Shown here piece by piece: positions 1 through 64,000 of a DNA stretch of 64,000 nucleotides. Position 1 is the first letter of the stretch, and each line of letters opens with the position of its first letter. The stretch covers positions 1-64,000 of the IMG/VR virus record IMGVR_UViG_3300023184_000076; one strand, given 5' to 3'. The stretch comes from a virus. Taxonomy: Duplodnaviria > Heunggongvirae > Uroviricota > Caudoviricetes. Below the pieces are notes generated by a model. The model was not told where the DNA came from and made no database searches. It worked only from the letters and a program-made list of their open reading frames with translations. Both the position numbers and the translations under genes were made by a program.

Positions 1-992
1 TCTATGTCTATGGTGATACACATCTTCACAGGTTTCTTTTACACCATTTTGAACAATATCATCAACCCCAAGAAGAGTACGTCGTAGTGTGGGAATAGTC
101 TCCTTCACACCTTCTTGAATAATATCTTTAATTCTTTCATCACCATCTAACCAATCACCATCTTCAGTGTGTTTCACACCATCTTTAATAACATCATCAA
201 AATCCTCATTAAAACCGATACCTTCGGTGTTCTTCACCCCATTTTCAATGGTATCTTCAACTTGTCCACTTAACGGTAACCTTAATGATATGGTCTCTTT
301 CACCCCATTTTGAATGGTATCTTTAACTTCAATTAGTTGTAAATCATTAAGTTCTGAGGTATACTTAACGCCATTTTGAATGGTGTCTTCAACGTCAATA
401 TGAATTGGTTGTTGATCCCCTTGGGTATATTTCACCCCATTTTTAATGGTATTATCAATGGTGTACCGTCCGTTCCATCGATCCATATTGGTACGTTTAA
501 TTCCATTTTGAATGGTGTCTTCAACATGATGGATTGAACCGAGTAATTCACATTGGGTGTGTTTCACCCCATTTTCAATGGTATCTTCAATAGCAAATGA
601 GTCGGCAATTGATTCAGGTAAGGTGCGTTTCACCCCATTTTGAATGGTATCTTCAACTTTTCTCGGAACTCGAACAACTGTATGTGAGGTGTGTTTCACC
701 CCATTTTGAATGGTATCTTCAACCACCTCAGGTTTGATAAATCTTGACTCAAACCATTCGGTAATATATTCTTGATTTTCTATAACATCCAAAGACATTG
801 CTTTAAATAAAGATTTAAAAATATTATAGTTATACCACAATGTTTTATCTTTAGTAAATTCAATCATCCATTTTAATTCTTTGGTGTTAATTAACCAAAA
901 AGATCCATTATGGTTATATATGTCCATACCATTGGCGAGATCATCAACTATCTCAAACAAACATTCTTTTTTCTTTAGTTCTTTATTAATCA
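1..992 (-). CDS. Partial (C-terminus beyond window) tandem-repeat protein; N-terminal ~85 aa domain then >=11 copies of a 22-aa repeat with core VEDTIQNGVK(H/R/Y)T
   Basis: Own reverse-complement translation of 1..992; start ATG at 990-992 overlaps stop of 986..1639 (ATGA). 33-nt DNA core gtgtttcaccccattttgaatggtatcttcaac recurs about every 66 nt. Confidence 0.6.
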
Positions 993-1639
993 TTGTCTAA
1001 ACTGTTTGGGTAATACAATAAAGTTGGATTCTTTTTTTGAATATCAACGTCAGGGTATTTCTCTTTGAACTTCTTAACATCAAATTTCTTGGTGATTAAA
1101 TGGAAACCACTTTTAGTTGGGATGATCGATTCAATCTTTGGACCTGAAATGTATCCATTTGGAATACCAACCTCATCAAATTTAACTTCAGTGATTGGGT
1201 TACATTCGTATTCAATGAATGCCATCATCAAAGGACTTACCGCCTCAACATCATCCAAATCAATAACCCATCTTTTCTCCTGAGTCTTGATCTGACCAAC
1301 AACCGAATCAAATAAACCTTTCTGATTTGACACACCATCCCGAATACGTTCAGCAAGTAACGATAACATATTTAACGATACGTCCTTATGATTTTGTTTT
1401 TGGACATGGATATAAGCACGAGCCTTAAACATCTCACAAAGTTGTTTAATCTCATCATATCGTTTATCAAGATACTCAATAGAATCAACGCAGTAAGTCT
1501 TAATAGTCCTTACAGATTGGTGATTGTCTCTCTCACCTTCAGGTTGGTCTTTCTTACGTTTGAATACATACAACATATAGAAATCACCAACCTCAGTGAA
1601 GTTAAGTAATGGTTTTATATTTTTTAAGTTATCAATCAT
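986..1639 (-). CDS. hypothetical protein (217 aa)
   Basis: Long ORF; TAnnTTTG-type motif 27 nt upstream of ATG. Confidence 0.6.
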   Translation of the reverse strand: MIDNLKNIKPLLNFTEVGDFYMLYVFKRKKDQPEGERDNHQSVRTIKTYCVDSIEYLDKRYDEIKQLCEMFKARAYIHVQKQNHKDVSLNMLSLLAERIRDGVSNQKGLFDSVVGQIKTQEKRWVIDLDDVEAVSPLMMAFIEYECNPITEVKFDEVGIPNGYISGPKIESIIPTKSGFHLITKKFDVKKFKEKYPDVDIQKKNPTLLYYPNSLDND

Positions 1640-1666
1640 TTTTGTATTTTTCTAAATAATATTTTA

Positions 1667-1674
1667 CAAATATA
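1667..1674 (-). promoter_or_regulatory. Bacteroidetes-type -7 box TAnnTTTG (TATATTTG) upstream of 986..1639
   Basis: Plus strand caaatata; 27 nt from ATG. Confidence 0.4.
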
Positions 1675-1681
1675 CAAATAT

Positions 1682-1852
1682 TATTGAGGATTTTGTTCCT
1701 CGTATAACATATCTCTTAACATTTTATTTTCCTCAACCAAAATTTCACATTTTTTATGTTCTTTCAACATTGAGTAGGACATCATGGATCCTATAACACA
1801 TCCAATAATAACTCCTATTATTGCGGCAATTTTATAACTTTTACTTTCCATT
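1682..1852 (-). CDS. small hydrophobic protein (~56 aa, MESKSYKIAAIIGVIIGCVIGSMM...), absent from ORF track
   Basis: Own translation; one predicted TM helix; fills gap between flanking genes. Confidence 0.35.
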
Positions 1853-2080
1853 TTCTATTTGTTTTTTTAATAATTCATCTCGTTTAAAACTTAATTCTAA
1901 ATCTAAAGAAGCCCTAACAGACCAAATTAAACTACGATCAACTTTATTACGACGCATTTGACTCTCAAAATTACGTATCAAACTTCTCACACTAAAAGTT
2001 TGTTGATACGTCTCGCAGGAATCAATTACTTTTCTTACCCATTTATCTACGTCTCCGTAATGTCTACTTCTATTTTCCAT
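1841..2080 (-). CDS. hypothetical protein (79 aa)
   Basis: ORF in co-linear minus-strand array. Confidence 0.4.
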   Translation of the reverse strand: MENRSRHYGDVDKWVRKVIDSCETYQQTFSVRSLIRNFESQMRRNKVDRSLIWSVRASLDLELSFKRDELLKKQIENGK

Positions 2081-2086
2081 AATTTA

Positions 2087-2821
2087 TTAATTTTCCATTG
2101 TGGGCTTCAACCACATTAATTTGTTTTCAAAAATATATCTCTTTAACGTTGGGTAGTCATTTAACATATCTAACGTACCCATTGTATCGTGTTTGAAACA
2201 TTTAAACAACTCTTCTCGAATTCTTTCAGATGACACAACTCCCATCTTATTTTCATAATCGTAGTTGTTGACGTAGTAATCTAAAAATTTTAAACTGAAC
2301 CCTTTTGTTATTGCAAATCTTACCGCTCTTAAAACACGAAGCGGATCATCATTAAATGTTTGTTCAGGTGGTAGTGGAGTTATAAGAACCATTCGTTTTA
2401 AATCATTCATTCCATCAAATAAATCAATGATCTTACCATCTTCACCTTTAGCCATGGCGTTAACGGTAAAGTCTCTACGTTCTAAATCGTCTTTAAGGGT
2501 TCCTGGTACAACGATAGGAGTTCTTGTTCCTTCCACATACCCAACCTCTTTGCGAGCCATTACAAAGTCTGCAACCCCTTGATATTTGTGATCCTTTGGG
2601 AACTTAGCTCTTATAGTAAAACAATCAGGTGTTGATAGGAATATCTCAAATTTCTCATTTAAAAGAAATGTTTCCAACACCACATACATCTCGTGAGCAC
2701 TCTTGTACTTTTCCAATAATGTATCACTTGGGACCGCAACATAGTCAACGTCTTTAGATTGGAGTCCTAAGATCTCGTCTCTAATTTTTCCCCCTACCTC
2801 ATAAAATTTAAATAAACTCAT
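2087..2821 (-). CDS. tRNA nucleotidyltransferase (CCA-adding)/poly(A) polymerase family; start moved to internal Met MSLFKFYEVGG
   Basis: Head-domain motif YEVGGKIRDEILGLQSKDVDY matches GGxVRDxLLGx4DxD of the class II nucleotidyltransferase family. Confidence 0.65.
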   Translation of the reverse strand: MSLFKFYEVGGKIRDEILGLQSKDVDYVAVPSDTLLEKYKSAHEMYVVLETFLLNEKFEIFLSTPDCFTIRAKFPKDHKYQGVADFVMARKEVGYVEGTRTPIVVPGTLKDDLERRDFTVNAMAKGEDGKIIDLFDGMNDLKRMVLITPLPPEQTFNDDPLRVLRAVRFAITKGFSLKFLDYYVNNYDYENKMGVVSSERIREELFKCFKHDTMGTLDMLNDYPTLKRYIFENKLMWLKPTMEN

Positions 2822-2822
2822 A

Positions 2823-3140
2823 TTAATATCCTTCTCCCGTTTCGTTAATAAAATCAACCCCTTTTTCTTTTGCGAACTCAGACACCAGTCTCTCAACTAA
2901 ATCTTTATCCATTCTTCCATAATCAACAGAATAACCATAAACTCTAATTCCAAGATCAGACCAACGAACTCTTCCCCCACCACGGATTCTCCAACCCTTC
3001 AGTTCAGGTTCTTCGTTTCTAAAATGATTTGCAACGTCTTCATGAAACTCACCGTAACCTGAACGAAATACAACTTCACCCTCATTTTCAAGGATGACAC
3101 ATTTACGAACCATATCTTTTTCAATGATAACTTTTTCCAT
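2823..3140 (-). CDS. hypothetical protein (105 aa)
   Basis: ORF abutting the CCA enzyme gene; contains GWRIRGGGRVRW / YGYSVDYG motifs of unknown family. Confidence 0.5.
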   Translation of the reverse strand: MEKVIIEKDMVRKCVILENEGEVVFRSGYGEFHEDVANHFRNEEPELKGWRIRGGGRVRWSDLGIRVYGYSVDYGRMDKDLVERLVSEFAKEKGVDFINETGEGY

Positions 3141-3220
3141 AAAACAAAAGTAATTAATTTTTAGTTATAAACCAAAAAAATCCCCACTTATTGTGAGGAT
3201 TTAATTTGTTTAACCTTTTA

Positions 3221-4126
3221 TTATTTGTTCAGGTTTAAAAACAATCCTGAACCACCTGCTACCGTTGTTGGTAATTTACCGTCCCAAGCGGATGCCTTTA
3301 AGTACTCAATATACATAGGTGTTATTTGACTTTGTTTGATCTTAATTGAAAGTGCCGAAGCATTTGCGTTAATTATAGTTTCTGCAGAATCAGCTCTTGC
3401 CACGGCCACCTTACGTCTTCCTTCAGAGATTGCGGCGATTGCCTGTTGTTCTGACGCTTCCGCTTGTTGGATTGCCTTTGTCTTTGCGATGATCGCCTCC
3501 TGTAATGTTTCAGGTGGTGTTATATTTGTTCTCAATTGAGACACATTAAACCATTTAGATAACCTAACATTACATTCCGCAACAATTGCTGATTCAAACG
3601 CTTGTCGGTGATTAAAAATACTATCAACCTCCCAAGTATTCGCAACATCATTAACTGCTCCGATAATTGCGTTTTTCAACCATCCTTGTTCAACATCTTT
3701 AATTGGTCGTCTCAAGTTTACAAACATATCACCAATCGCATCCTCACGTAATGAGTAGTTGAATGTTGGTTTGATAGTTGCACCAAATCCACCTTTTAAG
3801 ATTACAGATTGATCGTCATACTCAATGTGTTGTTGGAAGATTGGGAATTCTAATACTTGTGTTGTCCAAGTGTTATATACAACCCAACCCGTTTTGTATT
3901 GGTAATTTGATACACCACGTTCTGAACCACTTAAATTAACAACAATTCCTTTGTTTCCAGCATCAATTCTTTCCAATGAATACGGTTGTACTCCACTAAC
4001 TAAAAGACCTACCACAACAACCAAAACTGGTTTTAAAAATGGCATATTCACCTCATTTTTTACGTTTCTTAAAAACATAAACACTCCTACGATCACCGAG
4101 ATCACTAAAATTGCAATACTAATCAT
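3221..4126 (-). CDS. SPFH/band-7 (prohibitin/HflC-like) membrane protein
   Basis: N-terminal TM helix, SPFH-like core, C-terminal Ala/Glu-rich coiled segment (AIQQAEASEQQAIAAISEGRRKVAVARA) typical of band-7 proteins. Confidence 0.6.
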   Translation of the reverse strand: MISIAILVISVIVGVFMFLRNVKNEVNMPFLKPVLVVVVGLLVSGVQPYSLERIDAGNKGIVVNLSGSERGVSNYQYKTGWVVYNTWTTQVLEFPIFQQHIEYDDQSVILKGGFGATIKPTFNYSLREDAIGDMFVNLRRPIKDVEQGWLKNAIIGAVNDVANTWEVDSIFNHRQAFESAIVAECNVRLSKWFNVSQLRTNITPPETLQEAIIAKTKAIQQAEASEQQAIAAISEGRRKVAVARADSAETIINANASALSIKIKQSQITPMYIEYLKASAWDGKLPTTVAGGSGLFLNLNK

Positions 4127-4340
4127 TTTTTTCTTCTTTTTTTAATTTATCAAATAATTTATTTACCATTAGTCTTACCATAAAAACAGTGTACATCAAG
4201 ACTATAACTGATCCACCTGCCTGTAGAATTAAATCCACCTCTCTGTTAATCACATATTCAAAAAATACATTCATAACCAATAGGTAGATAATTGTGAGGA
4301 TTACAACTCCCCAGATACCTAACTTTTCTACTTTAAACAT
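4119..4340 (-). CDS. small 2-TM membrane protein, overlaps the SPFH gene; possible NfeD-like partner
   Basis: 73 aa, two hydrophobic helices, start/stop overlap with 3221..4126. Confidence 0.5.
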   Translation of the reverse strand: MFKVEKLGIWGVVILTIIYLLVMNVFFEYVINREVDLILQAGGSVIVLMYTVFMVRLMVNKLFDKLKKEEKND

Positions 4341-4437
4341 CTACTTCATTTTTATTTTATTACGTAATTTAAAATATACAAAATCATTGTGACACTTCCA
4401 AGTAATACAACCATTAATGCCTCTAAATCATTTTTTC

Positions 4438-4701
4438 TCATTTTACAATTGCGGAAGTTAGAGTGTTAATCAAACCTTGGACTTTACCGAAACTATCAAA
4501 TCGAACTAATGGATCTGTATTGAAAAACTCAACATACCATTCTCCGTTTTTAATTTCCTCATTTGTTGGTGTGATGAACGTTAACCCATCAACAATATCC
4601 AACACGTAGTAATAAGAGTCGTCCTCTTCGTGTTCTCTTATTTCTTCACTTTTAAATCCTAAAAGGATTAGTTCTCTTTCTGTCATATTATTTTGTTTCA
4701 A
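4438..4701 (-). CDS. hypothetical protein (87 aa)
   Basis: ORF in array. Confidence 0.5.
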   Translation of the reverse strand: MKQNNMTERELILLGFKSEEIREHEEDDSYYYVLDIVDGLTFITPTNEEIKNGEWYVEFFNTDPLVRFDSFGKVQGLINTLTSAIVK

Positions 4702-4951
4702 TTATTTTATATGTTCCTTCAATAACCCCATATGATGACTCTTCGTGAAACTCGTATGTCTCAGCAACATCATTTGAATCCATATCCTTAGTTAGATACC
4801 AAATCTGAGTTTCCTTCCAAGTTACATTAACTAATTTTTTACCTTTTGGTAAATTAATTGTTCCTTCACCACCCCAAGCTTTTACTCTTTCGTTCTCCGT
4901 GCAAGATGTTATCATAACACCCATTAAAATTGCCAAAAACACTTTTTTCAT
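4688..4951 (-). CDS. putative lipoprotein
   Basis: Signal peptide MKKVFLAILMGVMITSC with lipobox Cys. Confidence 0.55.
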   Translation of the reverse strand: MKKVFLAILMGVMITSCTENERVKAWGGEGTINLPKGKKLVNVTWKETQIWYLTKDMDSNDVAETYEFHEESSYGVIEGTYKIIETK

Positions 4952-4958
4952 ATATTAT

Positions 4959-5198
4959 TTATTTTAAAGATTTACTAATTAACACATAAGGAGGATAGAT
5001 TCTCACCTCAGACCCATCACTATTAAAGTAATATGCGGTGTCACCATCAAAACTAATAGTATCTGTATACCATATAGCATCATGCATTGGATTTGGTCCT
5101 GAAGTTGGTACATATACCTTACCATGAATCTCATATTTATATTCTTTCATCGTACAGGAGGTTAACCCCAGTAAGATAATAAACATTAATTTTCTCAT
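4959..5198 (-). CDS. putative lipoprotein
   Basis: MRKLMFIILLGLTSC signal/lipobox. Confidence 0.55.
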   Translation of the reverse strand: MRKLMFIILLGLTSCTMKEYKYEIHGKVYVPTSGPNPMHDAIWYTDTISFDGDTAYYFNSDGSEVRIYPPYVLISKSLK

Positions 5199-5428
5199 AA
5201 ACTTTCTTCTTTGATTTTTTCGTGTTTCTCTTTGAACTTGTTAAATAACTCAACCAATTCATCAACGGAATCAAACGCCCATCTTTCTGTTTCAATAACA
5301 AAGAAGTCACCACCACCACCATTATCAGTTTTGATTGTTAAGAATTGATCTTCAGATGTGCAACAGTCTGCATCTTGTGCAAACGTAACCTTAAACTCTT
5401 GACTCAATATTTCAGCTTTTTTAACCAT
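5195..5428 (-). CDS. hypothetical acidic protein (77 aa)
   Basis: ORF; overlapping 5137..5322 alternative judged less likely. Confidence 0.4.
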   Translation of the reverse strand: MVKKAEILSQEFKVTFAQDADCCTSEDQFLTIKTDNGGGGDFFVIETERWAFDSVDELVELFNKFKEKHEKIKEESL

Positions 5429-5459
5429 ATCTTATTTTTATCAAAGATATGTATTTTTT

Positions 5460-5858
5460 TTAAATAAACCTAATTTTACCCTCAAAATTTTCAACTTCAC
5501 ATAATCCTTCATCGACAGATAATATTCTATCAATGTCTTCAGGAGTTAAAGTTAATTTTTCAGGTTTGGCATGGATCTTAAAACTTCGAGTTAAACTTAA
5601 TTTAGGGTTCTTTATCAAATTTAATACGATTTCGTTTTCACACTTAACAATCATTGGGTATTGTCCATTTACGGTTACAATGGCATCATCACCAATAAAT
5701 ATTTCTTCTGTTGATCCAAGATAAGGCTTCTCATCAATTACAAATAATTTTACTCTAGTCATTTTTCTTTTTGTTATATATATGATTATGATTCCAATTA
5801 CCACACTGATCACAAGGTTCATAATCCATTGAATTTTCAACATCATACTCAAACTCAT
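5460..5858 (-). CDS. hypothetical membrane-anchored protein (132 aa)
   Basis: N-terminal TM helix. Confidence 0.45.
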   Translation of the reverse strand: MSLSMMLKIQWIMNLVISVVIGIIIIYITKRKMTRVKLFVIDEKPYLGSTEEIFIGDDAIVTVNGQYPMIVKCENEIVLNLIKNPKLSLTRSFKIHAKPEKLTLTPEDIDRILSVDEGLCEVENFEGKIRFI

Positions 5859-6066
5859 CTCCGTGATTAATAATCATTTGAACAATCTCTGTCCAATCAT
5901 TCATACTTAATTTATTTTTTATCAATCTTAGGTTATCAATCAATTTATCCTGCAAATCATTAACCATCTCAGGACTCCTGTTATCATATTCATGGGTAAA
6001 TAATGACTCGTCATCTATCTCAACATCATTACCAAAACAATTTTCACTTAAGCTAATCTTGTTCAT
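5755..6066 (-). CDS. hypothetical acidic protein with C-terminal CDQCGNWNHNH Zn-binding-like motif
   Basis: ORF. Confidence 0.4.
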   Translation of the reverse strand: MNKISLSENCFGNDVEIDDESLFTHEYDNRSPEMVNDLQDKLIDNLRLIKNKLSMNDWTEIVQMIINHGDEFEYDVENSMDYEPCDQCGNWNHNHIYNKKKND

Positions 6067-6410
6067 ATTCTTAAATTATTTTTATTGTTCATATCCATAA
6101 TATAAATCTTTAAATTTTTAACTAAAGATTCGGAATCACATTTCTCATACATATCAGGATATCTTTTTGCCAATTCGTTTGTTTCTTCCATATCACGACA
6201 ACTTGTTAATATATCTAATAACATAGTTCTTAACATATGTTCTTTATCGTATGAATCCTCAATTTTTCTTTCAAGTACAATTTCCTCAAGTTCCCTTGTG
6301 TAATCAATTAACTCTTCAACTGGACCTAAATCCATTAAATGTTCATTACCTCTGAATATTTGACTTACGCTCTTCATAATGTTTGTTACATAATGTACTA
6401 TACCAACCAA
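6063..6410 (-). CDS. hypothetical protein (115 aa)
   Basis: ORF. Confidence 0.45.
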   Translation of the reverse strand: MVGIVHYVTNIMKSVSQIFRGNEHLMDLGPVEELIDYTRELEEIVLERKIEDSYDKEHMLRTMLLDILTSCRDMEETNELAKRYPDMYEKCDSESLVKNLKIYIMDMNNKNNLRI

Positions 6411-6732
6411 GATCTGTTCTCATTTCACCCTTTTCACCACAGGTTTCACAAATCTCATAACTTTGATTTCCAGCTAAATGTATTCTTTTAAAAATTTCAT
6501 CAGATCCGGTATTGATGTAAAATCTTAAACCACCAAACTTTTCTTTAACCTGACATATCTGTTTGTCCCACCCAAGTTTTATTAGATCCTCAATAAGATC
6601 TTTAATTATCGGGTACCAACCACTATCAACATCAAACACCTCACAGTGTTTAATACTTGGTCTATCTGAGTAAAACCCATTCTCAAGTCCACCTATGGAC
6701 TCAAGGAAATCATTCATTTCTTCTTTAGTCAT
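6346..6732 (-). CDS. hypothetical protein with C-terminal CxxC...C..H motif
   Basis: ORF; CETCGEKGE...LCNKHYEE. Confidence 0.45.
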   Translation of the reverse strand: MTKEEMNDFLESIGGLENGFYSDRPSIKHCEVFDVDSGWYPIIKDLIEDLIKLGWDKQICQVKEKFGGLRFYINTGSDEIFKRIHLAGNQSYEICETCGEKGEMRTDLGWYSTLCNKHYEERKSNIQR

Positions 6733-7303
6733 CTTTTAAAAACTTTAATATTTTTTCTTTGATGCCAGATTGTTTAATACCTTCAGCACCTTTTGGTGTT
6801 AATACAAAATTATCTAATCCCCAATCTTTCCAACCCTCACCGTTTTTACCCATATCAAGGTCATCTACCGCAACCCAATGTGTAATCTCAGGATGGTCAT
6901 GTAAGTATTGTTTAATCTCAATAACACGAGTCATCTCTAAGTCCCATTGTGGTGACCATACCCAAACCATATCATTATACCAAGTACATTGACCTAAGTT
7001 TGGTGTTAAGGCAATTGGTTTTTTTGAGATTCCTTGTGATTCATAGTACTCACCCATCTCCTCAAGGTTTGCCCATCGTTTCCAATCAGATGAGGTAACA
7101 ATCTCAGCTCCCGTTTCTTCAATAATTTTATTGAGAATCTTAATTGCCTTCTGGTTGAAGTTATCAAATCGATACTCCAAAGGGAAATCTCCCATAGACA
7201 TGGATAATTTAATCCCGTCCCATTTCATTTGTTTCTTACGTCGTCCTCCCCACTCTGAAGATAAACAAATAACTCCATCGTGATCTAAAAATATTACTTT
7301 CAT
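6725..7303 (-). CDS. HAD-superfamily hydrolase-like (possible nucleotidase/phosphatase)
   Basis: N-terminal FLDHDGV motif (HAD motif I DxDGV). Confidence 0.4.
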   Translation of the reverse strand: MKVIFLDHDGVICLSSEWGGRRKKQMKWDGIKLSMSMGDFPLEYRFDNFNQKAIKILNKIIEETGAEIVTSSDWKRWANLEEMGEYYESQGISKKPIALTPNLGQCTWYNDMVWVWSPQWDLEMTRVIEIKQYLHDHPEITHWVAVDDLDMGKNGEGWKDWGLDNFVLTPKGAEGIKQSGIKEKILKFLKDD

Positions 7304-7305
7304 AA

Positions 7306-7581
7306 TTACATTATTGATCCTTTAATTTTAAAAACATATTCAATCCATTCTTCAATTATCTCATAAAGATCATTCAACATATCTTCTTTTATATTCAACG
7401 CTTTACATATTGGTTGAACAAAAGTTCTATATTCTAAAAAGATAATTTCATCTTTTAAGTTAAATCTAAAATAAACTTCACCTTCTTTATGATAACAAAG
7501 ATTTTTTGGGCTACACACTAAGTCACCGTAATGTGTGTCCAAAAAATTTAAAATAACATATATTTTATTTTTCCCTATCAT
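7306..7581 (-). CDS. hypothetical protein (91 aa)
   Basis: ORF. Confidence 0.45.
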   Translation of the reverse strand: MIGKNKIYVILNFLDTHYGDLVCSPKNLCYHKEGEVYFRFNLKDEIIFLEYRTFVQPICKALNIKEDMLNDLYEIIEEWIEYVFKIKGSIM

Positions 7582-7677
7582 TTAAGAATTTATTGAATGG
7601 ATGGTCCTTATCTTTATTGATTTTTCTAGCAAACCTTGATGTCATTAATATTATCAATAAAAGTATAATCCCTACCA
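7566..7677 (-). CDS. small TM peptide (~37 aa, MVGIILLLIILMTSRFARK...), not in ORF track
   Basis: Own translation; TATATTTG motif 5 nt upstream. Confidence 0.3.
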
Positions 7678-7682
7678 TATTG

Positions 7683-7690
7683 CAAATATA
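7683..7690 (-). promoter_or_regulatory. TATATTTG motif
   Basis: Upstream of small peptide ORF and 7306..7581. Confidence 0.3.
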
Positions 7691-7713
7691 GTAAATTAAT
7701 TCCAAATAAAAAA

Positions 7714-7733
7714 CCCCACCTGTTGGGATGGGG
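7714..7733. terminator. hairpin CCCCACCtgttggGATGGGG flanked by A- and T-runs (bidirectional)
   Basis: Downstream of 7754..9154 stop. Confidence 0.5.
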
Positions 7734-7753
7734 TTAAAAATTTTAGTAATTTT

Positions 7754-9154
7754 TTATTTATTCCTGTTGTAATCATCACACAATTTCCAAATTTCTTTTT
7801 TTGTAATTGATGTTTTACCTGTTTTACTTTTTAACACATTTTCCGTGTTTTTATCAAATTTACCATTTTTAGTAGTTTTTAAACAAGCTTGTAATGCAAA
7901 TATCTCATCGTCTTCATCATCTTTACACCCAAGACTGTAAGTACCATTACAACTTTTATATACCGTTTTATCTTCCTCACCTGCACCTCCAACTTTCGCA
8001 ACATTTTTACATTTTGCATCTTTTGGGTTTTTTTCACAATATACTCTTAATTTTTCCGCACATTCTTCAGGATTTTTTTCACAATAATCTTCAGCTTCAG
8101 ATTGTGCGTAGTTTTTAGTCATGTCAACTAATGATGTCGCAATTGGTTCCCACCCATAATCAAAGTCACCATCAAGGGCTTCTAATAATGATTCGTCAAA
8201 TGACTTTTCATACACATCACTCACTTTACAAAAATCGGCAGGACTTTTTAATGACTTAAATACCTTATAAATTGCATCTTCATCTGTTCCTAAACCTTCC
8301 ATAGCATGAAATAATTTACCAGAAAGTGCTCTTGCTTGATCATCGGTTAAAAATCTTTTCCATTTTTTTCTATCGGGACTTGTTTTACACATATCAAATA
8401 ATCTTGTGATCATTCCCATGTCATCATCTTTTGTCATACCCCACACACCTAATGCGGTGATACCTATTACCCCTAATGCTACCCAACCAACAGGACCTAA
8501 ACCTAAAAAAGTTGCTGCCGCTGCCGTTTCTCCACCTACCGCCGCAGCCGCTCCCGCACCCGCAACTTCAGCACCTACAACTTCCGCACCTGTTGCCGCA
8601 GCGACCTCAGCTCCCGCCAATTCAGCTCCCGCAACTTCAGCTCCCGCAACTTCAGCTCCCGCAACTTCAGCTCCCGCAACTTCAGCTCCCGCAACTTCAG
8701 CACCTGTGGATTCAATCCCCGCAAGTTCCGAACTTGAAGCAACATTTTTTCCACCACCAACAACTGACTTAGTGGTTTGTAACTCACCAGCGGTATTTGC
8801 AGTTTTTTCAATATTTTTAGTAGATGTAAGATCTTTAACCATATCAGCTTCTTTTTCAGGTCTGTTAATCCATTCAGATCCTTTAGGTACTTTACCTTTA
8901 TCAACTGCAGAGTCAAAAATATCCCCATCAGGTGTTTTATACCTTCTTGGTTTATTATCGGAAGTACCAAAATCATCATAGTCGTCGGTTAATCCTTTTA
9001 AATAATCCCTACCTTTTAATACGTCAGCATAACCATCTTGTTCTTTTAATTTCTTACGAGTTTTTGTGTTTTCATTTAAGGTTTTAGAACGATCATACCC
9101 CATAAGGTTTTTAATCCTATTCAATTCCTCAAGTATAATTTTATTATCTTTCAT
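7754..9154 (-). CDS. membrane-anchored protein with (AGAEV)n repeat, TM helix and a C-terminal annexin-type repeat
   Basis: KLFHAMEGLGTDEDAIYKVFKSL ... VYEKSFDESLLEALDGDFD matches the annexin repeat consensus (K-G-x-G-T-D-E ... Y..L...L.GDFE). TM segment FLGLGPVGWVALGVIGITALGVWGM. Start moved to MKDNKIIL. Confidence 0.55.
   Translation of the reverse strand: MKDNKIILEELNRIKNLMGYDRSKTLNENTKTRKKLKEQDGYADVLKGRDYLKGLTDDYDDFGTSDNKPRRYKTPDGDIFDSAVDKGKVPKGSEWINRPEKEADMVKDLTSTKNIEKTANTAGELQTTKSVVGGGKNVASSSELAGIESTGAEVAGAEVAGAEVAGAEVAGAEVAGAELAGAEVAAATGAEVVGAEVAGAGAAAAVGGETAAAATFLGLGPVGWVALGVIGITALGVWGMTKDDDMGMITRLFDMCKTSPDRKKWKRFLTDDQARALSGKLFHAMEGLGTDEDAIYKVFKSLKSPADFCKVSDVYEKSFDESLLEALDGDFDYGWEPIATSLVDMTKNYAQSEAEDYCEKNPEECAEKLRVYCEKNPKDAKCKNVAKVGGAGEEDKTVYKSCNGTYSLGCKDDEDDEIFALQACLKTTKNGKFDKNTENVLKSKTGKTSITKKEIWKLCDDYNRNK
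8566..8700. repeat. tandem 18-nt repeat (cagctcccgcaacttcag x5, with degenerate flanking copies) encoding the (AGAEV)n tract
   Basis: Visible directly in sequence; GC-rich. Confidence 0.7.
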
Positions 9155-9182
9155 AAAACTTTTTATTATAAATACTTGGTAA

Positions 9183-9219
9183 AACAAAAAACCCCCACCA
9201 TTTCTGATGAGGGTTTTAT
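9183..9219. terminator. hairpin AAAACCCCCACCA-tttc-TGATGAGGGTTTT
   Basis: 11/13 bp stem with A/U-rich flanks. Confidence 0.4.
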
Positions 9220-9392
9220 AACCTGGTTTTAAGTGAGTTCAATATGTTAAAGTATAATGAGTTTTAAGTTTTGACAAAAAAAGTTGTTGAACACTTGAAT
9301 TTTGACTAAAGGACCGTTACTTAATCAGTATCATAACATCGACTCCAGAATAGTATGTAGTTAAAACATAATCCCTACACTCTCACAGATTA

Positions 9393-9830
9393 TTAAATTT
9401 GGGTTATCGCATTATGAGTATCTAACTCATCTTGGATTACCTCAATCTCGTTTTCCAACCCTTTAACAATACCATCTCTATCAACAATTGAGATTTCTGA
9501 TGTCATTGTAGGAGTATTCTCAGACCGTCTTGAGTATTTATCAGTCGAAGTACCTTCTGTACAATCCATAAATTTGATTTTCGACACAATCGACTTCAAC
9601 TCAGACATTCTGAATATCTTACCATACACGGGTGAGTTTGCTTGGTGAATCTTTGTTTTTAATTCAACCAACTCATTGGTTAAGGATATCATCTTGTCCA
9701 AAGACTCTGTCGGTGAGTATGGTCTATCATTACCTACCTCAACACTATTGTACACGAGTACTTTTTGTGTCTCTTCGGTAATTTCTTTTACCAATTTATT
9801 CTTTAATTTTAACGCTTGTTTAATATTCAT
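9393..9830 (-). CDS. hypothetical protein (145 aa)
   Basis: ORF. Confidence 0.5.
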   Translation of the reverse strand: MNIKQALKLKNKLVKEITEETQKVLVYNSVEVGNDRPYSPTESLDKMISLTNELVELKTKIHQANSPVYGKIFRMSELKSIVSKIKFMDCTEGTSTDKYSRRSENTPTMTSEISIVDRDGIVKGLENEIEVIQDELDTHNAITQI

Positions 9831-9894
9831 AATAATTTTCTTTTCGTATTAAAGTATAAGTGATCTTTTTAGTTATGTCAAGTTTATTTTACTA

Positions 9895-10866
9895 TTATGG
9901 TAAATCATCACCAAGTGGGTTAGTAGGTCTCAACATACGAATTCTTTGTCTCATATCTTCTATAATATCATCATGAAGACCCGTATGTACCCTTATCTCT
10001 TCATTTGGTACAGATTCCTCCACAATCATTTCCTCCGTCATCATTTCCTCCATTGGTACTGGAATCGGTTCATCGTGTCGATACATTACCATTCTTTTCA
10101 ATTCACTTTCATCAAATAACTTGTAGTTAAAATTTTTATCTTTAACGTCAGATTTCATTCCACTAAACAACTTATGTAATAATTCTAACGGAAGTCCTGT
10201 CTCCATTGAATCCACTCTGTCATCTTTTTGATCGTATATTTGAATTTGATGATTGTTATGGTAAAACCCAAATTTCACATTATTTATTTTATCAATCACA
10301 TACACAAGTACACCATCTCTTGAGTGATTGTAAAAGTAACTTTGCTCATGAACTGAGGCGGTACACCATTTTGTTTGATACCCATAAGAAACAGACGCTT
10401 CATACGTTAAGGGTTTAATACAAAAATATTGGTCATCCTCGTAAACTACTTTTACTTGTTTTTTTGCCTTTTTAATTAGATCACGATTTTTTGCTTGGTA
10501 TACTTCAGTTGCAACCATTTCCCAACTATCGTATTTACTAACATCTTTTTCATTAGTTAACCCTCTTTCCATATAATCACAAAACTCAACAAATAAATTC
10601 ATCTCATCCCAACCATATAAATGACCAATCAATCTCTTTGTCATCCAACTATCAAAAGTATTATCACCTAAAACCTCATCAAGTTTTCTTTCCCTTGACG
10701 ATGATTCTTTAACCATATATTTAATATCGTTGTCAAAACTTTGTTTAAGTATCTTGACCAAAAATTGAGTATACTTTTTAGTTTCACTAGTATCTAGTTT
10801 TCCCATCAAATCGATTAAACTAACGTTAATCAAATCGTTTTCTTTTTTAATTTTCTTTATTCCCAT
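9895..10866 (-). CDS. hypothetical protein (323 aa)
   Basis: ORF. Confidence 0.55.
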   Translation of the reverse strand: MGIKKIKKENDLINVSLIDLMGKLDTSETKKYTQFLVKILKQSFDNDIKYMVKESSSRERKLDEVLGDNTFDSWMTKRLIGHLYGWDEMNLFVEFCDYMERGLTNEKDVSKYDSWEMVATEVYQAKNRDLIKKAKKQVKVVYEDDQYFCIKPLTYEASVSYGYQTKWCTASVHEQSYFYNHSRDGVLVYVIDKINNVKFGFYHNNHQIQIYDQKDDRVDSMETGLPLELLHKLFSGMKSDVKDKNFNYKLFDESELKRMVMYRHDEPIPVPMEEMMTEEMIVEESVPNEEIRVHTGLHDDIIEDMRQRIRMLRPTNPLGDDLP

Positions 10867-11050
10867 TTTCTTTTTCTTCTAATGATGTTCCAAGTATATA
10901 TAATTCAAAGAGTATCGTTATTGCGATTTGAAAGAACCCGCTGAATAACCACCAGTTAAGTGGATTAAAATCATTCTCAATCCATAACATTATTGAATAC
11001 CACAATAAGTTCTTTGAGAAGAATGCAAACGTATTTAATTCCTGTTTCAT
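10847..11050 (-). CDS. small 2-TM membrane protein
   Basis: Hydrophobic 67-aa ORF. Confidence 0.4.
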   Translation of the reverse strand: MKQELNTFAFFSKNLLWYSIMLWIENDFNPLNWWLFSGFFQIAITILFELYILGTSLEEKENGNKEN

Positions 11051-11322
11051 TATAATGGTAATCTATCTGCGATTTTCTTAATAGACTCTTCCTCTTCGTT
11101 TGTTAACTGATGATATGAATTCCATATCTTAGTTAGGTTATCTCTTAATTCACTTTCACCCTGAGATTCTTTATCACCTCTAACAACTTTTCTTATATCA
11201 GGATTAGTATGCGATTGTAAAATATCGTCTTCATATAACCATTCTGACATCATTTGTTTATCACGTCTATTCATTTCACTGTAGACATCTTCCAAGTCAA
11301 CATTAACACTAACCCAACTCAT
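11050..11322 (-). CDS. hypothetical protein (90 aa)
   Basis: ORF. Confidence 0.45.
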   Translation of the reverse strand: MSWVSVNVDLEDVYSEMNRRDKQMMSEWLYEDDILQSHTNPDIRKVVRGDKESQGESELRDNLTKIWNSYHQLTNEEEESIKKIADRLPL

Positions 11323-11348
11323 AATTTCATTTTATTTAATAATAAGAA

Positions 11349-11377
11349 AAAAAAGTGACCCCATCAAGTTAATGGGA
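11349..11377 (-). terminator. hairpin GTGACCCCatcaagttaatGGGAGTCAC plus U-run
   Basis: Overlaps stop of RNA ligase gene. Confidence 0.5.
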
Positions 11378-12502
11378 GTCACCCACGTTATTTTTTTCAC
11401 CATAGATCAAGTAGTCAGGGTTGATTACTTTAGAAACCTTTCTACGGTCACCAGTTACGGATTTCACAACTATACCTTCGTGAGGAACTTTAGTACCTTC
11501 TATGAAGTTACCGAAGACGTATTTGTCTTGTTCTTCTTTATCCCAATTACCTTGGTATAACAACTCAACCTGTGGTAACTCTAAACAATCAAAGTGTACA
11601 GTTTCATTTATGTATGGTTGGTATTCTCCATCAACTTCAACATCAAATCCTACAAACTTAACATCAGTCAAACCGTACTCGTAGTTTTTTTGTATACCCG
11701 CACCATATATCTCTCCGTATATAACAACACCATCAGTTAAGTTAAATGGTTCGTAAGTATCTTTTACGTGAGCCCACAACTTACCTCTTATATCGTAGTT
11801 GTTCGCCACAGTTTTCCACACATCAGTATCGTAGAAACCTTGAGAGTCAGATCCTTTTTCAACGTTGTGAGAACCATAGACATATTCAAACGCCGCCCAT
11901 TGATTACCAAATAGTACTTTAACACGATCCCACAAAGAAAGTTTTTTCTTTCTAACTATTCCGTAACGAGCGTTAGTTCCGTGAAGTTTACGAGTTATAA
12001 CAACTTCATCTTCCTCATTGAACATATCAGGTACATTCTTTTGGTTAGGGAATTTGTAGTAAACTTTGAAGTTAGGGTTTTGGTGGTATTTTATTTTACG
12101 TCCACCAACACTCAACTGAACGGTCTTAACTGGTGGTTCGTATTTGGTAACTCCCAATATAGTCATCATGTCATCACCATCATTAACATTGTTCTCCAAT
12201 GATTTTGGTGCCAAATATTTGAATGGTATTAACAAACACTCAGAGTAAACTCCACGAAGTTTTACAGTACGAACTCTTTGACCTTTACGAAGGTAGTTAG
12301 TAACTTCCATCAAGTCAGATAATGCCTGAGGTATTACCGCATCTGTGGTCGCAACAACAACCTTATCTCCAGATTGGTATTCACCTTTTTTAGTTATGGC
12401 GTTCCATCCACCAACTAACACTTGTTCTATGTTATCCGCCCCTTCTATTGGTTTAACCTCTCCGATTACACCAACGTAACATACACTATTTTGATTTTCC
12501 AT
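11369..12502 (-). CDS. ATP-dependent RNA ligase, Rnl2-like nucleotidyltransferase
   Basis: Motif I KLHGTN (KxHGxN lysine-adenylate site as in T4 Rnl2 KIHGTN), motif IV EGIVVK, motif V K..KVINPDY. Confidence 0.65.
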   Translation of the reverse strand: MENQNSVCYVGVIGEVKPIEGADNIEQVLVGGWNAITKKGEYQSGDKVVVATTDAVIPQALSDLMEVTNYLRKGQRVRTVKLRGVYSECLLIPFKYLAPKSLENNVNDGDDMMTILGVTKYEPPVKTVQLSVGGRKIKYHQNPNFKVYYKFPNQKNVPDMFNEEDEVVITRKLHGTNARYGIVRKKKLSLWDRVKVLFGNQWAAFEYVYGSHNVEKGSDSQGFYDTDVWKTVANNYDIRGKLWAHVKDTYEPFNLTDGVVIYGEIYGAGIQKNYEYGLTDVKFVGFDVEVDGEYQPYINETVHFDCLELPQVELLYQGNWDKEEQDKYVFGNFIEGTKVPHEGIVVKSVTGDRRKVSKVINPDYLIYGEKNNVGDSH

Positions 12503-12636
12503 TTTGTTTTATTTTTAAATTTGGTGTTAATAATAAAGCCCATAAACAATTTGCGTTTTTGGTAAAGTAAATTGAGATACCTATTAATCCAAAGAAACCT
12601 ATATAAATTAATCCAATTCCTAAATATTTCATACCA

Positions 12637-12644
12637 CAAATATA
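12637..12644 (-). promoter_or_regulatory. TATATTTG motif
   Basis: Upstream of small TM ORF/RNA ligase region. Confidence 0.3.
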
Positions 12645-12655
12645 CTCATTATTTT

Positions 12656-13021
12656 TTAATCAATATCATACAATCCGTCTTTTTGAGAATCGTTCATCAT
12701 TTTTACTAAAAGAGCTTCTCTACTATACTTTCGTATTAGTTTGAAGATCTCCCCTATATCTGTAAAATTAGATGGTGGACTATCGTTTCTCACAGGAAGA
12801 AATATGATCGTAAACCCATGATTTCCCTCAAACCTTTCTTTTACTCTGATACCACATATTTCATCAATATAAACCCAAGGGTAGTTCCCAGTAAGTTTAA
12901 CCTCAATCCCAATTTTTTTCAATCTTTCAACAAACCTTGTGATCTTATCACCTGTTAGTTTTGTACTACTTTCTGTTTCCATTTCTATATAAGTTCCAAA
13001 TTTAGTTTCTCTTGTTTTCAT
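12656..13021 (-). CDS. hypothetical protein (121 aa)
   Basis: ORF. Confidence 0.45.
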   Translation of the reverse strand: MKTRETKFGTYIEMETESSTKLTGDKITRFVERLKKIGIEVKLTGNYPWVYIDEICGIRVKERFEGNHGFTIIFLPVRNDSPPSNFTDIGEIFKLIRKYSREALLVKMMNDSQKDGLYDID

Positions 13022-13239
13022 CTTAATACGTATGAATGAATTACTACTATCAATTTACCATTTATGGTTGCACGATCTGATTTAATTTCAATATCCATCA
13101 TACCCAAGTCTTCCTTAAGTCTGTTGGCTTGAACTTCGACTTCGTGTTCCGCATCTTTTTCATCTTTAAAGAATCCGAAGTAGGAATCACATTTTCCTGT
13201 CTTATCACACACTCCGTAAATTATCTCTCTTTGATCCAT
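13018..13239 (-). CDS. hypothetical protein (73 aa)
   Basis: ORF, overlapping neighbours. Confidence 0.4.
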   Translation of the reverse strand: MDQREIIYGVCDKTGKCDSYFGFFKDEKDAEHEVEVQANRLKEDLGMMDIEIKSDRATINGKLIVVIHSYVLR

Positions 13240-13396
13240 AACATTCTAATTTTTTATCTTTAACATTCCACAAATCTTTTTTTCCTTCGGTCATATGACA
13301 ATTGTGTTTCTTACCGGTTCTCTCAGCAAAATCAACAATAGTATCGTTGTTACGATTACGTATAAAGTGAGGACATTCTTTACAAGGTTTTGTCAT
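13205..13396 (-). CDS. small zinc-ribbon protein (CKECPH...C..H...CYG)
   Basis: Cys/His spacing. Confidence 0.4.
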   Translation of the reverse strand: MTKPCKECPHFIRNRNNDTIVDFAERTGKKHNCHMTEGKKDLWNVKDKKLECYGSKRDNLRSV

Positions 13397-13626
13397 ATTT
13401 TATCTAAGATTGAATCAATATACTCTTTTACGTCTCTTAACAATTCTGAGTCGTATTTAACCCCAAAAATCTCAACCTGATAAGAATGCCATTTTGTAAA
13501 CATCTTATCGTCTTTTTGAAATGTGCGTGAGTCTCCACGTCTGAAGGAGTCTTTAACTTTTGATCCTTCAAACTTCCATATTGTTACCCCACGATATACC
13601 CTTTTAGTTTCTTTAGTTGTCCACAT
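13393..13626 (-). CDS. hypothetical protein (77 aa)
   Basis: ORF. Confidence 0.4.
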   Translation of the reverse strand: MWTTKETKRVYRGVTIWKFEGSKVKDSFRRGDSRTFQKDDKMFTKWHSYQVEIFGVKYDSELLRDVKEYIDSILDKI

Positions 13627-13663
13627 AGAAACAAAGGTAATAAATTAATTTGGATTTAACAAA

Positions 13664-14893
13664 CTATTTTTTGAATTTAAATTCGGTTTCTATTTTTCTT
13701 CTACCGTATTTTTTTTCCATCAGTTTCTGATGTAGTTCCCAATTGAGTATGGATTCATTCATTGGTTGATCGTCTTCTGCCATTGCGTAAAGTTTACCTA
13801 GTCTTTTAATAATTTTGTTTGCATCATAGGATAATTGTTCACATCTATCCTTAAAGAACATAATAGGATTTTTTTCATACTTAGTCAAATAGTTGATGAA
13901 TTTTTGTCTTACTTTATTTAGATTTTCTTCATCTTCATCGACCCCTAACATTCCCCCACCGAATGTTTGATTAAATAAAGATTTAATTGCATCAAAAGGT
14001 GTTGATGTCATCTTATCAAAATATTCAATCGTGTTATTTACCAAGTTTAGATAAAGTAAGTGTAAAACGATTTCAATCTTTCTATTTTCGGACATATTTT
14101 CATCGTATTGGCCAAGATGATCAAGTAACGCATCAACCCTATCCATTTGTTCTTTTAAACCATCAACTAACTTTTCAAAACTATAATCCCTAATATCCAT
14201 AATTTCTTTAAATGCCTTATCTTCTTTAAGGAAATTTAAGAATTGGGATTTTGTGATTTTCATTTGTCTCATTCTTGATGAAAGTTCAGTTGGTCTAACC
14301 AAACTTTCAGCCGCTTGCATAAAATAATTATACCTCATAAACTTTTGGTCAATCTCAGGTATTCCAAACCTTAAATTCCCTTTAGAATAGGTTTGATATT
14401 CAGCATCACGACCCATTAAATCAGTTTGTTTTTTTTGTTTATCGTATTTATGTTTTAATTCATGAGCTAAAGTGGATTCAGTTTCAACACGATCTCGTAT
14501 AAATCTTTCATATAAATCTTCAGTTTCCCATTCATCACCAACAATAAACGTAATATGTAATTCTATTTCTTTATCTAATATTTGAACCTTTAGTTGGACC
14601 TTTTTATTGTATGTAAAGTTTTGTCCCATACCCATGCCGGCAATTTCGGGTTTACCCTCATACTCAGGAATGTGTTCAACCATAACATGAAGATCAAGTG
14701 AGTTAATATGATAATCGGCAATAGTTAAATCAACACTACGATTAAAAACATACTCCTCTCTTTTATCGTAAATTCCTTTTATAAAATACATAACTATTTC
14801 ATATAAATCGGATGCGGCATCTAAAATACCTTCAGGAACTCCTAACGCTTCGTTAAGTATCTTATACTGGTTTTCTGTTAATATAATCTTCAT
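13664..14893 (-). CDS. hypothetical protein with HExxH motif (TLAHELKHKYD), possible zinc metallopeptidase
   Basis: HELKH motif only; no other peptidase landmarks verified. Confidence 0.5.
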   Translation of the reverse strand: MKIILTENQYKILNEALGVPEGILDAASDLYEIVMYFIKGIYDKREEYVFNRSVDLTIADYHINSLDLHVMVEHIPEYEGKPEIAGMGMGQNFTYNKKVQLKVQILDKEIELHITFIVGDEWETEDLYERFIRDRVETESTLAHELKHKYDKQKKQTDLMGRDAEYQTYSKGNLRFGIPEIDQKFMRYNYFMQAAESLVRPTELSSRMRQMKITKSQFLNFLKEDKAFKEIMDIRDYSFEKLVDGLKEQMDRVDALLDHLGQYDENMSENRKIEIVLHLLYLNLVNNTIEYFDKMTSTPFDAIKSLFNQTFGGGMLGVDEDEENLNKVRQKFINYLTKYEKNPIMFFKDRCEQLSYDANKIIKRLGKLYAMAEDDQPMNESILNWELHQKLMEKKYGRRKIETEFKFKK

Positions 14894-14919
14894 AGTTATA
14901 AATATATTGGAGTTGTGAT

Positions 14920-15573
14920 TTAACCCACAACCCCAACAATATCATCTAAGTGGTGATCATCATTTATTTCAGACATCACTATTCTTTTATCCATCATATG
15001 TACAATCTCAGTTATACTATATGGTTGAAGGTTGTTTCCATCAACTCCAACGTCCAATCTTTTTCCTTTGCCCCATTTTCTACCTGAAGGTAAGTGTACG
15101 TGACCATGAAGGTGAACAACACCTTTACTAAGTCCATTCCAACTTGCAAATGGGTAGTGAGTCATCACAAAGTTCTGACCATCAATATTAACCTGTAAGT
15201 AATCACTAACAGATAAAAACATATCTTTGATGTTATCTCTGTTGTTTTTAATGTGGTGATCGTGGTTTCCAAGAACCAAGTGAATATTTTTACATACCAA
15301 TCGGTCCAAGAAAATTCTAATAAACTCAAATCCACCAAATGCAATATCACCTAACATAATCAAAGTATCGTTCTGACCAACCTTTGAGTTAATGTTGTCA
15401 ACCAATGCGTTATTCATTAGTTCTAATGTTGGGAAATCTCTCGTATTATGATCCGGTACTTTTCCATCAGATGTTCTCCAATCAGTCACACCTCTACAAA
15501 TGTTTTTATGGTTGTAGTGTGGATCCGATGTAACCCACACTCTACCTGTTGTCAATATTTTATCAAATTTCAT
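14920..15573 (-). CDS. calcineurin-like metallophosphoesterase
   Basis: GDIAFGG ... GNHDHH ... GHVH motifs of binuclear metallophosphatases. Confidence 0.6.
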   Translation of the reverse strand: MKFDKILTTGRVWVTSDPHYNHKNICRGVTDWRTSDGKVPDHNTRDFPTLELMNNALVDNINSKVGQNDTLIMLGDIAFGGFEFIRIFLDRLVCKNIHLVLGNHDHHIKNNRDNIKDMFLSVSDYLQVNIDGQNFVMTHYPFASWNGLSKGVVHLHGHVHLPSGRKWGKGKRLDVGVDGNNLQPYSITEIVHMMDKRIVMSEINDDHHLDDIVGVVG

Positions 15574-15577
15574 TTTC

Positions 15578-15979
15578 TTATAATTTAATTTCGAACCTAT
15601 CTTTCATTATCTGAATTTTATCTTCAGGAACACCATGTTGATTAACCCCACCATGTCTGTTTTCAACAATAACGGTGAATACTTTATAATCAAACGTGTC
15701 AGCCATTTTAAAATACGGTTCCATTTCCCACTCTTGAGTAAACGTATTCGAAACGACAATTACATTATTAATATTAGCGGTATGGTTTAATATCATTGCA
15801 GTATGAACACGATCCTGACACCATTTATGAGCATCCTTCAATTTGGTAAAATCAAATTTATATTCACCATTATCCATAAAGAACATATCGGTCTCAAAAT
15901 GAGTACCACCTAATGACTTAGCAAGTGAGGACTTACCTGAACCAGGTACCCCTCTAACAATATAAAGTATTTTTTCCAT
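15578..15979 (-). CDS. P-loop nucleotide/polynucleotide kinase-like protein; start moved to MEKILYIV
   Basis: Walker A GVPGSGKSSLAK 10 aa from the N-terminus, as in T4 Pnk kinase domain. TATATTTG motif and terminator hairpin lie inside the longer track ORF. Confidence 0.55.
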   Translation of the reverse strand: MEKILYIVRGVPGSGKSSLAKSLGGTHFETDMFFMDNGEYKFDFTKLKDAHKWCQDRVHTAMILNHTANINNVIVVSNTFTQEWEMEPYFKMADTFDYKVFTVIVENRHGGVNQHGVPEDKIQIMKDRFEIKL

Positions 15980-15983
15980 ATTG

Positions 15984-15991
15984 CAAATATA
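15984..15991 (-). promoter_or_regulatory. TATATTTG motif upstream of kinase gene (ATG 15979)
   Basis: Sits between terminator hairpin 16015-16030 and the ATG. Confidence 0.4.
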
Positions 15992-16014
15992 CAAAAAAAA
16001 ACGGCATAAAAAAA

Positions 16015-16030
16015 GGGAGATCACTCTCCC
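16015..16030 (-). terminator. hairpin GGGAGAtcacTCTCCC
   Basis: Downstream of 16051..18237. Confidence 0.5.
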
Positions 16031-16050
16031 TCATTAAATTTATTTTTTTA

Positions 16051-18237
16051 TTAGAATAATTTATCCGTTACAGGTACAGGTTGTGTATTAACCACAGGTT
16101 CCTCTTTTGGTACAGGAGTTCCACCTGTAAGTGCCAACATAACTTCATTACGTATTTCTTGATTCCATTTACAATTAACCGTCATACTTAATCCTTTGGT
16201 ATTATTTAAATATTGTTTAATTTGTCTTAATGTATTACAAGTTTCTTGATTACGTAATTTTCTTTTTCTTTGAGCTTCCGTATCTACAGTAGTACTTACA
16301 CCATTACCATTTCCTGTTGGGAGTCTTTTTCCGGTACCTCTTTCTGTTTCACCACCTTCAGTTTCATTATCACTACCCATACTAGGAGTTTCTTTCGTCT
16401 CACCCTCAGCATTACGACCAAATAAAACTTTAGCGGTTACACCACCAACATGATCAATTTTATAATCGTCAGCCTTTAATGTGGTATTTCCTACCCCTAA
16501 ATCTAAAACAACTGTTTGACGATCATCACTTACACTTTTAATTTTATAATATTGTTTATCAAATATTCCACCCTCATTACCACCTTTTCTAGCTTTTATA
16601 TAAATCCAATCTCCCACACCATAATTAGTTTTATCCCCCGAATAAACTTTTCTTGAATCCTTACCTTTTAATTTTTTAATCTGATCAAAAGTTACCTGAT
16701 CAACAACCCCATCAGTTCTTAATGGTGGACTAACCGTATCTTTATATTTTTCTTGAAATGCTTTTACCGCAATTTCAGTATCAGTACCAAATCCCCCATC
16801 ATCTTTTAAATTTAACTTTTGTTGTACTAATTTAACATCATCACCTTTAGATTTTTTTGCAATAGATAATTCAAAAGCCGGTGGTGTTATTGCCATTATT
16901 GCATTATAAGTGGCATCATCAACAACACCATCAGTTCTTAATGGTGGAGTAAGTTTAGCCCCTTCAGTTTTTTGGAAATTAATTACCTTCTCTAATACCT
17001 GTGGACCAAAAGTAGGATTTTTTTCCGCAGGTAATTCTAATTTACTCATTATATTACCTACTTCCACACCTCTCTGTGGTTTGGATTTATCATACTTTAA
17101 TTCAATCTCAGTTAATAAATTATATCTAAAACCTTTATGTCTATAACTTTCCTGTACAAATGGATTTTCAAGGTCAGGGTCTGTTGTTAACGCAATAAAG
17201 TTATCACTTACTATAACATCATTATATTTCCAAGTATCGGTTTTAGATAATGCATATTGAAAATTAACATCAGTTGCGGGATCAATTGGAAATGGGGTGT
17301 TGGTTGTATCATCGTTTCTTACTTTAATAGCTTGAATGGTTTGATTGTCATTTCTTACTATATAACCATATGAAAATTTATTAATAGTAGGATCATCAGT
17401 CACTAACATATGAACAATACCGTTACCTATTGTGGTTTTTATTTGTCTTTGTTCCCCTAAAGCTGGATGACTAGTTAACCATGTTTCTGTTTGTCCTGCC
17501 CCACCAATTTTTGCAGTAGTTGCTGCATCATCCGCAGCCTTTTTTGCCTCATCATCTTTCTTCTTTTGTGCGGCATCCAAAGTTGCTTTATATTTTTCCT
17601 CAAGTTGTTTTTTCCATGTCTCATAAAACTCATCACTCACCGCAATTGAATTTTCAAATAAACCATCAGTTATTGCATAATCTTCAGCTCTATCTCCTTC
17701 ATCATCATTTTCAATACCATAATCACCACCACCCCAACTATCACTAGTCCCAGGTATACCTAAACCATAATCACCACCACCATATGTTTTAAATTTTTTA
17801 TTTGCCACACAAAAAGTAGGAAAATCAGCTAAATCTTTAAGTTTTGAGGTAATAGTTGCATGACTCATCGCATAGTCTGTTAATTGTGCAAAAAGTGGTG
17901 TAGTGACATTAGTTAGAGCAGTTCCACTTTTCGTTGGTTTACCCATAGCGTTTGCCATATAAGTTTGTGAGCACCACCTATTAATCAGGTCTTTTCCTGA
18001 TAAATTCTTTGCATCCTCTTTTGCCTGATCTAAGAATTCAAAACAAATTCCACCTTCGGGGCATTTTTCGTATGTCATATTATTCACGGAAGTTCCTTTG
18101 GGAACAGTACCGTGTTTAACACTAGTTTTTATACTATATGGTTCAACTTCTTGTAAGTCCTCATTTAACAAACCATAACTTTCATTTAGACTTTGTCTAA
18201 CAATATTTTTTATAAAACTATTTGTAATTTTTTTCAT
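16051..18237 (-). CDS. large protein with two peptidoglycan-binding (PG_binding_1-like) repeats; putative virion-associated cell-wall binding/lytic protein
   Basis: PPLRTDGVVDDATYNAIMAI and PPLRTDGVVDQVTFDQIKKL repeats. Confidence 0.5.
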   Translation of the reverse strand: MKKITNSFIKNIVRQSLNESYGLLNEDLQEVEPYSIKTSVKHGTVPKGTSVNNMTYEKCPEGGICFEFLDQAKEDAKNLSGKDLINRWCSQTYMANAMGKPTKSGTALTNVTTPLFAQLTDYAMSHATITSKLKDLADFPTFCVANKKFKTYGGGDYGLGIPGTSDSWGGGDYGIENDDEGDRAEDYAITDGLFENSIAVSDEFYETWKKQLEEKYKATLDAAQKKKDDEAKKAADDAATTAKIGGAGQTETWLTSHPALGEQRQIKTTIGNGIVHMLVTDDPTINKFSYGYIVRNDNQTIQAIKVRNDDTTNTPFPIDPATDVNFQYALSKTDTWKYNDVIVSDNFIALTTDPDLENPFVQESYRHKGFRYNLLTEIELKYDKSKPQRGVEVGNIMSKLELPAEKNPTFGPQVLEKVINFQKTEGAKLTPPLRTDGVVDDATYNAIMAITPPAFELSIAKKSKGDDVKLVQQKLNLKDDGGFGTDTEIAVKAFQEKYKDTVSPPLRTDGVVDQVTFDQIKKLKGKDSRKVYSGDKTNYGVGDWIYIKARKGGNEGGIFDKQYYKIKSVSDDRQTVVLDLGVGNTTLKADDYKIDHVGGVTAKVLFGRNAEGETKETPSMGSDNETEGGETERGTGKRLPTGNGNGVSTTVDTEAQRKRKLRNQETCNTLRQIKQYLNNTKGLSMTVNCKWNQEIRNEVMLALTGGTPVPKEEPVVNTQPVPVTDKLF

Positions 18238-18240
18238 ATC

Positions 18241-18453
18241 TTATCCCATTAAAGCATTTTTTATGGCCTTAAGTGTTAAAGGTCCTATTTTACCGTCAGG
18301 ATCTAACCCCGCACTTTTATTTGAATTTAACCAATTCTGTATATCCGAAGTGGTATAATCTTGAGTCTGTTCAACCAACACATTAGTTTTAACACCATGT
18401 TTGTTTAAAATGTCTCTGATCTCACTTTCCGTTAATTTTAGTTTAGGTAACAT
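18241..18453 (-). CDS. small PG-binding-domain protein
   Basis: LDPDGKIGPLTLKAIKNAL. Confidence 0.5.
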   Translation of the reverse strand: MLPKLKLTESEIRDILNKHGVKTNVLVEQTQDYTTSDIQNWLNSNKSAGLDPDGKIGPLTLKAIKNALMG

Positions 18454-18519
18454 AAATATTGCTTCTTAAATTTATTTATTATATAAATATAACCATATAA
18501 TAAAAAATAAATAAAAAAA

Positions 18520-18535
18520 GGGAACCGAAGTTCCC
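18520..18535. terminator. hairpin GGGAACcgaaGTTCCC with A/T runs; two further hairpins at ~18552-18590
   Basis: 3' of 18598..18873. Confidence 0.5.
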
Positions 18536-18597
18536 ATTTTAGGCCCGACATGGATATGTCTGACTCCACCACCTTGTTTTTCTAAACAAGGAAACAA

Positions 18598-18873
18598 TTA
18601 TTTTGTTACCAACGCCTCAATCTTACTTTTAACTTGTTCAGTCAAAGAAACCTCTTTAACATTTGTAACGATAACAGAATCTTTCAATACTTTAATTGGA
18701 ATGTGGACCAAGAATGTATCCCCGTTGAAGAAACTTAAATCCTCATTTAACACCAATGCTCCGTGCACCATCTTCAAAAAGATTTTGAACTGTGTCTGAT
18801 CCATGAATGTCTCGTTGATTAAATCCCCGAACTTATCATTTACTACTTTTATGTTGAAACCCGTCTTATTCAT
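18598..18873 (-). CDS. hypothetical protein (91 aa)
   Basis: ORF followed by three consecutive hairpins. Confidence 0.5.
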   Translation of the reverse strand: MNKTGFNIKVVNDKFGDLINETFMDQTQFKIFLKMVHGALVLNEDLSFFNGDTFLVHIPIKVLKDSVIVTNVKEVSLTEQVKSKIEALVTK

Positions 18874-18890
18874 ATAACAAAGATACTAAA

Positions 18891-19247
18891 TTATTTCTCA
18901 ATAACAAATTTTCTACCCACTTTTTTTAATGTACCAACAAAATCATTTTTGGGATCAATACCTGACCAAAAACCAGATCCATCAGACCAAACACCACGTT
19001 TATTGTTTTTAAAAACAGTTTCACCTTCAAATATAATATAATCAGGTTGATCGTTTTCAGTCAAAGCATATGCTCTTGTCATTTCTCTACTCTCTGATGG
19101 TGAGTAATTACCCGACCAATCTTGTCTACATAGAAATGTCGCTTGTCCAACAATTACTTCTTGCCCATCAAGGGTTGCTTTCTTGTTGAATTTTTTCTTG
19201 AATGTGTTAATGTAAGTTCCCATAGTTATATAATTCTTTCTTTCCAA
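18891..19247 (-). CDS. hypothetical protein (118 aa)
   Basis: ORF. Confidence 0.5.
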   Translation of the reverse strand: MERKNYITMGTYINTFKKKFNKKATLDGQEVIVGQATFLCRQDWSGNYSPSESREMTRAYALTENDQPDYIIFEGETVFKNNKRGVWSDGSGFWSGIDPKNDFVGTLKKVGRKFVIEK

Positions 19248-19417
19248 ATACGATTTAATTCATCTTCTTCAATTCTCTGACTAAGATCGGAGAACATATT
19301 TGTTAACACCTTTACAAAACGAATTCTTTGACTCGCCAACTCAGGATTAAAATCCATCTCAATAAGTGAATCACTTAGGTGGCTATTTACTACAATGTAT
19401 AAAGGAATCGATCTCAT
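19226..19417 (-). CDS. hypothetical protein; start moved to MRSIPLY
   Basis: Promoter motif and upstream-gene terminator hairpin lie within the longer track ORF. Confidence 0.4.
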   Translation of the reverse strand: MRSIPLYIVVNSHLSDSLIEMDFNPELASQRIRFVKVLTNMFSDLSQRIEEDELNRIWKERII

Positions 19418-19433
19418 ATATTTCTTATTTCTA

Positions 19434-19441
19434 CAAATATA
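19434..19441 (-). promoter_or_regulatory. TATATTTG motif upstream of 19226..19417
   Basis: Preceded by hairpin 19467-19499. Confidence 0.4.
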
Positions 19442-19602
19442 CAAATAAAATTGACACGGCATAAAAAATCCCATACTTTTTTCTCAAAAAACATGGGATT
19501 TAGTATTGATAAACCAATTAATTCGTAGAAAGGAAGGGTATTGGTTGTTTTTGTGTATTATAAATACAACTTAAATAACAAAAAATCAAAAAATTTTTGT
19601 GT

Positions 19603-20013
19603 TTAAGATAATATTTTTGTTAAAATTTTAAATAATTCATCATTTTTATCCACAGGTAAGTCATCTATTGTAAAAAAACCACAATCTGAATGTTCATGAC
19701 CATCTTGAGCTTTATTTAAATTTGGCATCTTTTTTACGTCAGATTCGTATAAATAAACATAAATCAAACCTTTTTGTTCACCTTCTTCATCTTTCTTAGT
19801 GATAAATCCAACTAAACTTATTTCATCTTCTATTTTAATATTTGTCTCTTCGTAAAATTCACGATAAGCACAATCTCTTGGTGTTTCATTTGCTTCCAAA
19901 TGCCCTGTTGGGATAAACCATTTGCCTGCATAAGTTTCGTGATCCGCTCGTTTACATAACAAGACTTTATCTCCATATTTTAATATTATGCCCGAACTTC
20001 TATCTGATTTCAT
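19603..20013 (-). CDS. Nudix hydrolase
   Basis: Nudix box GHLEANETPRDCAYREFYEETNI (Gx5Ex7REUxEExGU). Confidence 0.75.
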   Translation of the reverse strand: MKSDRSSGIILKYGDKVLLCKRADHETYAGKWFIPTGHLEANETPRDCAYREFYEETNIKIEDEISLVGFITKKDEEGEQKGLIYVYLYESDVKKMPNLNKAQDGHEHSDCGFFTIDDLPVDKNDELFKILTKILS

Positions 20014-20036
20014 TATAAGAATATATTTATAAGTAT

Positions 20037-20384
20037 ATGGAGTTAATTGTAAATAATAATTTATTCAATGTCAAATGTGTGATCACCAGTAAAGACATAC
20101 AAAAAGGTATGATGGGTAAAAAATTTGACAAAAGTTTTGATGGTATGTTATTCATAATGAAAGATAGTAATCATTCTTTTTGGATGAAGAATTGTATTAT
20201 ACCTTTGGACATAATTTTTATTAAAAATAATAAAATAACAAAAATACATAATAACTGTAAACCATGTAAAAAACCTGAGTGTGATCGTTATACCGGTAAT
20301 GGTGATATGATATTAGAACTCAAAGGTGGTGCCTGTATTAAATATGATATTACAGAAGGTGATACCATTATATTACAAGATTAA
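20037..20384 (+). CDS. DUF192-family protein
   Basis: GMLFIM ... IPLDIIFI motifs characteristic of DUF192/COG1430. Confidence 0.5.
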   Translation: MELIVNNNLFNVKCVITSKDIQKGMMGKKFDKSFDGMLFIMKDSNHSFWMKNCIIPLDIIFIKNNKITKIHNNCKPCKKPECDRYTGNGDMILELKGGACIKYDITEGDTIILQD

Positions 20385-20402
20385 TCTTTTATTTTTTTAA
20401 TA

Positions 20403-21959
20403 TTATCTATTATTTGATCTGAATCTCATTTGATTTGATTTTACTGCCGACTTTGGGAATCTTAATCCTTGTCCTTGTTTTCTAGCGTTTCCTAATGATC
20501 TTGCGTGTTCCGTCATTTCAACCTCAAAATTTGGTTCATATCTATCACCACCATCTTCATCAATTTTTGCTTTTAAAACTCTAACAAACTCATTCTGTAC
20601 CATCTTAGTAAATTTAACATAAGGAGAATCATCTGACTCTTCGTTATATTTGTACTTACCTTCAGGTGGTCTTTTAGATCTCCCTAAGTATGATAACCCA
20701 GAAATATTTGTAATACATTTGTGTCCACCACTATTGGATTGAATTAAATCCCAAGCGTTTACACTAATTGAATCTAACATTCTCATTTCTTTATCTGTTA
20801 AACTACTAAATGGTTTTCTCATTGCCGTTTCAACATCATCAAGAATATCTTCCCCATCAGCCATTTGTTTAAATTCTTTACCATATAAAGCGTTAAAATC
20901 TCTGAATGTAAAACCAACAGATTGTTCACCAAAACCTTTTCCTGATTCTGATATCCATTTTATTGTGGATAAAGGAATATCCTTATCTTGTAATTGCGAT
21001 TTCCACTTGTTTAAGACCTCATCTTTGATATCACCCAAGTTTACACCTTTAAGTGCTCTTTCTTTCTTAAATGGATTACAAGACGCTTGTACTAACCCTA
21101 ATGGCCAAGCAATTACTATGAAGTCAGCATCAGGATTATTTCTGAATGGTGTGTATCTATCGTAGGATCCAGGTTTCATCATACTACCTCCACCATACTG
21201 AACTATAATTTTATCATCAACCTTAACATTCTTATGGGTTTTCATTGTTTGAACATAATTCTCTTTGTTTTTTTCCAAAGATTCTACATCAGCATAATTT
21301 TTTTCTTTGATCTGAGATCTAATGTTCAATAAAATACTTAATAAAGATGGGTTCGCATTCATTACAATATTTTCCAAGAATCCTGGTTTGTTTTTGAACG
21401 CTAGCAATAATTTATTTGCAACCATACCCATTACCATTTTGTTTCTTTGTAATGATTTATCTTTATCTACTTTAAACAAATAGTTCATTACTTCTTCAGG
21501 ACTAATGTCATGTTGTGCATAATTTGCCGAGTCAACCGTAGATATCAAAGTAATATCATCAGAAGGGAAAATATCTCTTGGAGATACTGTTTGGGAAATT
21601 GTTTCAACGTTAGATCTTGAAGATTTAAAATTAGTTGAGGTACCTTGTTCAACACCCGCTTGTGTGTCATGGTGATCCGTATGTATTATGAACATTGGTT
21701 TTCCATGAGCAAAGTCAACCAACACCGGCATTACATCACCTTCAGCGTCTAATTTTTTAATAGCAAATTCTTTATCACCATACTGAATGATTTCAGAATC
21801 AACCACTTTAATTCCGTTTTGCTCTAAGTAATTTTTCATACCTAACGCAGTGGTTACACCGTCTAAATCTTGGTGAAAGTATATTTTTGCTTCAGGGTAT
21901 CTTTTAGATAATTCTCTGATGTTTCTTATTCCCGATTCTGTTATTAACTTTTTCTTCAT
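20403..21959 (-). CDS. DHH-family phosphoesterase (nanoRNase/RecJ-like catalytic core)
   Basis: FHQDLDGVTTA (DxD) and HTDHHDT (DHH) motifs. Confidence 0.6.
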   Translation of the reverse strand: MKKKLITESGIRNIRELSKRYPEAKIYFHQDLDGVTTALGMKNYLEQNGIKVVDSEIIQYGDKEFAIKKLDAEGDVMPVLVDFAHGKPMFIIHTDHHDTQAGVEQGTSTNFKSSRSNVETISQTVSPRDIFPSDDITLISTVDSANYAQHDISPEEVMNYLFKVDKDKSLQRNKMVMGMVANKLLLAFKNKPGFLENIVMNANPSLLSILLNIRSQIKEKNYADVESLEKNKENYVQTMKTHKNVKVDDKIIVQYGGGSMMKPGSYDRYTPFRNNPDADFIVIAWPLGLVQASCNPFKKERALKGVNLGDIKDEVLNKWKSQLQDKDIPLSTIKWISESGKGFGEQSVGFTFRDFNALYGKEFKQMADGEDILDDVETAMRKPFSSLTDKEMRMLDSISVNAWDLIQSNSGGHKCITNISGLSYLGRSKRPPEGKYKYNEESDDSPYVKFTKMVQNEFVRVLKAKIDEDGGDRYEPNFEVEMTEHARSLGNARKQGQGLRFPKSAVKSNQMRFRSNNR

Positions 21960-22043
21960 AGTTATAAATAGTTTTCAACAAAAAAAAGTTTGAGATTCCG
22001 ATGTTTTTATGTAAATTTACTTAAATCAATTAAATTTTATATT

Positions 22044-22361
22044 ATGAAGGAGAAAATCACAAATTTTTTAGAAAAAAGAAAATCAACATTTAAGTCTATG
22101 GGTGTTGTAATTTTTGTTGCGGCGTCACTATTAGGTGGGTTCTCAATGGGTTATCTTTATAACCAACAATATGGACCAAAGAAACCTACCATTGAAATGG
22201 TTAAGGTTAACAGGTCACAGGTTAATTTGGCAATAGATGAACATAATCATCTGATCGTGATCGACAAAACCACAGGTGACTACACGGTTTACCAAGATTC
22301 AATTGGTATGTCAATCTTTAAACTTTACGCTAAGAACATTTATATTGACCAAACAAAATAA
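22044..22361 (+). CDS. membrane-anchored hypothetical protein; start at MKEKITNF
   Basis: TM helix VVIFVAASLLGGFSMGYL. Confidence 0.45.
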   Translation: MKEKITNFLEKRKSTFKSMGVVIFVAASLLGGFSMGYLYNQQYGPKKPTIEMVKVNRSQVNLAIDEHNHLIVIDKTTGDYTVYQDSIGMSIFKLYAKNIYIDQTK

Positions 22362-22367
22362 GAAACT

Positions 22368-22919
22368 ATGAATATCCTCAAATTAACAAAAATAACTTAT
22401 CTTGGTTTATGTGTTGGGGTATTTGTTTTTTTTGGTTCCATGTCCAATGTTAAAACTTCGGATGATTCTGTTTTTACAGACTTAAATGATTACTCAACTA
22501 TTCAATCCCCTACATCAATGAGAATGTATGAACTAATTGAAAAATATAGTACTGAGTATAACATACCAAGATACATCGCCTATAACGTGGCATACATGGA
22601 GACAAGATACTTGGGTCCCTTCCATTGGAACTATAACCCTTATCAAGAATCTTTTGCAGGTGCGGTTGGTCCGATGCAAATTATGCCCTCAACATCTGAT
22701 TATATTAATAAAGTTAATTACGGGAAAAAAAGATTAACTAATGATATTAGATTGAATGTTGAAACAAGTATGAAATTACTTAATAGATTATATTCAAGGT
22801 ATAAAGATTGGGCAGTTGTTTGTGGATGTTACAACACAGGAAGACCCTTAATTAATGATTACGCAAGATACTGTTCGAGTAATTACAATTTTAAAAATAA
22901 GTGGGTTAGTATTAATTAA
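22368..22919 (+). CDS. lytic transglycosylase (SLT domain) with N-terminal signal/TM
   Basis: AYMETRY...AGAVGPMQIMPST matches SLT catalytic E-S / GxMQ motifs. Confidence 0.6.
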   Translation: MNILKLTKITYLGLCVGVFVFFGSMSNVKTSDDSVFTDLNDYSTIQSPTSMRMYELIEKYSTEYNIPRYIAYNVAYMETRYLGPFHWNYNPYQESFAGAVGPMQIMPSTSDYINKVNYGKKRLTNDIRLNVETSMKLLNRLYSRYKDWAVVCGCYNTGRPLINDYARYCSSNYNFKNKWVSIN

Positions 22920-22995
22920 AATTCACAAATAGTGTGATCCCCAACCATATTGTCGTATTCATCTTCCATCGTAATAAATACTAAGTAAAAAGGAA

Positions 22996-23021
22996 AACTC
23001 CCACTGATTATAGTGGGAGTT
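22996..23021. terminator. perfect 10-bp hairpin AACTCCCACTgattatAGTGGGAGTT, bidirectional
   Basis: Between convergent SLT and MTase genes. Confidence 0.6.
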
Positions 23022-23856
23022 CTTTTATTTGTTCTAATGCCTTGAAGTAATTAATTCTTGTCTCGGCTATTTGTTTGTAATTTTCACTTAACTCAATCCC
23101 TAACCATCTACGTTCCAATATCTGTGCTGCAACTAATGTTGTTCCTGAACCAGCAAATGGGTCCAATATTACATCGTTTTTGTAGGATAGTATCTTAATC
23201 GCTTTGGTGGGTATGTCCATTGAGAAAGTCGCCTTGGTGAGTGATTTAGTATCTGCAAAGTAATTCCACTGACCAAACACAAGTTCCATAAACTCTTTCT
23301 TATCCGTCTCCTCATATACAATTTTTTTCTTTAATGACCCATCTTCCTGTTCAATTTCAGTTGGTGTCCCTTTCCACTGAGGTTCTCCTTTAACCTTTTT
23401 AATGTGGTGTTTTTTGTATGCCAATATCACACACTCCTTTGGATTATATATATACGGACTTGATGGGCTCATCCAAGATCCCCACGCAGTAGTTTTACTT
23501 CTATGTGGCGACTGTTCTTCAAGATCAACGATACCAAAGAACCCAAATCCAATTTCTTTCATTATCTGATACATCTCAGAAACGAAGAAGATTCGACCAC
23601 CTTTTTTCTGACGATTGATTTCATACGGAATATTCAAGGCAATTCTTCCATCATCTTTTAGTACGTTGTAAGCCTCGGTTAACCAATTTTTTGCAAATAC
23701 CAAATACTCATCAAATTCAACATCGTCGTCGTGTACATCATAAGCAATACCAACACCATATGGTGGTGATGTACAAATTAAGTCCACAGATCCCTCAGGT
23801 AATGTTTTCATTACCTCAATACAATCCCCATTTATTATTTTTCCTGTTTCTATCAT
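23008..23856 (-). CDS. DNA N6-adenine/N4-cytosine methyltransferase (beta class, orphan)
   Basis: Motif IV DLICTSPPY near N-terminus, motif I LDPFAGSGTT near C-terminus. Confidence 0.8.
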   Translation of the reverse strand: MIETGKIINGDCIEVMKTLPEGSVDLICTSPPYGVGIAYDVHDDDVEFDEYLVFAKNWLTEAYNVLKDDGRIALNIPYEINRQKKGGRIFFVSEMYQIMKEIGFGFFGIVDLEEQSPHRSKTTAWGSWMSPSSPYIYNPKECVILAYKKHHIKKVKGEPQWKGTPTEIEQEDGSLKKKIVYEETDKKEFMELVFGQWNYFADTKSLTKATFSMDIPTKAIKILSYKNDVILDPFAGSGTTLVAAQILERRWLGIELSENYKQIAETRINYFKALEQIKELPL

Positions 23857-23866
23857 TTCTTTTTTT

Positions 23867-24058
23867 TTAATTTAGTAATGAATTATCTAATTGTATATCT
23901 AAACCAAACAACGATTTTTCAATAACTTCACTTATTGTTAAAGTTGGATCATCTTTCATAATATTTAAACAAACAAGTAATAATTCGTTTGTCCTATTAG
24001 TTTGATTCGTAAATTTAATTACATAATCGACATATTTTAAATCATCAATATATTTCAT
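23867..24058 (-). CDS. hypothetical protein (63 aa)
   Basis: ORF. Confidence 0.4.
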   Translation of the reverse strand: MKYIDDLKYVDYVIKFTNQTNRTNELLLVCLNIMKDDPTLTISEVIEKSLFGLDIQLDNSLLN

Positions 24059-24069
24059 AATTAATTTTT

Positions 24070-24276
24070 TTATTTAATACTTTCTAAAAAATCCCACACA
24101 TTATTTGAAAACTCTTCAAAAAGGTCCCCATCCTCATCATCCGATAAGTCAACAATATTTTCATCAACACAAAAATCAACAATTATTTCATGTACTTCAC
24201 CAAGTGTTTGTTCATCATTTTTTAATCCTTCATATAGATTAAGGATCTGATTTTTTTGTTCTTCCGTTAATTCCAT
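24070..24276 (-). CDS. hypothetical acidic protein (68 aa)
   Basis: ORF. Confidence 0.4.
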   Translation of the reverse strand: MELTEEQKNQILNLYEGLKNDEQTLGEVHEIIVDFCVDENIVDLSDDEDGDLFEEFSNNVWDFLESIK

Positions 24277-24278
24277 CT

Positions 24279-24551
24279 TTATTTATTTTTTAATGTTTCT
24301 ATGTGATGTTCTAAATACCATAACGCTTTTTTAAGGTCCTGTAATTCTTTATCCGAATCTTTCTTACCCGCCCTTGATATATACTTTACCGTATTTCCTA
24401 ATGAGAATCCTAATTCCCAAGCATCAATTACTTTGATTGCCTCATAAGGGTTATCTTCTCCTCCGTAATGTTGGGGGTGATTAACTTGTTCTATTTTTGG
24501 TGGGGGGCACATACAAAGTACGTTAGCTCCACATACACATTCTTTTTCCAT
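24279..24551 (-). CDS. DUF3310-family phage protein
   Basis: PQHYGGEDNPYEAIKVIDAW ... GNTVKYISRAGKK ... DLKKALWYLE. Confidence 0.65.
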   Translation of the reverse strand: MEKECVCGANVLCMCPPPKIEQVNHPQHYGGEDNPYEAIKVIDAWELGFSLGNTVKYISRAGKKDSDKELQDLKKALWYLEHHIETLKNK

Positions 24552-25669
24552 TAGTCTTCTCTATATTCTTTTAATAATTCATCATTTGAAATGGTCCCAT
24601 ATTTCTCATTAAGACCTTCCATATCAACATCCTTATTCATCATTATTTTAACATCGTAGATTTGATCGGTAGTTATTAAAGATATGTCAATTTCTTTAAT
24701 AATTTTGTATGGGTCAGCATTTGATCCAGGTCTTCTATCCTCAACATAACCTTTCCAATTTTTTGCGGTATCTCTTGGAATTCGAATTGATGCCCCACGA
24801 TCTGAAACCCCCCAACTAAATTTATCAATTGATTGTGTTTCAAATTTACCAGTTAAACGGAGATTGTTATCTGACCCGTAAGCTTTTATATGTGCTTCAT
24901 GTCTTACCTCAAACGCATTAAACAATGATATAAAATATTTTTCGTTACCATCATTTCTCATTTTATCTGTTGAGAAGTTCGTATGAAGTCCAGACCCGTT
25001 CCATTCCCCTTTTTGAATTGGTTTTGGATGTAGAATAATCCTATAATTATATTTTTCAGAAATTTTAAACAAAAAGTACCTAGTCATCCACAAATCATCA
25101 CCCGCTTTTAATTTACCTTTTGTAAACACTTGGTATTCCCATTGACCTAACGCAACCTCAGCGTTAATCCCTGTAATGTCAATTCCATATTTTAAACACA
25201 TATCCATATGTTCTTCAACAAAATCTCTTCCGGCAACATATTCTCCAACACCACAATAATATTTACCTTGTGGTTCCAAGTTATTTTCGTCGTGACCTAA
25301 AATACATTTGTTTTTTCTATCGTAGATAAAATATTCTTGTTCAAACCCAAACCACAAATCTTCTTGATCTCCAATTAGTTCTGATCTTGTATTAGTTTCG
25401 TGTGGAGTACCATCAGAATTCATTACTTCACACAACACGTAAATTGTATTTGTATGATCAGAAAAATAATGTCTAACAGGTTTTAAAATACAATCAGAAC
25501 TATTACCTTCCGCTTGTAATGTTGATGACCCATCAAAGTTCCATTCAGGAAAATTATTTAGAACTAAACAGTTTTTAATTTGTTCATAGTCCATAATTTT
25601 AACTTTACTTCTTAAATTTGGTTCAGGCGTATACCCATCAATCCACACATATTCTAACTTAACTTTCAT
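24551..25669 (-). CDS. glnA: glutamine synthetase, type II-like (372 aa)
   Basis: N-terminal signature FDGSSTLQAEGNSSDCIL and ATP-site signature KPIQKGEWNGSGLHTNFS both match the GS PROSITE patterns; EYVWIDG N-terminus. Confidence 0.85.
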   Translation of the reverse strand: MKVKLEYVWIDGYTPEPNLRSKVKIMDYEQIKNCLVLNNFPEWNFDGSSTLQAEGNSSDCILKPVRHYFSDHTNTIYVLCEVMNSDGTPHETNTRSELIGDQEDLWFGFEQEYFIYDRKNKCILGHDENNLEPQGKYYCGVGEYVAGRDFVEEHMDMCLKYGIDITGINAEVALGQWEYQVFTKGKLKAGDDLWMTRYFLFKISEKYNYRIILHPKPIQKGEWNGSGLHTNFSTDKMRNDGNEKYFISLFNAFEVRHEAHIKAYGSDNNLRLTGKFETQSIDKFSWGVSDRGASIRIPRDTAKNWKGYVEDRRPGSNADPYKIIKEIDISLITTDQIYDVKIMMNKDVDMEGLNEKYGTISNDELLKEYRED

Positions 25670-25848
25670 TTGTTTTCATTTATATATTTTATTATTTCTT
25701 CCTCATTTTTCCCTTCATTAAAAATTCTATACACATTGCGTGAAAATTCATCCGTAGACATTACTGCGTCGGCATCTAAATAAGTCATAATATCTTCTAA
25801 GTGAATAAGGATGTTTTCTTTCTTTAAAAATCTTTTATTAAAACCCAT
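25666..25848 (-). CDS. hypothetical protein (60 aa)
   Basis: ORF overlapping GS start by 4 nt. Confidence 0.4.
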   Translation of the reverse strand: MGFNKRFLKKENILIHLEDIMTYLDADAVMSTDEFSRNVYRIFNEGKNEEEIIKYINENK

Positions 25849-25850
25849 GT

Positions 25851-26639
25851 TTAATCTTCTAAAAATTCTTTTTCTTTTTTCTTGTCCTCTTGTTCAATAC
25901 TGTAATTTCTCGCTTGATTAATTAACATTATTGTTTTTCTTTTGAATAGTGGTAATAATGTTTCTTCAATCGGGAAATCACCTTTGCTTATCATTTCTAA
26001 TACCGGTAACTTTGTTTTATTTTCGGTCTCAGAAAATGTAGTTATTATCTTTGGTATTGTCAATTTGATTTTATCATCACAATAAATTAATTTAACACTT
26101 GTCTTACTTTCAGGTGATCTTTTAGCTGCCGGAGATACTTCATACTCCCAAACATAATACTTATTGTCTCTCTTATCTAAATGAAAGAAGAAACCTTTGT
26201 TAGATAAAATTTCCTTTTTGTTCTTTCTGTATTTTGTTTCAATACTATCGTAAACTATTGTCCACACAGATTTTGCAATGTTGAAGTATTCTAACATTCT
26301 TGGTGCGGTGTATTGTAAAATTTTTGTGAATTCTTCATACTCATCAGTTGACATCTCAGGGACATTTTTAACTTTAAGATCTTTCACTAAAAGTTCGTCA
26401 TCAACTGAATTAAATTTCTTATTTGTATAAATAATTTTCTTATCCCTGATAAGTGTTTGTATGTTTGCTAAATGTAATGATAATTCTATAAACCCAGGAT
26501 AAAGTTCCATGTTATCTAACTTTTCACCCATACGTTGGAAATATGAAAGTAACTTATATTCTTTATGTTCCCTGTCAATTGGCCTTTCGAACATCCAATC
26601 GGTGCCCATTACAAATTCTATTTTTTTCTTTCTCGTCAT
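25851..26639 (-). CDS. hypothetical protein (262 aa)
   Basis: ORF. Confidence 0.55.
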   Translation of the reverse strand: MTRKKKIEFVMGTDWMFERPIDREHKEYKLLSYFQRMGEKLDNMELYPGFIELSLHLANIQTLIRDKKIIYTNKKFNSVDDELLVKDLKVKNVPEMSTDEYEEFTKILQYTAPRMLEYFNIAKSVWTIVYDSIETKYRKNKKEILSNKGFFFHLDKRDNKYYVWEYEVSPAAKRSPESKTSVKLIYCDDKIKLTIPKIITTFSETENKTKLPVLEMISKGDFPIEETLLPLFKRKTIMLINQARNYSIEQEDKKKEKEFLED

Positions 26640-26680
26640 TAAACATAAACATAATGATATAATTGTATTCTGTAAAGATA

Positions 26681-28216
26681 TTAATCAATTCTCATAACAA
26701 CAAAAGTTGAATCATTAACTGAGACTGTATCATAATTACCGTCATAACCATTTATTACACTATAATCGGCCTCGTCAACTAAATCACGTAGTAACGCTCT
26801 TTTATCAACAAAATTAGTATAATCATCACCCATGTCATCTAACCAACTTGCAGGGTCATCTTTAATTTCTTGTAACTTGTCTTCAACCGCTTCTTCTACC
26901 TCGTCATCATTTAAATCACCATCTGGATCATCTTTAATGTCTTGTATTTCAACATCAAGGTCTTCTATTTCACTTTCAATTTCATCTGACCTTGATTCGT
27001 TATCTGATTCATGTTCACCATCCTCATCCTCATCTTCATAATATACTTCATCAACTTTTTTACCATTTTGGTAAATTTGCCATTTATTTTCAGACCACTC
27101 AACAATTAAAATGTTATCCATATAATCGTTAAATTTGAAGTATTTAACACTCTCAACTTCTTCTTCCGTAAGTGGGGATCTGGCACCACATTTAATCAAA
27201 TAGGTTTCTATTTCAAGGGACCTTTTTTGGTTTTGTAGTCTTTCAATTTCTCTATCTTGGCTATTACTAGTTTCTCTACTAATACCATAATTGGTCGGAT
27301 CATCAGTAACCCATTCACGAATCATATCTTCATAATAGTCCGCAACCTCATCACCATCAATATGATATGATAAAGTATTTTTATCAAAATTACTAAAATC
27401 ATTTACCATTTCTTCATAATACTGTTCAACAGAATCATCCGCCTCACTTTCAGTTCCAACCGCATAAACATTACCACTTACATCATCATGTACAGATCTA
27501 AATGAATGTAATTCATAATGGGTACCATCAGGTATTAAATCATAAACATCATTATCATTTCTCTTAAGACTATCTATATCATCTTGAAGGTCGCTACGTT
27601 CCATATCCAATTCATCAAGAACATCAGGATCTTCCTCATTATCTATTTTTTCCTCAAGTTCCTCCATTAATCTTTCAAATTCTTTTAGGTCCTCACGTTC
27701 AGAATCACTTAAATACCCAATATCACCCTGTTGACTCATATATTCAAACACGGCATTTGCCATTAAACCTTCATCGTCAATATCAGGATTATCTAAATTC
27801 CATACACCCTCTTCTCGTCTTTCTTCTGCCTCTAGTCTTAACGCTCTTTCTTTTTTTCTCTCAAGTTCTTGATAATATGGTGTATCATAATAATTTAAAC
27901 TACCACCAACTGTAACACCATCAAAATTTACAATACCTGAGGAACGAACATTTAAATCGCCAGTCACAATTAACTCACCTAAATTAGTTATTTGTTTTAA
28001 ACCCGCTAAGGGTAAGTTACCCTTAACTCTTATTTTTTTACCTCTGAAATCAGGAAATTTAGGAATGGCTTGCGCCTTATAATTAACAGACTTTAATAGA
28101 TCCATATATTCTTGTGGGGTAAAATCTTCATATTCGACACTATCATCTTGTTCAAGAATAATACTCTTTATTAATCCAATTAATTCACCCTCATTAATTC
28201 TTACAACTTTTTTCAT
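26681..28216 (-). CDS. large highly acidic (D/E-rich) protein
   Basis: 511 aa, long poly-acidic tracts. Confidence 0.6.
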   Translation of the reverse strand: MKKVVRINEGELIGLIKSIILEQDDSVEYEDFTPQEYMDLLKSVNYKAQAIPKFPDFRGKKIRVKGNLPLAGLKQITNLGELIVTGDLNVRSSGIVNFDGVTVGGSLNYYDTPYYQELERKKERALRLEAEERREEGVWNLDNPDIDDEGLMANAVFEYMSQQGDIGYLSDSEREDLKEFERLMEELEEKIDNEEDPDVLDELDMERSDLQDDIDSLKRNDNDVYDLIPDGTHYELHSFRSVHDDVSGNVYAVGTESEADDSVEQYYEEMVNDFSNFDKNTLSYHIDGDEVADYYEDMIREWVTDDPTNYGISRETSNSQDREIERLQNQKRSLEIETYLIKCGARSPLTEEEVESVKYFKFNDYMDNILIVEWSENKWQIYQNGKKVDEVYYEDEDEDGEHESDNESRSDEIESEIEDLDVEIQDIKDDPDGDLNDDEVEEAVEDKLQEIKDDPASWLDDMGDDYTNFVDKRALLRDLVDEADYSVINGYDGNYDTVSVNDSTFVVMRID

Positions 28217-28297
28217 ATTACAATAAATATTTAATGGTTTACAAAATATGAGTCCTATCTGATATTTATAATTAAATAAACCTATTAAAACAAATAT

Positions 28298-28438
28298 TAT
28301 GGGATGCGGATGTAAAAATAAAGCAAATCAACAACCTGCTCAGGCACCTCAACAAGCTCCTAAACAACCAGCGGCGAATCAATCTACGGTTCAAGAGTCG
28401 GTAAAGAAAATTGTTGAGAAGTATTACAACAAAAAGTA
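28298..28438 (+). CDS. small Gln/Pro/Ala-rich protein (46 aa, MGCGCKNKANQQPAQAPQQAPKQ...), not in ORF track
   Basis: Own translation; locally GC-rich; followed by hairpin plus T-run terminator. Antisense track ORF 28272..28481 looks like nonsense. Confidence 0.4.
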
Positions 28439-28462
28439 ATCGGTGATTGGTTAAAAAGTTGA

Positions 28463-28489
28463 GGTGGGAAATATTTTCCACCTTTTTTT
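28463..28489 (+). terminator. hairpin GGTGGGAAATA/TATTTTCCACC plus T7
   Basis: After small + ORF. Confidence 0.5.
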
Positions 28490-28502
28490 ATATTTATAAG
28501 GT

Positions 28503-29597
28503 ATGAATGATATTGAAGAAATAATAGAAGAATTTAACGATGGTAATTGGGGTGGTATATCCAAAATATTTAATAATAAGATTGAGGTATTTTTAAGTTT
28601 TATACTTAGAAAAGGTTTAATTGATGAATTAGAATTATCTAATATACCTTATAATAACGTACCCTCATTTGACTTTTTAGTTAAAACAAAAATTTTAGAT
28701 AGGTTTGAATATAAATCTATACCAGAAGTTCTTGAAAATGATTTTCTTTTGTATAAAATACAACAGGATCCTGAAGTTTGGTTAGAATGGTTAACCGGAA
28801 ACATTCTAACTGATGTTGAGAGAAGATCAGATGGTTATTACCTATTCTTAAGAGACCGTACAGAACTTGCCGAATTATTTGATGATAGTGGTCGTGATAC
28901 CACGGCAAAAGATGTTGCAGAACGTGTATTAGGTGAGGATTACTGGGAAGATTTTTACGAATCAACCAATAATGTTTATGAAGATGTTATTGAAGAATTA
29001 GATGTTGAAAATGTTATAAAATTAAGAAATTATATATTCAGAGAAATTGGTAATGTTGAGTTTTCATTAGATAAATATGATTCAGATTTTTTTGAGGGTT
29101 TGTCTGAAGAACAAGGAACTGAAGGTTATTTCATAATCAAAGAAGAAGATTTAGATGAATTAATAAAGGATGAAGATGCCATGAATCAACTTCTTGGTGA
29201 CGATTTATCCGACTTAAAAAGTGAATTATATAGTATTCATAGTAATGCATATAATGGAGCATATCAAAGTGAATTATATGGTTTAATTTGGTCAGAATTG
29301 AGTAGACACTTTGTTGGTAGGGTAATTGACGAACAAATCCAATCAGGTGAAAAAACTAAATGGTTACAATATGTTAAAATACTTGACTTCAAACGTGATG
29401 TTGAAAAATTTCTTTCCAATCGTTTGGGTAGTGAATATAATGAAGATAAATTAGATTACGAAGGTAGTTATACCCGTATGATGAAACAACTAATGGATGA
29501 TGATGAATATGATTGGTTAGACTTTAGAATACCTGACTATCCGGATTATACTTTAGTCAACAAAGATATAAATGATATATTCGGAGACTATATTTAA
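28503..29597 (+). CDS. large acidic protein (364 aa)
   Basis: ORF, D/E-rich. Confidence 0.6.
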   Translation: MNDIEEIIEEFNDGNWGGISKIFNNKIEVFLSFILRKGLIDELELSNIPYNNVPSFDFLVKTKILDRFEYKSIPEVLENDFLLYKIQQDPEVWLEWLTGNILTDVERRSDGYYLFLRDRTELAELFDDSGRDTTAKDVAERVLGEDYWEDFYESTNNVYEDVIEELDVENVIKLRNYIFREIGNVEFSLDKYDSDFFEGLSEEQGTEGYFIIKEEDLDELIKDEDAMNQLLGDDLSDLKSELYSIHSNAYNGAYQSELYGLIWSELSRHFVGRVIDEQIQSGEKTKWLQYVKILDFKRDVEKFLSNRLGSEYNEDKLDYEGSYTRMMKQLMDDDEYDWLDFRIPDYPDYTLVNKDINDIFGDYI

Positions 29598-29648
29598 GTC
29601 AACTATTTATATATCCATTTAAAACTCATATTCATTACAAAAAAAGAT

Positions 29649-30338
29649 ATGAGATTAATCAATAAAAATTCAAGACGAGGCATAGTAAATTTATTTGCCG
29701 ATTTCATTGTGTCTAAAATTGACCCAAAAGAAAGATCAATAATACAAATAACAGATTGTGATGTATTCATGGTCGTAAATGGTCAGACCACAAGCGAAAT
29801 AGAACTTAACATTGATGAGTTAAAAAACGAATTCAATGAAACCTATAAGGTTATACTTAAATCATTAGGTTTAGAACATTTTAATATTATTAATATAATT
29901 AAATACGGAGTTGAGATATTCCCCATTGAGAAGGGTTTAGTTAGTACCAACAAAAAAGTATTTGTAGAAGAAGATGAATCATTTAATGAAATCTCAATTA
30001 GTTCTGAGTTTCCTTATGGATATAGTTTACGTACAGGTAGATCTATGGCTTACTACTCACATTATATACTTAATCAAATTTCATCAACAATAGGATCGGA
30101 TAGTATGTATATCCATTTCTTACCTAAAGTAGATGATGAGGTTGACATTAATGTTGTTGTTGACTCAATGTACAACACTAAAACTATCAAATCATTAATT
30201 TTAGATGTATTTGACTTCGATTTAGAGGACTTCTCTAATAGAATGGAATCTTATGACCTTACCCAAGATATATTGGATCCTGAGGGAGAAAAACCATACT
30301 TGGTTCAGGACAGATTAGAGGATGTGATTATATTCTAA
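29649..30338 (+). CDS. hypothetical protein (229 aa)
   Basis: ORF with terminator downstream. Confidence 0.6.
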   Translation: MRLINKNSRRGIVNLFADFIVSKIDPKERSIIQITDCDVFMVVNGQTTSEIELNIDELKNEFNETYKVILKSLGLEHFNIINIIKYGVEIFPIEKGLVSTNKKVFVEEDESFNEISISSEFPYGYSLRTGRSMAYYSHYILNQISSTIGSDSMYIHFLPKVDDEVDINVVVDSMYNTKTIKSLILDVFDFDLEDFSNRMESYDLTQDILDPEGEKPYLVQDRLEDVIIF

Positions 30339-30343
30339 AAAGA

Positions 30344-30371
30344 AACCCCACTCTTATTAGGAATGGGGGTT
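30344..30371. terminator. hairpin AACCCCactcttattaggaatgGGGGTT
   Basis: Between convergent genes. Confidence 0.5.
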
Positions 30372-30375
30372 TTAA

Positions 30376-30663
30376 TTATCTTTCGTAAAACTCTTTGATG
30401 ATTGTTACCCCTTCATCAAGTTCATTAAAATCTCGTTCAGGTGCGTATAATTCAGTTTTAGAATTTTCTTGTCCTGGTGATTCAATTAACATAAATGCAG
30501 GTACATATTCATTCTTAGTTATTGAAACAAACATATCGTATTCATCACTATGTTCGTCAATATCTCTATCAACGTAAGGTATGTCTTCTTTATCCAGCAT
30601 TTCCTTAAGGACTTTACAATGACCACATGATTTCATTGAAAATATGATTGCTAACTTATCCAT
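30376..30663 (-). CDS. glutaredoxin/NrdH-like redoxin
   Basis: CGHC active site in thioredoxin-fold context (SMKSCGHCKVLKEMLDKEDIPYVDRDID). Confidence 0.55.
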   Translation of the reverse strand: MDKLAIIFSMKSCGHCKVLKEMLDKEDIPYVDRDIDEHSDEYDMFVSITKNEYVPAFMLIESPGQENSKTELYAPERDFNELDEGVTIIKEFYER

Positions 30664-30970
30664 TGATCAATTCTGTTAGGATCCCGTTTATTTGACCTTC
30701 ACTCATTAATCCAACTTTAGTATCAATAACATTCCCATTTTGGAAAACTTTAATTGTTGGTATACTTCTAATACCTAAACTCATAGCAATCTCTTTATTA
30801 AGATCAATATCCATTGTATACATCTGAACTTCAGATTTATTTTTGTTTGCAATACCCTCAAAGATTGGTTTCATTATACCACATGGTCGACACCAAACTC
30901 CATGAAAATCAACAATTATTTTCTCACCTTTGTTAATTTTTTCTTGTAAATCTACACTACTAATTTCCAT
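30656..30970 (-). CDS. trx: thioredoxin
   Basis: WCRPC active site, 104 aa. Confidence 0.75.
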   Translation of the reverse strand: MEISSVDLQEKINKGEKIIVDFHGVWCRPCGIMKPIFEGIANKNKSEVQMYTMDIDLNKEIAMSLGIRSIPTIKVFQNGNVIDTKVGLMSEGQINGILTELING

Positions 30971-30989
30971 AATTTTAATTTAATTTTAT

Positions 30990-31655
30990 TTATATATTTC
31001 CCCATCTTCTTCCATTTTTTATATCATAAAAAAAATGTTCTTTTACGTTAGGATAAAGTTCTATTAATTGTTTTATTTTATAACCTTCTTTTAATTTATT
31101 TTTAATATCAACAACTAAATCAACACCATATTTAGATGTCTTTTGTAAAGTTTCAGTTACCTTTATTATTCTTTTTTGTTTTTCTTCATCAGACATTTTA
31201 TCCCAACCTTTTTTAACCGCTAATCTTCGTTTTTCTATTTGTTCCTTAGCTCTATCACCATATAATTCTTCATAAGTTTTACCTTTGTGGGAATTACCAT
31301 TTTTGGTGTTTTCGGAAATTTTTTGTCTTATTTCCGCAGAGTGAGTATACCCTAAACAACCTTCACCCCCAAAAGTAGAATTTAACCCGTTACTATATGA
31401 GTCGTAACTTTCAATATATTTTTTTTCTGTCTCATATATTACACTTAAATCACATTCTTCAATCAACTCTATAGTAAAATTATCTTGACCATATTTTTTC
31501 ATTGAGTTATATAATTTTGATTTGTATTCAGAAGTAAAACATCTTGATAAATGTTCACCAAATCTTTTTTCTAAAGAATTGATTGTACAACCTATATAAA
31601 TTAAACCATTTTCTTTATTTGTTATTTTATATATCTTACCCTTTTCCGTGATCAT
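30990..31655 (-). CDS. GIY-YIG homing endonuclease (free-standing)
   Basis: GLIYIGCT...LEKRFGEH... N-terminal GIY-YIG module. Confidence 0.75.
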   Translation of the reverse strand: MITEKGKIYKITNKENGLIYIGCTINSLEKRFGEHLSRCFTSEYKSKLYNSMKKYGQDNFTIELIEECDLSVIYETEKKYIESYDSYSNGLNSTFGGEGCLGYTHSAEIRQKISENTKNGNSHKGKTYEELYGDRAKEQIEKRRLAVKKGWDKMSDEEKQKRIIKVTETLQKTSKYGVDLVVDIKNKLKEGYKIKQLIELYPNVKEHFFYDIKNGRRWGNI

Positions 31656-31702
31656 AAATACTATTTATAATAAATATCACTAACCCGCCCAAAAATCAGT
31701 TT

Positions 31703-32059
31703 TTATTTAATTTTTGATAAGTTTTTAATGAAGAATGATACTTCGTTTAATTGATCCATATCGTAATAAATTTTCATCTGATACGACATATCTGCGACCT
31801 CCATTTTAGATAAATATAAGTAAAACCCAGATTTATGTTTAAGAATTGATTCTAAGTGATTAAGTTCAAATTCAAACTCAACACTATCCAAATATTCAAT
31901 TTCAAATTTCTTTTCTATTAATATTTTAGGTGTTAAACCTATAGTACTATTAACCTTAATGATACCATATAATTTACCATGTCTTTCCTTTAAGATATCT
32001 AAAAAATCGTTCTCTCGTATAAACATATTAGTATAAATTAAAAAAGTGGGGTTGTTCAC
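31703..32059 (-). CDS. hypothetical protein (118 aa)
   Basis: ORF. Confidence 0.5.
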   Translation of the reverse strand: MNNPTFLIYTNMFIRENDFLDILKERHGKLYGIIKVNSTIGLTPKILIEKKFEIEYLDSVEFEFELNHLESILKHKSGFYLYLSKMEVADMSYQMKIYYDMDQLNEVSFFIKNLSKIK

Positions 32060-32064
32060 CCCAC
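32046..32064 (-). terminator. hairpin GTGGGGttgttcaCCCCAC
   Basis: After 32072..32827. Confidence 0.5.
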
Positions 32065-32071
32065 GTTTCTT

Positions 32072-32827
32072 TTAGATCATTGACTCAGCAGTCTCCCAAA
32101 GTTTTGTGTTTATTGCGTTTACCGCCATAATGTTTTTCAAACCTCTCAATCCTGTCTTACGACCACTTTGTGATTTGTACTCAACTCCACCTCGTACAAA
32201 TTTCTCTTGTACTACGTTGAAGATTTTCCAAAGGTCATCCCCTTCATCTTCCTTACGATTAGGTGTCAACAAGTCAACCAAATCAAGTGTTGATGGTACT
32301 GAACCTGTTGCCCATCTAAGTTTAGATGCTTTTTGAACAAACTCTACTTTCTCGTCCATAGTAAGTTCTCGTTCCATCATTCGTCCAACAGAGTGTTGAA
32401 TCATTGGTAGTTTCTTTGCAAAACTCTCAGTTAACATTTTAACATCATCAAGTTGGAAATCTTTGTGACGGATTCGGAATTGATCCGCTACTGATGTAGG
32501 AACAGTCAAACCATTACTACATACCAATCTGTGAAGTCCTGCACTCATTGAGAATGCTGACATTCCATTGTGGGAGTTTTTGATGATCGCTTCAACCAAA
32601 GTATCACCAACTGATGGAAGTTGTCCATTACGGAACTTTACTTCGTGTAGGGCATGAATCCCTCTACCATTTTGTTTTACTGATGAAATTTCCCACCCTT
32701 CTCTATCGAAGAACTCCATGATCTTGTCTGTAGGGACAAACTCATATTTGTTTGTCAATTTTGACGATGGAGATGTTGCGAAGATTGATGGTGCCGCTGA
32801 CTTGATTAATTCTGGAGTATAGATCAT
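32072..32827 (-). CDS. hypothetical protein (251 aa); weak resemblance to DUF932-type phage/plasmid proteins
   Basis: ORF; family assignment from memory only. Confidence 0.5.
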   Translation of the reverse strand: MIYTPELIKSAAPSIFATSPSSKLTNKYEFVPTDKIMEFFDREGWEISSVKQNGRGIHALHEVKFRNGQLPSVGDTLVEAIIKNSHNGMSAFSMSAGLHRLVCSNGLTVPTSVADQFRIRHKDFQLDDVKMLTESFAKKLPMIQHSVGRMMERELTMDEKVEFVQKASKLRWATGSVPSTLDLVDLLTPNRKEDEGDDLWKIFNVVQEKFVRGGVEYKSQSGRKTGLRGLKNIMAVNAINTKLWETAESMI

Positions 32828-32899
32828 ATAATTAGTTTTTTTTAGTACATTACAAAGGTAGGCAATTTTTTCAATTCCACAAGCCTTTACATAAAAAAA

Positions 32900-33217
32900 T
32901 TAATTTAATATAATGTCCCCAAACTTAGTCTTTTGGATAAACCCTTCCACTTTGTTTGCATAAAGTAACTTTTGGTTTAATTCAGGTGCTTTGAGGTCAA
33001 CCACAACATCAATAATTTGTTGTTTGGTCAACACAAAGTCTTCACCTTTACTATGGTTCTCAATAGATTTTTCTTTCAATTTTTGAAAGAACTCTTCTTT
33101 TTGTACTTCACCAACAAGATCCATAAAGTCACCTGGGTTTTTTTCAAAGAAGAGTATTAGTTGACTAATATAAATTTCTATGTCTACGTTCATTATTATG
33201 ATCTTATAGGTCCACAA
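32900..33217 (-). CDS. hypothetical protein (105 aa)
   Basis: ORF. Confidence 0.45.
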   Translation of the reverse strand: MWTYKIIIMNVDIEIYISQLILFFEKNPGDFMDLVGEVQKEEFFQKLKEKSIENHSKGEDFVLTKQQIIDVVVDLKAPELNQKLLYANKVEGFIQKTKFGDIILN

Positions 33218-35085
33218 TGTTTCTTCAATTCAGGAGGGAAATTAATAAACCAAAATCCCTCATCTTCTGTCATATATTCTTCTAATTTTTTAGGTATTCT
33301 CATACCAGGATTTGAGTTTTCAGTTGAGAAGAAGTTCAAACAATATAACTCACCGAACGCCTCAGGAATACTCTCTAATTGCGGATTATTTGGTAAGTTT
33401 ATAAATTTCAATTTGGTACAATTTCCAATACTTTCAGGAATTGATTTAACCATATTATCAATAATCAATGTTTTTAATTCGGTTAATTTACCAATACTTG
33501 ACGGTATATCCAAAGCAATTGTACTTTTACTTGTATTTTCCATTTGGATCATAGTTGTATTAGACGGAATGTGTTCAAAGAAATCTTCAAATCCAAATAA
33601 AGCAACATACTTAGAGTTATCATCTTTTGGATATTCAAGTCCAACGTAACCACTACTACTAACTCCACCCAATTGACCTGAGAATTTTTCTCTTAATTTT
33701 TTCTTATTCTCTCTCATTATAGGACTATTGATGAATGCAATATCAGTGTCATTCAATTGACCTAAACTTTTTGACATCAACCCTTGTAGTTTTCTTGCCG
33801 CATAATATTTCAATACACTAGGTTCTGAATTATTGATCATGTCCGCAGTCAAGTCCATTCCCAAACCTAAGTATTTGTTTTTAAGATTCTCAGTAAAATT
33901 ACTATAAATTTCATTACCGTTACCTCTGTATGTTAAATCAGGACTTGCAATCTCAAGCCACATTTCAGCCGCTTGTTCACTACCAAGTTCTTTAATCGCA
34001 TCTTTATTGATACTAGTGTTTTTGAAATTATTCATTTCTCTTTGTTCCTCCGCAGATAATGGATCGGCAACAAACAAATGTTCTTTACCTTCTAATTTTG
34101 GAACTTTACTAACAATCGTAGACCAAGCCTCTCTCTTATGTCCTGAATATCCACCAGCCATATTTTGACCATCAGCAATTCTCTTACCACCGTAAGGTTC
34201 AACTAAGATAACAACCGCATAGTTAAGATCCCCAAATGGTTTATCTTTATCGATAACATAATAAATTGTTAAGTTATGACCCAAACGATAGTTATAGTAC
34301 ATATTACCACCACCTGATTTAGAAATGCACCAACTTCTTCCGTTGGCCAATTTAATACATTGTTCTTTACCACTTGGTTTGAAGATTAATAAGTTATTGT
34401 CATCATATATTGTTTCAATATCCTTATAATCATCTTTACTATCTTTAATATCATCCGTTAAGTCTCCCATACCATCTAATGTATGTTCAAGCTCATCAAA
34501 ACTCATAAACAACAATGGTGGTAAATTAGCCGGTAATCTATGGTATAGATCTAGGTATGTTGATACATAATATATTAATTGTTCAGGTGTCACATTAGCC
34601 CCGTCTTCCTTAAATTTCTTAAGTGCCGCCGCAGTCAACATGGTATTAAACTTACTCTGTAAAAACTCAACTAATTTCAAATAAGGCATTTTAAGAACAT
34701 CTCTTTGATTTAAAGGTAAAATAGGAAATAATTCATAGAATTTACGTAAAGCCAATTTAACCGCATTTTTGTCGGCTCCTTTGTTCGCCTCCATATATTT
34801 TTTGAAGATACCTTTTTCTTGTTTTTTAATCTCTTTGGATAAAACAATATTTTTAACAACACTATAACTTAATTTAGTAATGTCCCTCTGATCTTGTGGT
34901 AAACCACCTTTATATTTATCGAATGCGTTAATAACCGCAGTTATTTGTTCTTCCGTATCTTTAGTTGTAGGTTTGTATTTGTCAATTAAAAATTTAACAA
35001 CCTTTTCAGACATTGCCTCACTCACAAGACGTTTACCGTTTGTGTTTTCTTTAATGACAGTTGATAATACCTTAAGTAATTCCAT
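33196..35085 (-). CDS. large protein with C-terminal leucine-rich repeats
   Basis: LTELKTLIIDNMVKSIPESIGNCTKLKFINLPNNPQLESIPEAFGELYCL (LxxLxLxxN/LxxIP periodicity). Confidence 0.55.
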   Translation of the reverse strand: MELLKVLSTVIKENTNGKRLVSEAMSEKVVKFLIDKYKPTTKDTEEQITAVINAFDKYKGGLPQDQRDITKLSYSVVKNIVLSKEIKKQEKGIFKKYMEANKGADKNAVKLALRKFYELFPILPLNQRDVLKMPYLKLVEFLQSKFNTMLTAAALKKFKEDGANVTPEQLIYYVSTYLDLYHRLPANLPPLLFMSFDELEHTLDGMGDLTDDIKDSKDDYKDIETIYDDNNLLIFKPSGKEQCIKLANGRSWCISKSGGGNMYYNYRLGHNLTIYYVIDKDKPFGDLNYAVVILVEPYGGKRIADGQNMAGGYSGHKREAWSTIVSKVPKLEGKEHLFVADPLSAEEQREMNNFKNTSINKDAIKELGSEQAAEMWLEIASPDLTYRGNGNEIYSNFTENLKNKYLGLGMDLTADMINNSEPSVLKYYAARKLQGLMSKSLGQLNDTDIAFINSPIMRENKKKLREKFSGQLGGVSSSGYVGLEYPKDDNSKYVALFGFEDFFEHIPSNTTMIQMENTSKSTIALDIPSSIGKLTELKTLIIDNMVKSIPESIGNCTKLKFINLPNNPQLESIPEAFGELYCLNFFSTENSNPGMRIPKKLEEYMTEDEGFWFINFPPELKKHCGPIRS

Positions 35086-35127
35086 AGTAAAGTTTTATTA
35101 TAAATATTCCAGTAGTGTAAAAAATAA

Positions 35128-35967
35128 TTAGTAATTCATTATTAATAATTCCTCACCCATATTTTGTTTTGTTCCTTTCTTTGCCGCTGCCGCTTTAGCA
35201 AACTCTTTTTTCTCCCATCGATATATGTTATCAGGAAACCAAAAATGTAAAAGTTCAAAATCATAATACGATAATGAAAACTTACCTTGAATCCCGTTTA
35301 AAACATTTGCCAACCTCTCGTGATCTTCTCTATCAAAATCGTGGTTAGAATAGTAGTTCTCAGTTTTCCAATAAGGTGGATCAACATAGAAGTAAGTTGT
35401 TGGTGAATCATACTTTTCAATAACCTCAGCAAAATCCATATTCTCAACGTGAGTTATCTTTATGAAATGTTCAACCCAATCAGGTTTCATTAACTTATCT
35501 CTGAATGTTAAGTATTTAGATTTGTACTTACCTTTTAAGTCAATGAAAGAACTTTTTTCAGGTTTAGATCCTGAGAACACTTGTGTTAAAACATATGCGT
35601 ATTTAGCAGCAACATCATAATTACCAGGTTCTACGCTGAAATTATCAGCAAATATTTCAGCCTGAAACCTTACAAATTGTTCTTTATAAATTGAAGGTGT
35701 CACTTCTTCCCCAAATTGTTGACACGGTATTGCATTAATTGACTCTAATAATCTTTCAGGATTTTGAATACATTGAAACAAATTATAGTTGAGTGGGTTA
35801 AAGTCGTTGTAAACAACTCTCTTTAGATTTGGAAACTGTTTTAAGTCCATATTAAAGAAACACCAAAACATACCCCCAAATGTTTCAACATATGTCTCCA
35901 TGTCTTTATCATAGAAAGGGACAATCCACTTTCCAATTTTACTTTTACCTCCGATGTATGATAGCAT
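35128..35967 (-). CDS. dam: Dam-like D12-class N6-adenine DNA methyltransferase
   Basis: MLSYIGGKSKIGKWI N-terminus and FYVDPPYW motif IV. Confidence 0.8.
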   Translation of the reverse strand: MLSYIGGKSKIGKWIVPFYDKDMETYVETFGGMFWCFFNMDLKQFPNLKRVVYNDFNPLNYNLFQCIQNPERLLESINAIPCQQFGEEVTPSIYKEQFVRFQAEIFADNFSVEPGNYDVAAKYAYVLTQVFSGSKPEKSSFIDLKGKYKSKYLTFRDKLMKPDWVEHFIKITHVENMDFAEVIEKYDSPTTYFYVDPPYWKTENYYSNHDFDREDHERLANVLNGIQGKFSLSYYDFELLHFWFPDNIYRWEKKEFAKAAAAKKGTKQNMGEELLIMNY

Positions 35968-36069
35968 AGTTTTTATTCAAAATATAGTTATTTTATAATC
36001 ATATGTCAATTCAAAAATTCTTCACTTATAAAATGTTTAGTAGTATAATTATTATTATAAGAAAACATT

Positions 36070-36243
36070 ATGGAAGAAGAAACATACAACAAAACAGAAG
36101 CAACCCAAGTTACAGGTTGTAGAAAATGTAATCAAACCACAGGGAAAACACAAAAATTTGTTTTTATTACCGGTGGTATCATGTTTGCATTATCAATATA
36201 TGGGGCGGTTTCCTTATATAAAGACATTATGTCTTTATTTTAA
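36070..36243 (+). CDS. small membrane protein (57 aa, ...CRKCNQ...FVFITGGIMFALSIYGAVSLY), not in track
   Basis: Own translation. Confidence 0.3.
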   Translation: MEEETYNKTEATQVTGCRKCNQTTGKTQKFVFITGGIMFALSIYGAVSLYKDIMSLF

Positions 36244-37148
36244 GGTCTATCAAACCTAACAATCTGATTAATTAAAAGATCACCAATTTGTCCTGCTCTA
36301 AACCCTTTACCTTTAACTCTCAAAGGTTTTGAGGAATCAAAAAATTTAGGTAATTTAATATTTAATTCACCATCAGGATGAGGTATGTTGATATCCTCTT
36401 TCATAAGATCTTCATAGTTCAAGTAAGAATTATATATTAAATGTGGACCATTCTTAAAGAAACCATTTTCTTCCACTAAATTAATCCTTATTACCAAATC
36501 CCCGAACCTACCACTTCTAAAATCACCAACACCTGACATTTTTATGAACTGACCATCCTCAATCCCATGTGGTATTTTAACTTCAACTGTTTTCATTTCA
36601 TCTTTAGTCTCTGATCCATTACAAGCATAACAAGCATTTATGGTGATTTTACCTGTACCAGAACAAGTATCACAACTCATATTAACAACTTGTATAAACA
36701 TACCTGTACCCACTTGTCTCATTACACTACCAACACCGTCACAGGTTGTACATACTTTCTTTTCACCTCCCGTACCACCACAAGAATTACAATTAGTTTT
36801 TCTCTTATATGTTATTTGTTTGTTTCTACTTAAAAATGAATCCAACACACCTATGTTAACCGTTATAACACTACTGTGATTATCCTGTCTTTGTCGTTGT
36901 TGATTGAACGAATGAAACATATCGGCAAAATTACCACCAAATGGGTTATTCCGTTGATTATCGTATTGTTTTCGTTTACTTTCGTCTCCAATCGTATCAT
37001 AAGCGGCTGAGATCTTTTTAAACATCTCACCATCCCCACCTTTATCTGGATGATTTTCTTTGGCTAGGTTTCTATACGCCTTCTTAATGTCTTCTTGCGT
37101 CGCCTTTTCATCAACACCTAAAACCTCATAATAGTTATCATTATTCAT
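36240..37148 (-). CDS. dnaJ: DnaJ/Hsp40 co-chaperone
   Basis: J-domain with HPD (DYYEVLGV...HPDK), four CxxCxGxG zinc-finger repeats, C-terminal domain. Confidence 0.9.
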   Translation of the reverse strand: MNNDNYYEVLGVDEKATQEDIKKAYRNLAKENHPDKGGDGEMFKKISAAYDTIGDESKRKQYDNQRNNPFGGNFADMFHSFNQQRQRQDNHSSVITVNIGVLDSFLSRNKQITYKRKTNCNSCGGTGGEKKVCTTCDGVGSVMRQVGTGMFIQVVNMSCDTCSGTGKITINACYACNGSETKDEMKTVEVKIPHGIEDGQFIKMSGVGDFRSGRFGDLVIRINLVEENGFFKNGPHLIYNSYLNYEDLMKEDINIPHPDGELNIKLPKFFDSSKPLRVKGKGFRAGQIGDLLINQIVRFDRP

Positions 37149-37181
37149 TTATAAAAAAAAATTAATATACTTAATTAAAGA

Positions 37182-37829
37182 GTGATCAATATTATGAACT
37201 ATTTAATCGTACTATTCAAAAATAAAGAAAGAAAAAAAATAATAAAGTCGTTTAAGACTTACGAGAACGCTAAAAAGTTCTACGATGGTAAAATAGTAGG
37301 TAATAAAGACATTAGATTCAACACCTTATTTGAAAACGGTAAATCCTGTTCATTTGAAATTGGTTTACTTGAAAAGTATTCTAAAAATTTTGATTCCTAC
37401 TTTATTAAAGATGAACTAGGTCGCCAAATAAAAGTGGACTTGGATAATAGTGATTATACAATACTTTCTGTTTCTGAATTATTAATGGAGGAATTAATTT
37501 ACGATATACAAACCTCATCTAAAATTTCATTTGATAAGTTTGTTAAAACCTATCTACCTAAAGATGGGTTGAAACTTGTATCTAAAATTAACAATAAGAT
37601 TGTGGTTCAAAATGACGATAAGTTTAATTGTTTCTCTTTGAAGTCTGTTAATGAATCTGGTAGGTTCCTTGACGTATTAGGTAAATTTCTACAGGATAAA
37701 AATAGAATGGATTGTATATTGGTTCCTGACTCAAGTAAGTCACAAAAGAAATACATTTATGATATTTTAGAAAAAGGGGGGATCCCTAAATCAAAGTTGT
37801 ATAGGACTTATACAACATATAAAAGATAA
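37182..37829 (+). CDS. hypothetical protein (215 aa)
   Basis: ORF. Confidence 0.55.
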   Translation: MINIMNYLIVLFKNKERKKIIKSFKTYENAKKFYDGKIVGNKDIRFNTLFENGKSCSFEIGLLEKYSKNFDSYFIKDELGRQIKVDLDNSDYTILSVSELLMEELIYDIQTSSKISFDKFVKTYLPKDGLKLVSKINNKIVVQNDDKFNCFSLKSVNESGRFLDVLGKFLQDKNRMDCILVPDSSKSQKKYIYDILEKGGIPKSKLYRTYTTYKR

Positions 37830-38153
37830 TTATTTTAAATAATTTTTTAATAATCTTTTAATAAAACCTTCTTTTTTAACAACAATAGGTTCTTCAATTG
37901 GTTCTTCAATTGGTTTTTCTTCTTCATATGAATTTTCTAATATGAAAATTACCTCAACACCTGAAAGATCAATTTTAAATTTAGTATAGTTACTATCAAT
38001 TTCTCTAAAGTTTTTTTGGACTTCTTTAAAATCAACTTCCGGTAATTCAAACACTATTGCCGTTTTACCATTTGGAAATAAAGATTGGGTGGCATCTGTA
38101 ATCATTGCCAATTTTTCCATTACCCCAACAATACTTTCTTTATTCTCTTCCAT
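37830..38153 (-). CDS. hypothetical protein (107 aa)
   Basis: ORF. Confidence 0.45.
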   Translation of the reverse strand: MEENKESIVGVMEKLAMITDATQSLFPNGKTAIVFELPEVDFKEVQKNFREIDSNYTKFKIDLSGVEVIFILENSYEEEKPIEEPIEEPIVVKKEGFIKRLLKNYLK

Positions 38154-38320
38154 AATGTCATTTTCTCAACATTGACTTTTACAATGTCTTCTTTCTTTAA
38201 TTGTTTGATTTGGTTGATATACTTACTTTTATTTATTTCAACCTCTAACCTATCTTTCTCCAATTCATTATTCAACCACTCAATTTGAGTTTCTAACTGG
38301 GTCTGTATTTTCTTCTCCAT
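38120..38320 (-). CDS. small coiled-coil protein (66 aa)
   Basis: ORF, overlaps both neighbours slightly. Confidence 0.35.
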   Translation of the reverse strand: MEKKIQTQLETQIEWLNNELEKDRLEVEINKSKYINQIKQLKKEDIVKVNVEKMTLWKRIKKVLLG

Positions 38321-38708
38321 CTTCTAATTCAATTTTTTGATCATCGGAAATTTCAAATTTTAATGCTTGTAGATTATCTAAATTTTGTTTTTCAAAAATA
38401 GATTTTAACTCATTAACTTTGGTTTGGAACAGTTTATCCTTTTCCTCTCTTTCTTTATTATATTTAATAATGTTTCTGAGATTGTTAAAAATTTTTTCAA
38501 CCTCTTCTTCATTAAAGGTACTAACAAATGAAAAGAATCTTTTACCTGTTTCAGTAGATTCATTTTCTAATAACGTTTCTTCATCAACAAACTTTTTTGG
38601 TATTTTCCATGTGTTAGGAAAATGTATGTCAAATGAAAGATATGTTTTCAACTTTCTTACGGATTGTAAGTATGGTGATAAAGTATTAAATTCAGTAAAA
38701 AAACTCAT
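38280..38708 (-). CDS. hypothetical protein (142 aa)
   Basis: ORF. Confidence 0.5.
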   Translation of the reverse strand: MSFFTEFNTLSPYLQSVRKLKTYLSFDIHFPNTWKIPKKFVDEETLLENESTETGKRFFSFVSTFNEEEVEKIFNNLRNIIKYNKEREEKDKLFQTKVNELKSIFEKQNLDNLQALKFEISDDQKIELEDGEENTDPVRNSN

Positions 38709-38899
38709 AAAAAATTTTGTATTGTGTAAGTTATAACATAAGACAATGAAATACCTTGGAATAATATTTCCCTATTACTCATCACCAATCTTTCAGGTAA
38801 AGTTTGTAATAGGGAAAATATAAATTTTACAACAACTCTAAAAACTGACAGAGCTGAAAAAATGAACATAAATAGATATAAACTATCAATATTAGTCAT
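38705..38899 (-). CDS. small membrane protein (64 aa)
   Basis: ORF, hydrophobic. Confidence 0.4.
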   Translation of the reverse strand: MTNIDSLYLFMFIFSALSVFRVVVKFIFSLLQTLPERLVMSNREILFQGISLSYVITYTIQNFL

Positions 38900-39065
38900 T
38901 TTTCTTAGAATCTAAGATTTCACCTCTTAATGTTTGCAATAAAGCTTTTAATTCTTGAGATGTTTTTCTTGCTCTTGTTCCTGCACTTTTATTTCCTGCA
39001 AAAAATTTAGTTGTGTCAGCACTTAATAGTTCAACTAATGTTTTAATTTGTTCTAACGTTTCCAT
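38892..39065 (-). CDS. histone H1-like (Hc1-family) small basic nucleoid protein, 57 aa, not in ORF track
   Basis: Own translation METLEQIKTLVELLSADTTKFFAGNKSAGTRARKTSQELKALLQTLRGEILDSKKND; aligns with Chlamydia Hc1 N-terminal domain (...KAEKGNKAAAQRVRTESIKLEK...); ATGA overlap with next gene. Confidence 0.45.
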   Translation of the reverse strand: METLEQIKTLVELLSADTTKFFAGNKSAGTRARKTSQELKALLQTLRGEILDSKKND

Positions 39066-39129
39066 TTTTTAAATGTATTTTATTGTTTATGTAATTTAAT
39101 TATACCTCACTAATTTACCATAGTAAATA

Positions 39130-39597
39130 CTATAATACCAAATTTTTATCCAAACTTCTGTAAATATTAAGTATCATATCTAAATCAGATTGGGTGAATG
39201 GTTTATCTAAGTCAAACACATCTCTAAAGAAAACATTAATAGAATCTTTAATTTTTTTATCAACCTGATTATAATATATTTCAGAAAAAAATGATTGAAA
39301 GTGATCATAATGATCCCCCCGTTTGTTGAAGGTTATGTTTTCCAAATTAAAACTATCTATTGTTTTGTCCCAACACCAATCAAAGTGTTTATTCTTATCC
39401 TCTTCGGTCATCAATACTTTGGTTTCATTAAAACCATCGTCATCACCAAGATAAGTCTCTAAAATTAATTTATGTATGGATATAGAGAAATCATAATATA
39501 ATTCCATCTTCTCAGGAATGATATTGTTGATGTTAAACCAAATCTCAATATCCTCCTGTTTTAATTGTTTTGATATGTAGTTAAAAAAATTGTCCAT
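39130..39597 (-). CDS. hypothetical protein (155 aa)
   Basis: ORF. Confidence 0.5.
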   Translation of the reverse strand: MDNFFNYISKQLKQEDIEIWFNINNIIPEKMELYYDFSISIHKLILETYLGDDDGFNETKVLMTEEDKNKHFDWCWDKTIDSFNLENITFNKRGDHYDHFQSFFSEIYYNQVDKKIKDSINVFFRDVFDLDKPFTQSDLDMILNIYRSLDKNLVL

Positions 39598-39645
39598 AGA
39601 TTAATACCTATGGACAATGATAATACCTAATTATGTAATTGTAAA

Positions 39646-41238
39646 TTATTGAGTGTTTTTCTTATAAGACATTAAATTCATAATACGTGTAAAATCCTCA
39701 TTGATTTTTTGTTTTTTCTTTTCATCAATAGATTCTAACTTAGTCATAATTTTATCTCCCTCATTTTCACCTGATTTGTCAGTTACGACAGGTTGAGGTG
39801 CTTTATTGTAAGCCTTACGTTTAATTTTAGCCAATAAATTATCTTTTCTAATCTTATTTCTCTTCTCATTATTTGGTGTCTCAACTGCGTTTGCCCATTC
39901 AGGATTATTACCCGTTCTTGAAGACCCAACTACGTTGTCAGTTACCCAATCTTCATCAGGATGTATTTCATCGTAATCTAAGTTTTCTAAACCAGCAGCA
40001 GTGAAGTTATCAATATAATCTTCAATTGCTCCTGAAGCAACATAAGCTTTTTTATCCATTTTAGCCAATTCACCATTTCCTTTTGGAAAATGTTTTGGTG
40101 ACATTTCATATTCACCTTTAGATCCGTCTTTCAAATAATCTTTCATTTTTTTGGTCAAATCTTTCATATAACCTTCTTCATTTTTTTTTGACGTTTTAAT
40201 AGATCTTTCATATTCAGCATATCCAGCCGGTGTCTTACCTTTATTGAATTTACCTTCTTCTTTTAAAACAATATTTTCAATCATTTCTTCAAACTGGTTT
40301 TCATTAAATAAAAGTTTTTCTCTTTTACCATTTACTGCGGTTGTTAATTCATAGAACACATTTTCATTTACATCTTCTTTTTTTCTTAACATTTTGAAGT
40401 CCTGCGAATCCAATCTTCCATTTTTATTTTTATCCAATCTGCGTTGATTTCCGTAAAATTTTTCATCCAACTCACCTTCATCGGACGCATAAGTTGATAT
40501 TTCACCAAATCCAGGAAGAAAAAAACTATCGTCATCACTTTCATATTCATGTGACATATTTTTGATTTTATCAAAATGACCTTGATACCATTCTTTTGTT
40601 TTATCGTCCGTTGAATCTGTTTCGTATGAGTGTGCCTTAAATTTTTCACCATCACGTTTTCCTTTTAAAGTATGTTTTCCGTTATCTAACCAATTATGAA
40701 TAATTTCATCATCTTTTGTTCGGTTATGGGTATTTCTTGATTCAGCATCATCTTCTCTCATTTCGTGGTAAACACCTTCGTTCATGTCATCTTCAACATC
40801 TTTATGTCTGTCTTCACGAGATCTCATACCCATAGCATCTCTCATAGGAGTTTTAAATTTACCTTTATTAGCTCTGATAGCATCTCTCATAGGAGTTCTA
40901 AATTTACCTTTATGAGATCTAATGGCATCTCTCATAGGTGTTTTAAAATCCATTTCGTCATCTTCTTTCATTTCTCCACCACATTCAGAACATTCACCTT
41001 CTCTCATTTCACCACCACATTCATTACATTCTTGTGAGTCACCTTCGGACATATATCCACATTCGGAACATTCACCTTCTCTAACCATTCCACCACATTC
41101 TGAGCATTCAGCTTCTTCAACGTAGTCAAAAGAACTGCCAGGTTTGTTAAATTTTAATTTTCCCATAACTTCATTTGCCTTATCTTCTAAAGTTTCGTTG
41201 ATAAGTTTTTGAATTTTATTTTTTAAATAATTGTTCAT
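39646..41238 (-). CDS. Cys-repeat protein: 4x (E)GECSECGG zinc-ribbon-like motifs, 3x KTPMRDAIR..KGKF repeats, EF-hand-like loop DKNKNGRLDSQD
   Basis: Internal repeats visible at protein and DNA level (40820-40960). Confidence 0.55.
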   Translation of the reverse strand: MNNYLKNKIQKLINETLEDKANEVMGKLKFNKPGSSFDYVEEAECSECGGMVREGECSECGYMSEGDSQECNECGGEMREGECSECGGEMKEDDEMDFKTPMRDAIRSHKGKFRTPMRDAIRANKGKFKTPMRDAMGMRSREDRHKDVEDDMNEGVYHEMREDDAESRNTHNRTKDDEIIHNWLDNGKHTLKGKRDGEKFKAHSYETDSTDDKTKEWYQGHFDKIKNMSHEYESDDDSFFLPGFGEISTYASDEGELDEKFYGNQRRLDKNKNGRLDSQDFKMLRKKEDVNENVFYELTTAVNGKREKLLFNENQFEEMIENIVLKEEGKFNKGKTPAGYAEYERSIKTSKKNEEGYMKDLTKKMKDYLKDGSKGEYEMSPKHFPKGNGELAKMDKKAYVASGAIEDYIDNFTAAGLENLDYDEIHPDEDWVTDNVVGSSRTGNNPEWANAVETPNNEKRNKIRKDNLLAKIKRKAYNKAPQPVVTDKSGENEGDKIMTKLESIDEKKKQKINEDFTRIMNLMSYKKNTQ

Positions 41239-41260
41239 AGTTATTTTTATTTAATAAATA

Positions 41261-42037
41261 TCACATTAAATTCCTTTTTGACATCTCATTGAAGATTATT
41301 TCTTTTATGAAATCTTCATGAATTTGGTATCTATCTGATAAATCGTTTATTACTTTTGAAAGAGTCTCGTTTTCAAAGATTCTAAGTGCGTTAATATCCC
41401 CCTGATTACAATAAGGAAACTTTTTACACTTTTTCTTAACTTGAACAAACTTACCTCCAGGTATTTGTGTTTTACGTTTTGTTCCCCAATCTTTTTTGTT
41501 GGTTGACTTTGCCCATACCGAGGGTCCTGAGTATTGACCCGATGATGCCGATCCTGTGGCTTCTTTTGTTTCTCTTCTTGGTGTATTACCATGTTTTTTG
41601 TCCTGACATTTGCAGTTTTTCATACCACAAATCTTACAAACACTTTCTTTCATTTCACGACCAAATAATGGAGCCGAATAACCACCCGCACTACCTGACC
41701 CTGTCATTTCTTTTGTTTCTTCTTTATCGTTACCTTTTTTAGATTTAACGAATGAAAGTATTGAATTTAAAAAATCATTAATCTCTTCAGGATTTTTTAA
41801 TAATTTTTTTATCTCTCTTCTTATTGTTGTCTTATTAGTTTTTTTTTGTTTTGCCAATTCAAAAACCAATTTTAACCCATTAGAGTCTTTTAAATAATCT
41901 TGTGGAGCATCTCTTTTTTCCCCCTCATCATTTTCTTTAACATCTTTAAGACCTTTCAAAGCATTTGTTCTAGCCTCAGCATTACCCGAAGTCTGACTAG
42001 ATATCATATCTTTAATTTTTGCAGTTATCTCATCCAT
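41261..42037 (-). CDS. Cys-motif protein (CKICGMKNCKC ... CKKFPYCNQGD) with duplicated G/S-rich segments
   Basis: ORF; shares an N-terminal helix-rich region with 39646..41238. Confidence 0.5.
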   Translation of the reverse strand: MDEITAKIKDMISSQTSGNAEARTNALKGLKDVKENDEGEKRDAPQDYLKDSNGLKLVFELAKQKKTNKTTIRREIKKLLKNPEEINDFLNSILSFVKSKKGNDKEETKEMTGSGSAGGYSAPLFGREMKESVCKICGMKNCKCQDKKHGNTPRRETKEATGSASSGQYSGPSVWAKSTNKKDWGTKRKTQIPGGKFVQVKKKCKKFPYCNQGDINALRIFENETLSKVINDLSDRYQIHEDFIKEIIFNEMSKRNLM

Positions 42038-42282
42038 TATGAACTTCTAAATTTAGATTCCCAGAAACTTCTTTGGTGGAACATCATTGTGAAAAATTCT
42101 CTGAATGATTTCACAACTATATCTTTAATATCACCTTCTAGTTTACCTCTTTTTATGTCTTTAGAGACTTTAGCAATTAATTTATCTTCAAATTGTTTGG
42201 CAGTAGTAGATCCCAAGAAATCTTTCATTTCTTTTCTAATTAAAGTTTCAATTTCTTTTTTATCTGTTTGCGATAATGCCAT
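42037..42282 (-). CDS. hypothetical protein (81 aa)
   Basis: ORF. Confidence 0.45.
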   Translation of the reverse strand: MALSQTDKKEIETLIRKEMKDFLGSTTAKQFEDKLIAKVSKDIKRGKLEGDIKDIVVKSFREFFTMMFHQRSFWESKFRSS

Positions 42283-42692
42283 TATTGTGTTACTACTTGA
42301 TAGGTTAATGCTCCAATTAAAATGCCTGAGACTATTTCTATAATTACATTCTTTCTTCTTAATTTTTTGTTATCGGTAACTAAATTTTTATTTATTTTAT
42401 CAACGATATCAAATTTCTCATTTGTTTTTTGAATTATTGTATCACTCATCTTAACTTTATCTTCTAAATTCCCAATAATTCCTTGTTGAGCATCTATTTT
42501 TTTATTTAATTCAATAACTTCAGTTTCAGTTAATTTAAGGATTGCCGTTGTGGAATCTAATCTATTTAGATCCAACATAATTTGTTTACCAACACTATAA
42601 GGTAAACATATTTCAGTTGTGTCAACTTTTTTAATTTGACTAAATGATGTCAATGACACCAAAAGAAATAACATTGATATTATATTTTTCAT
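42282..42692 (-). CDS. secreted/periplasmic coiled-coil protein with C-terminal TM
   Basis: Bacteroidetes-type signal peptide MKNIISMLFLLVSLTSFSQ. Confidence 0.5.
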   Translation of the reverse strand: MKNIISMLFLLVSLTSFSQIKKVDTTEICLPYSVGKQIMLDLNRLDSTTAILKLTETEVIELNKKIDAQQGIIGNLEDKVKMSDTIIQKTNEKFDIVDKINKNLVTDNKKLRRKNVIIEIVSGILIGALTYQVVTQ

Positions 42693-42694
42693 AC

Positions 42695-43048
42695 TTAAAA
42701 TTTATATCTTGATCTTAATAAACTATCAACTTGTTTAGCATTAGCATCTTTAATCTCTTTCCCTTTTTGTTCGTAGTAATTATTTACCACTTCCTTCTTA
42801 ACTTTAATGTTAGATATTGTTGAATCAATTTTTTCAATCTCTTTTTTATATTCATTAATTGATTCATCTAATTTCTTTTGACTTTCAATCAACAAATTAA
42901 TGTCTTTATCTATTTGTTCTATTTTCTTTAGATCTTCTTTAGTCATACCATTTGATGGTGTCATTAAATCTAATATGAATAGATATACTATTATTGACCC
43001 AACAACAATTAAAATATACTTGAAATTATCATTTAAGAACTTTTTCAT
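42695..43048 (-). CDS. N-terminally TM-anchored coiled-coil protein
   Basis: TM helix ILIVVGSIIVYLFILDL then coiled coil. Confidence 0.5.
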   Translation of the reverse strand: MKKFLNDNFKYILIVVGSIIVYLFILDLMTPSNGMTKEDLKKIEQIDKDINLLIESQKKLDESINEYKKEIEKIDSTISNIKVKKEVVNNYYEQKGKEIKDANAKQVDSLLRSRYKF

Positions 43049-43644
43049 GACTCAGGAGTTTTCTTTCTTGATGCAATTACTTTAGACCACTTAGATTTGA
43101 ATTTCTCATAGTATTGTTTCAACTTATTTAAGAATTCTAAATAATCGTCATCAATCTTAGTCATTGTACCGTTTATGTATATACCATTTGTTTCTCCAAT
43201 TGAATAGAAAAACTCAACATCCAATTCAGTAATCTTACCTGACCACTCAACATTGTTTGAATATAGGTTTAATTTATTAAAGTCTACAATTTCAGATACC
43301 TCAGTAACAAAATCATCCATAGTTTCTTGGAACGCTTTCTTATCATCAGTAGTTAATTGTAGGTCTGATTTATCTTTACCATGAATAACAATAATACCAC
43401 CAGATATTCTATAACCCTTTGACTTGTCAGTTTTTACAACATCATCTTCTTTATTACCATCAGTTTCCTCAGGTTCCGCAGTCTCATATTCTTTAGGTTG
43501 ATCTTCGGTTGGTCCTTCCTCACCTTGTTCCAATATTAATCCGTGATTTTTTCTGATATGATTAATATCCTCAGTAATTAAATTTTTATTTAATAATTTT
43601 TTAGATGCCTCTATTAAATTTTTTATTTCATCGTGTCTATTCAT
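43045..43644 (-). CDS. hypothetical protein (199 aa)
   Basis: ORF. Confidence 0.5.
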   Translation of the reverse strand: MNRHDEIKNLIEASKKLLNKNLITEDINHIRKNHGLILEQGEEGPTEDQPKEYETAEPEETDGNKEDDVVKTDKSKGYRISGGIIVIHGKDKSDLQLTTDDKKAFQETMDDFVTEVSEIVDFNKLNLYSNNVEWSGKITELDVEFFYSIGETNGIYINGTMTKIDDDYLEFLNKLKQYYEKFKSKWSKVIASRKKTPES

Positions 43645-44242
43645 CTTCTATATTTTTTTTAAAATAATCAAAATCAAATGCCGGACTTAGATCCGTAACA
43701 TCTGTGGTGTAATTGCTTCTGGTAACAATACCATCAAATTGATTCACACCATTTACTTTAGTGTTATGTCCCACACATTTTTTACTAATGTTAAAATCTT
43801 CCATTAGTTTTTTACATATTAGTATGGTACTATCAATTTGAACTTCAGTATAAGGTTGCCATAAAAAATAATCCCTCCACTTACGCTCAAAAGCCTTTCC
43901 ATTATAAATATTACCAATCCAGTTAATGTATCTATTTTTTAATGGTTCTTTTTCTAACCAACCTAAATTTTCCAAAGAAACCGTAATTGACTTCTTAGAT
44001 ATGTTCTCATCTTTTATATACTTAGAATATTTTTTTGGTTCTAATAGCTCTATGATCTTACCATCACGGGTAACTATGTAGTTTGGTACTTTGTTATATT
44101 TTTTTCCATAACGATACTTTAGACCATTAATGTAGTCCACCGCAAATCTTGAGGTGTGAGATAAAATTATTTGAGTTTTACCTTTCTCCTCGCCTTCATA
44201 ATTGAAGTCCCCGAATTTTATGATATCTTCATCATTCATCAT
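43637..44242 (-). CDS. putative N-acetylmuramoyl-L-alanine amidase (amidase_2/PGRP-like), endolysin candidate
   Basis: IILSHTS, TVSLENLG and VGHNTKVNG segments resemble amidase_2 Zn-ligand regions; weak. Confidence 0.35.
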   Translation of the reverse strand: MMNDEDIIKFGDFNYEGEEKGKTQIILSHTSRFAVDYINGLKYRYGKKYNKVPNYIVTRDGKIIELLEPKKYSKYIKDENISKKSITVSLENLGWLEKEPLKNRYINWIGNIYNGKAFERKWRDYFLWQPYTEVQIDSTILICKKLMEDFNISKKCVGHNTKVNGVNQFDGIVTRSNYTTDVTDLSPAFDFDYFKKNIEDE

Positions 44243-45443
44243 TTTTTTTATATACTAATCTCTTAATACCATCATCAGTAGTTGTTGTAGTTATCGACTC
44301 ATCTCCAGTACCATTACTTTTCATATAGTATTCTTGATTCTCAAATAAATCATCATCAGATAACGGCTCCCAACTTTTTTCAACACTAATGGTTAAAGGT
44401 TCTCTTTGTACTATAGGTGCTTCAACAATTTTTTCTTCCTCCTCCTCTATATAATATGGTGTAAATGCTAATGCAGAAGGTTCATCATCATGTGATTCAG
44501 GAGATAATTTACCTTCTTCTCTTAGTTTTTTAACCCTTTCCCATACTTTTTTTACTTGGTCGGTACTTGGTCGGTACTTGGTCGGTACTTGGGGGGTAAC
44601 TTGGGGGGTAACTTGGGGGGTAACTTGGGGGGTAATACTTCCTTTTTTATTTTTTTTAAATGCTTGGTTAGTTGCAATAACTAAAGTAATTGCCAATGGA
44701 TCAAATACAAAAATTAAAAGTAAAATAAAAAGGTTCGCCACCTTCTTAACATCCCACCCTGAAATCTCACTAATATATTTAATAGATCCTAATTCGGTAC
44801 CTTCCAACTCCGCAGATTCCATATCAAGTATCTCAATATCTAATCTTGTAATACTATCATTCATACCATCAATACGAGTTGATACCTTATCCCTATTCTC
44901 TGTGGTCATTTTTAATTGATCTTCAAATGATTTACGGTTAGCATTATTTGCCCTTGTAATTAATTGACCTGTTTTTCTATCAACAGTTTGTGTTGTAGTA
45001 TTGTTAGATAAACCATCTCTTAACTTTGAAATATCTTTGTCTAAAAGGTCTTTTTCTTTTTGTAACTCATCTTTTATTTCTGTGAATCTTGTCTTCTTAA
45101 CTTCTATGTTTGCTATTTTTTTCTGACCAATCTCAAGTTTTGCAATATTCCCTTGAAACCCAGTGCTTAATAACCCATAGATCCCAAGTGAAGTAATTAA
45201 CGATAACGTCACAAGAGCAATTGTAAGATATACTTTTAACACTCCGTATGTTTCTTTCCACTTGTCGTGTAAGTATGTTGCAATCGCAATCTTAGATATC
45301 TCAAGAAATGAACCCATAATAATTACAGGTAACGCAACACCAACAAACACAACTGATAACCCCACCACACTGTAATAGGCTGCGGTTCCTGATAACCCAA
45401 GAGCACAAAATAATAAAAACCAAGGTAAAAATTTTTCTTTCAT
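44232..45443 (-). CDS. multi-TM membrane protein with coiled coil and (PQVT)4 repeat
   Basis: Three N-terminal TM helices, one TM before ITPQVTPQVTPQVTPQV. Confidence 0.55.
   Translation of the reverse strand: MKEKFLPWFLLFCALGLSGTAAYYSVVGLSVVFVGVALPVIIMGSFLEISKIAIATYLHDKWKETYGVLKVYLTIALVTLSLITSLGIYGLLSTGFQGNIAKLEIGQKKIANIEVKKTRFTEIKDELQKEKDLLDKDISKLRDGLSNNTTTQTVDRKTGQLITRANNANRKSFEDQLKMTTENRDKVSTRIDGMNDSITRLDIEILDMESAELEGTELGSIKYISEISGWDVKKVANLFILLLIFVFDPLAITLVIATNQAFKKNKKGSITPQVTPQVTPQVTPQVPTKYRPSTDQVKKVWERVKKLREEGKLSPESHDDEPSALAFTPYYIEEEEEKIVEAPIVQREPLTISVEKSWEPLSDDDLFENQEYYMKSNGTGDESITTTTTDDGIKRLVYKKNDE
44543..44640. repeat. tandem 11/12-nt repeats (ggtcggtactt x3; ggggggtaactt x3-4) encoding (PQVT)n
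   Basis: Direct inspection. Confidence 0.7.
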
Positions 45444-45492
45444 AGTAATTGTTATGTATTTATAAATATCAATATAAGGTATTTATATAATT

Positions 45493-45912
45493 ATGTCATT
45501 ACTTAGAGAATCAATACGTAAAGTTTTAATCTTAGAAAAGAAGATTGCACAGATAGTTACTACTATTGAAGTTACATTTAATTTAGAAGTGGATCGTATA
45601 CCTCACACCTATGAAAGATCCACACGGCCTGAATTAGAAAATACTGGATACAATCAAAGACCTATAGAAAGTAGGGAGATCAGAGAGATTATAATGATGG
45701 CTAAAACTGAAATAGCTGAAAAAATAATTAACCGTGAAATAAAGGAAGGTGAACGTTTTGTGATAAAGTCAGAAAAATGGGAATTAGCCATTCCTTTAGA
45801 CCCCATCCATGTGTCAGGTACAAATTGGATCTTACGAGTGTTTACCGTATTTAGAGAATCAAGAGAAAATCCATTTAGAGTTGGTAAGAACCAAATTGTA
45901 ATTTGGGTATAA
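45493..45912 (+). CDS. hypothetical protein (139 aa)
   Basis: ORF with terminator immediately downstream. Confidence 0.55.
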   Translation: MSLLRESIRKVLILEKKIAQIVTTIEVTFNLEVDRIPHTYERSTRPELENTGYNQRPIESREIREIIMMAKTEIAEKIINREIKEGERFVIKSEKWELAIPLDPIHVSGTNWILRVFTVFRESRENPFRVGKNQIVIWV

Positions 45913-45919
45913 AAATAAA

Positions 45920-46052
45920 ACCCCCCTTGGTACCAAGAGGGGAGTGTAGTTTCATCTTATCGCCAGGACAAGATTGAGGATTTTCACCTAGAGAACATCG
46001 TGTCTCATTCCGCCGAGTTGTAAGGGTAATCTCGGTTCAACCCTTTTCGTTT
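45920..46052 (-). ncRNA. candidate small non-coding RNA (~130 nt), GC-rich island with own promoter motif and intrinsic terminator
   Basis: No ORF on either strand. TATATTTG motif at 46059-46066 (minus sense) upstream. Hairpin CCCCTCTTGGTACCAAGGGGGG plus U-run at 45921-45942 downstream. GC-rich relative to flanks. Confidence 0.4.
45921..45942. terminator. hairpin CCCCCCTTGGtaCCAAGAGGGG, bidirectional (ends + gene 45493..45912 and the minus-strand candidate sRNA)
   Basis: GC stem flanked by A-run/T-run. Confidence 0.55.
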
Positions 46053-46058
46053 GTCTTA

Positions 46059-46066
46059 CAAATATA
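46059..46066 (-). promoter_or_regulatory. TATATTTG motif upstream of candidate sRNA
   Basis: No ORF downstream; terminator about 120 nt downstream. Confidence 0.4.
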
Positions 46067-46078
46067 TATCTTTTTTAC

Positions 46079-46366
46079 TTACAAACCTAACAATTCACCA
46101 ACTTTTTTAAAATGTTTTTCAATTTTGTTCAAAGCTGCGGTCGCTTTTTGTTTGGTATCGAAGTACACATAGAACTGACAACTTTCAGAATCAAAATCAC
46201 CATTAATCTTTAATGTGTTTTTAACAAAACTTTCAAAGTCATACGCACTATCCCAATTACGGAATGTGTTTTTGTTTGGGTAACCTGTTAATGTCCATTT
46301 GGCACCTTCCCATGTACCTTTGTCAATTGATAACCCTACGTTCTTGATTGTCTCTGTGTTTGTCAT
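46079..46366 (-). CDS. hypothetical protein; start moved to MTNTETIKN
   Basis: Promoter motif lies inside the longer track ORF. Confidence 0.5.
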   Translation of the reverse strand: MTNTETIKNVGLSIDKGTWEGAKWTLTGYPNKNTFRNWDSAYDFESFVKNTLKINGDFDSESCQFYVYFDTKQKATAALNKIEKHFKKVGELLGL

Positions 46367-46386
46367 AGTTGTTTTGTTTTGTTCTA

Positions 46387-46394
46387 CAAATATA
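46387..46394 (-). promoter_or_regulatory. TATATTTG motif upstream of 46079..46366
   Basis: 22 nt from ATG. Confidence 0.4.
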
Positions 46395-46424
46395 TAACAT
46401 TTATCCCAACCCACAAAATCTTTT

Positions 46425-46877
46425 TTAAATAAAATTATCTTCGTGTGTAAAACCCGCAGAATCAACCTTAGGTCCATTATCAATTAACATTTCAACTTTG
46501 ATCTCACCATCAACTAATCTTGACACAGAACAGAACTCAATTTCAACATCATCTTCAATATTTTTTTTGAATTCATTGTATTGGTCCTCATTTTCAAATG
46601 ACCCACATTGATTTGCGGGTGATTGATAAACTTTTAAACGGTAAGAACCAAATGGATTTTTAAGTTCCGAAACTTCATATATAAGATTGTCAAATTTATA
46701 ATTTTCAGTACCATCTTCAGTTATAAATTTCCCATTCTCATCTCTTTTTAATGTTTGAGAATAATGGTATCCACAATTATTACAATTCACATAATCTTCC
46801 CCCGTTTTATAATAAAAGTCGCTAAACGCCTCTTGTTTACAATTTGGACATTCAATATAATCAATTACACTTCCCAT
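46425..46877 (-). CDS. zinc-ribbon protein (CPNCK...CNNCGY)
   Basis: CxxC...CxxC N-terminus. Confidence 0.5.
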   Translation of the reverse strand: MGSVIDYIECPNCKQEAFSDFYYKTGEDYVNCNNCGYHYSQTLKRDENGKFITEDGTENYKFDNLIYEVSELKNPFGSYRLKVYQSPANQCGSFENEDQYNEFKKNIEDDVEIEFCSVSRLVDGEIKVEMLIDNGPKVDSAGFTHEDNFI

Positions 46878-46889
46878 GTTTTTTATTTT

Positions 46890-47690
46890 TTATAAGTAAT
46901 CAAATAGTTCTGAACTTTCATTTCTCAATCTTCTAAGGGCTCTTTCCTTGATCTGTCTAACTCGTTCTTTAGTTAAACCAAAGTCACCCCCAATATCTTC
47001 AAGTGTTCTTGGTGTTCCACTTAACCCGAAGTAATCCTCAATGATCACTTTCTCTCTGTCATCTAACACATTCAATAAAGATAATAATTTGTCTTTCAAA
47101 ATGTCTTTGGTGTTAAATCCTGCATCAGGAGCAAGTGCGTCAGGGTTTGCAATCATATCAACCAACGTATCACCTTCTTCATTGATTGTCATGTCCAAAT
47201 CAATCATTGATGGTAATGAAGTAAACTTAGACTCTAATTCTTTACCTGTGATCTCAATTTCTTTCTTAGCCTTATGTAAGTCCTGAACAACATTAACAGG
47301 GAGTCTAATTGTTCTTGAATTATCATTTAGTGACTGTATGATCGATTGTTTAACCCACCAAACCGCATATGATATAAAACGTAAATCTTTATGCCAATCA
47401 AAATGTTTAATCGCTTTCATCAAACCTAAATTACCCTCAGCAATAAGATCAGATAAATCTAAACCTTGATTTTGATACTGTTTTGCCACCGTAATAACAA
47501 AACGTAAATTACCAACTAATAACTCAGACTCAATTTGTTCTCTCTCACGTTTTGAAGTGTCCTCAGACTTCATCTTAAGAGCAAGTTCTTTCTCTCTGTC
47601 AGGTGTCATTACTTTTATTCTACGAATATCTTTCAGATAGTGTTGAATCTCTTCTTGATTAATTGGAATCCCTAGGTTTTTGTCTTTCAT
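46890..47690 (-). CDS. RNA polymerase sigma-70 family factor
   Basis: Region 2 (GNLGLMKAIKHFDWHKDLRFISYAVWWVKQSI) and region 4.2 HTH (LEDIGGDFGLTKERVRQIKERALRRLR). Confidence 0.85.
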   Translation of the reverse strand: MKDKNLGIPINQEEIQHYLKDIRRIKVMTPDREKELALKMKSEDTSKREREQIESELLVGNLRFVITVAKQYQNQGLDLSDLIAEGNLGLMKAIKHFDWHKDLRFISYAVWWVKQSIIQSLNDNSRTIRLPVNVVQDLHKAKKEIEITGKELESKFTSLPSMIDLDMTINEEGDTLVDMIANPDALAPDAGFNTKDILKDKLLSLLNVLDDREKVIIEDYFGLSGTPRTLEDIGGDFGLTKERVRQIKERALRRLRNESSELFDYL

Positions 47691-47698
47691 ATTTTTAA

Positions 47699-48223
47699 TT
47701 AATAGTTTTTTGAATATTCGTCTAATTTACTTTTTTCTTCTTTAGTTAATGAATCTATACCTTGTGAAGTGATTTTATCCAAAAGTTCGTCCATTGTCAA
47801 TTCACATTCTTTTTTGGGTAAAAATTTCATTATCGTATCTGATATACGATTGAATTCTTCTCCACCCTCAGTTTCCAAGTTGAACTCAATCTTTTTTGGT
47901 GGTGTTTGTTTTTTCTTATTAGTATTCCTTAACGTAAGTAAATGTAATAAGTTGTCTTGATCAAAGTTAGATGCGATATTTTTAGTCTTTTGATTTAATA
48001 AATAATTAAAATTACTGTATTCGGCGGACACTAAACATAAAAAGTCATCAATCTCATCAACCGAGAAATCACTTGCAAAGTGGTAAATTGCGTGTTTATC
48101 ACCAAACATATATTTAACTTGATTTGATGACATAATCTTTGATAACTCAGCCCCAATGTTTTCAGTTGTTACATCGGGGGTTTTCATATCTTCATTGTGG
48201 TATACAAAAAGTAAGTAATTCAT
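47699..48223 (-). CDS. hypothetical protein (174 aa) immediately upstream of the sigma factor
   Basis: ORF with own promoter motif. Confidence 0.55.
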   Translation of the reverse strand: MNYLLFVYHNEDMKTPDVTTENIGAELSKIMSSNQVKYMFGDKHAIYHFASDFSVDEIDDFLCLVSAEYSNFNYLLNQKTKNIASNFDQDNLLHLLTLRNTNKKKQTPPKKIEFNLETEGGEEFNRISDTIMKFLPKKECELTMDELLDKITSQGIDSLTKEEKSKLDEYSKNY

Positions 48224-48244
48224 ATCTTAATTTTAATTGTTCTA

Positions 48245-48252
48245 CAAATATA
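48245..48252 (-). promoter_or_regulatory. TATATTTG motif upstream of 47699..48223 (and thereby the sigma factor gene)
   Basis: 22 nt from ATG. Confidence 0.4.
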
Positions 48253-48269
48253 CAGATAAAATCCTATTC

Positions 48270-50642
48270 CTACAACACTTTCGAAATATTATTTTCTTTT
48301 TTGATCTTAACGATAGTGTCTGCCCATTGACTAACCATTGGGTTATGGGTTATAACAAAGATTTTTTCAAAATAATCTTTAATCTTAATAAAGAACTCAG
48401 ATACCATTTCTAAGTTATCATTACTAATTTTACCAAAAACCTCATCAAAAACAACTATGTTTGGTTTTGGTAATGAACATACCTTACTCAATACCGATCT
48501 TAACGCTAGTGACGCAATTGTTCTTTCGTAACCAGATCCTGACACCATTAATTTTTCAATACCACTACTATTATCAATCATTAAGAATTCAACTTCGTTC
48601 TTATCGTTAATCCTAATTTCCAATTTGAAGTAACAACTATCCTCCATCAATCTTTGCAACTCAGAATTAATTAAAGGCATCATTGTTTTCATAATAATTT
48701 TTGATAGTCCGTTCTTACCAAAGGCCTCCATGTATATTTTATAAATTCTTTCCTTCTCCTCCTCCTCTTTGATCTTAACAATTAACTTTTTATTGTTATC
48801 AATTTTATCATTACAAGTTTTGATTTGATATTCATTATTTGTAATGATGGTGTTTTTTTGTTTCTTTAGGTGTTCAAGTTCATCTAACCTTAAGTCAGCC
48901 TTAATCAACATTGAATCGATCTGAGTATTCTCTTTAATCTTATCTTGAACATCACCCCAACGATCCAACTTACCTTTTAAAGACCCAATCTTCAAATCAC
49001 AACTTTCAATACTTAATTCGTATTTTTCTTTGATTAGTTTGTTTTTTTCATACTCGTCAAAGTCTTTTTTAAGTTGTACAAATGCCTGCTCTTTGATGGT
49101 TAAATCCTTCATTAACCCCACTTTTTGGTCTTTATGCATGATATAACCATCAAGTTCCGCAATTTTTTGCTGGGTAATTGATGCGTTCATTAACTCAATT
49201 CCACAATGTTCACATTTAATACCATCACTCACAGAACTCTTCAATTTCTCAATTTCTTTGATCTGTGTTTCAAGTTCAATTTTAGATTTGAACACGTCAT
49301 TGTATTCCTCTTTAATTTTATCGTGATCATCTTCATGATAAAATTCCTTTGGTTCAACAACTTTAAGTTCATCTAACTTTTGTTGGAACGTTGTTTTCTC
49401 TCTACCAAAACCATCGATTTCTTCTTGAGTCTTAATCGGGTTCATCAAACTGATTTCCTTATCAATGTCTCCGTGTTTCTTCTTCAACATATCATCACGA
49501 TACTCTTTTCCCTTAACAATTTTATCATCAATATCGTTAAGTTCCAATTTGGTCGAATCAATTTGATCATTTAATTCACCGATTTTTGTTGTTAAAGATT
49601 CGTTGTCCGTTTTTAATTCTTCCGAATTATAAATGTTAGACATCTTTGATTTATTAAATTCAGAATAAATCTCTTTACCAACTTCCTCTTTCCGTTTTAA
49701 AAACTCAAGTCCCATAAATCTTGACAACACCTGTCCTCTTGCGGTTGGTTTTGACTCCAATAACTCCTCAAGATTAGTTGCGGTTGTAAGTATGGTCATT
49801 AAGAAATCTTCTTTGGTCCCAATGGAATTTTTAATGAACGCTTCAGTTTCCCTTCTTTGTTCCCCCGTGAAATTCTGTAAACTACCATCAGACATTTTTT
49901 TAAAAAAGTCCAATTCTGTTTTTACATTCCATTCTCCTTTTTTAGAAAGTTTTCTTTCGATCTTTCTAAGGATAATGTAATCTTCACCATCAATTGTGAC
50001 TTCACCTTTAACAACTACCGAGTCTTTATCGGTAAATCGATTAAAGATTTCTTCAGCCTTTGTAGTCTTTGTTGTCTCATTAAAAAATAAAAACAACAAT
50101 AAATCCACAGAAAGAACGGTCTTCCCACCAAAGTTAGGCGGATCTGATTCAACGACAACGACTCCGTTACATTTATCAAAATCCATTCTTTGGTTCTCAC
50201 CATACGATAAGAAGTTAGAAAACTCGATGTTTCTGATATACCACTTTTTGAATTGTGTTGTTTCAGTTTCATCCTCTTTCATTCGGTTCTCAACCATTCT
50301 GTTAATACCTAAGATATCTTCAGAATAGTTTGTGTACCCTTTAGACTCCAAAAATTTCTTTAATAGATCAAGTTGATAATTAACATCAGTTACGTTAACG
50401 GACACATCAACGCTTTGCATTGTATCTGTGTCAACGTTTTTAACCTTTGTTAATACATTCACATTGGTAGTGTTATATTTCTTTTGGAAATAATGTTTAA
50501 CACTCTTAATCTTATCTTGTGTGAAATTTTCTTGTAGATCTTCCCACACAACTTGTATTGTTGGGTTCTCGTACTTTGAAAAGTCTAAATCTTTTATCAT
50601 TATATTGTAATTAAATAATTTTGGTGGGTTGAACAGGTCCAT
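48270..50642 (-). CDS. sbcC: SbcC/Rad50-like ATPase
   Basis: N-terminal P-loop (PNFGGKT), long coiled coil with central CxxC zinc hook (KCEHCG), C-terminal signature/Walker B/H-loop (SGSGYERT, IVVFDEVF, VITHN). Confidence 0.7.
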   Translation of the reverse strand: MDLFNPPKLFNYNIMIKDLDFSKYENPTIQVVWEDLQENFTQDKIKSVKHYFQKKYNTTNVNVLTKVKNVDTDTMQSVDVSVNVTDVNYQLDLLKKFLESKGYTNYSEDILGINRMVENRMKEDETETTQFKKWYIRNIEFSNFLSYGENQRMDFDKCNGVVVVESDPPNFGGKTVLSVDLLLFLFFNETTKTTKAEEIFNRFTDKDSVVVKGEVTIDGEDYIILRKIERKLSKKGEWNVKTELDFFKKMSDGSLQNFTGEQRRETEAFIKNSIGTKEDFLMTILTTATNLEELLESKPTARGQVLSRFMGLEFLKRKEEVGKEIYSEFNKSKMSNIYNSEELKTDNESLTTKIGELNDQIDSTKLELNDIDDKIVKGKEYRDDMLKKKHGDIDKEISLMNPIKTQEEIDGFGREKTTFQQKLDELKVVEPKEFYHEDDHDKIKEEYNDVFKSKIELETQIKEIEKLKSSVSDGIKCEHCGIELMNASITQQKIAELDGYIMHKDQKVGLMKDLTIKEQAFVQLKKDFDEYEKNKLIKEKYELSIESCDLKIGSLKGKLDRWGDVQDKIKENTQIDSMLIKADLRLDELEHLKKQKNTIITNNEYQIKTCNDKIDNNKKLIVKIKEEEEKERIYKIYMEAFGKNGLSKIIMKTMMPLINSELQRLMEDSCYFKLEIRINDKNEVEFLMIDNSSGIEKLMVSGSGYERTIASLALRSVLSKVCSLPKPNIVVFDEVFGKISNDNLEMVSEFFIKIKDYFEKIFVITHNPMVSQWADTIVKIKKENNISKVL

Positions 50643-50645
50643 TCA

Positions 50646-50945
50646 TTATTTTTGTTCTTCTTCTGTCGTGCCAACATTAATAGGTAATTCCTCATCATTA
50701 CCCATAATTAATTCAGGGTGGTTTTCTTTAAAATTAACAATTGAATCTAAATGTTCTTTTTCAAAAACTTCAAATGGTACCGTATCACCGGATAAATTCA
50801 CATCTAAACCATCACCATTTTTTAATTTTTCTATTTGTTCCTCCATTAACTTATCAAACGCTTTTTGCATTCCTGATTTTTCCTGAGCGATACGTTTATT
50901 TCTTTTTGCAACTTTTGCTCTGTGTTCTTTTGCCCTTTTTCCCAT
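50646..50945 (-). CDS. hypothetical basic/acidic protein (99 aa)
   Basis: ORF. Confidence 0.45.
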   Translation of the reverse strand: MGKRAKEHRAKVAKRNKRIAQEKSGMQKAFDKLMEEQIEKLKNGDGLDVNLSGDTVPFEVFEKEHLDSIVNFKENHPELIMGNDEELPINVGTTEEEQK

Positions 50946-50959
50946 TTTTATATTTGTTT

Positions 50960-51313
50960 TTAATTATTATTCGGTCTATTTTCCTCAAACCATTCGATTA
51001 TACCATTGATTGCCCATACTGATCCTGCGGACAACATACCATCAAAGAATACGGATAAAAACTTATTAAGTCCAATGAATTCATGAGACGGTGAAAAATA
51101 TAATAAAGATAATATAAAACCAACCCAAGTCCCTGTACATAACATACAAGATATCAAATCCGATATGAACTTGAACGTTGGTCTAGTTAATCGATATCCG
51201 TCCTCACTACCCGCAATTTTAATTTTATTTCTTAATCCATTAAAGATGGATCCGTACACTAAGATTGTGGTCATTCCGTAAGCCACAATCATAAACATTA
51301 TTAATTGTATCAT
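50960..51313 (-). CDS. multi-TM membrane protein (117 aa)
   Basis: Hydrophobic. Confidence 0.5.
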   Translation of the reverse strand: MIQLIMFMIVAYGMTTILVYGSIFNGLRNKIKIAGSEDGYRLTRPTFKFISDLISCMLCTGTWVGFILSLLYFSPSHEFIGLNKFLSVFFDGMLSAGSVWAINGIIEWFEENRPNNN

Positions 51314-52023
51314 ATTCTACTATTTAAATTGGAACCTTTCATATAAGTGGCACTTTGTAGATTTGCCGTTCTTTGTAGTTCCTGGTTTATTTTTTCTAAT
51401 TCAGTTATTCTTTCGTTTTTCAAGGATAAGTCATTTCTTAGATTCTGTAAAGTCGTTGACATCATTTTTAATTTTTCACTTGATTTATCCACCTCAATAA
51501 TCTTTTCAACCTCCACTATTTTTTCAATTTCAACAGGTGGTTTGTCTAAAACAATGTCTAAATTACGTCTAAGTTCGTCTAACTTTTCATCTTTTTTAGA
51601 TATTTCTTTTTCCAACTGTTCGATTTTTCCGAACAGTTCATTTTCAGAATCTTTGTCACAAATATATTCAACTTTTGTGACAACTTTCTCAACTGGAACT
51701 TCTTTGATTACTTCAACAGGAACCTCAACTATTTTTTCTACTTCTTTGATTACTTCAACAGGGACTTCCACACGTATTTCTCGGATTACCTCAATTTCCA
51801 CACGTTTTTCACCAATCCCGTCCGTTTTTAAGTCTTTTTCACCTTCATTAAGTGTTTCTCCCAAAAAACCAAACTTCTTAATGTCAAACCCCTGTTTGAA
51901 ACAAAGGTAAATGAAGTCGTCCTTGTCCTCAATATTGTTTGCATCACAAAATGCAGACACTGCCTGCATTATTGATTTATTAAATATTTTGGAGTCTTTC
52001 TGTTCCATTCTCAATATCTTCAA
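51310..52023 (-). CDS. coiled-coil protein with (V/I)E(V/K)(I/P)VEV repeats
   Basis: EVIREIRVEVPVEVIKEVEKIVEVPVEVIKEVPVEK. Confidence 0.5.
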   Translation of the reverse strand: MKILRMEQKDSKIFNKSIMQAVSAFCDANNIEDKDDFIYLCFKQGFDIKKFGFLGETLNEGEKDLKTDGIGEKRVEIEVIREIRVEVPVEVIKEVEKIVEVPVEVIKEVPVEKVVTKVEYICDKDSENELFGKIEQLEKEISKKDEKLDELRRNLDIVLDKPPVEIEKIVEVEKIIEVDKSSEKLKMMSTTLQNLRNDLSLKNERITELEKINQELQRTANLQSATYMKGSNLNSRI

Positions 52024-52759
52024 ATGATTTAATGGAAAACTTCAAAAATGGTTTTGGATTAGGTAAATCAACATAATCATATTCCTTTGTTTCAACATCG
52101 TATATACCATATCCGTGTCTACCTATACTTTCACCAATGTTATTTTGAATGGTTGATCCAATCATATATCCTTTCCCCTCTTTAATTTGAAACTCAGCTC
52201 GTTTGTGAATGTCACCACATAAAACAGTTTCCAACCCATCAAACTTTTCAATCTCATATGCCTCCTCACCAAACTCAAATCCAAGATCAGTTTTTAATCC
52301 ATTAATAGGTCCGTGAAATAACCCAATTTTTCTACCTTTACCTTCAATAATGTCAGGAGGAATATTTCCTTGATATTGTGAATATACACACCAACTAATA
52401 TTGTCATCTTCATAAACACCTCTGTCTTTATAATAGACAATATTTTTACTATTCAATGAGTTGATAATCGGAGATAAAGCATCTAACCTATCAGTATTAT
52501 TCACTAAAAAGTCGTGGTTACCAGGAATTATAATTGTCTTGGCAATAAAAGAACATTCCGTTAAAATCCAAGCAACGAACTCAATAAGTTCAGGTGTCAT
52601 TTGGTTTTTAGAGTGAACTAAATCTCCCGTAAATACAATACGATCAGGTTCCAATTCTCTCCATTGTTCAATTGCCTTTTCTAAAATTGAACGGTATAAA
52701 TCGTGATCTTTATATAATCTGATATGTAAATCAGAAAAGTGTATTATTTTTTTAACCAT
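51980..52759 (-). CDS. sbcD: SbcD/Mre11-family nuclease
   Basis: IIHFSDLHI, GDLVHS, GNHD, GDIH metallophosphoesterase motifs. Track start is a TTG; ATG at 52757-52759 used. Confidence 0.75.
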   Translation of the reverse strand: MVKKIIHFSDLHIRLYKDHDLYRSILEKAIEQWRELEPDRIVFTGDLVHSKNQMTPELIEFVAWILTECSFIAKTIIIPGNHDFLVNNTDRLDALSPIINSLNSKNIVYYKDRGVYEDDNISWCVYSQYQGNIPPDIIEGKGRKIGLFHGPINGLKTDLGFEFGEEAYEIEKFDGLETVLCGDIHKRAEFQIKEGKGYMIGSTIQNNIGESIGRHGYGIYDVETKEYDYVDLPNPKPFLKFSIKSFEDIENGTERLQNI

Positions 52760-52760
52760 A

Positions 52761-52988
52761 TTAATCTTCAATGAACATTATTACTTCATTAATTGGGATT
52801 CTAACTTTAGGTCTTCCGTGTCCATTTTTAGGATCCCTTACAAAAACTTCATAAAAACCTTCAGGACAAACTTTTACTGTTGGAGTTTCATTAACTTTTA
52901 ACAAAATAGTGTCATTATCTAATTCAGAATAAAGGACTACCGTTTTTTCAGTTGTATTAAATACTAATTTCATCATTTTCTTATTCAT
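52761..52988 (-). CDS. hypothetical protein (75 aa)
   Basis: ORF. Confidence 0.4.
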   Translation of the reverse strand: MNKKMMKLVFNTTEKTVVLYSELDNDTILLKVNETPTVKVCPEGFYEVFVRDPKNGHGRPKVRIPINEVIMFIED

Positions 52989-53974
52989 CTTTTACTTACT
53001 TTTTTAAGTTCCATAATCAATTTTCTTACTTCACTATCTTTTTTTTCCATAGAACTAACTCTGTCCTCAACGTCTTTATTTTTCTTCAAAATATCCTTTA
53101 ACCTATTCATATCCCAAGGTTTTGGTACATTATTAAACTCCATAAAATCATCAATCAATTCCTCAGTAATTAACTTAGGGTCAGTACCAACTTCATCAAT
53201 AAATTTATCTTTTAAATGTGGCGGAATTACTTTTTGTTTTAACTCTAAATTAATTTCTCCATGTTTACTTACATTTTGTTGAAAATAGTACACCAAATAA
53301 CCAACATCTGCAGGTGATTGATTTGTCACATCAATATCGTAATCTTTTTTAATTACTTCACTACCATCATTATTGTCAATAACCTCAAATAAACCTCTAA
53401 CCAAAATACCTCTAAACCCTTTAGTTTTGTATTCTTCTGGATTATCCAAAACATCATCCAATAACTTATGAATGTCATTTCTCAATGTTTTTTCATTATT
53501 AGTACCTTCAAATAAATCTTGAGCCATTTCGGGTGACCAAGTTAGTAAAATATGTTTTCTTGGTTCAAATGTCATTGGGTCATAAATTGTTGGTCCCATA
53601 GCGGCACCATTCTTAACGGGTTTAATCAATTGACTTGGATCATACATTTCAGGTGTTAGTGCCAATGATAATAGATAACATCTACCTTTAAATTCCATTA
53701 AATCAGACAATTTAATTGTGTTAGGTGTGTAAATTTCACCATTTTTACCTTTAACCAACGGCATTGTTAAAATTTCTAATGAATCACATTTAGTAAATTC
53801 ATCACATTCTTTAATGATGTTTTTATATTTATTCAATTCATCACCATAAAAACAAGTGTCATCAACAAATTTTTCGTTGGTTAAATTTGGATTGTCTCTT
53901 TTACTTATTAATGCAACTTCCAAAAATTCTTTTAATTTCATATTGTATCGTTTAATTTTTATTTTGTTCCACAA
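52985..53974 (-). CDS. hypothetical protein (329 aa)
   Basis: ORF. Confidence 0.55.
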   Translation of the reverse strand: MWNKIKIKRYNMKLKEFLEVALISKRDNPNLTNEKFVDDTCFYGDELNKYKNIIKECDEFTKCDSLEILTMPLVKGKNGEIYTPNTIKLSDLMEFKGRCYLLSLALTPEMYDPSQLIKPVKNGAAMGPTIYDPMTFEPRKHILLTWSPEMAQDLFEGTNNEKTLRNDIHKLLDDVLDNPEEYKTKGFRGILVRGLFEVIDNNDGSEVIKKDYDIDVTNQSPADVGYLVYYFQQNVSKHGEINLELKQKVIPPHLKDKFIDEVGTDPKLITEELIDDFMEFNNVPKPWDMNRLKDILKKNKDVEDRVSSMEKKDSEVRKLIMELKKVSKR

Positions 53975-54198
53975 TAAACTTCATATGGTGGTTTATATGG
54001 ATCGGTATTATTTGGTAATGGATTAACAGGAATTGGTATCATCCAATCAGGTCGTGTTTTTCCACCTAATGATGGTAAATCATCCTTAACCTCTTTCATT
54101 TTATTTTGGATTGATTCAATATCGACCTGTTTAATTGTCGTCCAATCTCTGTTGGTCATAAAACCATCTAACCAAACGTAAAATTCTTTATGTGTCAT
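53959..54198 (-). CDS. hypothetical protein (79 aa)
   Basis: ORF. Confidence 0.4.
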   Translation of the reverse strand: MTHKEFYVWLDGFMTNRDWTTIKQVDIESIQNKMKEVKDDLPSLGGKTRPDWMIPIPVNPLPNNTDPYKPPYEVYCGTK

Positions 54199-54340
54199 AC
54201 TAATTCTCTATTATAAAGGTTTACCAAGATAAGTCTTGCAAATCTAAATTCTCTTACCCTATTTAAATTTAGTCCATAAGCTAAAGCCACACTTTTAAGG
54301 TGTGGGTAAGCCTCACTTATAGTCATTTTACCTATTTCCA

Positions 54341-54559
54341 TTATTCAAAAATTAAAAACTCTTCATTTACGAATCCACAATTATTACACATATATGTCGG
54401 AAACGGTACGATTGTATCGTCAGGACTCCCTGTCAATAATTTAGGTACTTTCTTTAACATAGTTACTTCTTTGAAGAATTTTGATCCACATTCACCACAA
54501 ACAATGGTTGGTTGTTGCCTAAGATCAATCTTAGGTCTTATGATATTGTCATCACTCAT
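54341..54559 (-). CDS. small zinc-ribbon protein (CGECG...CNNCG)
   Basis: Two CxxC pairs. Confidence 0.45.
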   Translation of the reverse strand: MSDDNIIRPKIDLRQQPTIVCGECGSKFFKEVTMLKKVPKLLTGSPDDTIVPFPTYMCNNCGFVNEEFLIFE

Positions 54560-54670
54560 TTTATTATATAATTAATGTTTATTTTAAAAGGTAATTCGTG
54601 ATCCCAACTTGTTGTTGTAACCCAAATCATTTCTATTGAACTTTCCATACGATAATATAGTTTATTTTAT

Positions 54671-55525
54671 TTATTTTGTCAAATACTTTTTCATATCCAT
54701 TTCAAGAATTGTATTAATAGTTTTCTTTCCAACTCTATGTTCCACAAATTCTCTATCTTCTGTTAATAACACAACAATACATCCCATCAGTTTTATGTTC
54801 TCATATTTTGTTCCCTCCAACATCTTTAATAATAACTTACCATAAAAAGGTAATTGTGTGTTGTAGTGACCAAGAGCATTATCGGGTAAATCCTCAAATG
54901 GTCTTTTCATTGGTTTTGTGTAATTATTCTTTTCAAAGTTTTTAGGTTTGTTTGTTTTCCAATCCGTAATCAAAATACCAAGATCACCATTTGTACCAAT
55001 AATCAACCACACCTTATCGGGTTGTCCTGTGTACCCCAATTCAGGGTGTCCTAAAACCATCTCCGTATCAAGTAAGATACAGTTACGTTCTTTTATTAAA
55101 TCAATGTACCGTTTACCGGCAATAACCATTGTGTCTCCTTTAATTATTTGTTCTGCATCACATTCATAAATTGGTTGTCGTACTTCTTTATCAATTCCGA
55201 ATTCTTCCAACGTATGTTTCTCTAATATGAAGTGAACACGAGATCCCATGTTTGTAGAGTATGTTCCAGCATTTGCCCATTCCTCTAACAATCGTTGTTG
55301 TTCATAAGGATCACCATTTGCTTTCCTATATGAAATTCCCTCAGAATCAAATTCAGTATAGAATAATTTCATTACTTTAGAAACCGAAGGAAAATCATCC
55401 CTTAATTTACCATTAATATCCAACATTGTATATTTGTGAGCGTCTTCCTCAAATGTTAGTTGGAACTCTTTTTGTTTTTCTGAGATGATTTCTCTAATCT
55501 CTTCCGCTATTTTTTTTAAATCCAT
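54671..55525 (-). CDS. putative PD-(D/E)XK-family nuclease
   Basis: LDTEMV ... QPDKVW ... ITDWKTN consistent with D...(D/E)xK core; weak. Confidence 0.4.
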   Translation of the reverse strand: MDLKKIAEEIREIISEKQKEFQLTFEEDAHKYTMLDINGKLRDDFPSVSKVMKLFYTEFDSEGISYRKANGDPYEQQRLLEEWANAGTYSTNMGSRVHFILEKHTLEEFGIDKEVRQPIYECDAEQIIKGDTMVIAGKRYIDLIKERNCILLDTEMVLGHPELGYTGQPDKVWLIIGTNGDLGILITDWKTNKPKNFEKNNYTKPMKRPFEDLPDNALGHYNTQLPFYGKLLLKMLEGTKYENIKLMGCIVVLLTEDREFVEHRVGKKTINTILEMDMKKYLTK

Positions 55526-56424
55526 TAATCTTTTAATTTTACAAAGTATTCATTTATATTTCCTCTTAAATCACACACATCTTGGTCCATAGGTAAATGA
55601 ACAATCTTAATTCGTTCATACAACTCACCACCATTAAGTTCACGATATAGTTTAATCGCATTACTCCAAGCATCACCATCAAGAGCAATAATTACATCTC
55701 CCTTAGATTTCATGTATATTTTTTCAAATAAGATCTCCGACATATGTTTACCTAACATCGGAATGGAGTTATCTAAGAAAAACCCATCAAATACTCCTTC
55801 AACTAAATAAATGTCTTTATCCCAATCTATTAACCTTTCGTTGAAGATGATTTTATCTTTCTCCGCTTCAGGGTTCTTATATTTAAATTTACTTTTTGTG
55901 TCCCAACTACGGGCAACATAGTAATTTAATTCTCCATCACTATCGTATGATGGGACGACAATGCGACCTGTATGACTACCACGATCACAAAAGCCAATAT
56001 TATATTTCTTAATGATTTCATCCGTTATTCCCCGACTTTTTAAATAATTATATGCTTGTCTTCTAACAGGGTACACCGGACTTGATTCCGTAAATAAGGT
56101 GAATCCCTCAGGAAGTGTTAATTTTTTTGTTCTTTTTTGTCTTGGTTGTACCGTCTCAGGTTTTAAGACATTATATAATTTTTTTAATTTTTTGTTTCCA
56201 TACTTATCAAAAAGTTTACCCAAAGATCCATGTGTTCCATCTATATCACCACAAGACCAACATTTATAAACATTATTTACGTAATTTATTTCTAAATTAT
56301 GTTTATTTCTACCCTCATCACAGACGGGGCAGTTAAATGATATCTGACCCTTATTGGGATAGTGTAGACCATGGTCACCCAAAAGATCCTCCAATAACTC
56401 AACAATCGCATCATTTTCTTCCAT
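55525..56424 (-). CDS. DNA primase (CHC2 zinc finger + TOPRIM)
   Basis: CPVCDEG...H...CWSCG zinc finger; TOPRIM LVEGVFDGF and ALDGDAW. Confidence 0.7.
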   Translation of the reverse strand: MEENDAIVELLEDLLGDHGLHYPNKGQISFNCPVCDEGRNKHNLEINYVNNVYKCWSCGDIDGTHGSLGKLFDKYGNKKLKKLYNVLKPETVQPRQKRTKKLTLPEGFTLFTESSPVYPVRRQAYNYLKSRGITDEIIKKYNIGFCDRGSHTGRIVVPSYDSDGELNYYVARSWDTKSKFKYKNPEAEKDKIIFNERLIDWDKDIYLVEGVFDGFFLDNSIPMLGKHMSEILFEKIYMKSKGDVIIALDGDAWSNAIKLYRELNGGELYERIKIVHLPMDQDVCDLRGNINEYFVKLKD

Positions 56425-56510
56425 CCTTTAAAATATAGATAAATTATTTCGTTTAATCAACTACACAAGTTTTTCATTCCCCCTATATTTATACAATAGA
56501 ATAAAAATAT

Positions 56511-56732
56511 ATGGATACAAACATTACAATCACTTCTATTACCGGAATATCACCTTACGATGTTTACGTGTGTGATACAGGGTACACAACTTGTATATAC
56601 GTGTCAACAATTAATAGTGGTGATTTACCATATTCTTTTATGATTCCATCAATTTTTTCCTCATTTACAAATTTTGTGGTTAAAGTGATTGATGATAATG
56701 ATTGTGTGATAACAGAAAATATTAGTATATAA
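56511..56732 (+). CDS. hypothetical protein (73 aa)
   Basis: ORF with TATATTTAT motif 20 nt upstream. Confidence 0.45.
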   Translation: MDTNITITSITGISPYDVYVCDTGYTTCIYVSTINSGDLPYSFMIPSIFSSFTNFVVKVIDDNDCVITENISI

Positions 56733-58909
56733 TGGCAATTTCAGTAGGATTTTTTATATCAGGCACAACATCATCAGGACTGTGTTCAGGACCATTTACC
56801 ATTGAGTTGTTTACTACAACGCCACCTCTTGTAATTGGTTCCGATCTTTTTTTAAATGCGGGTGGTACCATAAATCCTCCTGATCCAGCATATTATTCAG
56901 ATGGGATAAATGTATATAGTTATAAAGGTCGTCAAATAGATGGTATTGTTCCTTGTCCAACTCCAACACCAACACCAAATTTAACCGCAACACCAACACC
57001 AACTCCGACACCAACAGAAACATTAACAACTACAACCACAACAATTTGTGCAAATAGTTGTATGGATTGCGGACCAAGTTATTCGGCATATAGTGAAACT
57101 CAATGTTATTCATTAGATGTTGTATCGGCAACGGCCCCTTTAACACCAATATCTTTTGTTGATATAGGGTATTCACAATATAGTAGTTATGGTTCATTTA
57201 TTTATGACCCAGGTTATAGCATTTCAGGTTTTACTAACCCAAGTGGGGGTGATTATGTTTTATTACCTTCAAATACTTTATGGGATAATCCCTCACTTAA
57301 TACTACTGATGGACCATTAAATAGATGTGGTGTATGGACCGTAAATTACCCTTCTTACGCACCCCCATACAATATATGGCTTGGTTTTAGTCAATGTATT
57401 GATATTACAGAAACAAAAACATACTATATTGGTATTGGAGCAGATAATGATTTCAAATTAAAAATTGATGGTATCACAATTGTTGATTCTAGTTTATCAA
57501 CATATTGGAACACCGCAGGTAGGTCTTATAAAAGATGGAATATTTATCCATTAACTTTAAATTCAGGTAATCACATTATTGAATTATATGGTCGAAATGA
57601 TAATTTATATGGTGGTTTTGGTTGTGAAATTTATGATAACACATTACCCGAATTAAATTCCGCAACATTATATTCGGATCTTAACATTATATTCACATCA
57701 TCAGGTAAAACCCAAGCAACTTTAGTACAATCTAATAGTGGTGAATATTTAACTTCAGGTTATACTTGTTCATCAGGTTATATTTATAATTCTTGTGATA
57801 ATACCTGTGTTAAATATGATTTTTGTGATATTTGCCCTGAACCACCAATTATATGTCCTTTTGAAACCTATTGTATATCAATAGGTGATAGTTATTATGA
57901 TGACACATATATAAGTGGTGGTACGTGGGATGATCAAATTTTTTGGGGTGGTGTTTCAAATGGTTTATTCATTTATTACTCATCAAGTCATGATCGTTGG
58001 TGTTTATCAGATTCCTTAGGTGGTGCATGTTTTTTATTTGGCCCATCTCCTTGTAATAGTGATTGTCCTGACTTATGTGATAATTTTTTCACTGGTGGAT
58101 CTTGTCCTACACCAACTCCAACCCCAACAGAATATTGTCAACCAATTTCTTTTGAGGCGGTGTTTGATTGTGAATTACCTTTAACCCCAACGGCAACGGT
58201 AACAGGCACACCAACACCAACACCAACACCAACACCTACCGCAACTGAAATTTGTGGTGGTAAAGGAATATCGGTAACAGTAAATGTATTAACACCTACC
58301 CCTACCGCAACAAGTGGTAAAATGGTCCCAACACCAACGGCTTCACCACAATATAATTGTAACTTTGATGGGTCAGTTGTATTTAACACATTTGACGATT
58401 ATATCAGATGTAATGGTAGTAAAAGTTTTAAAGACTGTGTTTCAGGTTTCTTATATTATACGACTGATGTTGTTTTAGATCCTTTTGGTGAAACACCAGC
58501 TGAAGAATATGTGTACCAATCATTTGTGAATGGTATTTCAACTTGTATAACATATGAAGGATTTGTAAGTGATATTTCAGGAGTTAGTACTATCGTATTA
58601 ACAGGAATACTTGGCCCTAAATCGGAAGGATCTTGTTCACAATGTGTTATAATAAATACCCCAACTCCAACACCAACATTAACAAGTACCCCAACACCAA
58701 CGGCTTCATCCCCACTACCTATTTGTTACCAATATTTAGTTGTAAATAATTACATTAAACCAAGTCCTTTTACCTACACATTGTGTTCAACAGGATCACC
58801 AATAACACAAGACGTTAATGGTTATGGGTCAACAACTATATGTTCATCAACAATCCCAACAACAACATCAAATTTCATCACAATAACCAATACTGGTATT
58901 TGTAATTAA
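56732..58909 (+). CDS. large structural-type protein with Pro-Thr (PTPTPT) linkers and many Cys; putative tail fibre/adhesin
   Basis: Multiple PTPTPTP linkers separating globular segments. Confidence 0.55.
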   Translation: MAISVGFFISGTTSSGLCSGPFTIELFTTTPPLVIGSDLFLNAGGTINPPDPAYYSDGINVYSYKGRQIDGIVPCPTPTPTPNLTATPTPTPTPTETLTTTTTTICANSCMDCGPSYSAYSETQCYSLDVVSATAPLTPISFVDIGYSQYSSYGSFIYDPGYSISGFTNPSGGDYVLLPSNTLWDNPSLNTTDGPLNRCGVWTVNYPSYAPPYNIWLGFSQCIDITETKTYYIGIGADNDFKLKIDGITIVDSSLSTYWNTAGRSYKRWNIYPLTLNSGNHIIELYGRNDNLYGGFGCEIYDNTLPELNSATLYSDLNIIFTSSGKTQATLVQSNSGEYLTSGYTCSSGYIYNSCDNTCVKYDFCDICPEPPIICPFETYCISIGDSYYDDTYISGGTWDDQIFWGGVSNGLFIYYSSSHDRWCLSDSLGGACFLFGPSPCNSDCPDLCDNFFTGGSCPTPTPTPTEYCQPISFEAVFDCELPLTPTATVTGTPTPTPTPTPTATEICGGKGISVTVNVLTPTPTATSGKMVPTPTASPQYNCNFDGSVVFNTFDDYIRCNGSKSFKDCVSGFLYYTTDVVLDPFGETPAEEYVYQSFVNGISTCITYEGFVSDISGVSTIVLTGILGPKSEGSCSQCVIINTPTPTPTLTSTPTPTASSPLPICYQYLVVNNYIKPSPFTYTLCSTGSPITQDVNGYGSTTICSSTIPTTTSNFITITNTGICN

Positions 58910-58927
58910 ATTATAAGACAAAAAAAA

Positions 58928-58988
58928 ATATCGTCTAAAAAGACGATATCTGTATTTATCGGTTAAAAAGACGATATTTGGATTTATG
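58928..58988. repeat. 22-bp perfect palindrome ATATCGTCTaaaaAGACGATAT followed by two ~25-nt direct repeats (TAAAAAGACGATATNTGNATTTAT) 28 nt apart
   Basis: Direct inspection of the intergenic region between convergent genes. Confidence 0.6.
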
Positions 58989-59004
58989 TATGTTTTTTAT
59001 GGAC

Positions 59005-59613
59005 TTAAATCCAAATTTCCTTACTTCTCATGTAACCTAATACACAAGTATAAGCATCTGTTTGGTCAAAGTTCTCTTTCTTTAAAGTATTGTTTCTAGT
59101 GTATTGCCATTGGATCTGAGGTTCTTTTTTCGCCACCAACTCCCATATGATCATTTTCTTATCAATGTCCTTAGGAAGTCCTCCAAATAGGACGTGTTTC
59201 TTTTTATCGTTTTCTTGAACTAATTCAGGAAACGCAAATTTTCTTGAGTTATAGGTTGAGATGAATTCAGGTACAATTCCTAATATATCATATATTGTTT
59301 TACAAATTAAAGTATTAAATCTTAATAATGTTTGAATTGTATAAACATTATTAGAGTTTAATAATGGTTCTTCAATAATAACACTTACAATACCTAATTT
59401 TTTATAATCCTCCAATTTAGTTTTGAATACTTCAGATTTCAATATTAATTCTAACATTTTATTTTCTTCAGTATCTTTATTTTTAGGTCTTGGTGATACA
59501 TGAGTTAATTCTAATAACTCTTTAGTTTTAATATCAAAAAGTGCCCATCCTATTGTTTTAGTTGAAATGTCTAACCCTAATACTTTGGGTGAATTTTTCA
59601 TTGGTGTCCTCAT
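59005..59613 (-). CDS. RuvC-fold Holliday junction resolvase-like protein
   Basis: N-terminal VLGLDISTKTIGWALFD (RuvC/YqgF/poxvirus A22-type motif). Confidence 0.5.
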   Translation of the reverse strand: MRTPMKNSPKVLGLDISTKTIGWALFDIKTKELLELTHVSPRPKNKDTEENKMLELILKSEVFKTKLEDYKKLGIVSVIIEEPLLNSNNVYTIQTLLRFNTLICKTIYDILGIVPEFISTYNSRKFAFPELVQENDKKKHVLFGGLPKDIDKKMIIWELVAKKEPQIQWQYTRNNTLKKENFDQTDAYTCVLGYMRSKEIWI

Positions 59614-59664
59614 AAAAGATTGTTTTATTATAATATAATAGTAAGAAGATAAAACTAAAGTTTT

Positions 59665-62205
59665 TTACAAATCTAACTTAACTACAAACTGTTGTATACC
59701 TTGTCTTAACACAGGTGATTGCATCTTAGAAATTACCATAACATCTTTATTACTATCAAGTAAAGCAATTTCAGTTATGTAAGAATTGGATCCTGACTTC
59801 CACGTTGGGTTTGTTGTAGTTTGGAATTCAGCAAAACTTAAATTTACTTTATACCTCATCTCATATATTGTCGCTTGAATATCACTTTCAAAAGATCCAT
59901 AGAAAAAATACTCATCACCAAAATTAAGTTTAGGGTTTGTATTACCAAGTGGAGTTAATGGTATGTAATTATTAAGGTTATAGTATGGTGCGTTATTATA
60001 AAGATCAGGAGTAATAACAAATGTTGTTCCTGTCAAACCTTCTTCAGTAATGTACCCATTTGATGTGGTACCCGATAATGAATTAGTGTAATCAATAATT
60101 CTCCATTTAGATGGATCAGGTCTTTGTCCTGTAATCACTTTTTGAGCGATAACTTGGAAATTAGTCGCAAAGAACCCATTAGGTGTTTCACAAAATGTAG
60201 GACAAAATGTAGTCGTTGTTGTTGTTAATGGTGAATAAGTTGTTGTTGTTGTTAATGGTGAATAAGTTGTTGTTGTTGTTAATGGTGAATAAGTTGTTGT
60301 TGTCGTCACAGGTAGATAACCAGGTTGGGTTAAACATTTAAACTCTGCACCAAATCTTACCGCCACATTTTTAGATGTGTCAGGATTACAATTATTATTG
60401 TTACCAACAATTTTAGAATAATAATTACAATGTAATGAATCAGTAAAATTACTAGGATTACTTAATCTATACGTAACGTACATAGTCTCACTATTACCCG
60501 TTAAAATACCATCTGTGGTTGCAGTTGTTAAACCACAAGTGTTTGGTGTTATTAACGAAACTTGTGGTGCCGTTAAAGTCCAATTTCTATTTGATTTGTA
60601 AGATAACGCAGCAATTATTTCCTCATCATCAATAATAATTAATTTACTATCAGGGAATACTTTACCAACTCTACTTGGTAATCCATTTGCATTTGCATTG
60701 GTGTCCCATAAATGATAATAACGAATACCAGGTTGGTTCATATCACCATTTTTAGTTGACTTAATATATTGAACTTGGAATAAGTCTTTCCCATCAAATC
60801 CCGGAGGATCAACCCAAAATGTTTGACCATAACAACATTCAGGATTTTTATGCCACATTAATGTTGGTATATGTAATTTAAAGTTTCTTGCTTGCCCTGT
60901 AGTGTTTTCAGGATTTGAATTATTGTATGGTTCCAACGCAAATTTCTCACCGTAGAAGAAATCTATAGTCTGATTGGTATAATGTATAATCGCTATTGCT
61001 TTTTGTTCTTCAGGTTTAACCTGAACAATTTCATCAAATGAGTTGTAGTAATATGTGTAACTTGTATCTGTCTGACCTGATGTTGAATTGTAACCAAAAT
61101 ATTCTTTACTTCCAATATAATCGATAGAACCAAAATAAGTATAATCTTCATACTCAGTAGATCTTAACCCCGCAGGACTCTCGGTCCACGGAATATTCAT
61201 ATTCCATACTTTTACATCAAATTGATCAACATCACAAATAGATTCAAAATTGATAACATCATCCGCCCAATGTGGACGAGGTGTGATGCTATCATATATT
61301 GTCGTCATATTCGGTGGGTATACCAATACTCTACCAAAACAATACGTACTTAACCCAACATAATTAGGTGTTGGTCTATCTAATGTTACATTATCCTCAC
61401 ATATATCAATAATTCTATAAGTTAATATAGGAAAACATGAATGAACAGGTTTAACACATGACGGATCAGGTGGTAATGGACAAACAGGACTATTAGATGG
61501 TGTTAAACAAGGTGTTGCCGATGGTGTTGGTGTCGGAGTTGGTGACGCACATGGATCAGAATTAGTATTTGACGCAGTTGGCGTATTAGTAAGTGTGGGT
61601 GTTGTCCCTATTGTTGCCGTTGGTGTTGGTGTAGGTAAATTAATACAAGAACAATCATATTTCGCTAAACCATCATAATAAATCGTAATAAAATCTCCAA
61701 CACCAGGTTTTTTAGTGTTAGTAGGATCACATATGTCTTGAATAATTTTTATTTGATTTGATCCATTTAACGTTGACATATCAACTATGTAGTTAGATGT
61801 CACAACATATTTGGAACTAGTAAATGCACTCCAATTTATTGTACTTGCACTTGTATTACCCGTAAAAAATCCTCTTAATGGAGCTCTATTATAAACAGGT
61901 TCAATGACAGAATCCATAAATGGTATTCCATAAGTATTACTATTATTAACATCCACAAAATATGGATACTTAATGTTTTGTTTGTTTGATTCAGGAGAAC
62001 CCGCACTATTTTGACTATTAAAACTTGGTTCTAATACAACACTATTAAATTGGTTGTACGTGTTTGGCAATTCATTATATGACACCTCACTATCTCCAAT
62101 TTGGAAATATGAGATGTTAAAATTACCCTGTGATAACTTTAACCTTCCTGTATCAGTGATCCTAGTGTTAACCAACCCTGATGTATTTTTTAATATATAG
62201 CTCAT
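59665..62205 (-). CDS. large structural-type protein with PT linkers and 3x TTTTTYSPL repeat
   Basis: PTPTPTATIGTTPT..., tandem 24-nt DNA repeat at ~60205-60300. Confidence 0.55.
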   Translation of the reverse strand: MSYILKNTSGLVNTRITDTGRLKLSQGNFNISYFQIGDSEVSYNELPNTYNQFNSVVLEPSFNSQNSAGSPESNKQNIKYPYFVDVNNSNTYGIPFMDSVIEPVYNRAPLRGFFTGNTSASTINWSAFTSSKYVVTSNYIVDMSTLNGSNQIKIIQDICDPTNTKKPGVGDFITIYYDGLAKYDCSCINLPTPTPTATIGTTPTLTNTPTASNTNSDPCASPTPTPTPSATPCLTPSNSPVCPLPPDPSCVKPVHSCFPILTYRIIDICEDNVTLDRPTPNYVGLSTYCFGRVLVYPPNMTTIYDSITPRPHWADDVINFESICDVDQFDVKVWNMNIPWTESPAGLRSTEYEDYTYFGSIDYIGSKEYFGYNSTSGQTDTSYTYYYNSFDEIVQVKPEEQKAIAIIHYTNQTIDFFYGEKFALEPYNNSNPENTTGQARNFKLHIPTLMWHKNPECCYGQTFWVDPPGFDGKDLFQVQYIKSTKNGDMNQPGIRYYHLWDTNANANGLPSRVGKVFPDSKLIIIDDEEIIAALSYKSNRNWTLTAPQVSLITPNTCGLTTATTDGILTGNSETMYVTYRLSNPSNFTDSLHCNYYSKIVGNNNNCNPDTSKNVAVRFGAEFKCLTQPGYLPVTTTTTYSPLTTTTTYSPLTTTTTYSPLTTTTTTFCPTFCETPNGFFATNFQVIAQKVITGQRPDPSKWRIIDYTNSLSGTTSNGYITEEGLTGTTFVITPDLYNNAPYYNLNNYIPLTPLGNTNPKLNFGDEYFFYGSFESDIQATIYEMRYKVNLSFAEFQTTTNPTWKSGSNSYITEIALLDSNKDVMVISKMQSPVLRQGIQQFVVKLDL
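60205..60300. repeat. tandem 24-nt repeat x3 (gttgttgttgttaatggtgaataa) encoding TTTTTYSPL x3
   Basis: Direct inspection. Confidence 0.7.
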
Positions 62206-62243
62206 TTAATCAATAAATAGTTTATTTATAATTTTTTATCCTT

Positions 62244-63584
62244 TTAAGCCCTAGTTTCACTAAATTGTTTAACAGGATTTTTAATTGTTAGATTACAACA
62301 TTCACAATTATTTAAGATCGCTTTCTCAATAATTACATTAGTTGTTCGATTAACCGAATAACAATTAACTAAAGGAGTAATCGGATTTATTGTGTCTGTA
62401 AATGTACCACTAACAGTTGTCGTAGAATTAAAAGTTAATGAGTTCCAAGTGGTAACATTAGTATTTGTATAAACAGATCCTGAATCACAAGGGTTAAACG
62501 CAACACTCGTACTTAACATAGGTGATGGTGTTGTAATAGGTGACCCATTAACAATAAGAGTAACCACATTATTGTATACCGCTACGGTTGGTGATGGTGC
62601 CACTTTAAATACACTATTATGTTTTAAATCAAAAGTGATAGACGCACCAACAGGTAATGTAGGTGTCACATTTATATTAAATGAGTTAGGTCCCGTTGAG
62701 ACCAAAGCAATTTGATATGTTTGATTAGGTGGGGGAGCCAATAATGTAACACTTTGTGTTGTTGTTATGTTATTTGAGTCTTTCACTTTAACAGAATAAA
62801 TTCCACCAGATAAATTAGTAAACACAGGACTCGATTGATATGTAGTCCCACCATTAATTGAATATTGGTATGACGGTGTCCCGCCATTTGCAGTTATGAT
62901 AATACTACCATTACTACCACAAGTTGGTGATTGACTACTTATTGACATATTAACTATAGGATTATCAATACATAGTCCTTCTGTTACCGTAATAATAAAT
63001 GTCCCCGAATAACTTCCACCTAAGAATTGCCATCCCGTTAATGGAGGTACTGATGTATTTGAATTGTATATAATACCATCACTCCATCCATCTACTAACC
63101 ATTGATTTGTAGTACCTGTACTCCAATATATATTATATAAGTCATCATCAGATACCCAAGTAGGGTATCCATTTAAATAACCATTAAATAAGAATTGATT
63201 TGTTTGATAATTTGACCCAGTAGTATCTATAAAATTCATACATAAATCACCATAAGGAGGTAATGTGGTTGTTGAGGTAGAGGTTGTTGATGTAGTTGTT
63301 GTTGCAGTTAAACTACAAATTGTATTTGCAGTAAAATCACCATAAAAATCAACGATAGTTGCATGGTAATCTCCAACACCAAGATTATCTTTTGTTGGAC
63401 CTGAACCACCTTCTTCCCAAGTAATATTATATGGTGGAGTTCCACCACTAACCATTAAACTAATTGCCCCATCATAAGATTGTGGAGAACTTGGATTAGT
63501 TGTATTACAAATAGCAGTCATTGGAAATAACGTTACTATCGCACATTCATTTACAGGTTTTATTGATATCGGTTGAGTTCCCAT
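62244..63584 (-). CDS. Thr/Ser-rich structural-type protein (Ig-like/β-rich)
   Basis: Composition, adjacency to PT-linker proteins. Confidence 0.5.
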   Translation of the reverse strand: MGTQPISIKPVNECAIVTLFPMTAICNTTNPSSPQSYDGAISLMVSGGTPPYNITWEEGGSGPTKDNLGVGDYHATIVDFYGDFTANTICSLTATTTTSTTSTSTTTLPPYGDLCMNFIDTTGSNYQTNQFLFNGYLNGYPTWVSDDDLYNIYWSTGTTNQWLVDGWSDGIIYNSNTSVPPLTGWQFLGGSYSGTFIITVTEGLCIDNPIVNMSISSQSPTCGSNGSIIITANGGTPSYQYSINGGTTYQSSPVFTNLSGGIYSVKVKDSNNITTTQSVTLLAPPPNQTYQIALVSTGPNSFNINVTPTLPVGASITFDLKHNSVFKVAPSPTVAVYNNVVTLIVNGSPITTPSPMLSTSVAFNPCDSGSVYTNTNVTTWNSLTFNSTTTVSGTFTDTINPITPLVNCYSVNRTTNVIIEKAILNNCECCNLTIKNPVKQFSETRA

Positions 63585-63601
63585 TACTAATAAATAATCA
63601 G

Positions 63602-64000
63602 TTATTTATTTTTTTCCAAAAATGACTTCATTACTTCAATATATTTAATTGTAGAACTATTTTTGTCCACATAATTAAAGAAATTAATGTCCTTTCTTAA
63701 ATCCTCAATCGGATTCCTGTTTATGAAATCTCCCTTATAAAATTTCGTGGTCTTTAAATGGTCGGTAACACCTGCCATATGTAATATTGGTTTTTTATTA
63801 TAAATATCAATATCATCAGTTGCCCAAGAAAAATCTAACTCATTTGTGATTTTTGTTTCATATCCCGAATTCCACATATTCCATAATAACGACCACATTT
63901 CTGCGGTCCAAAATTGTATTTGTCCTGGATTAATTGGGAACCTTCTTTGGTAATCTAACATTTGATTATATAGTGGTGTACAATCATCATAAATCTTACC
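63602..64000 (-). CDS. hypothetical protein; frame stays open upstream to the window edge, so N-terminus may lie outside
   Basis: No in-frame stop between 63962 and 64000. Confidence 0.4.
   Translation of the reverse strand, partial: GKIYDDCTPLYNQMLDYQRRFPINPGQIQFWTAEMWSLLWNMWNSGYETKITNELDFSWATDDIDIYNKKPILHMAGVTDHLKTTKFYKGDFINRNPIEDLRKDINFFNYVDKNSSTIKYIEVMKSFLEKNK

Follow-up and report, generated by a model that had tools for sequence, protein, structure and literature searches.

Two adjacent genes of a phage, one for a small P-loop kinase and the other for a metallophosphoesterase (MPP), raise the question of whether the phage mends broken RNA. They lie in a stretch of viral DNA of 64,000 nucleotides, called hereafter the window. 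An earlier note on this DNA had read the pair as a split form of the bacterial RNA repair enzyme Pnkp, acting with an Rnl2-like ligase and a CCA-adding enzyme against host nucleases that cut tRNA. What can be observed directly are the identities of the domains, the active-site motifs, the anatomy of the operon and the linkage of its genes across many phage lineages.

The gene block from kinase to ligase

In the ORF list of the window, the kinase and MPP genes were both found on the minus strand, where the earlier note had placed them (Table 1). Their adjacency is real: 4 nt lie between the stop codon of the kinase gene and the start of the MPP gene, both products have Pfam and PHROG matches, and two public metagenome contigs, with genes called independently, gave the same length for each gene. 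The kinase starts at an ATG (MEKILY...); a longer ORF with a GTG start reaches position 16024, yet every homologue begins with MEK. Along the minus strand, the kinase gene is followed by the MPP gene, the gene of an HExxH protein, four small ORFs and the RNA ligase gene, and the whole is bracketed by two terminator-like hairpins. Three of the small ORFs (77, 63 and 73 aa) had no Pfam match. The fourth encodes a 121-aa protein (orf121), homologues of which co-occur with a cREC domain and the ligase. In relatives, it stands directly upstream of a cREC_REC gene, whose identity was confirmed in one of them (L008; PF20274, E 7.6e-22).

The sequence TATATTTG, just before the kinase gene, is a putative promoter that would yield a leaderless kinase mRNA. 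Its consensus, TAnnTTTG, was found at most 40 nt upstream in 5 of 31 genes, for about one expected; over the whole window it occurred 122 times, for 102 ± 10 expected, a marginal enrichment. A scan for sigma-70-type promoters gave no more matches than shuffled sequence (20 found, 26.7 expected).

No tRNA gene was found in the window, nor any cREC gene at E 1e-5; relatives carry a cREC gene between orf121 and the ligase. Searches at the DNA level gave a sole match, of 178 nt and 69% identity, to Flavobacterium phage immuto. In that phage the MPP gene adjoins tRNA genes, and a kinase was neither annotated in the 16-kb region nor found by a kinase search of the locus.

Table 1. Positions in the window of the features discussed in the text.
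Feature	Position	Strand	Basis or remark
Short class-II tRNA nucleotidyltransferase, CCA-adding type, head domain	2087..2896	-	PolyA_pol, E 4.7e-17
192-aa HAD_SAK_2 protein, candidate 2'/3'-phosphomonoesterase	6725..7303	-	PF18143, E 4.4e-22
Terminator-like hairpin	11359..11377	-	overlaps ligase stop codon; downstream boundary of the module
377-aa ATP-dependent RNA ligase, Rnl5 (DraRnl/NgrRnl) architecture	11369..12502	-	Pfam, TIGR02306, 5cot
121-aa protein (orf121)	12656..13021	-	PHROG 38683, E 3e-21
Three small ORFs (77, 63, 73 aa)	13018..13626	-	between HExxH gene and orf121; same calls on public contigs
409-aa protein, invariant HExxH...E motif	13664..14893	-	conserved directly downstream of MPP
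217-aa binuclear MPP, aq_1665 clade, predicted 2',3'-cyclic phosphodiesterase / 3'-phosphoesterase	14920..15573	-	Metallophos, PHROG 547, 1xm7
Stand-alone 133-aa P-loop polynucleotide-kinase-like protein, predicted 5'-OH kinase	15578..15979	-	AAA_33, PHROG, hhalign, Foldseek
TATATTTG, putative promoter	15984..15991	-	Bacteroidota-type -7 box TAnnTTTG, 4 nt before kinase ATG
Terminator-like hairpin and T-run	16013..16032	-	ends upstream 728-aa gene; upstream boundary of the module

The kinase and the phosphoesterase

The kinase has its Walker A motif (G10-V-P-G-S-G-K16-S17) some ten residues after the N-terminus, where the earlier note had put it, and the pattern of the motif, GxxxxGK[ST], is invariant across the family. 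Searches of the PDB with single sequences gave no match for either the kinase or the MPP, and profiles were needed. The kinase matched Pfam AAA_33 (E 9.9e-9, 36.1 bits, cutoff 27), PHROG 2071 (E 1.8e-36) and PHROG 505, named 'polynucleotide kinase' (E 1.2e-4). Profile alignment by hhalign to the kinase domain of T4 Pnk gave a probability of 93% (E 3.4e-7) and placed the invariant D31 opposite D35 of the T4 enzyme, the catalytic Asp that activates the 5'-OH, about 20 residues past the P-loop. The position of R38, the substrate-phosphate Arg of T4 Pnk, is occupied by an aromatic residue, F34. An invariant R108 (ENRH) falls in the region aligned to T4 R122-R126, which holds the lid Arg R126, in an uncertain register. 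The T4-type C-terminal HAD phosphatase domain (DxDxT) is absent, the 133 residues being the kinase domain only.

An AF2 model of the kinase (pLDDT 84.5) was compared with the PDB by Foldseek. The top match was T4 Pnk (2ia5, E 4e-5, TM 0.69), followed by the kinase of Clostridium thermocellum Pnkp (CthPnkp; 4jt2/4gp7), and mammalian PNKP was also matched. The PDB profile search gave E values of 2.5e-3 for the CthPnkp kinase and 0.05 for T4 Pnk. The likeness to these enzymes is remote, as that TM score and an identity of about 20% indicate. By sequence and model, the protein is best read as polynucleotide-kinase-like, a predicted 5'-OH kinase. The same family carries inconsistent labels ('ATPase', 'AAA', 'polynucleotide kinase') in hundreds of cultured phages.

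In the MPP, all five motifs of a binuclear, calcineurin-like phosphoesterase are present with their metal ligands intact (D17-x-H19, G75-D76, G102-N-H-D105, H139 and G157-H158-x-H160), and Pfam Metallophos was matched above cutoff (PF00149, E 1.4e-7, 32.6 bits, cutoff 21.5), in agreement with the earlier assignment. PHROG 547 was matched at E 2.7e-45. The best PDB profile match by hmmsearch was 1xm7, the Aquifex aeolicus protein aq_1665 (E 7.8e-11, residues 12-196). It is the nearest solved relative and shares the SDxHxxH...GD...GNHD...GHxH motifs; it is a structural-genomics protein from a bacterial genome, whereas the MPP of the window is a phage gene product. H22, an extra His after motif I (SDxHxxH) and a trait of the aq_1665 clade, is nearly invariant. 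MPPED2 was also among the PDB profile matches, from which lambda phosphatase, the PPP enzymes and the CthPnkp phosphatase were absent. Literature searches found no demonstrated activity for the kinase family or for the aq_1665 clade, and the literature searched documents no link of aq_1665 to RNA repair.

Could the MPP be a lambda-type Ser/Thr protein phosphatase, acting on phosphoproteins of host or phage and unrelated to the adjoining kinase gene? It belongs to the same superfamily, and hhalign aligned it to lambda phosphatase (NinI) with a probability of 80% (E 1.4e-5), a likeness at the superfamily level. Yet the closest PDB profile is aq_1665, not a PPP enzyme, and the motif G75-D-I-A-F-G80 has Gly80 at the position of lambda Arg53, so that the arginine of GDxxDRG is replaced. 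The MPP gene stays tightly linked to the kinase and RNA ligase genes despite rearrangement. This assignment was rejected, and such a role is extremely improbable.

The replaced arginine (lambda R53, CthPnkp R237) is the phosphate-binding residue that these enzymes require for monoesterase activity. Since the MPP does not have it and keeps the His linked to cyclic phosphodiesterase activity, we infer from sequence that it acts mainly as a cyclic phosphodiesterase. The 'split Pnkp' of the earlier note is an analogy, not a homology, because the MPP falls in the aq_1665 clade with Gly in place of the monoesterase Arg; the kinase, for its part, is only remotely similar to that of Pnkp. In bacterial Pnkp, a P-loop 5'-kinase and a binuclear MPP heal 2',3'-cyclic or 3'-phosphate ends (PMC2190708), as in C. 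thermocellum Pnkp-Hen1 and Capnocytophaga Pnkp1-Rnl-Hen1. The CthPnkp kinase was the second-best match of the window kinase by fold and profile. Pnkp is however a single polypeptide, with a lambda-phosphatase-type MPP that has the GDxxDR Arg, a C-terminal adenylyltransferase and a Hen1 methyltransferase as partner, whereas the window has separate genes and an MPP of another clade. No Hen1 or other RNA methyltransferase was found among about 45 ORFs of the window scanned with Pfam; two DNA methyltransferases were seen.

A role of the pair in nucleotide or signal metabolism was also considered. The kinase would then act on NMPs, dNMPs or small molecules, and the MPP would either be a nucleotidase or break down host immune signals as a cyclic-(oligo)nucleotide phosphodiesterase. 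Gluconate kinase and the PFKFB kinase domain scored nearly as well as Pnk with the kinase model in Foldseek, and some MPPs, Rv0805 for one, hydrolyse cyclic nucleotides (PMC2190708), the aq_1665-type MPPs being uncharacterised. A NUDIX gene is syntenic at 3-4 kb from the kinase and MPP genes. The polynucleotide kinases nevertheless ranked first by both fold and profile; gluconate kinase came among the lower fold matches, as did UMP-CMP kinase, at rank 46 only. Identity as a dNMP kinase was rejected, since hhalign gave a probability of 3% against the T4 enzyme (gp1). Metabolism also leaves the persistent linkage to two RNA ligase families without explanation, and we consider it very improbable.

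RNA ligase and other neighbours across viruses

The ligase that ends the gene block consists of an N-terminal OB domain (PF21189, residues 13-93) and a nucleotidyltransferase domain (PF09414, 165-360), with no C-terminal domain. It matched Pfam RNA_ligase at E 4.2e-15 and the OB domain of PHA02142 at E 3.6e-14, and its best PDB match was Naegleria NgrRnl (5cot, E 3.6e-17). With TIGR02306 (RNA_lig_DRB0094) it reached E 3.6e-36 and 124.7 bits, below the cutoff of 151.15; by this sequence score it is a relative of the family and not a curated equivalog. The earlier label of Rnl2-like was rejected, as TIGR02307 gave only 23.2 bits for a cutoff of 197, over a 38-residue stretch, whereas TIGR02306, 5cot and the order of domains all indicate the Rnl5 type. 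The Rnl5 ligases studied so far seal nicks in duplex RNA, not breaks in anticodon loops. Therefore, a tRNA cleaved at its anticodon may not be the substrate.

Two other enzymes of the window bear on repair. PF18143, entitled 'HAD domain in Swiss Army Knife RNA repair proteins', matched a protein that the earlier note had missed; the MPP need not therefore be the sole 3' end-healing enzyme. The CCA-type nucleotidyltransferase is present as reported, at 2087-2821, or up to 2896 when the longest ORF is taken. It matched PHROG 24229 (E 2.9e-58) and NCBIfam models of CCA tRNA nucleotidyltransferases (up to E 5.7e-27, with scores below the cutoffs).

Linkage was assessed around 56 dereplicated viral kinase loci from IMG/VR. 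Of these, 41 encoded an aq_1665-type MPP within 10 kb of the kinase (15 upstream, 26 downstream), and in 36 the distance was at most 1.5 kb. By chance, a single-copy gene in a genome of about 150 kb would come to lie that close to the kinase in about 2% of cases. The adjacency of kinase and MPP is thus far above chance. In 30 of the 56 loci an RNA ligase was encoded within 10 kb, either Rnl5-like (15) or Rnl1-like (17), and 17 loci contained a cREC domain. No fusion of kinase and MPP was seen in 80 viral loci. Large tRNA arrays lay next to the module in five metagenomic loci. This conserved context is the strongest evidence for the repair reading.

Seven of the 56 clusters, some of them truncated loci, had neither MPP nor RNA ligase within 10 kb; the check for HAD_SAK_2 covered four of the seven. 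Homologues of HAD_SAK_2 are found near the kinase in many related loci, including MPP-less ones, which suggests that the 3'-end-healing modules, MPP and HAD_SAK_2, are interchangeable.

The pair might clean DNA rather than RNA ends, the kinase and MPP processing 5'-OH and 3'-phosphate ends for repair, recombination or replication. T4 Pnk and mammalian PNKP, the latter among the fold matches of the kinase, can process DNA ends in vitro, and kinases of the Pnk fold often take DNA as a substrate. In Aeromonas phage phiA009, a DNA ligase is encoded about 250 bp downstream of the kinase, and rV5 has a DNA ligase gene about 3.5 kb off. However, only 1 of 80 viral loci encoded an ATP-dependent DNA ligase within 10 kb of the kinase, versus an RNA ligase in 30 of the 56 clusters, the NAD-dependent DNA ligases being outside the count. 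The neighbours (cREC, HAD_SAK_2, CCA enzyme and tRNA arrays) are all RNA-related, and DNA end processing appears improbable.

Hundreds of cultured phages carry the module, among them rV5, PAK_P-like and Vibrio phages. There were 617 and 1140 cultured-phage records, and the host distributions of kinase and MPP were nearly identical. In rV5, the Rnl1 gene (gp078) is divergent to the genes of the kinase ('ATPase', gp077) and then the MPP (phosphoesterase, gp076), beside a tRNA cluster; in phiA009 the MPP, Rnl1 and kinase genes are contiguous. Counterparts occur in Pakpunavirus, Phapecoctavirus, Vibrio, Aeromonas and Campylobacter phages. These rV5-type phages share with the window the kinase family (about 45% identity) and the aq_1665-type MPP (about 31%), encoded by adjacent genes with an RNA ligase gene beside them, and tRNA genes are often near. 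They differ by an Rnl1-type ligase, where the window has the Rnl5 type, and have neither the HExxH protein nor orf121. No biochemistry of the rV5-type module was found in literature searches, its function being given by annotation.

The proposed pathway and the HExxH protein

Judged from sequence, the kinase and the MPP are likely to heal the ends in an RNA repair pathway of the phage, working with the nearby RNA ligase. All enzymatic activities, the division of labour between MPP and HAD and the RNA substrate are predictions in the following scheme. A metal-independent ribonuclease would cut RNA, most plausibly tRNA, to leave ends with 2',3'-cyclic phosphate and with 5'-OH. The kinase would transfer a phosphate from NTP to the 5'-OH end, and the MPP would open or remove the 2',3'-cyclic or 3'-phosphate. 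Any remaining monoester could be cleared by the HAD_SAK_2 phosphatase, or in relatives by the cREC protein. The Rnl5-type ligase would then join 3'-OH and 5'-PO4, and the CCA-adding enzyme may rebuild trimmed tRNA 3' ends. What stands of the earlier reading is healing and sealing by a linked kinase, MPP and ligase; what falls is the homology to Pnkp and the Rnl2 label.

The logic is that of T4, where 5'-OH as well as 2',3'-cyclic phosphate termini are healed and then sealed by Pnk (PseT) and Rnl1. The kinase fold, the catalytic Asp and the arrangement of Walker A are alike, whereas T4 Pnk has its kinase fused to a HAD (DxDxT) 3'-phosphatase and is paired with an Rnl1 ligase, in place of the stand-alone kinase, neighbouring MPP, separate HAD_SAK_2 gene and Rnl5 ligase of the window. 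RNA-cutting host defences are increasingly recognised (PrrC, RloC, PARIS, Cas13), and phage RNA repair is the textbook counter-measure to them, shown to our knowledge for T4 alone. By analogy, the purpose of the present pathway may be counter-defence against anticodon nucleases or PARIS. Another comparable arrangement is HD-Pnk/LIG of Runella slithyformis, where the gene of an end-healing kinase-phosphoesterase lies beside that of an ATP-dependent, DraRnl-related RNA ligase (PMC6097658). The Deinococcus DRB0094-DRB0098 cluster is likewise comparable, the ligase of the window matching TIGR02306. In these clusters an HD domain, joined to the kinase in one protein, serves as the phosphoesterase, whereas the window has a separate MPP.

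The same enzymes could also do housekeeping, for example by maturing or re-joining phage or host RNAs cut by a nuclease of the phage itself, or by controlling RNA turnover. The chemistry would be identical, so that all the evidence from domains and linkage applies equally, and the sequence names no host nuclease or target. A module as widespread as the cultured-phage records indicate could have a core function, and the preference of Rnl5 ligases for duplex nicks also fits. On the other hand, the module has a patchy distribution in related phages, with parts swapped (Rnl1 for Rnl5, MPP for HAD), as is typical for accessory conflict genes. T4 versus PrrC, the sole phage Pnk/Rnl system of known biology, is a counter-defence (PMC7824862). 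Housekeeping is on balance unlikely.

The HExxH protein belongs to the same conserved, syntenic block, as the earlier note proposed, although its gene is downstream of the MPP gene by transcription and not upstream. In this phage lineage it almost always comes directly after the kinase-MPP pair. The synteny stems largely from related phages, and shared ancestry may account for it. A predicted helix (135-154) contains the motif, at residues 144-148; E196 does not vary in the family, and E203 is almost invariant. No fold or family match was detected for the protein, nor any match to the zincin fold; Peptidase_M91 was matched weakly (E 5e-4) by 2 of 34 members of the family, which comprises about 640 sequence clusters.

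The HExxH protein is probably co-transcribed with the other genes and part of the pathway. That it is a new metal-dependent enzyme carrying out an integral step of RNA repair in this phage is a more tentative idea, to which we give a modest chance. It might strip a non-canonical blocking group, or a peptidyl or aminoacyl moiety, from damaged tRNA; alternatively, it might disable a host nuclease by proteolysis. If the step were integral, the kinase, MPP, HExxH protein, orf121, Rnl5 and, where present, cREC would make up a multi-component repair operon, whose target lesion would differ from the classic T4/PrrC break.

Phage RNA repair sets with PNK, a phosphoesterase (occasionally calcineurin-like), cRec, SAK-HAD, RNA ligase and CCA enzyme were predicted earlier (PMC7824862). 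As comparative genomics had already predicted such sets, the finding will not surprise specialists. By its sequence, the window is an ordinary example of this known, computationally predicted phage RNA-repair module, in which the HExxH protein is the only new part, the rest being common in phages. It also provides a clean example of an alternative, far more widespread kit predicted from sequence, made of a stand-alone kinase, an aq_1665-type MPP, interchangeable Rnl1 or Rnl5, and optional cREC and HAD_SAK. The linkage statistics offer a concrete functional hypothesis for the family of the structural-genomics orphan 1xm7, which extends to a kinase family that hundreds of phages in culture carry, the tractable rV5 and PAK_P-like phages among them, and they mark the HExxH family as a candidate new component of repair.

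Organization of the module

In the ORF listing of the window, all genes of this region lie on the minus strand. A kinase gene is followed by genes for a binuclear metallophosphoesterase (MPP) and an HExxH protein, then by four small ORFs and an RNA ligase gene (see table). Gene calling on two public metagenome contigs with an identical HExxH protein (one is a 149-kb ENA contig) gave the same genes, with the same lengths, so that the coordinates and descriptions of the earlier note are correct; its kinase-MPP pair is real. The 728-aa protein encoded directly upstream may be virion-associated or lysis-related. It contains low-complexity Gly/Asp-rich segments, and a strong terminator separates its gene from the module.

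Within the first 20 kb, TAnnTTTG boxes, presumably Bacteroidota-type -7 promoter elements, precede five gene starts by 4-27 nt, where about one such case was expected. Three of the five stand just 4-5 nt before the ATG, a spacing that points to leaderless mRNAs and to a host among the Bacteroidota. Such a host fits with the nearest cultured relative, a Flavobacterium phage, and with a Por_Secre_tail domain on a related contig.

Features of the window, with coordinates and strand
Feature	Position	Strand	Remark
TAnnTTTG boxes	15984-15991, 13632-13639, 18878-18885, 5442-5449, 1667-1674	-	
Short tRNA nucleotidyltransferase	2087-2896	-	
HAD_SAK_2 protein, 192 aa	6725-7303	-	"HAD domain in Swiss Army Knife RNA repair proteins", E 4.4e-22
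Second terminator-like hairpin	11377-11359	-	contains the ligase stop codon
RNA ligase, 377 aa	11369-12502	-	153-bp gap ahead of gene
ORFs of 77, 63, 73 and 121 aa	12656-13021 (121-aa ORF)	-	next after HExxH gene
HExxH protein, 409 aa	13664-14893	-	26 nt past MPP gene
MPP, 217 aa	14920-15573	-	start 4 nt past kinase stop codon
P-loop kinase, 133 aa	15578-15979	-	
TATATTTG box	15984-15991	-	4 nt ahead of kinase ATG
Strong terminator-like hairpin with T-run	16032-16013	-	3' end of 728-aa gene
728-aa protein, PG_binding_1 (peptidoglycan-binding) domain	16051-18237	-	directly upstream of module
NUDIX hydrolase	19603-20013	-	E 1.9e-21; most related loci share this synteny, 3-4 kb upstream of the kinase
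Auxiliary genes	24551-25669, 36240-37148, 3221-4126, 7754-9187, 23008-23856, 35128-35967, 30990-31655, 32072-32827		a glutamine-synthetase-like protein, a full DnaJ (J, CXXCXGXG and C-terminal domains), an SPFH/Band_7 protein, a protein with a weak annexin repeat, two DNA methyltransferases (N6_N4 and D12 classes), a GIY-YIG endonuclease and a DUF932 protein

Identity of the encoded proteins

The kinase scored above the cutoff of Pfam AAA_33 (E 9.9e-9) and matched PHROG 2071 "ATPase" (E 1.8e-36) and, weakly, PHROG 505 "polynucleotide kinase". Its family keeps invariant a Walker A motif (G10xxGxGK16S), E29-x-D31, S77-N-T-F-T81, E106-N-R108-H109 and H115. A PDB search with the family profile gave the Clostridium thermocellum Pnkp (CthPnkp) kinase domain at E 2.5e-3 and T4 Pnk at E 0.05-0.07, with PSTK and Pnkp1 also among the matches. 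Aligned by hhalign to the T4 Pnk kinase domain (from a sequence 100% identical to T4), the kinase reached a probability of 93% (E 3.4e-7), with D31 opposite the catalytic D35, SNT opposite SDT, and an aromatic residue at the position of R38. When the AlphaFold model (pLDDT 84.5, pTM 0.80) was compared with the PDB, T4 Pnk ranked first (E 4e-5, TM 0.69), ahead of mammalian PNKP and the CthPnkp kinase, with gluconate kinase, the PFKFB kinase domain and PSTK interleaved among the matches. The likeness to Pnk enzymes is remote (about 20% identity). A dNMP kinase, the alternative named in the earlier note, was rejected, since hhalign gave 3% to T4 gp1 dNMP kinase and covered the P-loop alone, and the first NMP kinase came at rank 46 by fold. 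The kinase also matched the PADLOC model CARF4--CARF_PDDEXK_AAA (E 9.2e-14) over the first 112 positions of that model, so that candidate ancillary proteins of type III CRISPR contain this kinase-type domain fused to CARF and PD-(D/E)xK domains.

The MPP has the complete set of five binuclear-metallophosphoesterase motifs. By profile, the solved structure nearest to it is that of Aquifex aq_1665 (1xm7, E 7.8e-11, over almost the whole length), a structural-genomics protein that is itself uncharacterised, and MPPED2 came second; neither lambda phosphatase nor the CthPnkp phosphatase domain was among the PDB profile matches. Alignment to lambda NinI by hhalign gave 80%, a likeness at the superfamily level only, with Gly80 opposite Arg53 and H104 matching His76. 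Both a lambda-type protein phosphatase, the other alternative envisaged, and a Pnkp-type phosphatase were therefore rejected, and "split Pnkp" holds as an analogy, not as homology. Lambda Arg53 is equivalent to CthPnkp Arg237, which is needed for the Mn-dependent monoesterase and dispensable for the diesterase; MJ0936, Mre11 and Rv0805, MPPs without this Arg, act as diesterases, and the residue equivalent to His264 is important for the 2',3'-cyclic phosphodiesterase (Keppetipola and Shuman, PMC2190708). By analogy with these findings, the window MPP is tentatively predicted to act chiefly on cyclic phosphodiesters, although a different conserved Arg, e.g. R45 in TRDF, might stand in for the absent one.

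The ligase, previously described as Rnl2-like, has instead the Rnl5 architecture, a PHA02142-type N-terminal OB domain joined to an RNA_ligase nucleotidyltransferase domain. It matched TIGR02306 RNA_lig_DRB0094 (E 3.6e-36) without reaching the equivalog cutoff, and in the PDB it is most like Naegleria NgrRnl (E 3.6e-17); the Rnl2 model gave 23 bits only. Characterised Rnl5 enzymes (DraRnl, NgrRnl) prefer nicks in duplex RNA, so the broken site may lie in a stem and not in an anticodon loop.

The CCA-adding enzyme reported earlier is present as a short tRNA nucleotidyltransferase. The HAD_SAK_2 protein, absent from the earlier list, is a second candidate 3'/2'-phosphatase; related loci also have its homologues close to the kinase, among them four loci (L058, L059, L061, L089) that have the kinase without MPP and a HAD_SAK_2 gene 2-3 kb off. 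A gene for a cyclic-phosphate processing receiver domain (cREC_REC, PF20274) lies between the 121-aa ORF and the ligase gene in relatives (12304-12720 in locus L019, 11380-11787 in L008). No cREC gene was found in the window, which has a 153-bp gap at 12503-12655 instead, as do its closest relatives; this lineage seems to have lost the gene.

No match to the HExxH protein was found in Pfam, PHROG, NCBIfam or PADLOC. When 1.84 billion representatives were searched by profile, 643 relatives came up, nearly all of 350-450 aa. Members are 24-47% identical and share invariant E15, G18, P20, H144, E145, H148, Y166, Y190, E196 and F218, with R200 and E203 nearly invariant. The confident AlphaFold model (pLDDT 84) shows an N-terminal antiparallel sheet, then a helical domain, with the motif inside helix 135-154.

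Linkage across viral loci

In IMG/VR, a pattern scan based on the kinase alignment retrieved 80 loci, whose six-frame ORFs were searched with seeds from the window and from related loci; dereplication at 95% kinase identity left 56 clusters. An aq_1665-type MPP was found within 10 kb of the kinase in 41 of the 56 clusters (upstream in 15, downstream in 26) and within 1.5 kb in 36. An RNA ligase lay within 10 kb in at least 30 (Rnl5-like in 15, Rnl1-like in 17), a minimum, as truncated loci are common in the set. Near the kinase were also found cREC_REC genes (17/56) and HExxH homologues (19/56); an ATP-dependent DNA ligase was near it in only one of the 80 loci. Linkage is thus kept while gene order and ligase family vary, which is what functional coupling, rather than mere shared ancestry, predicts. 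This genomic context is the main functional evidence for the module.

Among 74 viral loci with enough sequence upstream of the HExxH gene, MPP and kinase precede it in 67, with the MPP directly upstream in 60. The suggestion that this gene belongs to the same unit is borne out, as synteny rather than independent evidence, since the loci come from related phages.

Not every MPP near a kinase belongs to the module: four freshwater phage contigs (L004-L007) have two different MPP genes (3824-4492, 9422-10111) around the kinase and an Rnl5-type ligase, one aq_1665-type and 49% identical to the window MPP, the other unrelated and next to a glycosyltransferase.

In cultured phages, rV5 has Rnl1 divergent to the kinase and then the MPP; in Aeromonas phiA009 MPP, Rnl1 and kinase are contiguous, and in Vibrio phage Pontus and Campylobacter phage A135 kinase and MPP genes are adjacent. 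Kinase homologues were found in 617 cultured-phage records and MPP homologues in 1140, with almost identical host tallies (P. aeruginosa 50/50, V. harveyi 36/36, C. jejuni 21/21, P. syringae pv. actinidiae 18/18).

The window contains no tRNA genes. Several related phages have the kinase/MPP module directly beside 4-20 of them, including rV5 (six genes; 8791-9703 in L002), Flavobacterium phage immuto (8358-9437 in L001, a locus in which the MPP but no kinase was found) and five metagenomic loci with adjoining arrays of 9-20 (L036, L043, L060, L077, L080).

Proposed repair pathway and relation to known systems

The logic of the module matches T4 Pnk with Rnl1, CthPnkp-Hen1 and HD-Pnk with LIG (PMC2190708; PMC6097658). 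For the window, the analysis shows the identity of the domains, catalytic motifs that are intact, the anatomy of the operon and a linkage that is conserved; from these we infer all enzyme activities, the substrate and a counter-defence purpose. The kinase would phosphorylate the 5' end, the MPP would open or remove the cyclic or 3' phosphate, and HAD_SAK_2 (cREC in relatives) would clear any leftover monoester; the Rnl5 ligase would then seal the break and the CCA enzyme mend trimmed tRNA 3' ends.

Three features of the Pnkp family, namely fusion, a lambda-type MPP and an adenylyltransferase domain, were each looked for; the kinase-MPP pair has none of them, and membership was rejected. The earlier interpretation stands in part: the kinase is not a dNMP kinase and the MPP not a lambda-type phosphatase, but neither a split Pnkp nor an Rnl2 ligase was found.

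Phage RNA-repair gene sets with PNK, cRec, SAK-HAD, Rnl ligases and CCA enzymes, and with phosphoesterases that are HAD or occasionally calcineurin-like or HD, have been described by Iyer and colleagues (PMC7824862), and in GenBank the corresponding genes of rV5-like and other phages already bear the labels "polynucleotide kinase", "phosphoesterase" and "RNA ligase". The window is therefore a further predicted case of a phage module already known from computation, and its kinase-MPP pair adds little that is new. Moderately new is the HExxH partner, a predicted metal-dependent hydrolase that probably works with the module.

Follow-up and report, generated by a model that had tools for sequence, protein, structure and literature searches.

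DHH-family enzymes degrade c-di-AMP, pGpG and cA4, and Iyer et al. 2021 (PMC7824862) predicted that those encoded by jumbo phages and giant viruses act against cyclic-nucleotide signalling in defence. Iyer et al. 2017 (PMC5512222) described polyvalent proteins, injected multi-domain products of phages and conjugative elements, and do not mention a DHH module. In the literature searched, we found no characterised phage DHH-family anti-defence enzyme. The phage phosphodiesterases Acb1, Apyc1 and AcrIII-1, which clear immune second messengers, have 2H, MBL and ring nuclease folds, respectively, unrelated to DHH. The first-pass annotation of a 64,000-nucleotide stretch of viral DNA (hereafter, the window) had suggested conceptually the same job for three adjacent genes, encoding a Nudix hydrolase, a DUF192 protein and a DHH-family phosphoesterase, as a candidate anti-defence module. 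It is true that this combination is not a described system, although a conflict role had already been predicted for jumbo-phage DHH enzymes (PMC7824862).

The three adjacent ORFs were all found as annotated (Table 1), and they are real genes, with thousands of homologues at 30–97% identity. The DUF192 gene had been called divergently oriented; this holds with respect to the Nudix gene (23-bp gap), but the gene is convergent with the DHH-like gene (18-bp gap). Since it lies on the strand opposite to both neighbours, it is co-transcribed with neither of them. A scan for promoters and terminators, by which transcription units are not definable, found no terminators, and promoter-like sites were no commoner than in shuffled sequences; the host promoters may be of a non-sigma-70 type. 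The TM-protein and SLT genes (21990..22919) form a mobile cassette of the envelope or lysis type, and in another locus (L080) DUF192, TM-protein and SLT transglycosylase genes are co-oriented and contiguous in this order. In the window, the DHH-like gene lies between DUF192 and this cassette with PG-binding proteins nearby, and no recognisable structural genes adjoin it. Genes for RNA repair (AAA_33 kinase, Metallophos, RNA ligase and CCA-adding enzyme) make up a split set 4.5–18 kb away, and the window also carries an SbcC-like gene and a primase. A tRNA scan over the whole window found zero.

Table 1. Genes of the locus and domains of the DHH-like protein, in window coordinates.
Feature	Position	Strand	Remarks
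Nudix hydrolase gene	19603..20013	-	136 aa; minimal Nudix protein
DUF192 (COG1430) gene	20037..20384	+	115 aa
DHH-like gene	20403..21959	-	518 aa; divergent two-domain DHH/DHHA1 metal-dependent phosphoesterase (predicted)
Disordered basic 50-aa C-terminal tail	20406..20552	-	pLDDT <50; closest relatives only
DHHA1 domain	20670..21227	-	~aa 245-430; R268-Y269, N295, K334, SGGH invariant
Helical linker/insert, family-specific	21228..21509	-	~aa 150-244; helices H154-240 in predicted model
DHH catalytic domain	21510..21902	-	~aa 20-150; motifs I-IV; beta-alpha secondary structure, pLDDT >90
Single-TM protein gene	21990-22361	+	105-123 aa; hydrophobic N-terminus in translation
TM-anchored SLT lytic transglycosylase gene	22368-22919	+	Pfam SLT E 8.6e-13; hydrophobic N-terminus
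N6/N4 DNA methyltransferase gene	23008..23856	-	Pfam PF01555 E 5e-34; neighbour family F0

Linkage was counted over 37 dereplicated clades in which the DHH-like gene is flanked by 3 kb or more of sequence on either side. DUF192 abutted the DHH-like gene in 10/37 clades and a Nudix gene was found within 3 kb in 9/37, while neither was nearby in ~70% of them. The order DHH-like gene, convergent DUF192, Nudix persisted in one phage lineage, down to ~45–60% identity of the DHH-like protein, and small flanking ORFs turned over while this order stayed; in close relatives, SmpB occupies the place of the Nudix gene. In a distant huge-phage clade a Nudix gene lies 1–1.5 kb downstream of the DHH-like gene, and proximity of the two is seen in two deep clades; what recurs there is only this loose proximity and not the trio. 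The opposite-strand genes located between the DHH-like and Nudix genes in huge phages (families F10 and F16) were considered as divergent DUF192 proteins and rejected (hhalign probability <1%). The trio is best explained as synteny within a single uncultivated jumbo-phage lineage, made up of separately transcribed genes, and not as a three-component system: the limited co-occurrence, the opposite strand of DUF192 and the replacement of Nudix by SmpB all speak against a single anti-defence module.

The Nudix gene had been described as a clear hydrolase, and this was borne out by its Pfam score (PF00293, E 1.9e-21, 76.9 bits against a cut-off of 21.1) and by an intact catalytic box, G37-x5-E43-x7-R51-E52-F-Y-E55-E56-T-N-I (G37 to I59), in which the REx2EE core is complete and N substitutes for the penultimate G. 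The protein also matched PHROG 1198 (MutT/Nudix). No subfamily signature was recognised: all NCBIfam equivalogs scored far under their cut-offs, including the MutT-type 8-oxo-dGTPase models (36.1 bits against 148 and 34.6 against 97.9), and PDB matches were mixed across subfamilies. ADP-ribose pyrophosphatases and ApnA hydrolases are marked by a proline ~15–16, or a tyrosine ~16–18, residues past the Nudix box. This hallmark is not present, residues 74–77 being K-D-E-E. The Nudix protein would be a loosely linked, dispensable pyrophosphohydrolase, which could act on related NDP-X or 5′-ppp substrates.

The DUF192 protein (PF02643, E 1.7e-22, 79.8 bits against a cut-off of 27) contains both the GMLF and the PLDIIF motifs pointed out in the annotation, is homologous to PDB entries 3M7A and 3PJY (E 1.4e-8 and 2.5e-6) and has three cysteines, Cys53, Cys74 and Cys100, that are invariant in the alignment. 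It has no signal peptide; the bacterial proteins have a signal region at the N-terminus that is missing here. It is a cell-derived, envelope-type protein, to which the literature on DUF192, UPF0127 and COG1430 assigns no function, and there is no evidence of functional cooperation with the DHH-like enzyme or with Nudix. Neither a PHROG match nor a tblastn match in 50,697 phage records was obtained, and the presence in phages of a DUF192 gene that is unmatched among cultured phage genomes is a separate small puzzle.

The assignment of the 518-aa protein to the DHH family, made from its DxD and DHH motifs, proved right. Motifs I–IV (H29-x-D31-x-D33, D82, D95-H96-H97 and D143) are complete and did not vary across 41 sequences with identities as low as 27%, and the DHHA1 motif S410-G411-G412-H413 was invariant or near-invariant in the same alignment. 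Pfam DHH (PF01368) matched aa 26–112 below threshold (19.6 bits against 28.1), Pfam DHHA1 did not match, and sub-threshold DHH matches were obtained in just 20/42 relatives; these missed thresholds reflect the sensitivity of the models and not a loss of features. A family profile gave nothing significant against PDB sequences, and fold comparison was required, in which structural alignments covered both domains (e.g. 273/317 residues of 8A8K). The region that had been taken for a long uncharacterised C-terminal extension consists of the helical linker (conserved columns N182, L186, K189, N190, S205 and Y235 in the family alignment), the DHHA1 domain, a C-terminal helix and the disordered tail; DHHA1 was identified by fold, in the kind of structure search suggested in the annotation, and by SGGH. 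The DHHA1 domain itself holds a mostly helical, family-specific insert at about aa 305–405. A cold-shock/OB-fold match at aa 331–386 (E 1.3e-3) was judged spurious, being helical in the confident model and lost with the family profile. The tail is an indel polymorphism: it is a clean in-frame indel of ~153 nt relative to 468-aa relatives, located exactly where the DUF192 stop codon meets it, and the 3′ end of the DHH-like gene is an indel hotspot. The window protein carries no cargo domain, only the DHH/DHHA1 module and this tail. Considering that the catalytic and DHHA1 apparatus is complete, the protein is almost certainly an active phosphoesterase, as predicted from its residues and fold.

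When compared with the stand-alone NrnA, pAp-phosphatase, DhhP and GdpP enzymes (8A8K, 8IU7, 9R7O, 5XSI and 5O1U), the DHH-like protein showed 10–16% identity and no significant match by sequence. Its core of ~467 aa exceeds the ~320 aa of the NrnA/pAp-phosphatase type by the linker (~90 aa) and the DHHA1 insert (~50–60 aa), and only 230–300 residues aligned to those structures; both inserts carry invariant residues. The canonical motif of NrnA/pAp-phosphatase-type enzymes is GGGH-x-x-AAG. The corresponding motif of the DHH-like protein reads SGGH-x-x-ITN, and the protein is not of the compact ~310–340-aa two-domain, sequence-recognisable form by which NrnA is known. The family is further set apart from these enzymes by its restriction to phages. 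Identity to archaeal RecJ-like nucleases (PF0399/HAN-type 5YH1, RecJ-Cdc45/GAN 7BHI, 5X4H and RecJ2 7YKV) was 12–14%. A helicase or GINS context, which together with a CMG-interacting insert would mark a Cdc45/GAN replisome factor, was not seen around the gene. With the AR9 'NrnB' protein and those of PhiEaH1, PaBG, Bobb, RP12 and Klosneuvirus, for which a conflict role has been predicted, it shares membership of the virus-encoded DHH superfamily. These are ~300-aa canonical NrnA/B-like proteins that matched the DHH-like model at E ~1e-5 with 10–14% identity (BFVD), and the DHH-like clade is separate from them and longer.

The protein founds a large, unnamed, almost phage-restricted branch of the DHH/DHHA1 enzymes. 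The family comprises >3,900 clusters at 90% identity and 424 at 50% identity. Freshwater and marine viromes are rich in it, and it occurs on contigs as long as 483 kb and in huge phages of 630–640 kb. Among the 50,697 phage records, huge phages alone matched it, all cultured phages lacking it, and every source labels the protein 'hypothetical', the family being missed by Pfam thresholds, PHROGs and NCBIfam alike. The gene is single-copy and spread across several deep phage lineages, and it is highly conserved (71% identity where DUF192 shows 60% and Nudix 47–49%). Five matches were obtained among 185,579 species genomes: one is AT-rich phage DNA (L177), three are MAG contigs of 2–3 kb with discordant taxonomy and 57–72% identity (L175, L176 and L179), which are probably mis-binned phage, and one is a true cellular locus (L178). 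A few secreted homologues with all motifs intact were found in Myxococcota-type MAGs, indicating that the enzyme works without cytoplasmic partner proteins; their genomic context was uninformative. No phage member of the family has a signal peptide or a TM segment. Loci of the distant clades were retrieved once a distant member headed the alignment, single distant proteins giving none as seeds, and exact look-ups of distant members returned only 2–4-kb contigs.

Neighbour families rest on a simple ORF caller and on ad hoc clustering with BLAST and HMMs, and Pfam annotation covered a part of them. The N6/N4 methylase was the most constant upstream neighbour (14 clades), and the anti-Thoeris gene Tad6 (PF25188, E 2e-25) was found downstream in 4 clades, at 32 bp from the DHH-like gene in L138; the Tad6 cases sit behind stretches of singleton ORFs. 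PDB searches with the Tad6 homologue and with the small downstream ORFs gave no useful match. In relatives, the DHH-like protein is fused at its C-terminus to PG_binding_1 (3), DUF3293/SAM lyase (3), M23, GH19, sigma-70, GNAT, SET or PIN domains. Two of these were checked and proved to be single continuous ORFs, namely the PG_binding+GH19 fusion (P0122, L089) and a DUF3293/SAM-lyase fusion (P0173, L090). Such relatives share the domain classes of polyvalent proteins (peptidoglycan hydrolases, SAM lyase, acetyltransferase, methyltransferase and nuclease; PMC5512222) and combine at least two disparate domains, whereas the window protein is a single module, and injection would be a prediction. 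In 6 clades a phage lysozyme gene precedes the DHH-like gene by 3 bp in the same orientation, and in ~9 clades SLT genes are found at a distance of 0.03–2.6 kb. Cell-wall hydrolase genes were ~10-fold denser within 3 kb than at 3–10 kb (0.048 against 0.005 per kb), the P-values of this comparison being inflated by a Poisson test that ignores shared ancestry, and a cell-wall domain occurred within 3 kb in only ~29% of clades. Neighbours in other clades include PolB, PNK, NrdD/G, thymidylate synthase, Pyr_excise and an HD-kinase (HD+AAA_33), a set that suggests nucleic-acid metabolism. The 'FGFEFEG' neighbour family (F5) was considered as a GS-like amidoligase akin to the GlnA-like gene of the window and rejected, with no PDB match and an hhalign probability of 0.2%; its sole match was a sub-threshold pentapeptide repeat.

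From the genes, fold, catalytic residues, distribution, linkage and fusions described above, we infer an activity, a substrate class and a role. The DHH-like protein is most likely a stand-alone Mn2+/Mg2+-dependent exo-phosphodiesterase, catalytically intact but highly diverged, in which the DHH domain (DxD, D, DHH and D) would hold the metals, the DHHA1 domain (R268, K298, K334 and SGGH) would clamp a 5′-phosphorylated nucleotide and the two helical inserts with their invariant residues would shape a specific pocket. Its probable substrates are pAp, nanoRNA and linear or cyclic di- and oligonucleotides, which would be converted to mononucleotides. We tentatively favour the view that the locus is a syntenic block whose DHH-like enzyme acts alone on small nucleotides and serves host takeover or counter-defence rather than replication. 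The gene would then be a conserved anchor edging a hypervariable accessory islet, behind the DNA methylase, and the C-terminus of its relatives a site for swappable polyvalent-type cargo. The SAM-lyase and other polyvalent-type fusions, Tad6 downstream and the methylase upstream fit a conflict role; by contrast, high conservation, a single copy and occurrence in several deep lineages give the look of a core housekeeping gene, and the fusions and islet neighbours may reflect a mere recombination hotspot. It is doubtful that the protein is the constant catalytic module of a new phage effector class with swappable cargo, delivered at or just after DNA entry. The target of such effectors would be a nucleotide second messenger: immune signals such as cOA, CDN or ADPR derivatives, whose breakdown Nudix would complete, or else c-di-AMP, whose loss would weaken envelope homeostasis alongside the linked wall hydrolases.

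Nucleotide salvage is a serious rival to counter-defence, even if we consider it somewhat unlikely. Here the DHH-like enzyme would be a nanoRNase/pAp-phosphatase-type 'finisher' that turns host RNA and DNA oligonucleotides into mononucleotides for a very large genome, Nudix would be a house-cleaning or RppH-like enzyme yielding 5′-monophosphate ends or NMPs, and adjacency would be inherited synteny in a nucleic-acid-metabolism region. The high conservation and wide vertical distribution of the gene, its PolB, PNK, NrdD/G, ThyA, Pyr_excise and HD+AAA_33 neighbours in other clades, the RNA-repair set of the window and the NrnA/NrnB-like DHH proteins of other jumbo phages and giant viruses are all consistent with salvage, and the secreted Myxococcota-type homologues fit nutrient scavenging. 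Salvage leaves unexplained, however, why SAM lyase, sigma-70, SET, GNAT and peptidoglycan hydrolase domains are joined in frame to members of the family, as well as the Tad6 and hypervariable-islet context; moreover, the family is far from the ~300-aa viral NrnA-like proteins, and two conserved inserts imply a more specific substrate. The cell-wall associations raise another, distinctly improbable, explanation, namely that the virion carries the protein and ejects it along with the DNA, or that the protein works with cell-wall hydrolases during entry or lysis, as the constant module of a polyvalent family that may remove c-di-AMP or another envelope-homeostasis nucleotide. The fusions to M23, PG_binding_1+GH19 and PG_binding_1, the nearby lysozyme and SLT genes, the position of the window gene, the secreted cellular homologues and the published polyvalent-protein concept (PMC5512222) point this way, but phage members lack export signals, structural genes are not seen beside the window gene, most clades have no cell-wall domain close by, and the association may stem from a shared late-gene or islet location. 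The contrary outcome named in the first-pass annotation, a RecJ/GAN-like single-strand exonuclease serving phage recombination, repair or replication with a MutT-type Nudix, is highly improbable. PfRecJ gave the longest Foldseek alignments, a faint recJ match (TIGR00644) was seen, some clades have PolB and Pyr_excise nearby, and the SbcC-like gene and primase lie in the window; on the other hand, the recJ equivalog score was 14.4 against a cut-off of 396.9, OB-fold and RecJ C-terminal domains are absent and the inserts are helical in the model, and Nudix stayed under every MutT equivalog cut-off. Secreted homologues and cargo fusions, peptidoglycan hydrolases and SAM lyase among them, argue against an archaeal RecJ/GAN-type replisome role and are hard to reconcile with recombination.

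Returning to the favoured counter-defence role, if it is correct, a new fold joins the short list of phage enzymes that clear immune-signalling nucleotides, and the gene becomes an anchor with which to locate jumbo-phage anti-defence islets, with Tad6, SAM lyase and methylase beside it. Should the protein belong to a cargo-carrying effector class, it would be the first DHH-family enzyme with which a phage counters defence or sensitises its host, while a function in salvage would show how giant phages complete nucleic-acid recycling. Recognition of the DHH/DHHA1 module provides an immediate, testable annotation for thousands of 'hypothetical' phage genes.

The three open reading frames in which the first-pass annotation had recognized a Nudix, a DUF192 and a DHH-like protein are real and were found exactly at the positions it had assigned to them (Table). 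The DHH-like protein had no PHROG match and no meaningful NCBIfam match, and searching the PDB by sequence alone, even with the family profile, gave no significant match, a measure of the distance between this clade and characterized DHH proteins. A word-indexed search recovered upwards of 3,900 homologues, of which many showed 70–97% identity; they are usually 466–469 aa long, lie on contigs of up to 328 kb and include no named protein. An exhaustive search with 50%-identity representatives defined a family of 424 clusters (E ≤ 1e-3), whose conserved core extends from about residue 3 to residues 430–468. Aligning 41 members with identities as low as 27% showed these residues to be invariant: H29, D31 and D33 (motif I), D82 (motif II), D95-H96-H97 (motif III), D143 (motif IV), R268-Y269, N295, K334 and G411-G412-H413, the last being the DHHA1 'GGGH'-type motif. 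The AlphaFold2 model built from this alignment was confident (mean pLDDT 86.6, pTM 0.85), and Foldseek matched it to PDB structures of DhhP, GdpP, PggH, TM1595, pAp phosphatase, P. furiosus RecJ and RecJ–Cdc45, with E-values of 2e-7 to 1e-4. Though very diverged, the protein is a complete DHH–DHHA1 enzyme with its catalytic apparatus intact, and is predicted to act as a metal-dependent exo-phosphodiesterase on small 5′-phosphorylated nucleotides.

Locations of features in the window and in loci gathered around DHH-like homologues
Feature	Location	Strand	Remark
CCA-adding/poly(A) polymerase head-domain protein	2087-2896
SPFH/Band-7 protein	3221-4126
RNA ligase	11369-12502		PHA02142 OB domain
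Calcineurin-like phosphoesterase	14920-15573
AAA_33 P-loop kinase	15578-16024
728-aa protein	16051-18453		PG_binding_1 repeats, 'GGGDYG' motifs
Nudix	19603-20013	-	above Pfam threshold
DUF192	20037-20384	+	above Pfam threshold
DHH-like, 518 aa	20403-21959	-	sub-threshold Pfam DHH match (19.6 bits vs 28.1)
Single-TM protein + TM-anchored SLT transglycosylase	21990-22919	+	also L080 6740-8009
Glutamine-synthetase-like protein	24551-25669		Gln-synt_C + Gln-synt_N
LRR protein	33196-35085
Dam-type D12 methylase	35128-35967
DnaJ, full-length	36240-37148		J, Zn-finger and C-terminal domains
SprB-repeat protein	62244-63584
Tad6 homologues (uncultivated phages)	L164 7398-7889; L138 9400-9843; L123 11396-11983		also in L125, L135, L140
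'FGFEFEG' family	L007 4116-5510; L101 9700-11088; L177 1631-5888		triplicated in L177
SmpB in Nudix slot	L001 7947-8378; L047 11944-12375
Secreted DHH-like homologues	L178 5827-7491; L180 8001-9578		L180: P0208

The C-terminal half, for which the first-pass annotation had left the choice between DHHA1 and a novel domain, proved to contain a DHHA1 domain interrupted by an insert that is mostly helical; the other parts are a helical linker or insert (about aa 150–244), a C-terminal helix and a disordered basic tail (aa 473–518). Two family-specific inserts hold the invariant residues K189, K334 and E338, which suggests that the protein recognizes a specific, conserved ligand rather than a fast-evolving host protein. 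A weak cold-shock-domain match fell in predicted helices and was dismissed as spurious.

The family forms a new, large, phage-restricted clade within the DHH/DHHA1 superfamily. In BFVD, the only close structures were two uncharacterized metagenomic phage proteins, whereas the DHH phosphohydrolases of about 300 aa from AR9, PhiEaH1, PaBG, Bobb, RP12 and several giant viruses matched the model only at an E-value of about 1e-5 and 10–14% identity. Scanning one genome per species across 185,579 prokaryotic species yielded five loci, every one in a metagenome-assembled genome (MAG). Locus L177 is AT-rich phage DNA, and L175, L176 and L179, 2–3-kb contigs in taxonomically discordant bins with 57–72% identity, are probably mis-binned phage. 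L178, from a Myxococcales MAG with 69% GC, is a true cellular locus, and its homologue has 33% core identity, all motifs and a secretion signal at the N-terminus. Signal peptides are likewise present in P0200 and P0208 (MCC6752105.1, on a 210-kb contig of a Deltaproteobacteria MAG), two more representatives that keep all catalytic motifs and have ordinary bacterial neighbors. These three proteins, from Myxococcales and Deltaproteobacteria MAGs, were the only non-phage members found, while none of about 360 full-length phage members had a signal peptide or TM segment. The family is thus carried almost entirely by phages, apart from a small cellular offshoot whose members are secreted; the existence of this offshoot implies that the predicted catalytic unit works without cytoplasmic partners.

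The first-pass annotation had treated the three genes as one module, which was not borne out. We dereplicated 175 gathered loci at 80% DHH-like identity into 51 clades and sorted every ORF lying up to 5 kb from the DHH-like gene into neighbor families. Among the 37 clades with at least 3 kb of flank on both sides, DUF192 abutted the DHH-like gene in 10 and Nudix lay within 3 kb of it in 9. The lineage of the window has a recurring order, DUF3310, N6/N4 methylase, DHH-like and then a convergent DUF192 followed by Nudix, in which DUF192 always abuts (−27 to +19 bp) or, now and then, lies further away. This block is kept down to about 45–60% (DHH-like), about 50% (DUF192) and 38–47% (Nudix) identity, amid complete turnover of the surrounding small ORFs. 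In the largest related clade the Nudix slot is taken by the gene for the trans-translation factor SmpB. In a huge-phage clade Nudix lies 1.1–1.4 kb downstream of the DHH-like gene, clearly in L007 (E 2e-12) and marginally elsewhere (18.6–20.6 bits against a cut-off of 21.1); two families of opposite-strand genes at the DUF192 position of that clade, F10 and F16, were unrelated to DUF192. All three partner classes were about ten times denser within 3 kb of the DHH-like gene than at 3–10 kb, with P-values that are overstated because the test ignores shared ancestry. In summary, linkage to DUF192 is synteny limited to a lineage, and linkage to Nudix is somewhat wider, a loose proximity that recurs in two deep clades.

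DUF192 is a single plus-strand gene between two minus-strand genes, head-to-head with Nudix, 23 bp apart, and tail-to-tail with the DHH-like gene, 18 bp apart. A promoter scan was uninformative (17 sites versus 19.3 in shuffles), its one near-consensus promoter-like site lying just upstream of the Nudix start, and no terminators were found. The junction of DUF192 with the DHH-like 3′ end (window 20385–20402 and 20403–20552; L005, L013) is an indel hotspot. In the 468-aa forms the two stops overlap by 4 bp; the 518-aa forms differ from them by a clean in-frame extension of about 153 nt exactly at the DUF192 stop-codon junction, and this extension is the disordered tail; the window has an additional 16-nt A-rich spacer; and three loci (L011, L012 and L045) carry insertions of 0.5–1.5 kb. 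In locus L080, DUF192 directly adjoins the genes for a single-TM protein and a TM-anchored SLT transglycosylase and runs in their direction, and this cassette separates the DHH-like gene from Nudix (DHH-like → | ← SLT ← TM protein ← DUF192 | → Nudix). The window has the same three plus-strand genes in the same order, with the DHH-like gene antisense between them. The TM protein–SLT pair is a mobile cassette, possibly of a holin-like protein and a signal-anchored lysin, whose place and orientation with respect to the DHH-like gene change from clade to clade. The Nudix protein has no subfamily signature and so cannot be named as either MutT-like or an ADP-ribose enzyme. DUF192 has no function assigned in the literature searched and no counterpart in 50,697 phage records or in PHROGs; the phage versions have no equivalent of the signal region at the N-terminus of the bacterial proteins and carry invariant Cys53, Cys74 and Cys100, mostly in a CxxCxxxxC stretch missing from the aligned segment of 3M7A.

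The DHH-like family does have conflict-type fusions and neighbors. Pfam analysis of 42 long members revealed C-terminal PG_binding_1 (3), DUF3293/SAM lyase (3), M23 peptidase, GH19, sigma-70 regions 2 and 4, GNAT, SET, PIN and SAF domains, as well as N-terminal DUF5661. A PG_binding–GH19 fusion (P0122, locus L089) and a DUF3293/SAM-lyase fusion (P0173, L090) are each one continuous ORF, the former in the same syntenic context. The same partner classes have been described (PMC5512222) for 'polyvalent proteins', which are injected along with phage or plasmid DNA; that paper nowhere mentions a DHH module. A wall-related domain was fused to the DHH-like gene or lay within 3 kb of it in 15 of the 51 clades; SLT genes were nearby in about 9, and in 6 a phage lysozyme on the same strand preceded the gene by 3 bp. 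Another neighbor family, F25, corresponds to the Thoeris inhibitor Tad6 (PF25188; 90 bits, E 2e-25), which blocks the NAD+-processing site of the defense protein (bioRxiv 10.64898/2026.01.28.702374). In 4 clades the Tad6 gene lies downstream of the DHH-like gene on the same strand, at a distance of 32 bp in L138; it closes a hypervariable series of small singleton ORFs, and a convergent SLT–PolB block comes immediately after it. The most constant upstream neighbor was a DNA methylase (14 clades); PolB, PNK, NrdD/NrdG, thymidylate synthase, Pyr_excise and an HD+AAA_33 protein were neighbors in other clades. Directly upstream in 10 huge-phage clades is F5, an unannotated family of ~460 aa that combines an 'FGFEFEG' motif at the N-terminus with pentapeptide-like repeats at the C-terminus; it matched nothing in PDB or PHROGs and showed no detectable relation to glutamine synthetase.

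We tentatively favor a role in host takeover or counter-defense, because no other interpretation explains the fusions to SAM-lyase, sigma, SET, GNAT and wall-hydrolase domains, the position beside Tad6 and the hypervariable islet, and the methylase partner. Nucleotide salvage or RNA-end turnover leaves these associations unexplained. It draws support from the strong conservation of the protein, its neighbors from nucleic-acid metabolism, its structural resemblance to NrnA and pAp phosphatase, and the existence of secreted homologues in cells, and we consider it a serious rival that is somewhat less likely. A virion- or envelope-coupled role, which partly overlaps with host takeover or counter-defense, appears improbable. 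Still less probable is a RecJ/GAN-type function in recombination or at the replisome, given that the protein lacks an OB fold, has a negligible recJ score and has secreted and cargo-bearing relatives. The enzyme families and the nucleotide-level conflict proposed by the first-pass annotation were reasonable and have received some new circumstantial support; the three-gene unit was not upheld. The family matters mainly as a set of abundant unannotated enzymes with a testable link to phage–host conflict.

With about 31% GC the window is AT-rich, and simple ORF calling placed 80 of its 93 ORFs on the minus strand. It carries a large-phage gene set (RNA ligase, SbcC-like ATPase, DnaG-type primase, DUF3310 and two DNA methylases), and its SprB-repeat protein hints at a Bacteroidota host. 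DNA and protein comparison with the 50,697 phage records found no close cultured phage, and the sole matches to the region were metagenomic 'huge phages' of 634–735 kb. In 5 clades the glutamine-synthetase-like gene is conserved at a distance of about 2.6 kb on the upstream side of the DHH-like gene. A split RNA-repair set, with the kinase, phosphoesterase and RNA ligase 4.5–9 kb from the DHH-like gene and the CCA-adding enzyme about 17 kb away, suggests healing and sealing of tRNA or other RNA ends against host anticodon nucleases. The 728-aa protein has no recognized catalytic domain, and the 70-aa ORF after it gives weak PG-binding-like matches; in some relatives the DHH-like protein, too, bears PG_binding_1, the domain that is repeated in the 728-aa protein.

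What the first reader, a model, noticed from the sequence alone, without database searches (positions are those of the whole stretch)
24279..25669. Type-II-like glutamine synthetase as a phage auxiliary metabolic gene, overlapping a DUF3310 gene
Both PROSITE-type GS signatures are intact (FDGSS…D and KP…NGSGLHTNFS), so the enzyme is probably active; its length (372 aa) fits GSII, not bacterial GSI. A phage GS could boost glutamine supply for nucleotide biosynthesis during infection, or could be a moonlighting/regulatory variant. The downstream DUF3310 gene (PQHYGGEDNPYEAIKVIDAW…) shares a 1-nt start/stop overlap, implying translational coupling.
Basis: partly seen in the sequence, partly recalled or inferred. 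Interest (0 to 1): 0.6.

Follow-up and report, generated by a model that had tools for sequence, protein, structure and literature searches.

The report
Phage-encoded bacterial-type glutamine synthetase gene
A large aquatic bacteriophage carries an apparently working copy of the bacterial type II glutamine synthetase, probably to keep glutamine flowing during infection; such genes have already been reported in jumbo phages, so this is a well-supported but largely ordinary example.

Summary
A 372-aa glutamine synthetase (GS) lies at 24551-25669 on the minus strand. A 90-aa DUF3310 gene follows at 24279-24551, sharing a TAATG stop/start overlap.

The GS is a bacterial-type GlnII. Both PROSITE signatures match. 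All 22 established metal, ATP, glutamate and ammonium-site residues are intact. The predicted fold superposes on solved GSII structures (TM about 0.8).

It belongs to a monophyletic phage clade: at least 597 IMG/VR contigs, some about 300 kb. The clade is only 50-59% identical to any cellular GSII, has phage-like composition and is under purifying selection (dN/dS 0.11). These look like "moraphage"-type jumbo phages of Bacteroidota.

GS as an auxiliary metabolic gene in moraphages and huge phages was published in 2025, so the core finding is already known.

Possibly new details:
- a clade-specific, selected C-terminal tail (KYGTxSxxELLKEY) absent from the cellular and huge-phage GSII sequences examined;
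- DUF3310 adjacency conserved in 74 of 84 loci, but absent from independent GS-carrying phages and sometimes interrupted by amino-sugar gene cassettes, so it is lineage synteny and co-expression rather than a general functional pair.

DUF3310 is the T7 gp1.7 nucleotide-kinase domain, which fits a nucleotide-supply role. Activity and role are untested.

The parts
24551..25669 (-). Glutamine synthetase CDS (372 aa plus stop), bacterial type II (GlnII-like)
   Evidence: ORF. Pfam Gln-synt_N and Gln-synt_C. NCBIfam GlnII 3e-101. PDB GSII hits at 9e-90 to 6e-74. AF2 model pLDDT 92 with Foldseek TM 0.8 to 4bax, 2d3a and 2qc8.
25418..25657 (-). N-terminal beta-grasp domain (residues 5-84), containing PS00180 at 25484-25537 (residues 45-62) with ammonium-site residues D46 and S49
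   Evidence: Pfam PF03951. PROSITE regex. Residue mapping.
24695..25372 (-). Catalytic domain (residues about 100-325). Metal ligands are E110, E112, E171, E178, H229 and E310. ATP and glutamate residues are W106, N224, G225, N231, S233, R238, R271, E277 (flap), R291, R296, Y308, R312 and R313. The PS00181 ATP signature lies at 24971-25024.
   Evidence: Alignment to human GLUL, whose sequence was verified identical to PDB 8dnu_A, with conservation counts over 121 clade members.
24554..24694 (-). Clade-specific C-terminal tail (residues 326-372): continuation of the terminal helix, then two short helices carrying the conserved motif KYGTISNDELLKEY (residues 356-369, 24563-24604)
   Evidence: Conserved across clade members. 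The motif is absent from 80 cellular GSII and 3 huge-phage GS, and present only in clade representatives. dN/dS is 0.19. pLDDT is 57-68. Cellular matches stop at residue 323-352, mostly 327-345.
24549..24553 (-). TAATG stop/start overlap between the GS and the DUF3310 gene (1 nt shared)
   Evidence: Sequence. The same TAATG occurs in 46 of 84 related loci, and 4-, 11- or 20-nt overlaps occur in 26 more.
24279..24551 (-). DUF3310 (SaV-like, T7 gp1.7 C-terminal domain) gene, 90 aa. A Cys-rich N-terminus (CVCGANVLCMCP) lies at 24504-24539 and the DUF3310 domain at 24309-24485.
   Evidence: Pfam PF11753 5e-15. PHROG 'nucleotide kinase' families. tblastn hits 745 phage records, including the T7 gene 1.7 region and a Flavobacterium phage at 72% identity. 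dN/dS is 0.10.
25666..25848 (-). Conserved 60-aa ORF of unknown function immediately upstream, overlapping the GS start by 4 nt (ATGA)
   Evidence: Present upstream of the GS in 66 of 78 related loci, with the 4-nt overlap in 54. No Pfam or PHROG hit.
25851..26639 (-). Conserved 262-aa ORF of unknown function, upstream member of the block
   Evidence: Synteny, retained even in the deepest clade member L174. No family hit.
23008..24276 (-). Downstream genes of the same co-directional block: 68-aa ORF (24070-24276), 63-aa ORF (23867-24058) and an N6/N4 DNA methyltransferase (23008-23856)
   Evidence: Pfam N6_N4_Mtase 5e-34. Synteny.
22994..23023 (-). Strong hairpin followed by a T-run, the likely terminator closing the GS-containing gene block
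   Evidence: Terminator scan: 12-bp stem, 5 GC pairs.

Best explanation
This is a catalytically competent, phage-encoded bacterial-type glutamine synthetase II. It was acquired once from bacteria by the ancestor of a widespread lineage of aquatic jumbo phages (about 300 kb, moraphage-like, probable Bacteroidota hosts) and has been retained under purifying selection. During infection it would condense glutamate, ammonium and ATP into glutamine. As a GSII it lacks the adenylylation and feedback apparatus of host GSI or GSIII, so it should work whatever the host's nitrogen regulation is doing. Glutamine is the amide-nitrogen donor for purine, pyrimidine, NAD and amino-sugar synthesis. The enzyme therefore most plausibly relieves a glutamine bottleneck for replicating a large genome. 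It is probably co-translated from one polycistronic block with a small unknown protein upstream and a gp1.7-like DUF3310 (nucleotide-kinase-type) protein downstream, inside a nucleotide and DNA-modification neighbourhood. Shown here: the identity, fold and intact active site, viral clade membership, selection and synteny. Inferred: enzymatic activity, independence from host regulation, the metabolic sink and translational coupling.
For: GlnII is the best model at 3e-101 and GSII structures match at 9e-90 to 6e-74. Both PROSITE signatures match. All 22 established metal, ATP, glutamate and ammonium-site residues are conserved in the window protein, 20 invariant in 121 clade members and two with a single exception each. 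The AF2 model has pLDDT 92 and TM about 0.8 to S. coelicolor GSII and to ligand-bound human and maize GS. At least 597 IMG/VR viral contigs encode relatives; the 80 fetched are full-length and 72-96% identical, on contigs up to 304 kb. The clade has 100/100 bootstrap support and nests among bacterial GlnII, not with eukaryotes. The nearest cellular sequences are only 50-59% identical. GS GC is 31.9% and GC3 22%, matching the window. dN/dS is 0.11. Neighbours include thioredoxin, glutaredoxin, NUDIX, Dam and N6/N4 methyltransferases, with ThyA in a relative. DUF3310 corresponds to the T7 gp1.7 dTMP/dGMP kinase domain (PMC9339283, PMC11897194). Genes are tightly packed or overlapping and a terminator follows the block. 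GS has independently been reported as an auxiliary metabolic gene in moraphages (PMC12619734) and in 247 huge phages (bioRxiv 10.1101/2025.02.27.640493).
Against: There is no biochemical or expression evidence for any phage GS. The score is below NCBIfam's GlnII equivalog cutoff (339 vs 500 bits). The 64-kb window holds no glutamine-using amidotransferase that would identify the sink. The conserved extra tail has no counterpart in characterised GS, so some altered behaviour is possible. Conserved ammonium-site residues do not strictly exclude other small amine substrates; from general knowledge, plant theanine synthetases are very GSII-like. No capsid or terminase gene lies in the window itself, so phage identity rests on gene content and on relatives.
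Confidence: 0.68

Rival explanations
1. Regulatory or moonlighting GS. The protein mainly manipulates host nitrogen signalling, for example by raising glutamine to mimic nitrogen sufficiency, or by using the clade-specific C-terminal tail to dock onto a host or phage partner. Bulk metabolite supply would be secondary.
For: The tail (KYGTxSxxELLKEY) is conserved, under purifying selection and absent from the cellular GSII sequences examined. It has low pLDDT, as expected for a segment that folds on binding. A small conserved ORF is translationally linked upstream in 66 of 78 loci. From general knowledge, small GS-binding proteins such as cyanobacterial IF7/IF17 and archaeal sP26 are a precedent.
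Against: Complete conservation of the catalytic machinery argues that catalysis itself is selected. The tail persists in members lacking the upstream ORF and in members lacking DUF3310, so it does not co-vary with either neighbour. No partner has been identified.
Confidence: 0.12
2. Repurposed amidoligase. The enzyme gamma-glutamylates an amine other than ammonia, such as an amino sugar, a polyamine or a modified nucleotide, as part of a DNA or glycan modification pathway encoded nearby.
For: The GS-DUF3310 junction is a hotspot that in close relatives holds DegT aminotransferase, PglD-like acetyltransferase, PhyH dioxygenase and CmcI-like methyltransferase genes. Other relatives have a Methyltransf_24-DUF3310 fusion or ThyA next to the GS. 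DNA methyltransferases flank the block. From general knowledge, GS-fold enzymes acting on other amines are known (PuuA, GlnA3, theanine synthetase).
Against: Ammonium-pocket residues D46, S49, Y138 and E277 are invariant, and the protein is 42-59% identical to bona fide GS. The cassettes are present in only 6 of 84 loci, so the GS is retained without them.
Confidence: 0.07
3. Obligate two-component system. The GS and the DUF3310 protein would form a functional complex, which the overlap and synteny would reflect.
For: Adjacency holds in 74 of 84 loci, including the deepest branch at 58% GS identity. Both genes are under strong purifying selection.
Against: Six close relatives have 1.2-3.4 kb inserted between the two genes, and two contigs of about 280 kb keep the GS with its tail but have no DUF3310 nearby. 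No DUF3310 lies near the GS in three huge phages or in L089. DUF3310 occurs in 745 phage records, almost all without a GS.
Confidence: 0.08
4. Not viral. The GS would be a cellular gene on a bacterial contig, or a mis-binned or chimeric assembly.
For: No structural phage genes lie in the 64-kb window.
Against: Phage-type genes flank it on both sides: homing endonucleases, SbcCD, primase, sigma factor, RNA ligase and DUF3310. Most ORFs have no known family. Relatives are IMG/VR viral contigs with conserved synteny, one of them 304 kb with the GS near both ends. No GTDB species genome holds a copy above 59% identity.
Confidence: 0.03

Closest known systems
Bacterial glutamine synthetase type II (GlnII; e.g. 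Streptomyces coelicolor GSII PDB 4bax, rhizobial GlnII, NCBIfam NF041605)
   Same: Same two-domain architecture with no N-terminal extension, and the same start (MK.KLEYVWIDG). All catalytic residues are present. The fold matches at TM 0.82-0.88 and 2.1 A rmsd to 4bax. The phage clade nests among bacterial GlnII sequences.
   Different: Only 50-59% identical to any cellular GlnII and below the equivalog cutoff. It carries a 47-aa or longer conserved C-terminal tail: a median of 54 residues after the DPY motif, against 15 in cellular GlnII. It is encoded by a phage.
GS auxiliary metabolic genes of moraphages and other huge or jumbo phages (Perez-Hernandez et al. 2025, PMC12619734; huge-phage collection preprint 10.1101/2025.02.27.640493)
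   Same: Aquatic jumbo phages of about 300 kb with predicted Bacteroidota hosts, carrying DnaJ and a GS. These are the same kind of gene and the same proposed role.
   Different: In the passages read, those reports only list the gene. Type II assignment, active-site analysis, single-origin phylogeny, the tail and the DUF3310 context did not appear there. Marker-gene membership of this window in the moraphages was not tested. The GS genes of the 635-735 kb phages are only 44-55% identical, lack the tail and branch separately.
Eukaryotic GSII (human GLUL, maize GS1a, yeast Gln1)
   Same: 43% identity and identical active-site residues. Liganded structures superpose at TM about 0.8.
   Different: Eukaryotic enzymes have an N-terminal extension of about 20 aa and a different, shorter C-terminus. 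In the tree they group apart from the phage clade.
T7 gp1.7 nucleotide kinase and lactococcal phage SaV (DUF3310 proteins)
   Same: The downstream 90-aa protein has a full DUF3310 domain preceded by a Cys-rich segment, and it matches the T7 gene 1.7 region by tblastn.
   Different: It is half the size of gp1.7 (90 aa against 196 aa; the gp1.7 length is from general knowledge). No structure or activity is known for this short form. SaV is a toxic early protein sensed by AbiV, so a kinase function cannot be assumed (PMC8306868).

Membership tests
Glutamine synthetase type II (GlnII/GSII) | Gln-synt_N beta-grasp domain plus Gln-synt_C catalytic domain in a chain of about 330-380 aa | tested here: met
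   Pfam hits to both domains above their gathering scores. GlnII model covered at positions 1-322 of 333.
Glutamine synthetase type II (GlnII/GSII) | PROSITE GLNA_1 and GLNA_ATP signatures | tested here: met
   Regex matches at residues 45-62 and 216-233.
Glutamine synthetase type II (GlnII/GSII) | Metal ligands, ATP/glutamate-binding arginines, Glu flap and ammonium-site Asp/Ser/Tyr | tested here: met
   All 22 established positions are identical to human GLUL. 20 are invariant in 121 clade members, and E171 and R271 each have one exception.
Glutamine synthetase type II (GlnII/GSII) | Scores above NCBIfam's GlnII equivalog cutoff | tested here: not met
   338.8 bits against a cutoff of 500. 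It is still by far the best model (GSI 53 bits, GSIII 38 bits). The shortfall reflects divergence, not missing parts.
Glutamine synthetase type II (GlnII/GSII) | GSII three-dimensional fold | tested here: met
   AF2 pLDDT 92 and pTM 0.88. Foldseek top 50 hits are all GSII, with TM 0.77-0.88.
Glutamine synthetase type II (GlnII/GSII) | Phylogenetic placement inside GSII | tested here: met
   NJ tree of 130 taxa places the clade among bacterial GlnII. The sister group is unresolved at 13% support.
Glutamine synthetase type II (GlnII/GSII) | Decameric assembly and ATP-dependent glutamine synthesis | not testable with these tools
   Needs a multimer model or cryo-EM, and enzyme assays.
Viral auxiliary metabolic gene | Cell-derived metabolic gene embedded between viral genes on a viral genome | tested here: met
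   Phage-type neighbours on both sides. At least 597 IMG/VR contigs share the synteny. No structural gene lies within the window itself.
Viral auxiliary metabolic gene | Maintained by purifying selection and ameliorated to viral composition | tested here: met
   dN/dS 0.11. GC 31.9% against 31.6% for the window.
Viral auxiliary metabolic gene | Expressed during infection and alters host metabolism | not testable with these tools
   No cultured representative. tblastn against 50,697 phage records finds GSII-level matches only in uncultured huge phages.
Moraphages (Perez-Hernandez et al. 2025) | Aquatic jumbo phage genome up to about 307 kb with DnaJ/DnaK chaperones, a GS in some members, no RNA polymerase, and Bacteroidota host signal | tested here: inconclusive
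   Consistent with membership: DnaJ at 36240-37148, relatives on 274-304 kb contigs, an SprB repeat, and the best DUF3310 hit in a Flavobacterium phage. The defining TerL, MCP and PolB phylogeny could not be run because those genes are not in the window.
DUF3310 / T7 gp1.7 nucleotide kinase | DUF3310 domain above the Pfam threshold and sequence similarity to gp1.7 | tested here: met
   PF11753 at 55.6 bits against a cutoff of 24. tblastn hits the T7M gene 1.7 region at E 5e-5, and T7-like records annotate it as 'nucleotide kinase'.
DUF3310 / T7 gp1.7 nucleotide kinase | Full-length gp1.7 architecture and dTMP/dGMP kinase activity | tested here: inconclusive
   Only 90 aa: a Cys-rich stub plus the domain. 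No PDB relative. The single-sequence AF2 model is unusable at pLDDT 51. Activity is not testable here.
Translationally coupled gene pair | Stop and start codons overlap, and the overlap is conserved among relatives | tested here: met
   TAATG in the window. 72 of 84 loci have a 1-, 4-, 11- or 20-nt overlap. Actual coupling of translation is not testable here.

The most novel reading that the evidence does not exclude
The conserved, phage-only C-terminal tail would turn this GSII into a docked component of a phage-built supply line. It would bind a phage or host partner, for example the co-translated 60-aa protein, the gp1.7-like DUF3310 protein or a glutamine-using amidotransferase or aminotransferase. 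Amide nitrogen would then be channelled directly into nucleotide or amino-sugar (DNA or virion modification) synthesis, or the enzyme would accept an amine other than ammonia. That would be a new regulatory or structural class of GSII rather than a plain copy of a host enzyme.
Probability: 0.1. Interest if true: 0.7.

Novelty: already known. Interest (0 to 1): 0.3.

Why it matters
The clade is abundant: at least 597 viral contigs, and more than 8000 database proteins matching the GS at E <= 1e-20, of which the best 120 are at least 70% identical. If active, this enzyme means that jumbo phages of aquatic Bacteroidota take over the main ammonium-assimilation step of their hosts. That is relevant to nitrogen flow in lakes and coastal waters. 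It would also add ammonium assimilation to the pathways that phages carry for themselves. The practical value added here is a defined, testable protein: an intact active site, a clean domain boundary, and a removable clade-specific tail. The analysis also makes clear that the DUF3310 link is lineage synteny. The concept itself is not new.

Tried and rejected
- Megablast of 20 kb of the window against 50,697 phage records gave no match, so there is no close cultured or deposited relative.
- Lengsin-type or non-catalytic GS is rejected, because all catalytic residues are conserved.
- GSI or GSIII identity is rejected on scores: 53 and 38 bits against 339 for GlnII.
- Eukaryote-like origin is rejected by the tree.
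- Recent capture from the host is rejected. No GTDB genome exceeds 59% identity and composition is fully ameliorated. The donor phylum could not be resolved (13% bootstrap for a SAR86/Gammaproteobacteria sister).
- Context look-ups for the nearest 50%-cluster representatives P0124 and P0125 returned only 1-3 kb contigs and were uninformative.
- A glutamine riboswitch or any other known RNA element was sought in Rfam. Nothing reached gathering score in the whole window. The only sub-threshold hits lie on terminator hairpins.
- The sigma-70 promoter scan was uninformative: 29 sites found against 31 expected by chance. Bacteroidota promoters are not covered by that scan.
- The DUF3310 protein has no PDB relative, and its single-sequence AF2 model had pLDDT 51, so it was not used.
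- No tRNA genes were found in the window.
- A search for the flanking genes next to the GS in cellular genomes or independent phages found none.
Full report
OBSERVATION. The two ORFs are real and lie on the minus strand. The glutamine synthetase (GS) spans 24551-25669 (372 aa) and a 90-aa ORF spans 24279-24551. The GS stop and the next start share one base (TAATG). PROSITE GLNA_1 matches residues 45-62 and GLNA_ATP matches residues 216-233. Pfam finds Gln-synt_N and Gln-synt_C in the large ORF and DUF3310 in the small one, all above gathering scores. NCBIfam's best model is GlnII (3e-101, 339 bits, covering query residues 1-325), against 53 bits for GSI and 38 bits for GSIII. The score is below the strict GlnII equivalog cutoff of 500 bits.

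IS THE ENZYME INTACT? The best solved relatives are all GSII: yeast 3fky (9e-90), Streptomyces coelicolor 4bax, and plant, insect and human enzymes. As a numbering reference I used the human GLUL sequence after verifying it is identical to PDB 8dnu_A. I mapped 22 residues with established roles: metal ligands (E134, E136, E196, E203, H253, E338), ATP and glutamate contacts (W130, N248, G249, N255, S257, R262, R299, R319, R324, Y336, R340, R341), the Glu305 flap, and the ammonium pocket (D63, S66, Y162). The roles of these residues are from general knowledge of the liganded human and maize structures. All 22 are identical in the window protein. 20 are invariant in 121 clade members, and E171 and R271 each have a single exception. 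An AlphaFold2 model built on a 102-sequence alignment has mean pLDDT 92 and pTM 0.88. It superposes on 4bax, human and maize GS at TM about 0.8 and 2.1-3.0 A rmsd.

WHAT GENOME IS THIS? The window has 31.6% GC, nearly all genes are on one strand and there are no tRNA genes. Most large ORFs have no known family. Recognisable genes include:
- SbcCD and primase (55525-56424);
- a sigma-70 factor (46890-47690);
- a full-length DnaJ (36240-37148);
- RNA ligase (11369-12502) together with a CCA-adding enzyme and HAD/kinase-type RNA-repair domains;
- NUDIX, thioredoxin, glutaredoxin, Dam and N6/N4 methyltransferases;
- several homing endonucleases, and SLT and amidase lysis-type domains.

No capsid or terminase gene lies in the window, so phage identity rests on this content and on relatives. 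A scan of IMG/VR found at least 597 viral contigs encoding a relative of the GS. The best 80 are full-length and 72-96% identical, on contigs up to 274-304 kb. One 304-kb contig carries the gene near both ends, which suggests terminal redundancy of a complete genome. The exact window GS protein is on record in an ENA metagenome assembly, where the roughly 12 kb available around it has the same gene neighbourhood. Megablast finds nothing among 50,697 deposited phage genomes. By tblastn only four uncultured 635-735 kb phage records have a GSII-level match, at 44-55% identity. The picture fits the "moraphages": aquatic jumbo phages up to 307 kb with DnaJ/DnaK, no RNA polymerase and predicted Flavobacteriia hosts, 9 of 25 of which encode a GS (PMC12619734). 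Hints of a Bacteroidota host here are an SprB repeat protein and the best DUF3310 match, 72% identity in a Flavobacterium phage. Formal membership was not tested because the marker genes are not in the window.

ORIGIN OF THE GENE. An exhaustive search of 1.84 billion cluster representatives shows the clade's own representative first (58% identity, P0121). A few sequences follow at 53-56%, then the general GSII pool at about 48%. A scan of 185,579 GTDB species genomes finds nothing above 59% identity. The best 80 are spread over Bacteroidota, Gammaproteobacteria, Planctomycetota, Acidobacteriota, Verrucomicrobiota, Alphaproteobacteria and even Poseidoniales archaea. One near neighbour is a compact 326-aa GSII in a gammaproteobacterial chromosome, directly upstream of an ntrB/ntrC-like pair. 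Another sits on an unrelated phage-like contig with Prim-Pol, a terminase and AsnA. In a 130-taxon neighbour-joining tree (330 columns, 100 bootstraps) the phage clade is monophyletic (100/100). It nests among bacterial GlnII sequences, away from the eukaryotes. Its nominal SAR86-type sister has only 13% support. The 735-kb huge-phage GS is not part of the clade, and the huge-phage copies are more divergent (44-55% identity). The gene's GC (31.9%) and GC3 (22%) equal those of the phage, and dN/dS is 0.11. The simplest reading is one old acquisition of a bacterial GlnII, followed by long residence under purifying selection. The donor phylum is unresolved.

WHAT IS DIFFERENT ABOUT IT. The protein is a bacterial GlnII core without an N-terminal extension, plus a tail. 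After the shared (S/A)NxDP(Y/F) motif, cellular GlnII have a median of 15 residues and human GS has 24. The phage clade has a median of 54, ranging up to 107. The tail is conserved in the clade, with the motif KYGT(M/I)SN(D/E)ELLKEY near the end of the 372-aa forms and further variable extensions in 400-428-aa forms. The motif is absent from all 80 cellular GSII and from the three huge-phage proteins. It is present in the deepest clade representatives. The tail has dN/dS 0.19. It is modelled as a continuation of the terminal helix plus two short helices at pLDDT 57-68. It persists in members lacking the upstream 60-aa ORF and in members lacking DUF3310, so it does not depend on either neighbour. 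Its function is unknown.

THE DUF3310 PARTNER. Across 84 related loci, the DUF3310 gene directly follows the GS in 74:

| Arrangement | Loci |
|---|---|
| TAATG, 1-nt overlap | 46 |
| 4-nt overlap | 12 |
| 11-nt overlap | 13 |
| Other adjacent (20-nt overlap, or 1- or 12-nt gap) | 3 |
| 1.2-3.4 kb cassette inserted | 6 |
| Short gaps | 2 |
| No DUF3310 nearby (two contigs of about 280 kb) | 2 |

The deepest member, with a GS 58% identical, keeps the arrangement. The inserted cassettes encode DegT-type aminotransferase, PglD-like hexapeptide acetyltransferase, PhyH dioxygenase, GNAT and CmcI/TylF-like methyltransferase genes. Other relatives fuse Methyltransf_24 to DUF3310, or have thymidylate synthase downstream of the GS instead. 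No DUF3310 gene lies near the GS in the three huge phages or in the Prim-Pol/AsnA contig. DUF3310 itself occurs in 745 phage records, almost all without a GS. The pairing is therefore old, conserved synteny within one lineage. It is compatible with co-translation, but it is not a general or obligatory GS partnership. DUF3310 is the conserved domain of T7 gp1.7, a dTMP/dGMP kinase, and of the lactococcal early protein SaV (PMC9339283, PMC11897194, PMC8306868). The 90-aa form here is half the size of gp1.7, it has no solved relative, and a single-sequence model failed. It is under strong purifying selection (dN/dS 0.10).

OPERON CONTEXT. From 28216 down to 23008, eight co-directional genes are separated by at most 41 nt or overlap: 511 aa, 262 aa, 60 aa, GS, DUF3310, 68 aa, 63 aa and the N6/N4 methyltransferase. 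A strong hairpin with a T-run follows the last gene. The 60-aa ORF overlaps the GS start by 4 nt and is present in 66 of 78 loci. No Rfam family, including the glutamine riboswitch, is present. The sigma-70 promoter scan is at chance level.

MECHANISM. The best-supported explanation is an active GSII that makes glutamine from glutamate, NH4+ and ATP in the infected cell. It would be expressed with nucleotide and DNA-modification genes and would supply amide nitrogen for nucleotide synthesis, and possibly NAD or amino-sugar synthesis. As a GSII it should escape the host's GSI/GSIII-specific controls; that step is an inference from general knowledge of GS regulation. Shown here: identity, fold, active site, viral clade, selection and synteny. 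Inferred: activity, regulation-independence, the metabolic sink and translational coupling. The window contains no amidotransferase, so the sink is unidentified. Three rivals are not excluded but are less likely: a signalling or docking role mediated by the tail, an amidoligase acting on another amine linked to the amino-sugar cassettes, and an obligate GS-DUF3310 complex.

NOVELTY. GS as a putative auxiliary metabolic gene is already reported for moraphages (PMC12619734). It is also reported for 247 huge phages, 215 of them from freshwater or marine habitats (bioRxiv 10.1101/2025.02.27.640493). Other metagenomic surveys also mention viral GS. In the passages of those two reports that I read, and in a library search combining 'glutamine synthetase', 'type II', 'phage' and 'GlnII', I did not find the following: explicit bacterial-GlnII typing with residue-level evidence, a single old acquisition, the clade-specific selected tail, and the DUF3310 junction acting as a cassette hotspot. 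These are refinements of a known phenomenon. I rate the finding real, correctly interpreted and already known in kind, with modest interest.

Noticed in passing
L001:3266-5871, L006:1276-4681, L008:1720-2936, L011:2082-4825, L016:2847-4063, L019:4545-5761 (relatives with GS 95-96% identical): The GS-DUF3310 junction is an insertion hotspot. Cassettes of 1.2-3.4 kb encode a short DegT-type aminotransferase, a PglD-like hexapeptide acetyltransferase, a PhyH dioxygenase, a GNAT and a CmcI/TylF-like methyltransferase. They look like amino-sugar or sugar-modification genes, present in some strains and absent in the window.
   Followed up: partly
L081:8962-9795 (also L067-L072, L082-L084): In relatives with a GS 72-74% identical, the DUF3310 domain is fused to an N-terminal Methyltransf_24/CmcI-like methyltransferase (277 aa). 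This suggests DUF3310 can act as a module of a small-molecule or nucleotide-modifying enzyme.
   Followed up: partly
L078:7405-8523 and L078:4446-5720 (290-kb viral contig): This clade member keeps the GS with its tail but has no DUF3310 nearby. Downstream is a 372-aa thymidylate synthase homologue, about 100 aa longer than usual ThyA. Upstream is a UvrC-like GIY-YIG protein.
   Followed up: partly
window 25666-25848 (-): A conserved 60-aa ORF with no known family overlaps the GS start by 4 nt. It accompanies the GS in 66 of 78 related loci and could be a small GS-associated factor. Not tested.
   Followed up: partly
L088:10001-10981: A compact 326-aa GSII (55% identical to the phage enzyme; its cluster has 1254 members) occupies the classical glnA position, directly upstream of an ntrB/ntrC-like two-component pair, in a marine gammaproteobacterial MAG. 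A GSII seems to have replaced GSI at that locus.
   Followed up: no
L089:5261-6223 and L089:14992-15849: An unrelated phage-like contig (Prim-Pol, terminase, glycosyltransferases, sulfatase) encodes both a 320-aa GSII (55% identical) and AsnA, the ammonia-dependent asparagine synthetase. That makes two ammonium-assimilating enzymes in one virus.
   Followed up: no
L067 and L072 (IMGVR_UViG_3300031857_000005, 304,365 bp): The GS locus appears near both ends of this contig. That suggests terminal redundancy, and so an essentially complete genome of about 300 kb for a clade member.
   Followed up: no
window 11369-12502 (-) and other ORFs not located individually: RNA-repair gene set: an RNA ligase with a PHA02142 OB domain, a PolyA_pol/CCA-adding tRNA nucleotidyltransferase, HAD_SAK_2 and AAA_33 domains. 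This suggests a counter-measure to host tRNA-cleaving defences, although the window encodes no tRNAs.
   Followed up: no
window 36240-37148 (-), 46890-47690 (-), 62244-63584 (-): A full-length DnaJ (J domain, CXXCXGXG and C-terminal domain), a phage sigma-70-family factor, and a 446-aa protein with an SprB repeat. SprB is a Bacteroidota gliding-motility adhesin motif, so this may be a host-range clue or receptor-binding protein.
   Followed up: partly
window 22994-23023 and 28461-28484: Strong GC-rich hairpins with T-runs bracket the eight-gene GS block. The first is symmetric and could terminate transcription from both strands. Weak sub-threshold Rfam hits (ylbH and greA leaders) fall on these hairpins and are probably spurious.
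   Followed up: partly
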